Shown in pieces: positions 1-64,000 of a stretch of 64,000 nucleotides of DNA (position 1 is its first letter; each line of letters begins with the position of its first letter). The stretch comes from Paragordius varius. Lineage: Eukaryota; Animalia; Nematomorpha. The translations under genes were made by a program, and so were the position numbers. The stretch covers positions 13,392,001 through 13,456,000 of the forward strand of contig OZ176053.1 in the NCBI GenBank assembly GCA_964247055.1. Direction: 5' to 3'. The notes beneath the pieces are model-generated. The model was given only the letters and a program-made list of their open reading frames with translations. It searched no databases and was not told the origin of the DNA.

Positions 1-723
1 TTCATATCCGATTTTTACAACGATACTTTAAAAATAATGTGTTAAACTAGTCACATCAATACTCAAGTTAAACTTTGTCCTTAAAAATCGGATATTGGTC
101 ACCGGTGAACAAAATTATTTTTTATACATTCTCTTAGTAAGACTACATCAAAATATAGAGATAGTTTGACAAACTCTTTCATATCCGATTTTTACAACAA
201 TACTTTAAAAATTAATGTATAAAACTAGTCGTATCAATAAATCGCATCAATACTCAAGTTAAACTTTGTCCTTAAAAATCGGATATTGGTCACCGGTGAA
301 CAAAATTATTTTTTATACATTCTCTCAGTAAGACTACATCAAAATATAGAGATAGTTTGACAAACTCTTTCATATCCTATTTTTACAACGATACTTTAAA
401 AATAATGTGTTAAACTAGTCGCATCAATACTCAAGTTAAACTTTGTCCTTAAAAATCGGATATTGGTCACCGGTGAACAAAATTATTTTTTATACATTCT
501 CTTAGTAGGACTACATCAAAATATAGAGATAGTTTGGCAAACTCTTTCATATCCGATTTTTACAACGATACTTTAAAAATTAATCTATTAAACTAGTCGC
601 ATCAATACTCAAGTTAAACTTTGTCCTTAAAAATCGGATATTGGTCACCGGTGAACAAAATAATTTTTTATACATTCTCTTAGCAAGACTACATCAAATA
701 ATAGAGATAGTTTGACAAACTCT

Positions 724-3700
724 TTCATATCCGATTTTTACAACGATACTTTTAAAATTAATGTATAAAACTAGTCGCATCAATACTCAAGTTAAACTTT
801 GTCCTTAAAAATCGGATATTGGTCACCGGTGAACAAAATTATTTTTTATACATTCTCTTAGTAAGACTACATCAAAATATAGAGATAGTTTGAGAAACTC
901 TTTCATATCCGATTTTTACAACGATACTTTAAAAATTAATGTATTAAACTAGTCGCATCAATACTCAAGTTAAACTTTGTCCTTAAAAATCGGATATTGG
1001 TCACCGGTGAACAAAATTATTTTTTATACATTCTCTTAGTAAGACTACATCAAAATATAGAGATAGTTTGACAAACTCTTTCATATCCGATTTTTACAAC
1101 GATACTTTAATAATTATGGTATCAAACCAGTCGCATCAATACTCAAGTTAAACTTTGTCCTTAAAAATCGGATATTGGTCACCGGTGAACAAAATTATTT
1201 TTTATACATTCTCTTAGTAGGACTACATCAAAATATAGAGATAGTTTGGCAAACTCTTTCATATCCGATTTTTACAACGATACTTTAAAAATTAATGTAT
1301 AAAACTAGTCGCATCAATACTATAGTTAAACTTTGTCCTTAAAAATCGGATATTGGTCACCGGTGAACAAAATAATTTTTGATACATTCTCTTAGTAAGA
1401 CTACATCAAAATATAGAGATAGTTTGACAAACTCTTTCATATCCAATTTTTACAACGATACTTTAAAAATTATGGTATTAAACCAGTCGCATCAATACTC
1501 AAGTTAAACTTTGTCCTTAAAAATCGGATATTGGTCACCGGTGAACAAAATAATTTTTTTACATTCTCTTAGTAAGACTACATCAAAATATAGAGATAGT
1601 TTGACAAACTCTTTCAAATCCGATTTTTACAACGATACTTTAAAAATTAATCTATTAAACTAGTCGCTTCAATACTCAAGTTAAACTTTGTCCTTAAAAA
1701 TCGGATATTGGTCACCGGTGAACAAAATAATTTTTTATACATTCTCTTAGCAAGACTACATCAAATAATAGAGATAGTTTGACAAACTCTTTCATATCCG
1801 ATTTTTACAACGATACTTTACAAATTAATGTATAAAACTAGTCGTATCAATAAGTCGCATCAATACTCAAGTTAAACTTTGTCCTTAAAAATCGGATATT
1901 GGTCACCGGTGAACAAAATAATTTTTTATATATTCTCTTAGTAAGACTACATCAAAATATAGAGATAGTTTGACAAACTCTTTCATATCCAATTTTTACA
2001 ACGATACTTTAAAAATTATGGTATTAAACCAGTCGCATCAATACTCAAGTTAAACTTTGTCCTTAAAAATCGGATATTGGTCACCGGTGAACAAAATTAT
2101 TTTTTATACATTCTCTTAGTAAGACTACATCAAAATATAGAGATAGTTTGAGAAACTCTTTCATATCCGATTTTTACAACGATACTTTAAAAATTAATGT
2201 ATTAAACTAGTCGCATCAATACTCAAGTTAAACTTTGTCCTTAAAAATCGGATATTGGTCACCGGTGAACAAAATTATTTTTTATACATTCTCTTAGTAA
2301 GACTACATCAAAATATAGAGATAGTTTGACAAACTCTTTCATATCCGATTTTTACAACGATACTTTAAAAATTAATGTATAAAACTAGTCGCATCAATAC
2401 TCAAGTTAAACTTTGTCCTTGAAAATCGGATATTGGTCACCGGTGAACAAAATTTTTTTTATACATTCTCTTAGTAGGACTACATATAAATATAGAGATA
2501 GTTTGGCAAACTCTTTCATATCCGATTTTTACAACAATACTTTAAAAATTAATGTATAAAACTAGTCGCATGATTACTCAAGTTAAACTTTGTCCTTAAT
2601 AATCGGATATTGGTCACCGGTGAACAAAATAATTTTTTATACATTCTCTTAGTAAGACTACATCAAAATATAGAGATAGTTTTGCAAACTCTTTCATATC
2701 CGATTTTTACAACGATACTTTAAAAATTAATGTATAAAACTAGTCGCATCAATACTCAAGTTAAACTTTGTCCTTGAAAATCGGATATTGGTCACCGGTG
2801 AACAAAATTTTTTTTATACATTCTCTTAGTAGGACTACATATAAATATAGAGATAGTTTGGCAAACTCTTTCATATCCGATTTTTACAACAATACTTTAA
2901 AAATTAATGTATAAAACTAGTCGCATGATTACTCAAGTTAAACTTTGTCCTTAAAAATCGGATATTGGTCACCGGTGAACAAAATAATTTTTTTACATTC
3001 TCTTAGTAAGACTACATCAAAATATAGAGATAGTTTGACAAACTCTTTCAAATCCGATTTTTACAACGATACTTTAAAAATTAATCTATTAAACTAGTCG
3101 CTTCAATACTCAAGTTAAACTTTGTCCTTAAAAATCGGATATTGGTCACCGGTGAACAAAATAATTTTTTATACATTCTCTTAGCAAGACTACATCAAAT
3201 AATAGAGATAGTTTGACAAACTCTTTCATATCCGATTTTTACAACGATACTTTACAAATTAATGTATAAAACTAGTCGTATCAATAAGTCGCATCAATAC
3301 TCAAGTTAAACTTTGTCCTTAAAAATCGGATATTGGTCACCGGTGAACAAAATAATTTTTTATACATTCTCTTAGCAAGACTACATCAAATAATAGAGAT
3401 AGTTTGACAAACTCTTTCATATCCGATTTTTACAACGATACTTTTAAAATTAATGTATAAAACTAGTCGCATCAATACTCAAGTTAAACTTTGTCCTTAA
3501 AAATCGGATATTGGTCACCGGTGAACAAAATTATTTTTTATACATTCTCTTAGTAAGACTACATCAAAATATAGAGATAGTTTGAGAAACTCTTTCATAT
3601 CCGATTTTTACAACGATACTTTAAAAATTAATGTATTAAACTAGTCGCATCAATACTCAAGTTAAACTTTGTCCTTAAAAATCGGATATTGGTCACCGGT

Positions 3701-4670
3701 GAACAAAATTATTTTTTATACATTCTCTTAGTAAGACTACATCAAAATATAGAGATAGTTTGACAAACTCTTTCATATCCGATTTTTACAACGATACTTT
3801 AATAATTATGGTATCAAACCAGTCGCATCAATACTCAAGTTAAACTTTGTCCTTAAAAATCGGATATTGGTCACCGGTGAACAAAATTATTTTTTATACA
3901 TTCTCTTAGTAGGACTACATCAAAATATAGAGATAGTTTGGCAAACTCTTTCATATCCGATTTTTACAACGATACTTTAAAAATTAATGTATAAAACTAG
4001 TCGCATCAATACTATAGTTAAACTTTGTCCTTAAAAATCGGATATTGGTCACCGGTGAACAAAATTTTTGATACATTCTCTTAGTAAGACTACATCAAAA
4101 TATAGAGATAGTTTGACAAACTCTTTCATATCCAATTTTTACAACGATACTTTAAAAATTATGGTATTAAACCAGTCGCATCAATACTCAAGTTAAACTT
4201 TGTCCTTAAAAATCGGATATTGGTCACCGGTGAACAAAATAATTTTTTTACATTCTCTTAGTAAGACTACATCAAAATATAGAGATAGTTTGACAAACTC
4301 TTTCAAATCCGATTTTTACAACGATACTTTAAAAATTAATCTATTAAACTAGTCGCTTCAATACTCAAGTTAAACTTTGTCCTTAAAAATCGGATATTGG
4401 TCACCGGTGAACAAAATAATTTTTTATACATTCTCTTAGCAAGACTACATCAAATAATAGAGATAGTTTGACAAACTCTTTCATATCCGATTTTTACAAC
4501 GATACTTTACAAATTAATGTATAAAACTAGTCGTATCAATAAGTCGCATCAATACTCAAGTTAAACTTTGTCCTTAAAAATCGGATATTGGTCACCGGTG
4601 AACAAAATAATTTTTTATATATTCTCTTAGTAAGACTACATCAAAATATAGAGATAGTTTGACAAACTCT
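724..4670 (+). repeat. Duplicated 7-monomer block (724-1981 and 3416-4670)
   Basis: Same ordered variants in both copies: gagaaa; gtattaa; taattatggtatcaaacc; ctatag; ccaatt; caaatcc/gcttc; 13-bp duplication. Offset ~2692. Confidence 0.85.
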
Positions 4671-7600
4671 TTCATATCCGATTTTTACAACGATACTCTA
4701 AAAATTATGGTATCAAACCAGTCGCATCAATACTCAAGTTAAACTTTGTCCTTAAAAATCGGATATTGGTCACCGGTGAACAAAATTTTTTTTATACATT
4801 CTCTTAGTAGGACTACATATAAATATAGAGATAGTTTGGCAAACTCTTTCATATCCGATTTTTACAACAATACTTTAAAAATTAATGTATAAAACTAGTC
4901 GCATGATTACTCAAGTTAAACTTTGTCCTTAATAATCGGATATTGGTCACCGGTGAACAAAATAATTTTTTATACATTCTCTTAGTAAGACTACATCAAA
5001 ATATAGAGATAGTTTTGCAAACTCTTTCATATCCGATTTTTACAACGATACTTTAAAAATTAATGTATAAAACTAGTCGCATCAATACTCAAGTTAAACT
5101 TTGTCCTTGAAAATCGGATATTGGTCACCGGTGAACAAAATTTTTTTTATACATTCTCTTAGTAGGACTACATATAAATATAGAGATAGTTTGGCAAACT
5201 CTTTCATATCCGATTTTTACAACAATACTTTAAAAATTAATGTATAAAACTAGTCGCATGATTACTCAAGTTAAACTTTGTCCTTAAAAATCGGATATTG
5301 GTCACCGGTGAACAAAATAATTTTTTATACATTCTCTTAGTAAGACTACATCAAAATATAGAGATAGTTTTGCAAACTCTTTCATATCCGATTTTTACAA
5401 CGATACTTTAAAAATTAATGTATAAAACTAGTCGCATCAATACTCAAGTTAAACTTTGTCCTTAAAAATCGGATATTGGTCACCGGTGAACAAAATTATT
5501 TTTTATACATTCTCTTAGTAAGACTACATCAAAATATAGAGATAGTTTGAGAAACTCTTTCATATCCGATTTTTACAACGATACTTTAAAAATTAATGTA
5601 TTAAACTAGTCGCATCAATACTCAAGTTAAACTTTGTCCTTAAAAATCGGATATTGGTCACCGGTGAACAAAATTATTTTTTATACATTCTCTTAGTAAG
5701 ACTACATCAAAATATAGAGATAGTTTGACAAACTCTTTCATATCCGATTTTTACAACGATACTTTAAAAATTAATGTATTAAACTAGTCGCATCAATACT
5801 CAAGTTAAACTTTGTCCTTAAAAATCGGATATTGGTCACCGGTGAACAAAATTATTTTTTATACATTCTCTTAGTAAGACTACATCAAAATATAGAGATA
5901 GTTTGACAAACTCTTTAATATCTGATTTTTACAACGATACTTTAAATATTAATGTATAATTTAGCATACGACAATATTCAATTTAAACTTTGTCCTTAAA
6001 AATCGGATATTGGTGACCGGTGAACGAAACTATTTTCTATACATTCTCTTAGAAGGACTACATTAAAATATAGAGATATTTTGACAAAGTCTTTCATATC
6101 CGATTTTTACAACGTTACTTTAAAAATTAATGTATAAAACTAGTCGCATCAATACTCAACCTAAACTTTGTCCTTAAAAATGGGATATTGGTCACCGGTG
6201 AACAAAACTATTTTTTATACATTCTCTTAGTAAGACTACATCAAAATATAGAGATAATTTGACAAACTCTTTAATATCTGATTTTTAGAGCGTAAACTTT
6301 AAAAATAAATGTATAATTTACATACGACAATAAGCAAGTTAAACTTTGTCCTTAAAAATCGGATATTAGTCGCCGGTAAAGAAAATAATTTTTTATACAT
6401 TCTCTTAGTAGTACTACATCAAAATATAGAGATAGTTTGACAAACTCTTTAATATCTGATTTTTAGAGCGATACTTTAAAAATAAATGTATAATTTAGCA
6501 TACGACAATAAGCAAGTTAAACTTTGTCCTTAAAAATCGGATATTGGTCTCGGGTGAACAAAATTATTTTTTATACATTCTCTTATTAAGACTACATCAA
6601 AATATAGAGATAGTTCAAACTCTTTCATATCCGATTTTTACAACGATACTTTAAAAATTAATGTATAAAACTAGTCGCATCAATACTCAAGCTAAACTTT
6701 GTCCTTAAAAATGGGATATTGGTCACCGGTGAACAAAATTATTTTTTATACATTCTCTTATTAAGACTACATCAAAATATAGAGATAGTTTGACAAACTC
6801 TTTCATATCCGATTTTTACAACGATACTTTAAAAATTAATGTATAAAACTAGTCGCATCAATACTCAAGTTAAACTTTGTCCTTAAAAATCGGATATTGG
6901 TCACCGGTGAACAAAATTTTTTTATACATTCTCTTAGTAGGACTACATATAAATATAGAGATAGTTTAGCAAACTCTTTCATATCCGATTTTTACAACGA
7001 TACTTTAAAAATTAATGTATAAAACTAGTCGCATCAATACTCAAGTTAAACTTTGTCCTTAAAAATCGGATATTGGTCACCGGTGAACAAAATTTTTTTT
7101 ATACATTCTCTTAGTAGGACTACATATAAATATAGAGATAGTTTGGCAAACTCTTTCATATCCGATTTTTACAACGATACTTTAAAAATTATGGTATAAC
7201 CAGTCGCATCAATACTCAAGTTAAACTTTGTCCTTAAAAATCGGATATTGGTCACCGGTGAACAAAATTATTTTTTATACATTCTCTTAGTAAGACTACA
7301 TCAAAATATAGAGATATTTTGACAAACTCTTTCATATCCGATTTTTACAACGATACTTTAAAAATTAATGTGTTATACTAGTCGCATTAATACTCAAGTT
7401 AAACTTTGTCCTTAAAAATCGGATATTGGTCACCGGTGAACAAAATAATTTTTTTACATTCTCTTAGTAAGACTACATCAAAATATAGAGATAGTTTGAC
7501 AAACTCTTTCATATCCGATTTTTACAACAATACTTTAAAAATTAATGTATAAAACTAGTCGGATCAATAAATCGCATCAATACTCAAGTTAAACTTTGTC

Positions 7601-10600
7601 CTTAAAAATCGGATATTGGTCACCGGTGAACAAAATTTTTTTTATACATTCTCTTAGTAGGACTACATATAAATATAGAGATAGTTTGGCAAACTCTTTC
7701 ATATCCGATTTGTACAACGATACTTTAAAAATTAATGTATAAAACTAGTCGCATCAATACTATAGTTAAACTTTGTCCTTAAAAAACGGATATTGGTCAC
7801 CGGTGAACAAAATAATTTTTGATACATTCTCTTAGTAAGACTACATCAAAATATAGAGATAGTTTGACAAACTCTTTCATATCCAATTTTTACAACGATA
7901 CTTTAAAAATTATGGTATTAAACCAGTCGCATCAATACTCAAGTTAAACTTTGTCCTTAAAAATCGGATATTGGTCACCGGTGAACAAAATAATTTTTTT
8001 ACATTCTCTTAGTAAGACTACATCAAAATATAGAGATAGTTTGACAAACTCTTTCAAATCCGATTTTTACAACGAAACTTTAAAAATTAATCTATTAAAC
8101 TAGTCGCATCAATACTCAAGTTAAACTTTGTCCTTAAAAATCGGATATTGGTCACCGGTGAACAAAATAATTTTTTATACATTCTCTTAGCAAGACTACA
8201 TCAAATAATAGAGATAGTTTGACAAACTCTTTCATATCCGATTTTTACAACGATACTTTACAAATTAATGTATAAAACTAGTCGTATCAATAAGTCGCAT
8301 CAATACTCAAGTTAAACTTTGTCCTTAAAAATCGGATATTGGTCACCGGTGAACAAAATAATTTTTTATATATTCTCTTAGTAAGACTACATCAAAATAT
8401 AGAGATAGTTTGACAAACTCTTTCATATCCGATTTTTACAACGATACTTTAAAAATTATGGTATCAAACAAGTCGCATCAATACTCAAGTTAAACTTTGT
8501 CCTTAAAAATCGGATATTGGTCACCGGTGAACAAAATTTTTTTTATACATTCTCTTAGTAGGACTACATATAAATATAGAGATAGTTTGGCAAACTCTTT
8601 CATATCCGATTTTTACAACAATACTTTAAAAATTAATGTATAAAACTAGTCGCATGATTACTCAAGTTAAACTTTGTCCTTAATAATCGGATATTGGTCA
8701 CCGGTGAACAAAATAATTTTTTATACATTCTCTTAGTAAGACTACATCAAAATATAGAGATAGTTTTGCAAACTCTTTCATATCCGATTTTTACAACGAT
8801 ACTTTAAAAATTAATGTATAAAACTAGTCGCATCAATACTCAAGTTAAACTTTGTCCTTAAAAATCGGATATTGGTCACCGGTGAACAAAATTTTTTTTA
8901 TACATTCTCTTAGTAGGACTACATATAAATATAGAGATAGTTTGGCAAACTCTTTCATATCCGATTTTTACAACAATGCTTTAAAAATTAATGTATAAAA
9001 CTAGTCGCATGATTACTCAAGTTAAACTTTGTCCTTAAAAATCGGATATTGGTCACCGGTGAACAAAATAATTTTTTATACATTCTCTTAGTAAGACTAC
9101 ATCAAAATATAGAGATAGTTTTGCAAACTCTTTCATATCCGATTTTTACAACGATACTTTAAAAATTAATGTATAAAACTAGTCGCATCAATACTCAAGT
9201 TAAACTTTGTCCTTAAAAATCGGATATTGGTCACCGGTGAACAAAATTATTTTTTATACATTCTCTTAGTAAGACTACATCAAAATATAGAGATAGTTTG
9301 AGAAACTCTTTCATATCCGATTTTTACAACGATACTTTAAAAATTAATGTATTAAACTAGTCGCATCAATACTCAAGTTAAACTTTGTCCTTAAAAATCG
9401 GATATTGGTCACCGGTGAACAAAATTATTTTTTATACATTCTCTTAGTAAGACTACATCAAAATATAGAGATAGTTTGACAAACTCTTTCATATCCGATT
9501 TTTACAACGATACTTTAAAAATTAATGTATTAAACTAGTCGCATCAATACTCAAGTTAAACTTTGTCCTTAAAAATCGGATATTGGTCACCGGTGAACAA
9601 AATTATTTTTTATACATTCTCTTAGTAAGACTACATCAAAATATAGAGATAGTTTGACAAACTCTTTAATATCTGATTTTTACAACGATACTTTAAAAAT
9701 TAATGTATAATTTAGCATACGACAATATTCAATTTAAACTTTGTCCTTAAAAATCGGATATTGGTGACCGGTGAACGAAACTATTTTCTATACATTCTCT
9801 TAGAAGGACTACATTAAAATATAGAGATAGTTTGACAAAGTCTTTCATATCCGATTTTTACAACGTTACTTTAAAAATTAATGTATAAAACTAGTCGCAT
9901 CAATACTCAACCTAAACTTTGTCCTTAAAAATGGGATATTGGTCACCGGTGAACAAAACTATTTTTTATACATTCTCTTAGTAAGACTACATCAAAATAT
10001 AGAGATAATTTGACAAACTCTTTAATATCTGATTTTTAGAGCGATACTTTAAAAATTAATGTATAATTTAGCATACGACAATAAGCAAGTTAAACTTTGT
10101 CCTTAAAAATCGGATATTAGTCGCCGGTAAAGAAAATAATTTTTTATACATTCTCTTAGTAGTACTACATCAAAATATAGAGATAGTTTGACAAACTCTT
10201 TAATATCTGATTTTTAGAGTGATACTTTAAAAATAAATGTATAATTTAGCATACGACAATAAGCAAGTTAAACTTTGTCCTTAAAAATCGGATATTGGTC
10301 TCCCGTGAACAAAACTATTTTTTATACATTCTCTTAGTAAGACTACATCAAAATATAGAGATAGTGTGACAAACTCTTTCATATCCGATTTTTGCAACGA
10401 TACTTTTAAAATTAATGTATAAAACTAATCGCATCAATACTCAAGTTAAACTTTGTCCTTAAAAATCGGATATTGGTCACCGGTGAACAAAATTATTTTT
10501 TATACATTCTCTTATTAAGACTACATCAAAATATAGAGATAGTTCAAACTCTTTCATATCCGATTTTTACAACGATACTTTAAAAATTAATGTATAAAAC

Positions 10601-11440
10601 TAGTCGCATCAATACTCAAGCTAAACTTTGTCCTTAAAAATGGGATATTGGTCACCGGTGAACAAAATTATTTTTTATACATTCTCTTATTAAGACTACA
10701 TCAAAATATAGAGATAGTTTGACAAACTCTTTCATATCCGATTTTTACAACGATACTTTAAAAATTAATGTATAAAACTAGTCGCATCAATACTCAAGTT
10801 AAACTTTGTCCTTAAAAATCGGATATTGGTCACCGGTGAACAAAAATTTTTTTATACATTCTCTTAGTAGGACTACATATAAATATAGAGATAGTTTGGC
10901 AAACTCTTTCATATCCGATTTTTACAACGATACTTTAAAAATTAATGTATAAAACTAGTCGCATCAATACTTTAAGTTAAACTTTGTCCTTAAAAATCGG
11001 ATATTGGTCACCGGTGAACAAAATTTTTTTTATACATTCTCTTAGTAGGACTACATATAAATATAGAAATAGTTTGGCAAACTCTTTCATATCCGATTTT
11101 TACAACGATACTTTAAAAATTATGGTATAACCAGTCGCATCAATACTCAAGTTAAACTTTGTCCTTAAAAATCGGATATTGGTCACCGGTGAACAAAATT
11201 ATTTTTTATACATTCTCTTAAGACTACATCAAAATATAGAGATATTTTGACAAACTCTTTCAATCCGATTTTTACAACGATACTTTAAAAATTAATGTGT
11301 TAAACTAGTCGCATTAATACTCAAGTTAAACTTTGTCCTTAAAAATCGGATATTGGTCACCGGTGAACAAAATTATTTTTTATACATTCTCTTAGTAAGA
11401 CTACATCAAAATATAGAGATATTTTGACAAACTCTTTCAT
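3950..11440 (+). repeat. Tandem ~21-monomer higher-order duplication, period ~3.75 kb
   Basis: The B cassette marker ctctttaatatctg...caatattcaattt lies at 5911 and 9662 (offset 3751); actatagtt at 4011 and 7759. Confidence 0.85.
5381..5558 (+). repeat. Representative monomer with internal dyad symmetries
   Basis: 14-bp inverted repeat atatccgattttta (5384-5397) / taaaaatcggatat (5463-5476); 11-bp inverted repeat aatgtataaaa (5417-5427) / ttttatacatt (5501-5511); quasi-palindrome ttggtcaccggtgaacaa (5476-5493); aagttaaactt (5446-5456); agtttgacaaact in the consensus (C>G at 5551 in this copy). Confidence 0.95.
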
Positions 11441-14400
11441 ATCCGATTTTTACAACGATACTTTAAAAATTAATGTATTAAACTAGTCGCATCAATACTC
11501 AAGTTAAACTTTGTCCTTAAAAATCGGATATTGGTCACCGGTGAACAAAATTATTTTATATACATTCTCTTAGCAAGACTACATCAAAATATAGAGATAG
11601 TTTGAGCAACTCTTTCATATCCGATTTTCACAACGATACTTTATAAATTAATGTATAAAACTAGTCGTATCAATAAGTCGCATCAATACTCAAGTTAAAC
11701 TTTGTCCTTAAAAATCGGATATTGGTCACCGGTGAACAAAATTATTTTTTATACATTCTCTTAGTAGGACTACATCAAAATATAGAGATAGTTTGGCAAA
11801 CTTCATATCCGATTTTTACAACGATACTTTAAAAATTAATGTATAAAACTAGTCGTATCAATAAATCGCATCAACACTCAAGTTAAACTTTGTCCTTAAA
11901 AATCGGATATTGGTCACCGGTGAACAAAATGATTTTTTATACATTCTCTTAGTAGGACTACATCAAAATATAGAGATAGTTTGGCAAACTCTTTCATATC
12001 TGATTTTTACAACGATACTTTAAAAATTAATGTGTTAAACTAGTCGCATCAATACTCAAGTTAAACTTTGTCCTTAAAAATCGGATATTGGTCACCGGTG
12101 AACAAAATTATTTTTTATACATTCTCTTAGTAGGACTACATCAAAATATAGAGATAGTTTGGCAAACTCTTTCATATCCGATTTTTACAACGATACTTTA
12201 AAAATTAATGTATAAAACTAGTCGCATCAATACTAAAGTTAAACTTTGTCCTTAAAAATCGGATATTGGTCACCGGTGAACAAAATAATTTTTGATACAT
12301 TCTCTTTATAAGACTACATCAAAATATAGAGATAGTTTGACAAATTCTTTCATATCCGATTTTTACAACGATACTTTAAAAATTATGGTATTAAACCAGT
12401 CGCATCAATACTCAAGTTAAACTTTGTCCTTAAAAATCGGATATTGGTCACCGGTGAACAAAATAATTTTTTTACATTCTCTTAGTAAGACTACATCAAA
12501 ATATAGAGATAGTTTGACAAACTCTTTCATATCCGATTTTTACAACGATACTTTAAAAATTAATCTATTAAACTAGTCGCATCAATACTCAAGTTAAACT
12601 TTGTCCTTAAAAATCGGATATTGGTCACCGGTGAACAAAATAATTTTTTATACATTCTCTTAGCAAGACTACATCAAATAATAGAGATAGTTTGACAAAC
12701 TCTTTCATATCCGATTTTTACAACGATACTTTATAAATAAATGTATAAAACTAGTCGTATCAATAAGTCGCATCAATACTCAAGTTAAACTTTGTCCTTA
12801 AAAATCGGATATTGGTCACCGGTGAACAAAATAATTTTTTATATATTCTCTTAGTAAGACTACATCAAAATATAGAGATAGTTTGACAAACTCTTTCATA
12901 TCCGATTTTTACAACGATACTTTAAAAATTAATCTATTAAACTAGTCGCATCAATACTCAAGTTAAACTTTGTCCTTAAAAATCGGATATTGGTCACCGG
13001 TGAACAAAATAATTTTTTATACATTCTCTTAGCAAGACTACATCAAATAATAGAGATAGTTTGACAAACTGTTTCATATCCGATTTTTACAACAATACAT
13101 TAAAAATTTATGTATAAAACTAGTCGCATGATTACTCAAGTTAAACTTTGTCCTTAATAATCGGATATTGGTCACCGGTGAACAAAATAATTTTTTATAC
13201 ATTCTCTTAGTAAGAATCAAAATATAGAGATAGTTTTGCAAACTCTTTCATATCCGATTTTTACAACGATACTTTAAAAATTAATGTATAAAACTAGTCG
13301 CATCAATACTCAAGTTAAACTTTGTCCTTAAAAATCGGATATTGGTCACCGGTGAACAAAATTTTTTTTATACATTCTCTTAGTAGGACTACATATAAAT
13401 ATAGAGATAGTTTGGCAAACTCTTTCATATCCGATTTTTACAACAATACTTTAAAAATTAATGTATAAAACTAGTCGCATGATTACTCAAGTTAAACTTT
13501 GTCCTTAAAAATCGGATATTGGTCACCGGTGAACAAAATAATTTTTTATACATTCTCTTAGTAAGACTACATCAAAATATAGAGATAGTTTTGCAAACTC
13601 TTTCATATCCGATTTTTACAACGATACTTTAAAAATTAATGAATAAAACTAGTCGCATCAATACTCAAGTTAAACTTTGTCCTTAAAAATCAGATATTGG
13701 TCACCGGTGAACAAAATTATTTTTTATACATTCTCTTAGTAAGACTACATCAAAATATAGAGATAGTTTGACAAACTCTTTCATATCCGATTTTTACAAC
13801 GATACTTTAAAAATTAATTTATTAAACTAGTCGCATCAATACTCAAGTTAAACTTTGTCCTTAAAAATCGGATATTGGTCACAGGTGAACAAAATTATTT
13901 TTTATACATTCTCTTAGTAAGACTACATCAAAATATAGAGATAGTTTGACAAACTCTTTAATATCTGATTTTTACAACGATACTTTAAAAATTAATGTAT
14001 AATTTAGCATACGACAATATTCAATTTAAACTTTGTCCTTAAAATCGGATATTGGTGACCGGTGAACGAAACTATTTTCTATACATTCTCTTAGAAGGAC
14101 TACATTAAAATATAGAGATAGTTTGACAAAGTCTTTCATATCCGATTTTTACAACGTTACTTTAAAAATTAATGTATAAAACTAGTCGCATCAATACTCA
14201 ACCTAAACTTTGTCCTTAAAAATGGGATATTGGTCACCGGTGAACAAAACTATTTTTTATACATTCTCTTAGTAAGACTACATCAAAATATAGAGATAGT
14301 TTGACAAACTCTTTAATATCTGATTTTTAGAGCGATACTTTAAAAATTAATGTATAATTTATCATACGACAATAAGCAAGTTAAACTTTGTCCTTAAAAA

Positions 14401-17299
14401 TCGGATATTAGTCGCCGGTAAAGAAAATAATTTTTTATACATTCTCTTAGTAGTACTACATCAAAATATAGAGATAGTTTGACAAACTCTTTAATATCTG
14501 ATTTTTAGAGCGATACTTTAAAAATAAATGTATAATTTAGCATACGACAATAAGCAAGTTAAACTTTGTCCTTAAAAATCGGATATTGGTCTCCGGTGAA
14601 CAAAATTATTTTTTATACATTCTCTTATTAAGACTACATCAAAATATAGAGATAGTTTAACAAACTCTTTCATATCCGATTTTTACAACGATACTTTAAA
14701 AATTAATGTATAAAACTAGTCGCATCAATACTCAAGCTAAACTTTGTCCTTAAAAATGGGATATTGGTCACCGGTGAACAAAATTATTTTTTATACATTC
14801 TCTTAGTAAGACTACATCAAAATATAGAGATAGTTTGACAAACTCTTTCATATCCGATTTTTACAACGATACTTTAAAAATTAATGTATAAAATTAGTCG
14901 CATCAATACTCAAGCTAAACTTTGTCCTTAAAAATGGGATATTGGTCACCGGTGAACAAAATTATTTTTTATACATTCTCTTATTAAGACTACATCAAAA
15001 TATAGAGATAGTTTGACAAACTCTTTCATATCCGATTTTTACAACGATACTTTAAAAATTAATGTATAAAACTAGTCGCATCAATACTCAAGCTAAACTT
15101 TGTCCTTAAAAATGGGATATTGGTCACCGGTGAACAAAATTATTTTTTATACATTCTCTTAGTAAGACTACATCAAAATATAGAGATAGTTTGATTAACT
15201 CTTTCATATCCGATTTTTACAACGATACTTTTAAAATTAATGTATAAAACTAATCGCATCAATACTCAAGTTAAAGTTTGTCCTTAAAAATCGGATATTG
15301 GTCTCCGGTGAACAAAATTATTTTTTATACATTCTCTTATTAAGACTACATCAAAATATAGAGATAGTTTGATTAACTCTTTCATATCCGATTTTTACAA
15401 CGATACTTTTAAAATTAATGTATAAAACTAATCGCATCAATACTCAAGTTAAAGTTTGTCCTTAAAAATCGGATATTGGTCTCTGGTGAACAAAATTATT
15501 TTTTATACATTCTCTTATTAAGACTACATCAAAATATAGAGATAGTTTGACAAACTCTTTCATATCCGATTTTTACAACGATACTTTGAAAATTAATGTA
15601 TAAAACTAATCGCATCAATACTCAAGTTAAAGTTTGTCCTTAAAAATCGGATATTGGTCTCCGGTGAACAAAATTATTTTTTATACATTCTCTTATTAAG
15701 ACTACATCAAAATATAGAGATAGTTTGATTAACTCTTTCATATCCGATTTTTACAACGATACTTTTAAAATTAATGTATAAAACTAATCGCATCAATACT
15801 CAAGTTAAAGTTTGTCCTTAAAAATCGGATATTGGTCTCCGGTGAACAAAATTATTTTTTATACATTCTCTTAGTAAGACTACATCAAAATATAGAGATA
15901 GTTTGACAAACTCTTTCATATCCGATTTTTACAACGATACTTTTAAAATTAATGTATAAAACTAATCGCATCAATACTCAAGTTAAACTTTGTCCTTAAA
16001 AATCGGATATTGGTCACCGGTGAACAAAATTGTTTTTTATACATTCTCTTAGTAAGACTACATGAAAATATAGAGATAGTTTGACAAACTCTTTCATATC
16101 CGATTTTTACAACGATACTTTAAAAATTAATGTATAAAACTAGTCGTATCAATACTCAAGTTAAACTTTGTCCTTAAAAATCGGATATTGGTCACCGGTG
16201 AACAAAATTATTTTTTATACATTCTCTTATTAAGACTACATCAAAATATAGAGATAGTTTGACAAACTCTTTAATATCTGATTTTTAAAGCGATACTTTA
16301 AAAATTAATGTATAATTTAGCATACGACAATAAGCAAGTTAAACTTTGTCCTTAAAAATCGGATATTAGTCGCCGGTAAAGAAAATAATTTTTATACATT
16401 TTCTTAGTAGTACTACATCAAAATATAGAGATAGTTTGACAAACTCTTTAATATCTGATTTTTAGAGCGATACTTTAAAAATTAATGTATAATTTAGCAT
16501 ACGACAATAAGCAAGTTAAACTTTGTCCTTAAAAATCGGATATTGGTCTCCGGTGAACAAAATTATTTTTTATACATTCTCTTATTAAGACTACATCAAA
16601 ATATAGAGATAGTTTAACAAACTCTTTCATATCCGATTTTTACAACGATACTTTAAAAATTAATGAATAAAACTAGTCGCATTAATACTCAAGCTAAACT
16701 TTGTCCTTAAAAATGGGATATTGGTCACCGGTGAACAAAATTATTTTTTATACATTCTCTTATTAAGACTACATCAAAATATAGAGATAGTTTGACAAAC
16801 TCTTTCATATCCGATTTTTACAACGATACTTTAAAAATTAATGTATAAAACTAGTCGCATCAATACTCAAGCTAAACTTTGTCCTTAAAAATGGGATATT
16901 GGTCACCGGTGAACAAAATTATTTTTTATACATTCTCTTAGTAAGACTACATCAAAATATAGAGATAGTTTGACAAACTCTTTCATATCCGATTTTTACA
17001 ACGATACTTTAAAAATTAATGTATAAAACTAGTCGTATAAATACTTAAGTTAAACTTTGTCCTTAAAAATCGGATATTGGTCACCGGTGAACAAAATTAT
17101 TTTTTATACATTCTCTTATTAAGACTACATCAAAATATAGAGATAGTTTGACTAACTCTTTCATATCCGATTTTTACAACGATACTTTTAAAATTAATGT
17201 ATAAAACTAATCGCATCAATACTCAAGTTAAAGTTTGTCCTTAAAAATCGGATATTGGTCTCCGGTGAACAAAATTATTTTTTATACATTCTCTTATTA

Positions 17300-20200
17300 A
17301 GACTACATCAAAATATAGAGATAGTTTGACAAACTCTTTCATATCCGATTTTTACAACGATACTTTTAAAATTAATGTATAAAACTAATCGCATCAATAC
17401 TCAAGTTAAACTTTGTCCTTAAAAATCGGATATTGGTCACCGGTGACCAAAATTATTTTTTATACATTCTCTTAGTAAGACTACATGAAAATATAGAGAT
17501 AGTTTGACAAACTCTTTCATATCCGATTTTTACAACGATACTTTAAAAATTAATGTATAAAATTAGTCGCATCAATACTCAAGCTAAACTTTGTCGTTAA
17601 AAATGGGATATTGGTGACCGGTGAACAAAACTATTTTTTATACATTCTCTTAGTAAGACTACATCAAAATATAGAGATAGTTTGACAAACTCTTTCATAT
17701 CCGATTTTTACAACGATACTTTTAAAATTAATGTATAAAACTAATTGCATCAATACTCAAGTTAAACTTTGTCCTTAAAAATCGGATATTGGTCACCGGT
17801 GAACAAAATTATTTTTTATACATTCTCTTATTAAGAGTACATCAAAATATAGAGATAGTTTGACAAACTCTTTAATATCTGATTTTTAGAGCGATACTTT
17901 AAAAATTAATGTATAATTTAGCATACGACAATAAGCAAGTTAAACTTTGTCCTTAAAAATCGGATATTAGTCGCCGGTAAAGAAAATAATTTTTATACAT
18001 TCTCTTAGTAGTACTACATCAAAATATAGAGATAGTTTGACAAACTCTTTAATATCTGATTTTTAGAGCGATACTTTAAAAATAAATGTATAATTTAGCA
18101 TACGACAATAAGCAAGTTAAACTTTGTCCTTAATAATCGGATATTGGTCTCCGGTGAACAAAATTATTTTTTATACATTCTCTTATTAAGACTACATCAA
18201 AATATAGAGATAGTTTAACAAACTCTTTCATATCCGATTTTTACAACGATACTTTAAAAATTAATGTATAAAACTAGTCGCATCAATACTGAAGTTAAAC
18301 TTTGTCAAAAATCGGATATTGGTCACCGGTGAACAAAACTATTTTTTATACATTCTTTTAGTAAGACTACATCAAAATATAGAGATAGTTTGAACTCTTT
18401 CATATCCGATTTTTACAACGATACTTTTAAAATTAATGTATAAAACTAATCGAATCAATACTCAAGTTAAACTTTGTCCTTAAAAATCGGATATTGGTCT
18501 CGAACAAAATTATTTTTTATACATTCTCTTATTAAGACTACATCAAAATATAGAGATAGTTTGACAAACTCTTTAATATCTGATTTTTAGGGCGATACTT
18601 ACTCTTTAATATCTGATTTTTAGAGCGATACTTTAAAAATTAATGTATAATTTAGCATACGACAATAAGCAAGTTAAACTTTGTCCTTAAAAATCGGATA
18701 TTGGTCTCCCGTGAACAAAACTATTTTTTATACATTCTCTTAGTAAGACTACATCAAAATATAGAGATAGTTTGACAAACTCTTTCATATCCGATTTTTA
18801 CAACGATACTTTAAAAATTAATGTATAAAACTAGTCGTATAAATACTTAAGTTAAACTTTGTCCTTAAAAATCGGATATTGGTCACCGGTGAACAAAATT
18901 ATTTTTTATACATTCTCTTATTAAGACTACATCAAAATATAGAGATAGTTTGACTAACTCTTTCATATCCGATTTTTACAACGATACTTTTAAAATTAAT
19001 GTATAAAACTAATCGCATCAATACTCAAGTTAAAGTTTGTCCTTAAAAATCGGATATTGGTCTCCGGTGAACAAAATTATTTTTTATACATTCTCTTATT
19101 AAGACTACATCAAAATATAGAGATAGTTTGACAAACTCTTTCATATCCGATTTTTACAACGATACTTTGAAAATTAATGTATAAAATTAGTCGCATCAAT
19201 ACTCAAGCTAAACTTTGTCCTTAAAAATGGGATATTGGTCACCGGTGAACAAAACTATTTTTTATACATTCTCTTAGTAAGACTACATCAAAATATAGAG
19301 ATAGTTTGACAAACTCTTTCATATCCGATTTTTACAACGATACTTTTAAAATTAATGTATAAAACTAATCGCATCAATACTCAAGTAAAACTTTGTCCTT
19401 AAAAATCGGATATTGGTCACCGGTGAACAAAATTATTTTTTATACATTCTCTTAGTAAGACTACATGAAAATATAGAGATAGTTTGACAAACTCTTTCAT
19501 ATCCGATTTTTACAACGATACTTTGAAAATTAATGTATAAAATTAGTCGCATCAATACTCAAGCTAAACTTTGTCGTTAAAAATGGGATATTGGTGACCG
19601 GTGAACAAAACTATTTTTTATACATTCTCTTAGTAAGACTACATCAAAATATAGAGATAGTTTGACAAACTCTTTCATATCCGATTTTTACAACGATACT
19701 TTTAAAATTAATGTATAAAACTAATTGCATCAATACTCAAGTTAAACTTTGTCCTTAAAAATCGGATATTGATCACCGGTGAACAAAATTATTTTTTATA
19801 CATTCTCTTATTAAGAGTACATCAAAATATAGAGATAGTTTGACAAACTCTTTAATATCTGATTTTTAGAGCGATACTTTAAAAATTAATGTATAATTTA
19901 GCATACGACAATAAGCAAGTTAAACTTTGTCCTTAAAAATCGGATATTAGTCGCCGGTAAAGAAAATAATTTTTATACATTCTCTTAGTAGTACTACATC
20001 AAAATATAGAGATAGTTTGACAAACTCTTTAATATCTGATTTTTAGAGCGATACTTTAAAAATAAATGTATAATTTAGCATACGACAATAAGCAAGTTAA
20101 ACTTTGTCCTTAATAATCGGATATTGGTCTCCGGTGAACAAAATTATTTTTTATACATTCTCTTATTAAGACTACATCAAAATATAGAGATAGTTTAACA

Positions 20201-20445
20201 AACTCTTTCATATCCGATTTTTACAACGATACTTTAAAAATTAATGTATAAAACTAGTCGCATCAATACTGAAGTTAAACTTTGTCAAAAATCGGATATT
20301 GGTCACCGGTGAACAAAACTATTTTTTATACATTCTTTTAGTAAGACTACATCAAAATATAGAGATAGTTTGAACTCTTTCATATCCGATTTTTACAACG
20401 ATACTTTTAAAATTAATGTATAAAACTAATCGAATCAATACTCAA
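17300..20445 (+). repeat. 11-monomer higher-order repeat, period 1980 bp
   Basis: Lines at 17581/19561 and 18361/20341 match; 11x178 + 33 - 3 - 3 - 4 - 1 = 1980. Confidence 0.9.
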
Positions 20446-23400
20446 GCTAAACTTTGTCCTTAAAAATGGGATATTGGTCACCGGTGAACAAAACTATTTT
20501 TTATACATTCTTTTAGTAAGACTACATCAAAATATAGAGATAGTTTGACTAACTCTTTTATATCCGATTTTTACAACGATACTTTTAAAATTAATGTATA
20601 AAACTAATCGCATCAACACTCAAGTTAAACTTTGTCCTTAAAAATCGGATATTGGTCTCGAACAAAATTATTTTTTATACATTCTCTTATTAAGACTACA
20701 TCAAAATATAGAGATAGTTTGACAAACTCTTTAATATCTGATTTTTAGGGCGATACTTTAAAAATTAATGTAGAATTTAGCTACGACAATAAGCAAGTTA
20801 AACTTCCTTAAAAATCGGATATTAGTCGCCGGTAAAGAAAATAATTTTTTATACATTCTCTTAGTAGTACTACATCAAAATATAGAGAGAGTTTGACAAA
20901 CTCTTTAATATCTGATTTTTAGAGCGATACTTTAAAAATTAATGTATAATTTAGCATACGACAATAAGCAAGTTAAACTTTGTCCTTAAAAATCGGATAT
21001 TGGTCTCCCGTGAACAAAACTATTTTTTATACATTCTCTTAGTAAGACTACATCAAAATATAGAGATAGTTTGACAAACTCTTTCATATCCGATTTTTGC
21101 AACGATACTTTTAAAATTAATGTATAAAACTAATCGCATCAATACTCAAGTTAAACTTTGTCCTTAAAAATCGGATATTGGTCACCGGTGAACAAAATTG
21201 TTTTTTATACATTCTCTTAGTAAGACTACATGAAAATATAGAGATAGTTTGACAAACTCTTTCATATCCGATTTTTACAACGATACTTTAAAAATTAATG
21301 TATAAAACTAGTCGTATCAATACTCAAGTTAAACTTTGTCCTTAAAAATCGGATATTCGTCACCGGTGAACAAAATTATTTTTTATACATTCTCTTATTA
21401 AGACTACATCAAAATATAGAGATAGTTTGACAAACTCTTTAATATCTGATTTTTAGAGCGATACTTTAAAAATTAATGTATAATTTAGCATACGACAATA
21501 AGCAAGTTAAACTTTGTCCTTAAAAATCGGATATTGGTCTCCGGTGAACAAAACTATTTTTTATACATTCTCTTAGTAAGACTACATCAAAATATAGAGA
21601 TAGTTTGACAAACTCTTTCATATCCGATTTTTACAACGATACTTTTAAAATTAATGTATAAAACTAATCGCATCAATACTCAAGTTAAACTTTGTCCTTA
21701 AAAATCGGATATTGGTCACCGGTGAACAAAATTATTTTTTATACATTCTCTTAGTAAGACTACATCAAAATATAGAGATAGTTTGATAAACTCTTTCATA
21801 TCCGATTTTTACAACGATACTTAAAAATTAATGCATAAAATTAGTCGTATGAATACTCAAGTTAAACTTTGTCCTTAAAAAACGGATATTGGGGATCGGT
21901 GAACAAAATTATTTTTTATACATTCTCTTATTAAGACTACATCAAAATATAGAGATAGTTTGACAAACTCTTTCATATCCGATTTTTACAACGATACTTT
22001 TAAAATTAATGTATAAAACTAATCGCATCAATACTCAAGTTAAATTTTGTCCTTAAAAATCGGATATTGGTCACCGGTAAACAAAATTATTTTTAATACA
22101 TTCTTTTATTAAGAGTACATCAAAATATAGAGATAGTTTGACAAACTCTTTAATATCTGATTTTTACAGCGATACTTTAAAAATTAATGTATAATTTAGC
22201 ATACGACAATAAGCAAGTTAAACTTTGTCCTTAAAAATCGGATATTAGTCGCCGGTAAAGAAAATAATTTTTTATACATTCTCTAACTAGTACTACATCA
22301 AAATATAGAGATAGTTTGACAAACTGTTTAATATCTGATTTTTAGAGCAATACTATAATTTAGCATACGACAATAAGCAAGTTAAACTTTGTCCTTAAAA
22401 ATCGGATATTAGTCGCCGGTAAAGAAAATAATTTTTATACATTTTCTTAGTAGTACTTAATCAAAATATAGAGATAGTTTGACAAACTCTTTAATATCTG
22501 ATTTTTAGAGCGATACTTTAAAAATTAATGTATAATTTAGCATACGACAATAAGCAAATTAAACTTTGTCCTTAAAAATCGGATATTGGTCTCCGGTGAA
22601 CAAAATTATTTTTTATACATTCTCTTATTAAGACTACATCAAAATATAGAGATAGTTTGACAAACTCTTTCATATCCGATTTTTAAAACGATACTTTAAA
22701 AATTAATGTATAAAACTAGTCGCATCAATACTCAAGTTAAACTTTGTCCTTAAAAATCGGATATTGGTCACCGGTGAACAAAATTATTTTTTATACATTG
22801 TCCTAGTAGTACTACATCAAAATATAGAGATAGTTTGACAAACTCTTTAATATCTGATTTTTAGAGCGATACTTTAAAAATTAATGTATAATTTAGCATA
22901 CGACAATAAGCAAATTAAACTTTGTCCTTAAAAATCGGATATTGGTCTCCGGTGAACAAAACTATTTTTTATACATTCTCTTAGTAAGACTACATCAAAA
23001 TATAGAGATAGTTTGACAAACTCTTTCATATCCGATTTTTACAACGATACTTATAAAATTAATGTATAAAACTAATCGCATGAATACTCAATTTAAACTT
23101 TGTCCTTAAAAATCGGATATTGGTCACCGGTGACCAAAATTATTTTTTATACATTCTCTTAGTAAGACTACATCAAAATATAGAGATAGTTTGACAAACT
23201 CTTTCATATCCGATTTTTACAACGATACTTTAAAAATTAATTATAAAACTAGTCGCATCGATACTCAAGTTAAACTTTGTCCTTAAAAATCGGATATTGG
23301 TCACCGGTGAACAAAACTATTTTTTATACATTCTTTTAGTAAGACTACATCAAAATATAGAGATAGTTTGATAAACTCTTTCATATCCGATTTTTATAAC

Positions 23401-26400
23401 GATACTTTAAAAATTGATGTATAAAACTAGTCGCATCAATACTCAAGTCAAACTTTGTCCTTAAAAATCGGATATTGGTCACCGGTGAAAAAAACTATTT
23501 TTTATACATTCTTTTAGTAAGACTACATCAAAATATAGAGATAGTTTGACAAACTCTTTCATATCCGATTTTTACAACGATACTTTTAAAATTAATGTAT
23601 AAAACTAATCGCATCAATACTCAAGTTAAACTTTGTCCTTAAAAATCGGATATTGTTCACCGGTGACCAAAATTATTTTTTATACATTCTCTTAGTAGGA
23701 GTACATGAAAATATAGAGATAGTTTGACAAACTCTTTCATATCCGATTTTTAAAACGATACTTTAAAAATTAATGTATAAAACTAGTCGCATCAATACTC
23801 AAGTTAAACTTTGTCAAAAATCGGATATTGGTCACCGGTGAACAAAACTATTTTTTATACATTCTTTTAGTAAGACTACATCAAAATATAGAGATAGTTT
23901 GATAAACTCTTTCATATCCGATTTTTATAACGATACTTTAAAAATTAATGTATAAAACTAGTCGCATCGATACTCAAGTTAAACTTTGTATTTAAAAATC
24001 GGATATTAGTCGCCGGTAAAGAAAATAATTTTTTATACATTCTCTCAGTAGTACTACATCAAAATATAGAGATAGTTTGATAAACTCTTTCATATCCGAT
24101 TTTTATAACGATACTTTAAAAATTGATGTATAAAACTAGTCGCATCAATACTCAAGTTAAACTTTGTCCTTAAAAATCGGATATTGGTCACCGGTGAACA
24201 AAACTATTTTTTATACATTCTTTTAGTAAGACTACATCAAAATATAGAGATAGTTTGACAAACTCTTTCATATCCGATTTTTACAACGATACTTTTAAAA
24301 TTAATGTATAAAACTAATCGCATCAATACTCAAGTTAAACTTTGTCCTTAAAAATCGGATATTGGTCACCGGTGACCAAAATTATTTTTTATACATTCTC
24401 TTAGTAGGAGTACATGAAAATATAGAGATAGTTTGACAAACTCTTTTATATCCGATTTTTAAAACGATACTTTAAAAATTAATGTATAAAACTAGTCGCA
24501 TCAATACTCAAGTTAAACTTTGTCAAAAATCGGATATTGGTTACCGGTGAACAAAACTATTTTTTATACATTCTTTTAGTAAGACTACATCAAAATATAG
24601 AGATAGTTTGATAAACTCTTTCATATCCGATTTTTATAACGATACTTTAAAAATTAATGTATAAAACTAGTCGCATCGATACTCAAGTTAAACTTTGTAT
24701 TTAAAAATCGGATATTAGTCGCCGGTAAAGAAAATAATTTTTTATACATTCTCTTAGTAGTACTACATCAAAATATAGAGATCGTTTGACAAACTCTTTA
24801 ATATCTGATTTTTAGAGCGATACTTTAAAATTTAATGTATAATTTAGCATACGACAATAAGCAAGTTAAACTTTGTCCTTAAAAATCGGATATTAGTCAC
24901 CGGTAAAGAAAATAATTTTTTATACATTCTCTTAGTAGGACTACATCAAAAAATAGAGATAGTTTGACAAACTCTTTCATATCCGATTTTTACAACGATA
25001 CTTTTAAAATTAATGTATAAAACTAATCGCATGAATACTCAATTTAAACTTTGTCCTTAAAAATCGGATATTGGTCACCGGTGACCAAAATTATATTTTA
25101 TACATTCTCTTATTAAGACTACATCAAAATATAGAGATAGTTTGACATCTTTCATATCCGATTTTTACAACGATACTTTTAAAATTAATGTATAATTTAG
25201 CATACGACAATAAGCAAGTTAAACTATGTCTTTAAAAATCGGATATTAGTCGCCGGTAAAGAAAATAATTTTTTATACATTCTCTTAGGAGTACTACATC
25301 AAAATATAGAGATAGTTTGACAAACTCTTTAATATCTGATTTTTAGAGCTATACTTTAAAAATTAATGTATAATTTAGCATACGACAATAAGCAAGTTAA
25401 ACTTTGTCCTTAAAAATCGGATATTGGTCTCCGGTGAACAAAATTATTTTTTATACATTCTCGTATTAAGACTACATCAAAATATAGAGATAGTTTAACA
25501 AACTCCTTCATATCCGATTTTTACAACGATACTTTAAAAATTGATGTATAAAACTAGTCGCATAAATACTCAAGTTAAACTTTGTCCTTAAAAATCAGAT
25601 ATTGGTCACCGGTGAACAAAACTATTTTTTATACATTCTCTTAGTAAGACTACATCAAAATATAGAGATAGTTTGACAAACTTTTTAATATCTGTTTTTT
25701 ACAACGATACTTTAAAAATTAATGTATAATTTAGCATACGACAATATTCAAGTTATACTTTGTCCTTAAAAATCGGATATTGGTGACCGGTGAACGAAAC
25801 TATTTTCTATACATTCTCTTAGAAGGACTACATTAAAATATAGAGATAGTTTGACAAACTCTTTCATATCCGATTTTTACAACGATACTTTAAAAATTAA
25901 TGTAAACTAGTCGCATCAATACTCAAGTTAAACTTTGTCCTTAAAAATCAGATATTGGTCACCGGTGAACAAAACTATTTTTTATACATTCTCTTAGTAA
26001 GACTACATCAAAATATAGAGATAGTTTGACAAACTCTTTAATATCTGATTTTTAGAGCGATACTTTAAAAATTAATATATAATTTAGCATACGACAATAA
26101 GCAAGTTAAACTTTGTCCTTAAAAATCGGATATTAGTCGCCGGTAAAGAAAATAATTTTTTATACATTCTCTTAGTAGTACTACATCAAAATATAGAGAT
26201 AGTTTGACAAACTCTTTAATATCTTATTTTTAGAGCGATACTTTAAAAATAAATGTATAATTTAGCATACGACAATAAGCAAGTTAAACTTTGTCCTTAA
26301 AAATCGGATATTGGTCTCCGGTGAACAAAATTATTTTTTATACATTCTCTTATTAAGACTACATCAAAATATAGAGATAGTTTAACAAACTCTTTCATAT

Positions 26401-28319
26401 CCGATTTTTACAACGATACTTTAAAAATTAATGTATAAAACTAGTCGCATCAATACTCAAGCTAAACTTTGTCCTTAAAAATGGGATATTGGTCACCGGT
26501 GAACAAAATTATTTTTTATACATTCTCTTATTAAGACTACATCAAAATATAGAGATAGTTTGACAAACTCTTTCATATCCGATTTTTACAACGATACTTT
26601 AAAAATTAATGTATAAAACTAGTCGCATCAATACTCAAGCTAAACTTTGTCCTTAAAAATGGGATATTGGTCACCGGTGAACAAAATTATTTTTTATACA
26701 TTCTCTTAGTAAGACTACATCAAAATATAGAGATAGTTTGACAAACTCTTTCATATCGATTTTTACAACGATACTTTAAAAATTAATGTATAAAACTAGT
26801 CGTATAAATACTTAAGTTAAACTTTGTCCTTAAAAATCGGATATTGGTCACCGGTGAACAAAATTATTTTTTATACATTCTCTTATTAAGACTACATCAA
26901 AATATAGAGATAGTTTGACTAACTCTTTCATATCCGATTTTTACAACGATACTTTTAAAATTAATGTATAAAACTAATCGCATCAATACTCAAGTTAAAG
27001 TTTGTCCTTAAAAATCGGATATTGGTCTCCGGAGAACAAAATTATTTTTTATACATTCTCTTATTAAGACTACATCAAAATATAGAGATAGTTTGACAAA
27101 CTCTTTCATATCCGATTTTTACAACGATACGTTGAAAATTAATGTATAAAATTAGTCGCATAAATACTCAAGCTAAACTTTGTCCTTAAAAATGGGATAT
27201 TGGTCACCGGTGAACAAAACTATTTTTTATACATTCTCTTAGTAAGTCTACATCAAAATATAGAGATAGTTTGACAAACTCTTTCATATCCGATTTTTAC
27301 AACGATACTTTAAAAATTAATGTATAAAACTAGTCGCATCAATACTCAAGCTAAACTTTGTCCTTAAAAATGGGATATTGGTCACCGGTGAACAAAATTA
27401 TTTTTTATACATTCTCTTAGTAAGACTACATCAAAATATAGAGATAGTTTGACAAACTCTTTCATATCGATTTTTACAACGATACTTTAAAAATTAATGT
27501 ATAAAACTAGTCGCATCAATACTCAAGTTAAAGTTTGTCCTTAAAAATCGGATATTGGTCTCCGGAGAACAAAATTATTTTTTATACATTCTCTTATTAA
27601 GACTACATCAAAATATAGAGATAGTTTGAACAACTCTTTCATATCCGATTTTTACAACGATACGTTGAAAATTAATGTATAAAATTAGTCGCATAAATAC
27701 TCAAGCTAAACTTTGTCCTTAAAAATGGGATATTGGTCACCGGTGAACAAAACTATTTTTTATACATTCTCTTAGTAAGTCTACATCAAAATATAGAGAT
27801 AGTTTGACAAACTCTTTCATATCCGATTTTTACAACGATACTTTAAAAATTAATGTATAAAACTAGTCGCATCAATACTCAAGCTAAACTTTGTCCTTAA
27901 AAATGGGATATTGGTCACCGGTGAACAAAACTATTTTTTATACATTCTCTTAGTAAGTCTACATCAAAATATAGAGATAGTTTGACAAACTCTTTCATAT
28001 CCGATTTTTACAACGATACTTTAAAAATTAATGTATAAAACTAGTCGCATCAATACTCAAGCTAAACTTTGTCCTTAAAAATGGGATATTGGTCACCGGT
28101 GAACAAAATTATTTTTTATACATTCTCTTAGTAAGACTACATCAAAATATAGAGATAGTTTGACAAACTCTTTCATATCGATTTTTACAACGATACTTTA
28201 AAAATTAATGTATAAAACTAGTCGCATCAATACTCAAGTTAAACTTTGTCAAAAATCGGATATTGGTCACCTGTGAACAAAACTATTTTTTATACATTCT
28301 TTTAGTAAGACTACATCAA

Positions 28320-30088
28320 AATATAGAGATAGTTTGAACTCTTTCATATCCGATTTTTACAACGATACTTTTAAAATTAATGTATAAAACTAATCGCATC
28401 AATACTCAAGTTAAACTTTGTCCTTAAAAATCGGATATTGGTCTCCGGTGAACAAAATTATTTTTTATACATTCTCTTATTAAGACTACATCAAAATATA
28501 GAGATAGTTTGACAAACTCTTTCATATCCGATTTTTACAACGATACTTTAAAAATTAATGTATAAAACTAATCGCATCAATACTCAAGTTAAACTTTGTC
28601 CTTAAAAATCGGATATTGGTCACCGGTGAACAAAATTATTTTTTATACATTCTCTTAGTAAGACTACATGAAAATATAGAGATAGTTTGACAAACTCTTT
28701 AATATCCGATTTTTACAACGATACTTGAAAAAATTAATGTATAAAACTAGTCGTATCAATACTCAAGTTAAACTTTGTCCTTAAAAATCGGATATTGGTC
28801 ACCGGTGAACAAAATTATTTTTTATATATTCTCTTATTAAGACTACATCAAAATATAGAGATAGTTTAACAAACTCTTTAATATCTAATTTTTAGAGCGA
28901 TACTTTAAAAATTTATGTATAATTTAGCATACGACAATAAGCAAGTTAAACTTTGTCCTTAAAAATCGGATATTAGTCGCCGGTAAAGAAAATAATTTTA
29001 TATACATTCTCTTAGTAGTACTACATCAAAATATAGAGATAGTTTGACAAACTCTTTAATATCTGATTTTTGGAGCGATACTTTAAAAATTAATGTATAA
29101 AACTAATCGCATCAATACTCAAGTTAAACTTTGTCCTTAAAAATCGGATATTGGTCTCGAACAAAATTATTTTTTATACATTCTCTTATTAAGATTACAT
29201 CAAAATATAGAGATAGTTTGAACTCTTTCATATCCGATTTTTACAACGATACTTTTAAAATTAATGTATAAAACTAATCGCATCAATACTCAAGTTAAAC
29301 TTTGTCCTTAAAAATCGGATATTGGTCTCCGGTGAACAAAATTATTTTTTATACATTCTCTTATTAAGACTACATCAAAATATAGAGATAGTTTGACAAA
29401 CTCTTTCATATCCGATTTTTACAACGATACTTTAAAAATTAATGTATAAAACTAATCGCATCAATACTCAAGTTAAACTTTGTCCTTAAAAATCGGATAT
29501 TGGTCACCGGTGAACAAAATTATTTTTTATACATTCTCTTAGTAAGACTACATGAAAATATAGAGATAGTTTGACAAACTCTTTAATATCCGATTTTTAC
29601 AACGATACTTGAAAAAATTAATGTATAAAACTAGTCGTATCAATACTCAAGTTAAACTTTGTCCTTAAAAATCGGATATTGGTCACCGGTGAACAAAATT
29701 ATTTTTTATATATTCTCTTATTAAGACTACATCAAAATATAGAGATAGTTTAACAAACTCTTTAATATCTAATTTTTAGAGCGATACTTTAAAAATTTAT
29801 GTATAATTTAGCATACGACAATAAGCAAGTTAAACTTTGTCCTTAAAAATCGGATATTAGTCGCCGGTAAAGAAAATAATTTTATATACATTCTCTTAGT
29901 AGTACTACATCAAAATATAGAGATAGTTTGACAAACTCTTTAATATCTGATTTTTGGAGCGATACTTTAAAAATTAATGTATAAAACTAATCGCATCAAT
30001 ACTCAAGTTAAACTTTGTCCTTAAAAATCGGATATTGGTCTCGAACAAAATTATTTTTTATACATTCTCTTATTAAGACTACATCAAA
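28320..30088 (+). repeat. 5-monomer tandem duplication, period 884 bp
   Basis: gtttgaact at 28332 and 29216; atacttgaaa at 28721 and 29605. Confidence 0.9.
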
Positions 30089-31129
30089 ATATAGAGATAG
30101 TTGGACAAACTCTTTCATATCCGATTTTTACAACGATACTTAAACTAGTCGCATCAATACTCAAGTTAAATGTCAAAAATCGGATATTGGTCACCGGTGA
30201 ACAAAACTATTTTTTACAAATTCTTTTAGTAAGACTACATCAAAATATAGAGATAGTTTGACAAACTCTTTAATATCTGATTTTTACAACGATACTTTAA
30301 AAATTAATGTATAATTTAGCATACGACAATAATCAAGTTAAACTTTGTCCTTAAAAATCGGATATTGGTGACCGGTGAACGAAACTATTTTCTATACATT
30401 CTCTTAGAAGGACTACATTAAAATATAGAGATAGTTTGACAAACTCTTTCATATCCGATTTTTACAACGATACTTTAAAAATTAATGTATAAAACTAGTC
30501 GCATCAATACTCAAGTTAAACTTTGTCCTTAACAATCAGATATTGGTCACCGGTGAACAAAACTATTTTTTATACATTCTTTTAGTAACACTACATCAAA
30601 ATATAGAAATAGTTTGACTAACTCTTTCATATCCGATTTTTACAACGATACTTTGAAAATTAATGTATAAAACTAATCGCATCAATACTCAAGTTAAACT
30701 TTGTCCTTAAAAATCGGATATTGGTCTCGAACAAAATTATTTTTTATACATTCTCTTATTAAGACTACATCAAAATATAGAGATAGTTGGACAAACTCTT
30801 TCATATCCGATTTTTACAACGATACTTTAAAAATTAATGTATGAAACTAGTCGCATCAATACTCAAGTTAAACTTTGTCAAAAATCGGATATTGGTCACC
30901 GGTGAACAAAACTATTTTTTATACATTCTCTTAGTAAGACTACATCAAAATATAGAGATAGTTTGACAAACTCTTTCATATCCGATTTTTACAACGATAC
31001 TTTTAAAATTAATGTATAAAACTAATCGCATCAATACTCAAGTTAAACTTTGTCCTTAAAAATCGGATATTGGTCACCGGTGAACAAAATTATTTTTTAT
31101 ACATTCTCTTAGTAAGACTACATGAAAAT

Positions 31130-34100
31130 ATAGAGATAGTTTGACAAACTCTTTCATATCCGATTTTTACAACGATACTTTTAAAATTAATGTATAAAAC
31201 TAATCGCATCAATACTCAAGTTAAAATTCGTCCTTAAAAATCGGATATTGGTCTCCGGTGAACAAAATTATTTTTTATACATTCTCTTATTTAGGCTACA
31301 TCAAAATATAGAGATAGTTTGACAAACTCTTTCATATCCGATTTTTACAACGATACTTTAAAAATTAATGTATAATATTAGTCGCATCAATACTCAAGCT
31401 AAACTTTGTCCTTAAAAATAAGATATTGGTCACCGGTGAACAAAACTATTTTTTATACATTCTCTTAGTAAGACTACATCAAAATATAGAGATAGTTTGA
31501 CATCTTTCATATCCGATTTTTACAACGATACTTTTAAAATTAATGTATAAAACTAATCACATCAATACTCAAGTTAAACTTTGTCCTTAAAAATCGGATA
31601 TTGGTCACCGGTGAATAAAATTATTTTTTATACAATCTCTTAGTGAGACTACATGAAAATATAGAGATAGTTTGACAAACTCTTTAATATCTGATTTTTA
31701 GAGCGATACTTTAAAAATTAATGTATAATTTAGCATACGACAATAAGCAAGTTAAACTTTATCCTTAAAAATCGGATATTAGTCGCCGGTAAAGAAAATA
31801 ATTTTTTATACATTCTCTTAGGAGTACTACATCAAAATATAGAGATAGTTTGACAAACTCTTTAATATCTGATTTTTAGAGCGATACTTTAAAAATTAAT
31901 GTATAATTTAGCATACGACAATAAGCAAGTTAAATTTTGTCCTTAAAAATCGGATATTGGTCTCCGGTGAACAAAATTATTTTTTATACATTCTCTTATT
32001 AAGACTACATAGTTAAACAAACTCCTTCATATCCGATTTTTACAACGATACTTTAAAAATTAATGTATAAAACTAGTCGCATCAATACTCAAGTTAAACT
32101 TTGTCAAAAATCGGATATTGGTCACCGGTGAACAAAACTATTTTTTATACATTATCTTAGTAAGACTACATCAAAATATAGAGATAGTTTGACAAACTCT
32201 TTCATATCCGATTTTTACAACGATACATTTAAAATTAATGTATAAAACTAATCGCATCAATACTCAAGTTAAACTTTGTCCTTAAAAATCGGATATTGGT
32301 CACCGGTGAACAAAATTATTTTTTATACATTCTCTTAGTAAGACTACATGAAAATATAGAGATAGTTTGACAAACTCTTTCATATCCGATTTTTACAACG
32401 ATACTTTAAAAATTAATGTATAAAACTAGTCGTATCAATACTCAAGTTAAACTTTGTTAAAAATTGGATATTGGTCACCGGTGAACAAAACTATTTTTTA
32501 TACATTCTATTAGTAAGACTACATCAAAATATAGAGATAGTTTGACAAACTCTTTCATATCCGATTTTTACAACGATACTTTTAAAATTAATGTATAAAA
32601 CTAATCGCATCAATACGCAAGTTAAACTTTGTCCTTAAAAATCGGATATTGGTCACCGGTGAACAAAATTATTTTTTATACATTTTCTTAGTAAGACTAC
32701 ATGAAAATATAGAGATAGTTTGACAAACTCTTTCATATCCGATTTTTACAACGATACTTTTAAAATTAATGTATAAAACTAATCGCATCAATACTCAAGT
32801 TAAAATTTGTCCTTAAAAATCGGATATTGGTCTCCGGTGAACAAAATTATTTTTTATACATTCTCTTATTTAGGCTACATCAAAATATAGAGATAGTTTG
32901 ACAAACTCTTTCATATCCGATTTTTACAACGATACTTTAAAAATTAATGTATAATATTAGTCGCATCAATACTCAAGCTAAACTTTGTCCTTAAAAATAA
33001 GATATTGGTCACCGGTGAACAAAACTATTTTTTATACATTCTCTTAGTAAGACTACATCAAAATATAGAGATAGTTTGACATCTTTCATATCCGATTTTT
33101 ACAACGATACTTTTAAAATTAATGTATAAAACTAATCACATCAATACTTAAGTTAAACTTTGTCCTTAAAAATCGGATATTGGTCACCGGTGAACAAAAT
33201 TATTTTTTATACAATCTCTTAGTGAGACTACATGAAAATATAGAGATAGTTTGACAAACTCTTTAATATCTGATTTTTAGAGCGATACTTTAAAAATTAA
33301 TGTATAATTTAGCATACGACAATAAGCAAGTTAAACTTTATCCTTAAAAATCGGATATTAGTCGCCGGTAAAGAAAATAATATTTTATACATTCTCTTAG
33401 GAGTACTACATCAAAATATAGAGATAGTTTGACAAACTCTTTAATATCTGATTTTTAGAGCGATACTTTAAAAATTAATGTATAATTTAGCATACGACAA
33501 TAAGCAAGTTAAACTTTGTCCTTAAAAATCGGATATTGGTCTCCGGTGAACAAAATTATTTTTTATACATTCTCTTATTAAGACTACATAGTTAAACAAA
33601 CTCCTTCATATCCGATTTTTACAACGATACTTTAAAAATTAATGTATAAAACTAGTCGCATCAATACTCAAGTTAAACTTTGTCAAAAATCGGATATTGG
33701 TCACCGGTGAACAAAACTATTTTTTATACATTATCTTAGTAAGACTACATCAAAATATAGAGATAGTTTGACAAACTCTTTCATATCCGATTTTTACAAC
33801 GATACTTTTAAAATTAATGTATAAAACTAATCGCATCAATACTCAAGTTAAACTTTGTCCTTAAAAATCGGATATTGGTCACCGGTGAACAAAATTATTT
33901 TTTATACATTCTCTTATTAAGACTACATCAAAATATAGAGATAGTTTGACAAACTCTTTAATATCTGATTTTTAGAGCGATACTTTAAAAATTAATGTAT
34001 AATTTAGCATACGACAATAAGCAAGTTAAACTTCCTTTAAAATCGGATATTAGTCGCCGGTAAAGAAAATAATTTTTTATACATTCTCTTAGTAGTACTA

Positions 34101-37100
34101 CATCAAAATATAGAGATAGTTTGACAAACTCTTTAATATCTGATTTTTAGAGCGATACTTTAAAAATTAATGTATAATTTAGCATACGACAATAAGCAAG
34201 TTAAACTCTGTCCTTAAAAATCGGATATTGGTCTCCGATGAACAAACCTATTTTTTATACATTCTCTTAGTAAGACTACATCAAAATATAGAGATAGTTT
34301 GACAAACTCTTTCATATCCGATTTTTACAACGATACTTTTAAAATTAATGTATAAAACTAATCGCATCAATACTCAAGTTAAACTTTGTCCTTAAAAATC
34401 GGATATTGGACACCGGTGAACAAAATTATTTTTATACATTCTCTTAGTAAGACTACATGAAAATATAGAGATAGTTTGACAAACTCTTTCATATCCGATT
34501 TTTACAACGATACTTTAAAAATTAATGTATAAAACTAGTCGTATCAATACTCAAGTTAAACTTTGTCCTTAAAAATCGGATATTGGTCACCAGTACACAA
34601 AATTATTTTTTATACATTCTCTTATTAAGACTACATCAAAATATAGAGATAGTTTGACAAACTCTTTAATATCTGATTTTTAGAGCGATACTTTAAAAAT
34701 TAATGTATAAAACTAATCGCATCAATACTCAAGTTAAACTTTGTCCTTAAAAATCGGATATTGGTCTCGAACAAAATTATTTTTTATACATTCTCTTATT
34801 AAGACTACATCAAAATATAGAGATAGTTGGACAAACTCTTTCATATCCGATTTTTACAACGATACTTAAACTAGTCGCATCAATACTCAAGTTAAATGTC
34901 AAAAATCGGATATTGGTCACCGGTGAACAAAACTATTTTTTACAAATTCTTTTAGTAAGACTACATCAAAATATAGAGATAGTTTGACAAACTCTTTAAT
35001 ATCTGATTTTTACAACGATACTTTAAAAATTAATGTATAATTTAGCATACGACAATAATCAAGTTAAACTTTGTCCTTAAAAATCGGATATTGGTGACCG
35101 GTGAACGAAACTATTTTCTATACATTCTCTTAGAAGGACTACATTAAAATATAGAGATAGTTTGACAAACTCTTTCATATCCGATTTTTACAACGATACT
35201 TTAAAAATTAATGTATAAAACTAGTCGCATCAATACTCAAGTTAAACTTTGTCCTTAAAAATCGGATATTGGTCTCGAACAAAATTATTTTTTATACATT
35301 CTCTTATTAAGACTACATCAAAATATAGAGATAGTTGGACAAACTCTTTCATATCCGATTTTTACAACGATACTTTAAAAATTAATGTATAAAACTAGTC
35401 GCATCAATACTCAAGTTAAACTTTGTCAAAAATCGGATATTGGTCACCGGTGAACAAAACTATTTTTTATACATTCTCTTAGTAAGACTACATCAAAATA
35501 TAGAGATAGTTTGACAAACTCTTTCATATCCGATTTTTACAACGATACTTTAAAAATTAATGTATTAAACTAGTCGTATCAATACTCAAGTTAAACTTTG
35601 TCGTTAAAAATCGGATATTGGTCACCGGTGAACAAAATTATTTTTTATACATTCTCTTATTAAGACTACATCAAAATATCGAGATAGTTTGACAAACTCT
35701 TTAATATCTGATTTTTAGAGCGATACTTAAAAAATTAATGTATAATTTAGCATACGACAATAAGCAAGTTAAACTTCCTTAAAAATCGGATATTAGTCGC
35801 CGGTAAATAAAATAATTTTTTATAGATTCTCTTAGTAGTACTACATCAAAATATAGAGATAGTTTGACAAACTCTTTAATATCTGATTTTTAGAGCGATA
35901 CTTTAAAAATTAATGTATAATTTAGCATACGACAATAAGCAAGTTAAACTTTGTCCTTAAAAATCGGATATTGGTCTCCGATGAACAAACCTATTTTTTA
36001 TACATTCTCTTAGTAAGACTACATCAAAATATAGAGATAGTTTGACAAACTCTTTCATATCCGATTTTTACAACGATACTTTTAAAATTAATGTATAAAA
36101 CTAATCGCATCAATACTCAAGTTAAACTTTGTCCTTAAAAATCGGATATTGGACACCGGTGAACAAAATTATTTTTATACATTTTCTTAGTAAGACTGCA
36201 TGAAAATATAGAGATAGTTTGACAAACTCTTTCATATCCGATTTTTACAACGATACTTTTAAAATTAATGTATAAAACTAATCGCATCAATACTCAAGTT
36301 AAAATTTGTCCTTAAAAATCGGATATTGGTCTCCGGTGAACAAAATTATTTTTTATACATTCTCTTATTTAGGCTACATCAAAATATAGAGATAGTTTGA
36401 CAAACTCTTTCATATCCGATTTTTACAACGATACTTTAAAAATTAATGTATAATATTAGTCGCATCAATACTCAAGCTAAACTTTGTCCTTAAAAATAAG
36501 ATATTGGTCACCGGTGAACAAAACTATTTTTTATACATTCTCTTAGTAAGACTACATCAAAATATAGAGATAGTTTGACATCTTTCATATCCGATTTTTA
36601 CAACGATACTTTTAAAATTAATGTATAAAACTAATCACATCAATACTCAAGTTAAACTTTGTCCTTAAAAATCGGATATTGGTCACCGGTGAACAAAATT
36701 ATTTTTTATACAATCTCTTAGTGAGACTACATGAAAATATAGAGATAGTTTGACAAACTCTTTAATATCTGATTTTTAGAGCGATACTTTAAAAATTAAT
36801 GTATAATTTAGCATACGACAATAAGCAAGTTAAACTTTATCCTTAAAAATCAGATATTAGTCGCCGGTAAAGAAAATAATTTTTTATACATTCTCTTAGG
36901 AGTACTACATCAAAATATAGAGATAGTTTGACAAACTCTTTAATTTCTGATTTTTAGAGCGATACTTTAAAAATTAATGTATAATTTAGCATACGACAAT
37001 AAGCAAGTTAAACTTTGTCCTTAAAAATCGGATATTGGTCTCCGGTGAACAAAATTATTTTTTATACATTCTCTTATTAAGACTACATAGTTAAACAAAC

Positions 37101-37800
37101 TCCTTCATATCCGATTTTTACAACGATACTTTAAAAATTAATGTATAAAACTAGTCGCATCAATACTCAAGTTAAACTTTGTCAAAAATCGGATATTGGT
37201 CACCGGTGAACAAAACTATTTTTTATACATTATCTTAGTAAGACTACATCAAAATATAGAGATAGTTTGACAAACTCTTTCATATCCGATTTTTACAACG
37301 ATACTTTTAAAATTAATGTATAAAACTAATCGCATCAATACTCAAGTTAAACTTTGTCCTTAAAAATCGGATATTGGTCACCGGTGAACAAAATTATTTT
37401 TTATACATTCTCTTAGTAAGACTACATGAAAATATAGAGATAGTTTGACAAACTCTTTCATATCCGATTTTTACAACGATACTTTAAAAATTAATGTATA
37501 AAACTAGTCGTATCAATACTCAAGTTAAACTTTGTTAAAAATTGGATATTGGTCACCGGTGAACAAAACTATTTTTTATACATTCTCTTAGTAAGACTAC
37601 ATCAAAATATAGAGATAGTTTGACAAACTCTTTCATATCCGATTTTTACAACGATACTTTTAAAATTAATGTATAAAACTAATCGCATCAATACTCAAGT
37701 TAAACTTTGTCCTTAAATATCGGATAATGGTCACCGGTGAACAAAATTATTTTTATACATTCTCTTAGTAAGACTACATGAAAATATAGAGATAGTTTGA
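31130..37800 (+). repeat. 9-monomer higher-order unit in three copies (~31130, ~32710, ~36230)
   Basis: ttaggct at 31291, 32870 and 36369, each followed in order by aaaataagat, gacatct, caatctc..gtgagac, ttatcc and the 14-bp deletion gactacatagtt. Confidence 0.88.
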
Positions 37801-40500
37801 CAAACTCTTTCATATCCGATTTTTACAACGATACTTTTAAAATTAATGTATAAAACTAATCGCTTCAACACTCAAGTTAAACTTTGTCCTTAAAAATCGG
37901 ATATTGGTCACCGGTGAACAAAATTATTTTTTATACATTCTCTTATTAAGACTACATCAAAATATAGAGATAGTTGACAAACTCTTTAATATCTGATTTT
38001 TAGAGCGATACTTTAAAAATTAATGTATAATTTAGCATACGACAATAAGCAAGTTAAACTTCCTTAAAAATCGGATATTAGTCGCCGGTAAAGAAAATAA
38101 TTTTTTATACATTCTCTTAGTAGTACTACATCAAAATATAGAGATAGTTTGACAAACTCTTTAATATCTGATTTTTAGAGCGATACTTTAAAAATTAATG
38201 TATAATTTAGCATACGACAATAAGCAAGTTAAACTCTGTCCTTAAAAATCGGATATTGGACTCCGATGAACAAACCTATTTTTTATACATTCTCTTAGTA
38301 AGACTACATCAAAATATAGAGATAGTTTGACAAACTCTTTCATATCCGATTTTTACAACGATACTTTTAAAATTAATGTATAAAACTAATCGCATCAATA
38401 CTCAAGTTAAACTTTGTCCTTAAATATCGGATAATGGTCACCGGTGAACAAAATTATTTTTATACATTCTCTTAGTAAGACTACATGAAAATATAGAGAT
38501 AGTTTGACAAACTCTTTCATATCCGATTTTTACAACGATACTTTTAAAATTAATGTATAAAACTAATCGCTTCAACACTCAAGTTAAACTTTGTCCTTAA
38601 AAATCGGATATTGGTCACCGGTGAACAAAATTATTTTTTATACATTCTCTTATTAAGACTACATCAAAATATAGAGATAGTTGACAAACTCTTTAATATC
38701 TGATTTTTAGAGGGATACTTTAAAAATTAATGTATAATTTAGCACACGACAATAGGCAAGTTAAACTTTGTCCTTAAAAATCGGATATTAGTCGCCGGTA
38801 AAGAAAATAATTTTTTATACATTCTCTTAGTAGTACTACATCAAAATATAGAGATAGTTTGACAAACTCTTTAATATCTGATTTTTAGAGCGATACTTTA
38901 AAAATTAATGTATAATTTAGCATACGACAATAAGCAAGTTAAACTTTGTCCTTAAAAATCGGATATTGGTCTCCGATGAACAAACCTATTTTTTATACAT
39001 TCTCTTAGTAAGACTACATCAAAATATAGAGATAGTTTGACAAACTCTTTCATATCCGATTTTTACAACGATACTTTTAAAATTAATGTATAAAACTAAT
39101 CGCATCAATACTCAAGTTAAACTTTGTCCTTAAAAATCGGATATTGGACACCGGTGAACAAAATTATTTTTATACATTCTCTTAGTAAGACTACATGAAA
39201 ATATAGAGATAGTTTGACAAACTCTTTCATATCCGATTTTTACAACGATACTTTAAAAATTAATGTATAAAACTAGTCGTATCAATACTCAAGTTAAACT
39301 TTGTCCTTAAAAATCGGATATTGGTCACCAGTGAACAAAATTATTTTTTATACATTCTCTTATTAAGACTACATCAAAATATAGAGATAGTTTGACAAAC
39401 TCTATAATATCTGATTTTTAGAGCGATACTTTAAAAATTAATGTATAATTTAGCATACGACAATAAGCAAGTTAAACTTCCTTAAAAATCGGATATTAGT
39501 CGCCGGTAAAGAAAATAATTTTTTATACATTCTCTTAGTAGTACTACATCAAAATATAGAGATAGTTTGACAAACTCTTTAATATCTGATTTTTAGAGCG
39601 ATACTTTAAAAATTATTGTATAATTTAGCATACGACAATAAGCAAGTTAAACTTTGTCCTTAAAAATCGGATATTGGTCTCCGATGAACAAACCTATTTT
39701 TTATACATTCTCTTAGTAAGACTACATCAAAATATAGAGATAGTTTGACAAACTCTTTCATATCCGATTTTTACAACGATACTTTTAAAATTAATGTATA
39801 AAACTAATCGCATCAATACTCAAGTTAAACTTTGTCCTTAAAAATCGGATATTGGACACCGGTGAACAAAATTATTTTTATACATTCTCTTAGTAAGACT
39901 ACATGAAAATATAGAGATAGTTTGACAAACTCTTTCATATCCGATTTTTACAACGATACTTTAAAAATTAATGTATAAAACTAGTCGTATCAATACTCAA
40001 GTTAAACTTTGTCCTTAAAAATCGGATATTGGTCACCAGTGAACAAAATTATTTTTTATACATTCTCTTATTAAGACTACATCAAAATATAGAGATAGTT
40101 TGACAAACTCTATAATATCTGATTTTTAGAGCGATACTTTAAAAATTAATGTATAATTTAGCATACGACAATAAGCAAGTTAAACTTCCTTAAAAATCGG
40201 ATATTAGTAGCCGGTAAAGAAAATAATTTTTTATACATTCTCTTAGTAGTACTACATCAAAATATAGAGATAGTTTGACAAACTCTTTAATATCTGATTT
40301 TTAGAGCGATACTTTAAAATTAATGTATAATTTAGCATACGACAATAAGCAAGTTAAACATTGTCCTTAAAAATCGGATATTGGTCTCCGTGAACAAAAC
40401 TATTTTTTATACATTCTCTTAGTAAGACTACATCAAAATATAGAGATAGTTTGACAAACTCTTTCATATCCGATTTTTACAACGATACTTTTAAAATTAA
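37680..40500 (+). repeat. 4-monomer higher-order repeat, period ~707 bp, about four copies
   Basis: ccttaaatatcggataatgg at 37711 and 38418; ggacaccgg at ~39146 and ~39855. Confidence 0.85.
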
Positions 40501-43500
40501 TGTATAAAACTAATCGCTTCAACACTCAAGTTAAACTTTGTCCTTAAAAATCGGATATTGGTCACCGGTGAACAAAATTATTTTTTATACATTCTCTTAG
40601 TAAGACTACATGAAAATATAGAGATAGTTTGACAAACTCTTTCATATCCGATTTTTACAACGATACTTTAAAAATTAATGTATAAAACTAGTCGTATCAA
40701 TACTCAAGTTAAACTTTGTCCTTAAAAATCGGATATTGGTCACCGGTGAACAAAATTATTTTTTATACATTCTCTTATTAAGACTACATCAAAATATAGA
40801 GATAGTTGACAAACTCTTTAATATCTGATTTTTAGAGCGATACTTTAAAAATTAATGTATAATTTAGCACACGACAATAGGCAAGTTAAACTTTGTCCTT
40901 AAAAATCGGATATTAGTCGCCGGTAAAGAAAATAATTTTTATACATTCTCTAAGTAGTACTACATCAAAATATAGAGATAGTTTGACAAACTCTTTAATA
41001 TCTGATTTTTAGAGCGATACTTTAAAAATTAATGTATAATTAGCATACGACAATAAGCAGGTTAAACTTTGTCCTTAAAAATCGAATATTGGTCTCCGGT
41101 GAACAAAAGTATTTTTTATACATTCTCTTAGTAAGACTACATCAAAATATAGAGATAGTTTGACAAACTCTTTCATATCCGATTTTTACAAAAATACTTT
41201 TAAAATTAATGTATAAAACTAATCGCATCAATACTCAAGTTAAACTTTGTCCTTAAAAATCGGATATTGGTCACCGGTGAACAAAATTATTTTTTATACA
41301 TTCTCTTAGTAAGACTACATCAAAATATAGAGATAGTTTGATAAACTCTTTCATATCCGATTTTTACAACGATACTCTAAAAATTAATGCATAAAACTAG
41401 TCGTATCAATACTCAAGTTAAACTTTGTCCTTAAAAAACGGATATTGGGGATCGGTGAACAAAATTATTTTTTATACATTCTCTTATTAAGACTACATCA
41501 AAATATAGAGATAATTTGACAAACTCTATAATATCTGATTTTTAGAGCGATACTTTAAAAATTAATGTATAATTTAGCATACGACAATAAGCAAGTTAAA
41601 CTTTGTCCTTAAAAATCGGATATTAGTCGCCGGTAAGAAAATATTTTTTATACATTCTCTTAGTAGTACTACATCAAAATATAGAAATAGTCTGACAAAC
41701 TCTTTAATATCTGATTTTTAGCGCGATACTTTAAAAATTAATGTATAATTTAGCATACGACAATAAGCAAGTTAAACTTTATCCTTAAAAATCGGATATT
41801 GGTCTCCGGTGAACAAAATTATTTTTATACATTCTCTTATTAAGACTACATCAAAATATAGAGATAGTTTGACAAACTCTTTCATATCCGATTTTTACAA
41901 CGATACTTTAAAAATTAATGTATAAAACTAGTCGCATCAATACTCAAGTTAAGTCCTTAAAAATCGGATATTGGTCACCGGTGAACAAAATTATTTTTTA
42001 TACATTCTCTTAGTAAGACTACATGAAAATATAGAGATAGTTTGACAAACTCTTTCATATCCGATTTTTACAACGATACTTTAAAAATTAATGTATAAAA
42101 CTAATCGCATCAATACTCAAGTTAAACTTTGTCCTTAAAAATCGGATATTGGACACAGGTGAACAAAATTATTTTTATACATTCTCTTAGTAAGACTACA
42201 TGAAAATATAGAGATAGTTTGACAAACTCTTTCATATCCGATTTTTACAACGATACTTTAAAAATTAATGTATAAAACTAGTCGTATCAATACTCAAGTT
42301 AAACTTTGTCCTTAAAAATGATATTGGTCACCAGTGAACAAAATTATTTTTTATACATTCTCTTAGTAAGACTACATCAAAATATAGAGATAGTCTGATA
42401 AACTCTTTCATATCCGATTTTTACAACGATACTTTAAAAATTAATGCATAAAACTAGTCGTATCAATACTCAAGTTAAACTTTGTCCTTAAAAAACGGAT
42501 ATTGGGGATCGGTGAACAAAATTATTTTTTATACATTCTCTTATTAAGACTACATCAAAATATAGAGATAGTTTGACAAACTCTTTAATATCTGATTTTT
42601 AGAGCGATACTTAAAAAATTAATGTGTAATTTAGCATACGACAATAAGCAAGTTAAACTTCCTTAAAAATCGGATATTAGTCGCCGGTAAAGAAAATAAT
42701 ATTTATACATTCTCTTTGTAGTACTACATCAAAATATAGAGATAGTTTGACAAACTCTTTAATATCTGATTTTTAGAGCGATACTTTAAAATTAATGTAT
42801 AATTTAGCATACGACAATAAGCAAGTTAAACATTGTCCTTAAAAATCGGATATTGGTCTCCGTGAACAAAACTATTTTTTATACATTCTCTTAGTAAGAC
42901 TACATCAAAATATAGAGATAGTTTGACAAACTCTTTCATATCCGATTTTTACAACGATACTTTTAAAATTAATGTATAAAACTAATCGCATCAATACTCA
43001 AGTTAAACTTTGTCCTTAAAAATCGGATATTGGTCACCGGTGAACAAAATTATTTTTTATACATTCTCTTAGTAAGACTACATGAAAATATAGAGATAGT
43101 TTGACAAACTCTTTCATATCCGATTTTTAGAGCGATACTTTAAAAATTAATGTATAATTTAGCATACGACAATAGGCAAGTTAAACTTTGTCCTTAAAAA
43201 TCGGATATTAGTCGCCGGTAAAGAAAATAATTTTTATACATTCTCTAAGTAGTACTACATCAAAATATAGAGATGTTTGACAAACTCTTTAATATCTGAT
43301 TTTAGAACGATACTTTAAAAATTAATGTATAATTAGCATACGACAATAAGCAGGTTAAACTTTGTCCTTAAAAATCGAATATTGGTCTCCGGTGAACAAA
43401 ATTATTTTTTATACATTCTCTTATTAAGACTACATCAAAATATTAAGATAGTTTGACAAACTCTTTCATATCCGATTTTTACAACGATACTTTAAAAATT

Positions 43501-44499
43501 AATGTATAAAACTAGTCGCATCAATACTCAAGTTAAACTTTGTCCTTAAAAATCGGATATTGGTCACCGGTGAACAAAATTATTTTTTATACATTCTCTT
43601 AGTAAGACTACATCAAAATATAGAGATAGTCTGATAAACTCTTTCATATCCGATTTTTACAACGATACTTTAAAAATTAATGCATAAAACTAGTCGTATC
43701 AATACTCAAGTTAAACTTTGTCCTTAAAAAACGGATATTGGGGATCGGTGAACAAAATTATTTTTTATACATTCTCTTATTAAGACTACATCAAAATATA
43801 GAGATAGTTTGACAAACTCTATAATATCTGATTTTTAGAGCGATACTTTAAAAATTAATGTATAATTTAGCATACGACAATAAGCAAGTTAAACTTTGTC
43901 CTTAAAAATCGGATATTAGTCGCCGGTAAGAAAATAATTTTTTATACATTCTCTTAGTAGTACTACATCAAAATATAGAGATAGTTTGACAAACTCTTTA
44001 ATATCTGATTTTTAGAGCGATACTTTAAAAATTAATGTATAATTTAGCATACGACAATAAGCAAGTTAAACTTTGTCCTTAAAAATCGGATATTGGTCTC
44101 CGGTGAACAAAATTATTTTTATACATTCTCTTATTAAGACTACATCAAAATATAGAGATAGTTTGACAAACTCTTTCATATCCGATTTTTACAACGATAC
44201 TTTAAAAATTAATGTATAAAACTAGTCGCATCAATACTCAAGTTAAGTCCTTAAAAATCGGATATTGGTCACCGGTGAACAAAACTATTTTTTATACATT
44301 CTCTTAGTAAGACTACATGAAAATATAGAGATAGTTTGACAAACTCTTTCATATCCGATTTTTACAACGATACTTTAAAAATTAATGTATAAAACTAGTT
44401 GCATCAATACTCAAGTTAAACTTTGTCAAAAATCGGATATTGGTCACCGGTGAACAAAACTATTTTTTATACATTCTTTTAGTAAGACTACATCAAAAT

Positions 44500-46600
44500 A
44501 TAGAGATTGTTTGACAAACTCTTTAATATCTGATTTTTACGAGCGATACTTTAAAAATTAATGTATAATTTAGCATACGACAATAAGCAAGTTAAACTTT
44601 GTCCTTAAAAATCGGATATTAGTCGCCGGTAAAGAAAATAATTTTTAATACATTCTCTTACTAGTACTACATCAAAATATACAGATAGTTTGACAAACTC
44701 TTTAATATCTGATTTTTAGAGCGATACTATAATTTAGCATACGACAATAAGCAAGTTAAACTTTGTCCTTAAAAATCGGATATTAGTCGCCGGTAAAGAA
44801 AATAATTTTTTATACTTTTTCTTAGTAGGACTACATCAAAAAATAGAGATAGTTTGACAAACTCTTTCATATCCGATTTTTACAAAGATACTTTTAAAAT
44901 TAATGTATAAAACTAATCGCATGAATACTCAAGTTAAACGTTGTCCTTAAAAATCGGATATTGTTCACCGGTGACCTAAATTATTTTTTATACATTCTCT
45001 TAGTAAGACTACATGAAAATATAGAGATAGTTTGACAAACTCTTTCATATCCGATTTTTACAACGATACTTTAAAAATTAATGTATAATTTAGCATACGA
45101 CAATAAGCAAGTTAAACTTTGTCCTTAAAAATTGGATTTTGGTCTCCGATAAACAAAATTATTTTTTATACATTCTCTTATTAAGACTACATCAAAATAT
45201 AGAGATAGTTTGACAAACTCTTTCATATCCGATTTTTACAACGATACTTTAAAAATTAATGTATAAAACTAGTCGCATCAATACTCAAGTTAAACTTTGT
45301 CCTTAAAAATCGGATATTGGTCACCGGTGAACAAAACTATTTTTTATACATTCTTTTAGTAAGACTACATGAAAATATAGAGATAGTTTGACAAACTCTT
45401 TAATATCTGATTTTTACAACGATACTTTAAAAATTAATGTATAATTTAGCATACGATAATAAGCAAGTTAAACTTTGTCCTTAAAAATCGGATATTAGTC
45501 GCCGGTAAAGAAAATAATTTTTTATACATTCTCTTAGTAGGACTACATCAAAAAATAGAGATAGTTTGACAAACTCTTTCATATCCGATTTTTACAACGA
45601 TACTTTTAAAATTAATGTATAAAACTAATCGCATGAATACTCAAGTTAAACTTTGTCCTTAAAAATCGGATATTGGTCACCGGTAAAGAAAATAATTTTT
45701 TATACATTCTCTTAGTAGTACTACATCAAAATATAGAGATAGTTTGACAAACTCTTTAATATCTGATTTTATAGCGATACTTTTAAAATTAATGTATATA
45801 ACTAGTCGCATCAATACTCAAGTTAAACTTTGTCCTTAAAAATCGGATATTGGTCACCGGTGAACAAAATTATTTTTTATACATTCTCTTAGTAAGACTA
45901 CATGAAAATATAGAGATAGTTTGACAAACTCGTTAATATCTGATTTTTACGAGCGATACTTTAAAAATTAATGTATAATTTAGCATACGACAGTAAGCAA
46001 GTTAAACTTTGTCCTTAAAAATCGGATATTAGTCGCCGGTAAAGAAAATAATTTTTTATACATTCTCTTACTAGTACTACATCAAAATATAGAGATAGTT
46101 TGACAAACTCTTTAATATCTGATTTTTAAAGCGATACTATAATTTAGCATACGACAATAAGCAAGTTAAACTTTGTCCTTAAAAATCGGATATTAGTCGC
46201 CGGTAAAGAAAATAATTTTTTATACTTTTTCTTAGTAGGACTACATCATAAAATAGAGATAGTTTGACAAAGTCTTTCATATCCGATTTTTACAAAGATA
46301 CTTTTAAAATTAATGTATAAAACTAATCGCATGAATACTCAAGTTAAACTTTGTCCTTAAAAATCGGATATTGGTCACCGGTGACCTAAATTATTTTTTA
46401 TACATTCTCTTAGTAAGACTACATGAAAATATAGAGATAGTTTGACAAACTCTTTCATATCCGATTTTTACAACGATACTTTAAAAATTAATGTATAATT
46501 TAGCATACGACAATAAGCAAGTTAAACTTTGTCCTTAAAAATTGGATTTTGGTCTCCGATAAACAAAATTATTTTTTGTACATTCTCTTATTAAGACTAC
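44500..46600 (+). repeat. 8-monomer duplication, period 1410 bp
   Basis: tacgagcg at 44538 and 45948, each followed by the 14-bp deletion gatactataattt, tacttttt and caaagatac. Confidence 0.8.
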
Positions 46601-49399
46601 ATCAAAATATAGAGATAGTTTGACAAACTCTTTCATATCCGATTTTTACAACGATACTTTTAAAATTAATGTATAAAACTAATCGCATGAATACTCAAGT
46701 TAAACTTTGTCCTTAAAAATCGGATATTGGTCACCGGTAAAGAAAATAATTTTTTATACATTCTCTTACTAGTACTACATCAAAATATAGAGATAGTTTT
46801 ACAAACTCTTTAATATCTGATTTTTAGAGCGATACTATAATTTAGCATACGACAATAAGCAAGTTAAACTTTGTCCTTAAAAATCGGATATTAGTCGCCG
46901 GTAAAGAAAATAATTTTTTATACTTTTTCTTAGTAGGACTACATCAAAAAATAGAGATAGTTTGACAAACTCTTTCATATCCGATTTTTACAAAGATACT
47001 TTTAAAATTAATGTATAAAACTAGTCGCATCAATACTCAAGTTAAACTTTGTCCTTAAAAATCGGATATTGGTCACCGGTGAACAAAACTATTTTTTATA
47101 CATTCTTTTAGTAAGACTACATGAAAATATAGAGATAGTTTGACAAACTCTTTAATATTTGATTTTTACAACGATACTTTAAAAATTAATGTATAATTTA
47201 GCATACGACAATAAGCAAGTTAAACTTTGTCCTTAAAAATCGGATATTAGTCCCCGGTAAAGAAAATAATTTTTTATACATTCTCTTAGTAGGACTACAT
47301 CAAAAAATAGAGATAGTTTGACAAACTCTTTCATATCCGATTTTTACAACGATACTTTTAAAATTAATGTATAAAACTAATCGCATGAATACTCAAGTTA
47401 AACTTTGTCCTTAAAAATCGGATATTGGTCACCGGTAAAGAAAATAATTTTTTATACATTCTCTTAGTAGTACTACATCAAAATATAGAGATAGTTTGAC
47501 AAACTCTTTAATATCTGATTATTATAACGATACTTTAAAAATTAATGTATAAAACTAGTCGCATCAATACTCAAGTTAAACTTTGTCCTTAAAAATCGGA
47601 TATTGGTCACCGGTGAACAAAACTATTTTTTATACATTCTAGTAAGACTACATCAAAATATAGAGATAGTTTGATAAACTCTTTCATATCCGATTTTTAT
47701 AACGATACTTTAAAAATTAATGTATAAAACTAGTCGCATCAATACTCAAGCTAAACTTTGTCCTTAAAAATCGGATATTGGTCACCGGTGAACAAAACTA
47801 TTTTTTATACATTCTAGTAAGACTACATCAAAATATAGAGATAGTTTGACAAACTCTTTCATATCCGATTTTTACAACGATACTTTAAAAATTAATGTAT
47901 AAAACTAGTCGCATCAATATTCAAGTTAAACTTTGTCCTTAAAAATCGGATATTAGTCGCCGGTAAAAAAAATCATTTTTTATACATTCTCTTAGTAGTA
48001 CTACATCAAAATATAGAGATAGTTTGACAAACTCTTTATCTGATTTTTAGAGCGATACTTTAAAAATTAATGTATAATTTAGCATACGACAATAAGCAAG
48101 TTAAACTTTTTCCTTAAAAATCGGATATTAGTCGCCAGTAAAGAAAATAATTTTTTATACATTTTCTTAGTAGGACTACATCAAAAAATAGAGATAGTTT
48201 GACAAACTCTTTCATATCCGATTTTTACAACGATACTTTTAAAATTATGTATAAAACTAATCGCATGAATACTCAAGTTAAACTTTGTCCTTAAAAATCG
48301 GATATTGGTCACCGGTGACCAAAATTATTTTTTATACATTCTCTTAGTAAGACTACATGAAAGTATAGAGATAGTTTGACAAACTCTTTCATATCCGATT
48401 TTTACAACGATACTTTATAAATTAAAGTATAAAACTAGTCGCATCAATACTCAAGTTAAACTTTGTCAAAAATCGGATATTGGTCACCGGTGAACAAAAC
48501 TATTTTTTATATATTCTTTTAGTAAGACTACATCAAAATATAGATATAGTTTCACAAACTCTTTAATATCTGATTTTTACAACGATACTTTAAAAATTAA
48601 TGTATAATTTAGCATACGACAATATTCAAGTTAAACTTTGTCCTTAAAAATCGGATATTTGTCACCGGTGAACGAAACTATTTTCTATACATTCTCTTAG
48701 AAGGACTACATCAAAATATAGAGATAGTTTGACAAACTCTTTCATATCCGATTTCTACAACGATACTTTAAAAATTAATGTATAAAACTAGTCGCATCAA
48801 TACTCAAGTTAACCTTTGTCCTTAAAAATCGGATATTGGTCACCGGTGAATAAAATTATTTTTTATACATTCTCTTAGTAAGACTGCATCAAAATATAGA
48901 CATAGTTTGACAAACTCTTTCATATCCGATTTTTACAACGATACTTTAAAAATTAATGTATAAAACTAGTCGCATCAATATTCAAGTTAAACTTTGTCCT
49001 TAAAAATCGGATATTGGTCACCGGTGAACAAAACTATTTTTTATACTTCTTTTAGTAAGACTACATCAAAATATAGAGATAGTTTGATAAACTCTTTCAT
49101 ATCCAATTTTTACAACGATACTTTAAAAATTAATGTAAAAAACTAGTCGGATCAATACTCAAGTTAACCTTTGTCCTTAAAAATCGGATATTGGTCACCG
49201 GTGAATAAAATTATTTTTTATACATTCTCTTAGTAAGACTACATCAAAATATAGAGATAGTTTGACAAACTCTTTCATATCCGATTTTTACAACGATACT
49301 TTTAAAATTAATGTATAAAACTAATCGCATCAATACTCAAGTTAAACTTTGTCCTTAAAAATCGGATATTGGTCACCGGTGAACAAAACTATTTTTTAT

Positions 49400-52000
49400 G
49401 GACTCTCTTAGTAAGACTACATCAAAATATAGAGATAGTTTGACAAACTCTTTCATATCCGATTTTTAGAGCGATACTTTAAAAATTAATGTATAATTTA
49501 GCATACGACAATATGCAAGTTAAACTTTGTCCTTAAAAATCGGATATTAGTCGCCGGTAAAAAAAATAATTTTGAATACATTCTCTTAGTAGGACTACAT
49601 CAAAAAGTAGAGATAGTTTGACAAATTTTTTCATATCCGATTTTTACAACGATACTTTAAAAATTAATGTATAAAACGAGTCGCATCAATACTCAAGTTA
49701 AACTTTGTACTTAAAAATCGAATATTGGTCACCGGTGAACAAAATTATTTTTTATACATTCTCTTAGTAGGACTAATCAAAATATAGAGATAGTTTGACG
49801 AACTCTTTCATATCCGATTTTTACAACGATACTTTAAATATTAATGTATAAAACTAATCGCATCAATACTCAAGTTAAACTTTGTCCTTAAAAATCGGAT
49901 TTTGGTCACCGGTGAACAAAACTATTTTTTGTACATTCATTTAGTAAGACTACATCAAAATATAGAGATAGTTTGACAAACTCTTTCATATCCGATTTTT
50001 ACAACGATACTTTTAAAAATGTATAAAACTAATCGCATCAATACTCAAGTTAAACTTTGTCCTTAAAAATCGGATATTAGTCGCCGGTAAAGAAAATAAT
50101 TTTGAATACATTCTCTTAGTAGGACTACATCAAAAAGTAGAGATAGTTTGACAAACTCTTTCATATCCGATTTTTACAACGATACTTTAAAAATTAATGT
50201 ATAAAACTAATCGCATCAATACTCAAGTTAAACTTTGTCCTTAAAAATCGGATATTTGTCACCAGTGAACGAAACTATTTTTTATACATTCTCTTAGTAA
50301 GACTACATGAAAATATAGAGATAGTTTGACAAACTCTTTCATATCCGATTTTTACAACGATACTTTAAAAATTAATGTATAATTTAGCATACGACAATAA
50401 GCAAGTTAAACTTTGTCCTTAAAAATTGGATTTTGGTCTCCGGTAAACAAAATTATTTTTTATACATTCTCTTTTTAAGACTACATAAATATAGAGATAG
50501 TTTGACAAACTCTTTCATATCCGATTTTTACAACGATACTTTAAAAATTAATGTATAAAACTTGTCGCATCAATACTCAAGTTAAACTTTGTCCTTAAAA
50601 ATCGGATATTGGTCACCGGTGAACAAAACTATTTTTTATGGATTCTCTTAGTAGGACTACATCAAAATATAGACATAGTTTGACAAACTCTTTCATATCC
50701 GATTTTTACAACGATACTTTAAAAATTTATGTATAAAACTAGTCGCATCAACACTCAAGTTAAACTTTGTCCTTAAAAATCGGATATTGGTCACCGGTGA
50801 CCAAAATTATTTTTTATACATTCTCTTAGTAAGACTACATGAAAATATAGAGATAGTTTGACAAACTCTTTCATATCCGATTTTTACAACGATACTTTAA
50901 AAATTAATGTATAATTTAGCATACGACAATAAGCAAGTTAAACTTTGTCCTTAAAAATTGGATTTTGGTCTCCGGTAAACAAAATTATTTTTTATACATT
51001 CTCTTATTAAGACTACATCAAAATATGAGATAGTTTGACAAACTCTTTAATATCTGATTTTTAGAGCGATACTTTAAAAATTAATGTATAATTTAGCATA
51101 CGACAATATGCAAGTTAAACTCTGTCCTTAAAAATCGGATATTAGTCGCCGGTAAAGAAAATAATTTTGAATACATTCTCTTAGTAGGACTACATCAAAA
51201 AGTAGAGATAGTTTGACAAATTTTTTCATATCCGATTTTTACAACGATACATTAAAAATTAATGTATAAAACTAGTCGCATCAATACTCAAGTTAAACTT
51301 TGTACTTAAAAATCGAATATTGGTCACCGGTGAACAAAATTATTTTTTATACATTCTCTTAGTAGGACTAATCAAAATATAGAGATAGTTTGACAAACTC
51401 TTTCATATCCGATTTTTACAACGATACTTTAAAAATTAATGTATAAAACTAATTGCATCAATACTCAAGTTAAACTTTATCCTTAAAAATCGGATATTAG
51501 TCGCCGGTAAAGAAAATAATTTTTTATACATTCATTTAGTAAGACTACATCAAAATATAAAGATAGTTTGACAAACTCTTTCATATCCGATTTTTACAAC
51601 GATACTTTTAAAATTAATGTATAAAAATCGCATGAATACTCAAGTTAAACTTTGTCCTTAAAAATCGGATATTAGTCACCGGTGACCAAAATTATTTTTT
51701 ATACATTCTCTTAGTAAGACTACATGAAAATATAGAGATAGTTTGACAAACTCTTTCATATCCGATTTTTACAACGATACTTTAAAAATTAATGTATAAT
51801 TTAGCATACGACAATATGCAAGTTAAACTTTGTCCTTAAAAATCGGATATTAGTCGCCGGTAAAGAAAATAATTTTGAATACATTCTCTTAGTAGGACTA
51901 CATCAAAAAGTAGAGATAGTTTGACAAACTCTTTCATATCCGATTTTTACAACGATACTTTAAAAATTAATGTATAAAACTAATCGCATCAATACTCAAG
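49400..52000 (+). repeat. ~9-monomer duplication, period ~1595 bp
   Basis: tgtacttaaaaatcgaat at 49706 and 51301, with caatatgcaag, ttttgaatac, aaaagtagag and ggactaatc in the same order. Confidence 0.75.
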
Positions 52001-54920
52001 TTAAACTTTGTCCTTAAAAATCGGATTTTGGTCACCGGTGAACAAAACTATTTTTTGTACATTCATTTAGTAAGACTACATCAAAATATAAAGATAGTTT
52101 GACAAACTCTTTCATATCCGATTTTTACAACGACACTTTTAAAAATGTATAAAACTAATCGCATCAATACTCAGGTTAAACTTTGTCCTTAAAAATCGGA
52201 TATTTGTCACCAGTGAACGAAACTATTTTCTATACATTCTCTTAGAAGGACTACATCAAAATATAGAGATAGTTTGACAAACTCTTTCATATCCGATTTT
52301 TACAACGATACTTTTAAAATTAATGTATAAAAATCGCATGAATGCTCAAGTTAAACTTTGTCCTTAAAAATCGGATATTAGTCACCGGTGACCAAAATTA
52401 ATTTTTATACATTCTCTTAGTAAGACTACATGAAAATATAGAGATAGTTTGACAAACTCTTTCATATCCGATTTTTACAACGATACTTTAAAAATTAATG
52501 TATAATTTAGCATACGACAATAAGCAAGTTAAACTTTGTCCTTAAAAATTGGATTTTGGTCTCCGGTAAACAAAATTATTTTTTATACATTCTCTTATTA
52601 AGACTACATCAAAATATAGAGATAGTTTGACAAACTCTTTCATATCCGATTTTTACAACGATACTTTAAAAATTAATGTATAAAACTAGTCGCATCAATA
52701 CTCAAGTTAAACTTTGTCCTTAAAAATCGGATATTGGTCACCGGTGAACAAAACTATTTTTTATGGATTCTCTTAGTAAGACTACATCAAAATATAGACA
52801 TAGTTTGACAAACTCTTTCATATCCGATTTTTACAACGATACTTTTAAAATTAATGTATAAAACTAATCGCATCAATACTCAAGTTAAACTTTGTCCTTA
52901 AAAATCGGATATTGGTCACCGGTGAACAAAATTATTTTTTATACATTCTCTTAGTAAGACTACATCAAAATATAGAGATAGTTTGACAAACTCTTTCATA
53001 TCCGATTTTTACAACGATACTTTAAAAATTAATGTAAAAAACTAGTCGTAAAATACTCAAGTTAAACTTTGTCGTAAATCGGATATTGGTCACCGGTGAA
53101 CAAAATTATTTTTTATACATTCTCTTATTAAGACTACATCAAAATATCGAGATAGTTTGACAAACTCTTTAATATCTGATTTTTAGAGCGATACTTTAAA
53201 AATTAATGTATAATTTAGCATACGACAATAAGCAAGTTAAACTTCCTTAAAAATCGGATATTAGTCGCCGGTAAAGAAAATAATTTTTTATACATTCTCT
53301 TAGTAGTACTACATCAAAATATAGAGATAGTTTGACAAACTCTTTAATATCTGATTTTTAGAGCGATACTACTTAAATTAATGTATAATTTAGCATACGA
53401 CAATAAGCAAGTTAAACATTGTCCTTACAAATCGGATATTGGTCTCCGTGAACAAAACTATTTTTTATACATTCTCTTAGTAAGACTACATCAAAATATA
53501 GAGATAGTTTGACAAACTCTTTCATATCCGATTTTTACAAAGATACTTTTAATATTAATGTATAAAACTAATCGCATCAATACTCAAGTTAAACTTTGTC
53601 CTTAAAAATCGGATATTGGTCACCGGTGAACAAAATTATTTTTTATACATTCTCTTAGTAAGACTACATGAAAATATAGAGATAGTTTGACAAACTCTTT
53701 CATATCCGATTTTTACAACGATACTTTAAAAATTAATGTATAAAACTAGTCGTATCAATACTCAAGTTAAACTTTGTCCTTAAAAATCGGATATTGGTAA
53801 CCAGTGAACAAAATTATTTTTTATACATTCTCTTATTAAGACTACATCAAAATATAGAGATAGTTTGACAAACTCTTTAATATCTGATTTTTAGAGCGAT
53901 ACTTTAAAAATTAATGTATAATTTAGCATACGACAATAAGCAAGTTAAACTTCCTTAAAAATCGGATATTAGTCGCCGGTAAAGAAAATAATTTTTTATA
54001 CATTCTCTTAGTAGTACTACATCAAAATATAGAGATAGTTTGACAAACTCTTTAATATCTGATTTTTAGAGCGATACTTTAAAATTAATGTATAATTTAG
54101 CATACGACAATAAGCAAGTTAAACATTGTCCTTAAAAATCGGATATTGGTCTCCGTGAACAAAACTATTTTTTATACATTCTCTTAGTAAGACTACATCA
54201 AAATATAGAGATAGTTTGACAAACTCTTTCATATCCGATTTTTACAACGATACTTTTAAAATTAATGTATAAAACTAATCGCATCAATACTCAAGTTAAA
54301 CTTTGTCCTTAAAAATCGGATATTGGTCACCGGTGAACAAAATTATTTTTTATACATTCTCTTAGTAAGACTACATGAAAATATAGAGATAGTTTGACAA
54401 ACTCTTTCATATCCGATTTTTACAACGATACTTTTAAAATTAATGTATAAAACTAATCGCATCAATACTCAAGTTAAACTTTGTCCTTAAAAATCGGATA
54501 TTGGTCACCGGTGAACAAAATTATTTTTTATACATTCTCTTATTAAGACTACATCAAAATATAGAGATAGTTGACAAACTCTTTAATATCTGATTTTTAG
54601 AGCGATACTTTAAAAATTAATGTATAATTTACCATACGACAATAGGCAAGTTAAACTTTGTCCTTAAAAATCGGATATTAGTCGCCGGTAAAGAAAATAA
54701 TTTTTATACATTCTCTAAGTAGTACTACATCAAAATATAGAGATAGTTTGACAAACTCTTTAATATCTGATTTTTAGAACGATACTTTAAAAATTAATGT
54801 ATAATTAGCATACGACAATAAGCAGGTTAAACTTTGTCCTTAAAAATCGAATATTGGTCTCCGGTGAACAAAATTATTTTTTATACATTCTCTTATTAAG
54901 ACTACATCAAAATATAGAGA

Positions 54921-54950
54921 TAGTTTGACAAACCCGGCGACTAATATCCG
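54921..54950. other. Strand-switch (inversion) junction at 54933/54934
   Basis: tagtttgacaaac|ccggcgactaatatccg: the forward monomer ends at ...gacaaac, followed by the reverse complement of ...cggatattagtcgccgg. No inserted bases or microhomology. Confidence 0.95.
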
Positions 54951-56270
54951 ATTTTTAAGGAAGTTTAACTTGCTTATTGTCGTATGCTAAATTATACATT
55001 AATTTTTAAAGTATCGCTCTAAAAATCAGATATTAAAGAGTTTGTCAAACTATCTCGATATTTTGATGTAGTCTTAATAAGAGAATGTATAAAAAATAAT
55101 TTTGTTCACCGGTGACCAATATCCGATTTTTAACGACAACGTTTAACTTGAGTATTGATACGACTAGTTTTATACATTAATTTTTAAAGTATCGTTGTAA
55201 AAATCGGATATGAAAGAGTTTGTCAAACTATCTCTATATTTTCATGTAGTCTTACTAAGAGAATGTATAAAAAATAATTTTGTTCACCGGTGACCAATAT
55301 CCGATTTTTAAGGACAAAGTTTAACTTGAGTATTGATGCGATTAGTTTTATACATTAATTTTAAAAGTATCGTTGTAAAAATCGGATATGAAAGAGTTTG
55401 TCAAACTATCTCTATATTTTGATGTAGTCTTACTAAGAGAATGTATAAAAAATAGTTTTGTTCACCGGTGACCAATATCCGATTTTTGACAAAGTTTAAC
55501 TTGAGTATTGATGCGACTAGTTTTATACATTAATTTTTAAAGTATCGTTGTAAAAATCGGATATGAAAGAGTTTGTCCAACTATCTCTATATTTTGATGT
55601 AGTCTTAATAAGAGAATGTATAAAAAATAATTTTGTTCGAGACCAATATCCGATTTTTAAGGACAAAGTTTAACTTGAGTATTGATGCGATTAGTTTTAT
55701 ACATTAATTTTCAAAGTATCGTTGTAAAAATCGGATATGAAAGAGTTAGTCAAACTATTTCTATATTTTGATGTAGTGTTACTAAAAGAATGTATAAAAA
55801 TAATTTTGTTCACCGGAGACCAATATCCGATTTTTAAGGACAAAGTTTAACTTGCTTATTGTCGTATGCTAAATTATACATTAATTTTTAAAGTATCGCT
55901 CTAAAAATCAGATATTATAGAGTTTGTCAAACTATCTCTATATTTTGATGTAGTCTTAATAAGAGAATGTATAAAAAATAATTTTGTTCACCGATCCCCA
56001 ATATCCGTTTTTTAAGGACAAAGTTTAACTTGAGTATTGATACGACTAGTTTTATGCATTAATTTTTAAAGTATCGTTGTAAAAATCGGATATGAAAGAG
56101 TTTATCAAACTATCTCTATATTTTGATGTAGTCTTACTAAGAGAATGTATAAAAAATAATTTTGTTCACCGGTGACCAATATCCGATTTTTAAGGACAAA
56201 GTTTAACTTGAGTATTGATGCGACTAGTTTTATACATTAATTTTTAAAGTATCCTTGTAAAAATCGGATA
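54934..56270 (-). repeat. Inverted ~1.34-kb block (~7.5 monomers) of left-array (AB-type) haplotypes
   Basis: Carries reverse complements of left-array variants: tttagcatacgacaataagc, ggtctcgaac, ggggatcggtg, tgtcaaaaatc, agtaacactac, aatatcgagat. Confidence 0.9.
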
Positions 56271-56315
56271 TTTAATACATTAATTTTTAAAGTATCGTTG
56301 TAAAAATCGGATATG
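56232..56315. other. Out-of-register junction at ~56270/56271 (43-bp partial duplication, equivalently ~135-bp deletion)
   Basis: atacattaatttttaaagtatc.ttgtaaaaatcggatat occurs at 56232 and again at 56275; junction reads cggatat/ttaatacatt. Confidence 0.9.
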
Positions 56316-59300
56316 AAAGAGTTTGTCAAACTATCTCTATATTTTGATGTAGTCTTGCTAAGAGAATATATAAAAAATAATTTTGTTCACCGGTGACCAA
56401 TATCCGATATTTAAGGACAAAGTTTAATTTGAGTATTGATGCGACTAGTTTAATACATTAATTTTTAAAGTATCGTTGTAAAAATCGGATATGAAAGAGT
56501 TTGGCAAACTATTTCTATATTTTGATGTAGTCTTACTAAGAGAATGTATAAAAAATTATTTTGTTCACCGGTGACCAATATCCGATTTTTAAGGACAAAG
56601 TTTAACTTGAATATTGATGCGACTAGTTTAATACATTAATTTTTAAAGTATCGTTGTAAAAATCGGATATGAAAGAGTTTGTCAAACTATCTCTATATTT
56701 TGATGTAGTCTTGCTAAGAGAATGTATAAAAAATAATTTTGTTCACCGGTGACCAATATCCGATTTTTAAGGACAAAGTTTAACTTGAGTATTGATGCGA
56801 CTAGTTTAATACATTAATTTTTAAAGTATCGTTGTAAAAACCGGATATGAAAGAGTTTGTCAAACTATCTCTATATTTTGATGTAGTCTTACTAAGAGAA
56901 TGTATAAAAAATTATTTTGTTCACCGGTGACCAATATCCGATTTTTAAGGACAAAGTTAACTTGAGTATTGACTAGTTTAATACATTAATTTTTAAAGTA
57001 TCGTTGTAAAAATCGGATATGAAAGAGTTTGGCAAACTATTTCTATATTTTGATGTAGTCTTACTAAGAGAATGTATAAAAAATAATTTTGTTCACCGGT
57101 GACCAATATCCGATTTTTAAGGACAAAGTTTAACTTGAATATTGATGCGACTAGTTTAATACATTAATCTTTAAAGTATCGTTGTAAAAATCGGATATGA
57201 AAGAGTTTGTCAAACTATCTCTATATTTTGATGTAGTCTTGTGAAGAGAATATATAAAAAATAATTTTGTTCACCGGTGACCAATATCCGATTTTTAAGG
57301 ACAAAGTTTAATTTGAGTATTGATGCGACTAGTTTAATACATTAATTTTTAAAGTATCGTTGTAAAAACCGGATATGAAAGAGTTTGTCAAACTATTTCT
57401 ATATTTTGATGTAGTCTTACTAAGAGAATGTATAAAAAATTATTTTGTTCACCGGTGAACAATATCCGATTTTTAAGGACAAAGTTTAACTTGAGTATTG
57501 ATGCGACTGGTTTAATACCATAATTTTTAAAGTATCGTTGTAAAAATCGGATATGAAAGAGTTTGTCAAACTATCTCTATATTTTGATGTAGTCTTACTA
57601 AGAGAATGTATAAAAAATTATTTTGTTTACCGGTGACCAATATCCGATTTTTAAGGACAAAGTTTAATTAGAGTATTGATGCGACTTATTGATTCGACTA
57701 GTTTTATACATTAATTTATAAAGTATCGTTGTAAAAATCGGATATGAAAGAGTTTGGCAAACTATTTCTATATTTTGATGTAGTCTTACTAAGAGAATGT
57801 ATAAAAAATTATTTTGTTCACCGGTGACCAATATCCGATTTTTAAGGACAAAGTTTAACTTGAATATTGATGCGACTAGTTTAATACATTAATTTTTAAA
57901 GTATCGTTGTAAAAATCGGATATGAAAGAGTTTGTCAAACTATCTCTATATTTTGATGTAGTCTTGCTAAGAGAATGTATAAAAAATAATTTTGTTCACC
58001 GGTGACCAATATCCGATTTTTAAGGACAAAGTTTAACTTGAGTATTGATGCGACTAGTTTAATACATTAATTTTTAAAGTATCGTTGTAAAAACCGGATA
58101 TGAAAGAGTTTGTCAAACTAACTCTATATTTTGATGTAGTCTTACTAAGAGAATGTATAAAAAATTTATTTTGTTCACCGGTGACCAATATCCGATTTTT
58201 AAGGACAAAGTTAACTTGAGTATTGACTAGTTGAATACATTAATTTTTAAAGTATCGTTGTAAAAATCGGATATGAAAGAGTTTGGCAAACTATTTCTAT
58301 ATTTTGATGTAGTCTTACTAAGAGAATGTATAAAAAATAATTTTGTTCACCGGTGACCAATATCCGATTTTTAAGGACAAAGTTTAACTTGAATATTGAT
58401 GCGACTAGTTTAATACATTAATCTTTAAAGTATCGTTGTAAAAATCGGATATGAAAGAGTTTGTCAAACTATCTCTATATTTTGATGTAGTCTTGTGAAG
58501 AGAATATATAAAAAATAATTTTGTTCACCGGTGACCAATATCCGATTTTTAAGGACAAAGTTTAATTTGAGTATTGATGCGACTAGTTTAATACATTAAT
58601 TTTTAAAGTATCGTTGTAAAAACCGGATATGAAAGAGTTTGTCAAACTATTTCTATATTTTGATGTAGTCTTACTAAGAGAATGTATAAAAAATTATTTT
58701 GTTCACCGGTGAACAATATCCGATTTTTAAGGACAAAGTTTAACTTGAATATTGATGCGACTAGTTTAATACATTAATCTTTAAAGTATCGTTGTAAAAA
58801 TCGGATATGAAAGAGTTTGTCAAACTATCTCTATATTTTGATGTAGTCTTGCTAAGAGAATATATAAAAAATAATTTTGTTCACCGGTGACCAATATCCG
58901 ATATTTAAGGACAAAGTTTAATTTGAGTATTGATGCGACTAGTTTAATACATTAATTTTTAAAGTATCGTTGTAAAAATCGGATATGAAAGAGTTTGGCA
59001 AACTATTTCTATATTTTGATGTAGTCTTACTAAGAGAATGTATAAAAAATTATTTTGTTCACCGGTGACCAATATCCGATTTTTAAGGACAAAGTTTAAC
59101 TTGAATATTGATGCGACTAGTTTAATACATTAATTTTTAAAGTATCGTTGTAAAAATCGGATATGAAAGAGTTTGTCAAACTATCTCTATATTTTGATGT
59201 AGTCTTGCTAAGAGAATTTATAAAAAATAATTTTGTTCACCGGTGACCAATATCCGATTTTTAAGGATAAAGTTTAACTTGAGTATTGATGCGACTAGTT

Positions 59301-62300
59301 TAATACATTAATTTTTAAAGTATCGTTGTAAAAACCGGATATGAAAGAGTTTGTCAAACTATCTCTATATTTTGATGTAGTCTTACTAAGAGAATGTATA
59401 AAAAATTATTTTGTTCACCGGTGACCAATATCCGATTTTTAAGGACAAAGTTAACTTGAGTATTGATGCGACTAGTTTAATACATTAATTTTTAAAGTAT
59501 CGTTGTAAAAATCGGATATGAAAGAGTTTGTCAAACTATCTCTATATTTTGATGTGGTCTTACTAAGAGAATGTATAAAAAATAATTTTGTTCACCGGTG
59601 ACCAATTTTCGATTTTTAAGGACAAAGTTTAACTTGAGTATTGAAGCGAATTATTGATACAACTAGTTTTATACATTAATTTTTAAAGTATCGTTGTAAA
59701 AATCGGATATGAAAGAGTTTGTCAAACTATCTCTATATTTTGATGTAGTCTTGTGAAGAGAATATATAAAAAATAATTTTGTTCACCGGTGACCAATATC
59801 CGATTTTTAAGGACAAAGTTTAATTTGAGTATTGATGCGACTAGTTTAATACATTAATTTTTAAAGTATCGTTGTAAAAATCGGATATGAAAGAGTTTGT
59901 CAAACTATCTCTATATTTTGATGTAGTCTTGCTAAGAGAATGTATAAAAAATAATTTTGTTCACCGGTGACCAATATTCGATTTTTAAGGACAAAGTTTA
60001 ACTTGAGTATTGATGCGACTAGTTTAATACATTAATTTTTAAAGTATCGTTGTAAAAATCGGATATGAAAGAGTTTGTCAAACTATTTCTATATTTTGAT
60101 GTAGTCTTACTAAGAGAATGTATAAAAAATTATTTTGTTCACCGGTGAACAATATCCGATTTTTAAGGACAAAGTTTAACTTGAGTATTGATGCGACTGG
60201 TTTAATACCATAATTTTTAAAGTATCGTTGAAAAAATCGGATATGAAAGAGTTTGTCAAACTATTTCTATATTTTGATGTAGTCTTACTAAGAGAATGTA
60301 TAAAAAATTATTTTGTTCACCGGTGAACAATATCCGATTTTTAAGGACAAAGTTTAACTTGAGTATTGATGCGACTGGTTTAATACCATAATTTTTAAAG
60401 TATCGTTGTAAAAATCGGATATGAAAGAGTTTGTCAAACTATCTCTATATTTTGATGTAGTCTTACTAAGAGAATGTATAAAAAATTATTTTGTTTACCG
60501 GTGACCAATATCCGATTTTTAAGGACAAAGTTTAACTAGAGTATTGATGCGACTTATTGATTCGACTAGTTTTATACATTAATTTATAAAGTATCGTTGT
60601 AAAAATCGGATATGAAAGAGTTTGTCAAACTATCTCTATATTTTGATGTAGTCTTGCTAAGAGAATGTATAAAAAATAATTTTGTTCACCGGTGACCAAT
60701 ATCAGATTTTTAAGGACAAAGTTTAACTTGAGTATTGATGCGACTAGTTTAATACATTAATTTTTAAAGTATCGTTGTAAAAATCGGATATGAAAGAGTT
60801 TGTCAAACTATCTCTATATTTTGATGTAGTCTTGCTAAGAGAATATATAAAAAATAATTTTGTTCACCGGTGACCAATATCCGATATTTAAGGACAAAGT
60901 TTAATTTGAGTATTGATGCGACTAGTTTAATACATTAATTTTTAAAGTATCGTTGTAAAAATCGGATATGAAAGAGTTTGTCAAACTATCTCTATTTTGA
61001 TGTAGTCTTACTAAGAGAATGTATAAAAAATTATTTTGTTCACCGGTGACCAATATCCGATTTTTAAGGACAAAGTTTAACTTGAGTATTGATGCGACTA
61101 GTTTAATACATTAATTTTTAAAGTATCGTTGTAAAAACCGGATATGAAAGAGTTTGTCAAACTATCTCTATATTTTGATGTAGTCTTACTAAGAGAATGT
61201 ATAAAAAATTATTTTGTTCACCGGTGACCAATATCCGATTTTTAAGGACAAAGTTAACTTGAGTATTGATGCGACTAGTTTAATACATTAATTTTTAAAG
61301 TATCGTTGTAAAAATCGGATATGAAAGAGTTTGTCAAACTATCTCTATATTTTGATGTGGTCTTACTAAGAGAATGTATAAAAAATAATTTTGTTCACCG
61401 GTGACCAATATTCGATTTTTAAGGACAAAGTTTAACTTGAGTATTGAAAGGATTTATTGATACAACTAGTTTTATACATTAATTTTTAAAGTATCGTTGT
61501 AAAAATCGGATATGAAAGAGTTTGTCAAACTATCTCTATATTTTGATGTATTCTTGTGAAGAGAATATATAAAAAATAATTTTGTTCACCGGTGACCAAT
61601 ATCCGATTTTTAAGGACAAAGTTTAATTTGAGTATTGATGCGACTAGTTTAATACATTAATTTTTAAAGTATCGTTGTAAAAATCGGATATGAAAGAGTT
61701 TGTCAAACTATTTCTATATTTTGATGTAGTCTTACTAAGAGAATGTATAAAAAATTATTTTGTTCACCGGTGAACAATATCCGATTTTTAAGGACAAATG
61801 TTAACTTGAGTATTGATGCGACTGGTTTAATACCATAATTTTTAAAGTATCGTTGTAAAAATCGGATATGAAAGAGTTTGTCAAACTATCTCTATATTTT
61901 GATGTAGTCTTACTAAGAGAATGTATAAAAAATTATTTTGTTTACCGGTGACCAATATCCGATTTTTAAGGACAAAGTTTAACTAGAGTATTGATGCGAC
62001 TTATTGATTCGACTAGTTTTATACATTAATTTATAAAGTATCGTTGTAAAAATCGGATATGAAAGAGTTTGTCAAACTATCTCTATATTTTGATGTAGTC
62101 TTGCTAAGAGAATGTATAAAAAATAATTTTGTTCACCGGTGACCAATATCAGATTTTTATGGACAAAGTTTAACTTGAGTATTGATGCGACTAGTTTAAT
62201 ACATTAATTTTTAAAGTATCGTTGTAAAAATCGGATATGAAAGAGTTTGTCAAACTATCTCTATATTTTGATGTAGTCTTGCTAAGAGAATATATAAAAA

Positions 62301-64000
62301 ATAATTTTGTTCACCGGTGACCAATATCCGATATTTAAGGACAAAGTTTAATTTGAGTATTGATGCGACTAGTTAAATACATTAATTTTTAAAGTATCGT
62401 TGTAAAAATCGGATATGAAAGAGTTTGTCAAACTATCTCTATATTTTGATGTAGTCTTGCTAAGAGAATGTATAAAAAATAATTTTGTTCACCGGTGACC
62501 AATATCAGATTTTTAAGGACAAAGTTTAACTTGAGTATTGATGCGACTAGTTTAATACATTAATTTTTAAAGTATCGTTGTAAAAATCGGATATGAAAGA
62601 GTTTGTCAAACTATCTCTATATTTTGATGTAGTCTTGCTAAGAGAATGTATAAAAAATAATTTTGTTCACCGGTGACCAATATCAGATTTTTAAGGACAA
62701 AGTTTAACTTGAGTATTGATGCGACTAGTTTAATACATTAATTTTTAAAGTATCGTTGTAAAAATCGGATATGAAAGAGTTTGTCAAACTATCTCTATAT
62801 TTTGATGTAGTCTTGCTAAGAGAATATATAAAAAATAATTTTGTTCACCGGTGACCAATATCCAATATTTAAGGACAAAGTTTAATTTGAGTATTGATGC
62901 GACTAGTTTAATACATTAATTTTTAAAGTATCGTTGTAAAAATCGGATATGAAAGAGTTTGTCAAACTATCTCTATTTTGATGTAGTCTTACTAAGAGAA
63001 TGTATAAAAAATTATTTTGTTCACCGGTGACCAATATCCGATTTTTAAGGACAAAGTTTAACTAGAGTATTGATGCGACTTATTGATACGACTAGTTTTA
63101 TACATTAATTTATAAAGTATCGTTGTAAAAATCGGATATGAAAGAGTTTGTGAAACTATTTCTATATTTTGATGTAGTCTTGCTAATGTATAAAAAATAA
63201 TTTTGTTCACCGGTGACCAATATCCGATTTTTAAGGACAAAGTTTAACTTGAGTATTGATGCGACTAGTTTAATACATTAATTTTTAAAGTATCGTTGTA
63301 AAAATCGGATATGAAAGAGTTTGGCAAACTATTTCTATATTTTGATGTAGTCTTACTAAGAGAATGTATAAAAAATTATTTTGTTCACCGGTGACCAATA
63401 TCCGATTTTTAAGGACAAAGTTTAACTTGAATATTGATGCGACTAGTTTAATACATTAATTTTTAAAGTATCGTTGTAAAAATCGGATATGAAAGAGTTT
63501 GTCAAACTATCTCTATATTTTGATGTAGTCTTGCTAAGAGAATGTATAAAAAATAATTTTGTTCACCGGTGACCAATATCCGATTTTTAAGGACAAAGTT
63601 TAACTTGAGTATTGATGCGACTAGTTTAATACATTAATTTTTAAAGTATCGTTGTAAAAACCGGATATGAAAGAGTTTGTCAAACTATCTCTATATTTTG
63701 ATGTAGTCTTACTAAGAGAATGTATAAAAAATTATTTTGTTCACCGGTGACCAATATCCGATTTTTAAGGACAAAGTTAACTTGAGTATTGATGCGACTA
63801 GTTTAATACATTAATTTTTAAAGTATCGTTGTAAAAATCGGATATGAAAGAGTTTGTCAAACTATCTCTATATTTTGATGTGGTCTTACTAAGAGAATGT
63901 ATAAAAAATAATTTTGTTCACCGGTGACCAATATTCGATTTTTAAGGACAAAGTTTAACTTGAGTATTGAAGCGATTTATTGATACAACTAGTTTTATAC
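56271..64000 (-). repeat. Distal homogeneous A-type satellite domain
   Basis: No B-type monomers. Contains (as reverse complements) gtattaaactag, ttagcaagac, gtttggcaaa/gtttgccaaa-type variants, tatggtattaaaccag and the 13-bp duplication. Confidence 0.85.
56470..58700 (-). repeat. 7-monomer higher-order repeat in the reverse domain, period 1253 bp
   Basis: ttggcaaactatttct at 56501 and 57754; ordered variants repeat (aaaaccgg, gagtattgactag deletion, attaatctt, gtcttgtgaag); 7x178 + 13 - 6 = 1253. Confidence 0.88.

What the first reader, a model, noticed from the sequence alone, without database searches (positions are those of the whole stretch)
54921..54950. Blunt strand-switch junction with both breakpoints inside monomer palindromes
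Seen: the array flips orientation at 54933/54934 with no filler or microhomology. The left break is one base short of the end of agtttgacaaac|t. The right break cuts the central motif of a B1 monomer (gtcgccgg|t). Established: orientation switches in satellite arrays mark rearrangement points, and hairpin/cruciform DNA is breakage-prone. Inference: this is one end of a large inversion joined by end-joining at structure-prone sites.
Basis: partly seen in the sequence, partly recalled or inferred. Interest (0 to 1): 0.75.

Follow-up and report, generated by a model that had tools for sequence, protein, structure and literature searches.

The report
Small inversion junction in satellite array
The orientation flip is a real, clean-cut rearrangement junction in an animal's 178-letter satellite DNA, but it bounds a flipped piece of only 1.3 kb rather than a large inversion, and the link to DNA hairpins is not supported; this is an ordinary kind of satellite rearrangement.

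Summary
Observation confirmed. The 178-bp satellite flips strand at 54933/54934, with no filler and no microhomology. The left break follows ...gtttgacaaac. The right break starts at ccggcgac of a B1-type monomer.

Interpretation only partly holds.
- The DNA right of the flip that resembles the left array is just 1,337 bp (54934-56270, 7.5 monomers).
- It ends at a second irregular junction, J2 (56270/56271). Beyond J2 lies a different reverse-oriented subfamily (R1).
- The left array ends at monomer position 178 and the block's far end is position 7. This is what one break of a local inversion with 6 bp lost would leave.
- The junction 30-mer occurs exactly twice, 362,548 bp apart on the same contig. 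Flanks differ by 0.71%, so the junction is old and unlikely to be a chimeric artefact.

"Structure-prone palindromes" is not supported.
- Palindromes with stems of 5 bp or more cover 31% of the monomer, so both ends fall in one about 10% of the time by chance.
- The B1 core is a degenerate palindrome.
- Neither site folds better than shuffled sequence.

Strand switches in satellites are well known in human centromeres and in Tribolium. Not human DNA.

The parts
1..54933 (+). F1: forward array of the 178-bp satellite. It has a 356-bp dimer and higher-order repeats, including B1/E-type monomers. Its last monomers follow the pattern ...EGAAEGAAEG.
   Evidence: TRF; BLAST orientation map; monomer model and typing
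54933..54934 (.). J1: blunt forward-to-reverse junction. Model position 178 on the left is joined to position 110 (reverse strand) on the right.
   Evidence: The 30-mer across it occurs exactly twice in the assembly.
54934..56270 (-). Inverted block of 1,337 bp: 7.5 monomers of F1 type in reverse orientation (positions 110 to 1, six full monomers, then 178 to 7).
   Evidence: Each monomer has a 97-100% twin in F1 but only 83-98% in R1. The best contiguous source in F1 is 95.0%. The neighbouring mirror image is only 90-92%.
56228..56313 (-). J2 at 56270/56271: an out-of-phase join within one orientation (block position 7 to R1 position 49). It creates two 43-bp near-copies that differ at 2 positions, one of F1 type and one of R1 type.
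   Evidence: (221-bp period). The second genomic copy lacks 221 bp here and is back in phase.
56271..64000 (-). R1: reverse-oriented array of a different, very homogeneous subfamily. It continues to 77482 in extended coordinates, where a 173-bp satellite begins.
   Evidence: From 56321 on, every monomer has a 100% twin in R1. Block map; TRF of L009.
54745..54757 (+). An intact example of the 6+1+6 imperfect palindrome agtttgacaaact at a normal monomer boundary. This is the parental-type site of the left break.
   Evidence: fold z = -0.21
54681..54688 (+). Nearest forward B1/E-type core gtcgccgg, the parental-type site of the right break. J1 therefore makes an imperfect inverted repeat with a 245-bp spacer.
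   Evidence: (54688-54331 against 54934-55289, 96.7%); fold z = +0.31

Best explanation
J1 is one of the two junctions of a small rearrangement. A 1,337-bp piece (7.5 monomers) of the forward array F1 lies flipped between F1 and a reverse-oriented array of another subfamily, R1.

The most likely history is as follows.
1. F1 already abutted R1 head to head.
2. Two double-strand breaks occurred. One was inside F1 just after ...gacaaac. The other was at or next to the old F1|R1 boundary.
3. The released terminal piece was re-ligated in reverse by end joining.

This produced J1, which is blunt, and J2 (56270/56271), where 6 bp were lost and at most 1 bp of microhomology is present. The rearranged region was later carried along in a segmental duplication of at least 25 kb, 362.5 kb away. 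One copy then lost 221 bp at J2 by recombination between monomers.

Shown: the two junctions, the monomer types, the phases, and the two diverged copies. Inferred: the order of events, the pre-existing boundary, and end joining as the repair route.
For: - Monomer types change exactly at J2. The eight monomers 54934-56272 have 97-100% twins in F1. From 56321 on, all monomers have 100% twins in R1.
- J2 is a true phase break, from model position 7 to position 49. Its two 43-bp halves are of F1 type and R1 type.
- F1 ends at position 178 and the block's far end is position 7. This is what the two sides of one break look like after a 6-bp loss. The chance of a match this close is about 0.04.
- Left flank plus reversed block aligns end to end with F1 paralogues at 95.4%, so monomer order is consistent.
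- The block is not a copy of any extant contiguous stretch (best 95.0%). That is expected for an inversion and not for a duplication.
- Structural anomalies of 15 bp or more are rare, about 15 in 208 kb of satellite. Two of them 1.3 kb apart are therefore likely linked.
- The J1 30-mer occurs twice. Over 5 kb the flanks differ by 35 substitutions (0.71%) with J1 identical. Window 34500-34799 has a 99% twin at C4:13780829, which is about 20.4 kb left of J1.
Against: - The other break does not show phase continuity. Block position 110 now faces F1, and R1 starts at position 49 on the reverse strand. The model therefore needs a pre-existing irregular head-to-head boundary exactly where the second break fell.
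- The 34-mer of that predicted ancestral boundary was not found anywhere in the assembly.
- I noticed the phase match after the fact. Among the ten breakpoint ends in the 264 kb, a few near-coincidences are expected by chance.
- No reads, no second individual and no outgroup were available.
Confidence: 0.5

Rival explanations
1. Insertion rather than inversion. A free or newly copied 1.34-kb piece of F1-type satellite was placed in reverse orientation into an existing F1|R1 head-to-head boundary. The piece could be a captured fragment or circle, or the product of two replication template switches.
For: It gives the same two irregular junctions and the same type change. The predicted ancestral boundary for the inversion model was not found.
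Against: No contiguous donor above 95.0% exists in the 264 kb held. This model does not predict the phase match between the end of F1 (178) and the block's far end (7), whose chance is about 0.04. It also does not predict the consistent monomer order across the rebuilt joint.
Confidence: 0.25
2. Fold-back inverted duplication. A broken F1 end folded back and copied itself. Later turnover of the arrays blurred the mirror symmetry, and J2 is a later, unrelated event.
For: J1 creates an inverted repeat with a 245-bp spacer, and its first 356 bp are 96.7% complementary.
Against: The mirror-image neighbour matches the block at only 90-92%, worse than distant F1 stretches at 95%. There is no microhomology at J1. 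The type change coincides exactly with J2.
Confidence: 0.08
3. J1 is one end of a large inversion, and the other end lies downstream of the window.
For: The reverse orientation continues for 22.5 kb to 77482.
Against: The predicted reciprocal junction is absent genome-wide. The reverse tract ends against a different 173-bp satellite at model position 70, which is not in phase with position 178. The subfamily changes at J2.
Confidence: 0.05
4. Assembly artefact. This would be a chimeric join, or two haplotypes stitched into one contig.
For: Satellite arrays are hard to assemble and no reads could be inspected. The two copies might be allelic rather than paralogous.
Against: The identical junction was assembled twice in flanks that differ by 35 substitutions and several indels. 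The R1|Sat2 junction (J3, 77482/77483) and the F2|R2 flip (J5, near 194952 in extended coordinates) lie between the two copies, and each is unique in the assembly.
Confidence: 0.05

Closest known systems
Strand switches (inversion breakpoints) inside human satellite arrays, T2T-CHM13 (bioRxiv 10.1101/2021.07.12.452052)
   Same: Both show abrupt changes of monomer orientation inside otherwise head-to-tail arrays. That paper reports a 1.7-Mb inversion in the chromosome 1 alpha-satellite array and over 200 breakpoints in HSat3B5 and beta satellite. Such breakpoints are inherited and can be polymorphic.
   Different: This is an unrelated 178-bp, 27% G+C satellite in a small (110 Mb) animal genome. 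Here the junction was resolved to the base, and its partner junction was found 1.3 kb away.
Macro-dyad symmetries of Tribolium major and minor satellites (PMC13081366)
   Same: Both have sub-arrays of tens of kb in alternating orientation, intermingled with a second satellite. Here the blocks are 55, 22.5, 62 and 59 kb, with 55 kb of a 173-bp satellite between a reverse and a forward block.
   Different: In Tribolium the inversion-site sequences are conserved in thousands of copies. Here the J1 30-mer has 2 copies, and the other junctions tested are unique.
Two-break inversion repaired by non-homologous end joining (general knowledge, not tested here)
   Same: Blunt or 1-bp-microhomology joins, a loss of a few bp at one break, and no gain of copy number.
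   Different: Only one of the two breaks shows phase continuity. The other must have fallen at an older array boundary.

Membership tests
Two-break inversion joined by end joining | Orientation switch with a partner junction at the other end of the flipped segment | tested here: met
   J1 at 54933/54934 and J2 at 56270/56271. The monomer type changes exactly at J2.
Two-break inversion joined by end joining | The two sides of break 1 are contiguous in the unit's phase, apart from small losses | tested here: met
   F1 ends at model position 178 and the block's far end is position 7, so 6 bp are lost. Chance is about 0.04.
Two-break inversion joined by end joining | The two sides of break 2 are contiguous in phase and orientation | tested here: not met
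   The block starts at position 110, while R1 starts at position 49 on the opposite strand. This requires a pre-existing head-to-head boundary, and its predicted 34-mer was not found.
Two-break inversion joined by end joining | Junctions blunt or with minimal microhomology, and no templated filler | tested here: met
   J1 has 0 bp of microhomology and 0 bp of filler. J2 has at most 1 bp.
Fold-back inverted duplication | The reverse arm is a mirror copy of the sequence just left of a short spacer | tested here: not met
   The mirror neighbour matches at 90-92% over 1,337 bp, against 95.0% for a distant F1 stretch.
Tribolium-type macro-dyad with conserved inversion site | The inversion-site sequence is conserved across many arrays | tested here: not met
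   The J1 30-mer occurs 2 times. The 30-mer of J5 (the F2|R2 flip) and the 35-mer of J3 (the R1|Sat2 junction) each occur once.
Tribolium-type macro-dyad with conserved inversion site | Alternating-orientation sub-arrays of tens of kb mixed with a minor satellite | tested here: met
   Block map of 264 kb. The minor satellite has a 173-bp period.
Palindrome- or cruciform-directed breakage | Breakpoints are enriched in inverted repeats and the sites are predicted to fold | tested here: not met
   Palindromes cover 31% of the monomer. 5 of 10 breakpoint ends lie inside one (p = 0.18). Folds at the sites have z = -0.21, +0.31 and -0.38 against shuffles. With only 10 ends this is weak evidence against enrichment rather than an exclusion of it.

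The most novel reading that the evidence does not exclude
The 13-bp imperfect palindrome agtttgacaaact at the monomer boundary could be a recurrent breakage or joining hot spot. The forward-array side of two of the three strand switches in the 264 kb falls within 2 bp of its 3' edge. These are J1 at model position 178 and J6, the reverse-to-forward switch near 254160 in extended coordinates, at position 177. If this holds across all the strand switches in this genome, it would mean sequence-directed formation of macro-dyad satellite architecture in an animal outside Tribolium.
Probability: 0.12. Interest if true: 0.5.

Novelty: new member of a known kind. Interest (0 to 1): 0.22.

Why it matters
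Base-resolved junctions inside satellite arrays are still scarce outside human and a few model genomes. They are the only direct record of how arrays are rearranged. This one shows a small end-joined inversion at an array edge, later copied 362 kb away and partly smoothed by recombination. That gives a relative order of events in a fast-turning-over region. It does not reveal a new mechanism. As a unique 30-mer pair, it is a practical marker for checking the assembly and for genotyping.

Tried and rejected
The second copy is therefore known only over 5 kb (L002, L005) plus one 300-bp probe.
- Two own-genome DNA searches returned nothing scorable ('too many letters').
- I tested whether J1 is a 49-bp deletion derivative of the other forward-to-reverse junction, J5 (194952/194953 in extended coordinates). 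Both start the reverse arm with the only two reverse-oriented ccggcgac monomers in 264 kb. I rejected this. The J5 monomer is a hybrid type that also occurs forward in the second forward block, F2. The flanks are no closer to each other than to other array members. The J5 30-mer is unique.
- I tested whether the right arm mirrors the left arm. It does not.
- An Rfam scan of 53000-58000 found nothing.
- A literature search by monomer sizes did not identify the satellite or the species.
- The window start (1-800) has no twin above 97%. The duplicated tract therefore ends somewhere between 20 and 54 kb left of J1, unless the search missed it.

Full report
**What is there.** The window is a 178-bp, 27% G+C satellite throughout, with a 356-bp dimer and higher-order structure. 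It is G000:C4:13392001-13456000, near the end of a 14.2-Mb contig in a 110.6-Mb assembly of 44 contigs. Earlier notes of this scan call the organism a very AT-rich animal. I did not verify the taxon. It is not human: the satellite and the genome size are both wrong for that. The same satellite lies near the ends of contigs C1, C2, C3, C5 and C7.

**The observation.**
- Strand-specific motifs change sides exactly at 54933/54934. gtttgacaaac occurs 213 times on the left and 0 on the right. Its complement occurs 0 times on the left and 40 on the right. BLAST with a dimer gives the same boundary.
- I built a 178-position monomer model that starts just after gacaaac.
- In that frame the left array ends at position 178. 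The first reverse monomer covers positions 110 to 1.
- All 60 forward GTCGCCGG cores in the sequence held are followed by T. The forward array continues with T after gacaaac.
- The join ...caaac|ccggcgac... therefore has no microhomology and no filler.

**The palindrome claim.**
- agtttgacaaact is a 6+1+6 imperfect palindrome.
- The perfect tcaccggtga exists only in A-type monomers. The B1/E-type monomer that was cut reads gtcgccggta.
- Exact inverted repeats with stems of 5 bp or more cover 56 of 178 consensus positions. Both ends fall in one with probability about 0.10.
- Across all ten breakpoint ends that I could place in 264 kb, five lie in such palindromes against 3.1 expected (p = 0.18).
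- Single-strand DNA folds of 41-nt windows at the parental-type sites give -2.3, -1.8 and -3.4 kcal/mol. These are z = -0.21, +0.31 and -0.38 against shuffles.
- The 'structure-prone' inference is not supported.

**Wider context.** I fetched the next 200 kb. In extended coordinates (window coordinate, continued; add 13,392,000 for the contig) the blocks are as follows.

| Block | Coordinates | Orientation / content |
|---|---|---|
| F1 | 1-54933 | forward |
| reverse tract | 54934-77482 | reverse |
| Sat2 | 77483-132910 | unrelated 173-bp satellite |
| F2 | 132911-194952 | forward |
| R2 | 194953-254156 | reverse |
| F3 | from 254167 | forward |

This region is therefore a mosaic of sub-arrays of tens of kb in alternating orientation. 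J1 is one of at least three strand switches in it.

**The partner junction.**
- Typing every monomer against each block shows a sharp change. The eight monomers 54934-56272 have 97-100% twins in F1 on the opposite strand, but only 83-98% in the rest of the reverse tract. From 56321 onward, every monomer has a 100% twin in that tract, R1.
- The change coincides with an irregular join at 56270/56271, which I call J2. The reverse monomer stops at ...aaaaatcggatat (model position 7). The next starts ttaatacatt... (position 49). This leaves two 43-bp near-copies that differ at two positions, the first of F1 type and the second of R1 type. TRF sees this as a 221-bp period.
- The inverted F1-type material is therefore 1,337 bp, or 7.5 monomers.
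- It is not a mirror of its neighbour (90-92%). It has no contiguous source better than 95.0% in the 264 kb.

**Phase argument.**
- In a two-break inversion, the retained end and the far end of the flipped piece were neighbours before the break.
- Here they are positions 178 and 7, so 6 bp are missing. A match this close has a chance of about 0.04.
- Placing the reversed block after the left flank, with six unknown bases, gives a sequence that aligns end to end to F1 paralogues at 95.4%. Monomer order is therefore consistent, though this test is weak.
- Structural anomalies of 15 bp or more are rare, about 15 in 208 kb of satellite. This also argues that J1 and J2 belong together.
- The other break does not close. 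Block position 110 and R1 position 49 are on opposite strands.
- F1 and R1 must therefore already have met head to head at an irregular boundary, and the second break fell there. A 34-mer for that ancestral boundary is absent from the assembly. That is uninformative if both extant copies carry the inversion.

- The reciprocal junction (gatatNaaaga|taaagaaaataa, up to 2 mismatches) has only unrelated hits, no more than the reversed-pattern control.
- If the whole 22.5-kb reverse tract had been flipped, its far end (position 70, abutting the 173-bp satellite) should be in phase with position 178. It is not.

**Age and reality.**
- The 30-mer across J1 occurs exactly twice, at C4:13446919 and C4:13809467, both on the + strand.
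- Over the 5 kb I hold for the second copy, the two copies differ by 35 substitutions (0.71%) and a few 3-bp indels, while J1 is identical.
- Window 34500-34799, about 20.4 kb left of J1, has a 99% twin at C4:13780829, against 95% or less elsewhere. The duplicated tract therefore reaches at least 20 kb to the left, with about 8 kb of array length change between the copies.
- The window's first 800 bp have no such twin.
- To the right, orthology stops at J2. The second copy lacks 221 bp (43 + 178) there and runs in phase from the block into R1-type monomers.
- The retained 43-mer is the R1-type one, and the type boundary sits exactly at J2. The out-of-phase state in the window is therefore the older one. 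The second copy was smoothed by recombination between monomers.
- The R1|Sat2 junction and the F2|R2 junction are each unique in the assembly.
- A random chimeric join would not be assembled twice in diverged flanks. I cannot exclude that the two copies are alleles placed in one contig.

**Relation to the other flip.**
- The only two reverse-oriented ccggcgac cores in 264 kb sit right at the two forward-to-reverse switches.
- I tested whether J1 is a 49-bp deletion derivative of the second switch, and rejected it.
- The second switch's monomer is a hybrid type that is also present forward in F2. The flanks are not specially related.

**Comparison with what is known.**
- Strand switches inside satellite arrays are well documented in the complete human genome.
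- Alternating sub-arrays mixed with a minor satellite are described as macro-dyad symmetries in Tribolium. There the inversion sites are conserved thousands of times. Here they are not.
- This junction is a new instance of a known kind of event.

**Verdict.** The interpretation needs scaling down. J1 is the left edge of a 1.34-kb flipped piece at an array boundary. It is joined without homology, and it is old enough to have been duplicated. There is no demonstrable role for the short palindromes.

Noticed in passing
G000:C4:13469483-13524910 (L007:3483 to L012:8910): A 55.4-kb array of an unrelated 173-bp satellite (95% matches) sits between a reverse and a forward block of the 178-bp satellite. 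The flanking blocks therefore form a large inverted repeat around it. The same 173-bp satellite occurs near the ends of C1, C2, C3, C5 and C7, and again on C4 at 13.85-13.87 Mb.
   Followed up: partly
L018:8952/8953 (C4:13586952/3): A second forward-to-reverse switch. The forward side breaks at model position 16. The reverse side starts inside the tctta-g-taaga palindrome (about position 141). Its first monomer is a rare hybrid B1/A type. The 30-mer is unique in the assembly.
   Followed up: yes
L024:8140-8166 (C4:13646140-13646166): A reverse-to-forward switch with a 17-bp partial direct duplication (tattgatacgattagtt) as filler. The forward side starts at model position 177, within 2 bp of the J1 left break. 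The reverse side ends at position 49, the same phase at which R1 starts at J2.
   Followed up: partly
window 57561-64000 and L006-L025: Many monomers are 191 bp rather than 178 bp, carrying a 13-bp insertion. This variant is rare in F1, scattered in R1 and dominant in long stretches of R2.
   Followed up: no
L017-L018 (extended coordinates about 172000-186000): The F2 block contains a long higher-order repeat with a period of about 4,066 bp (about 23 monomers), seen as BLAST hits at 174051, 178117 and 182183.
   Followed up: no
window 18570-18602: A 33-bp insertion between two complete monomers (TRF period 211). It is one of only about 15 structural anomalies of 15 bp or more in 208 kb of this satellite.
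   Followed up: no
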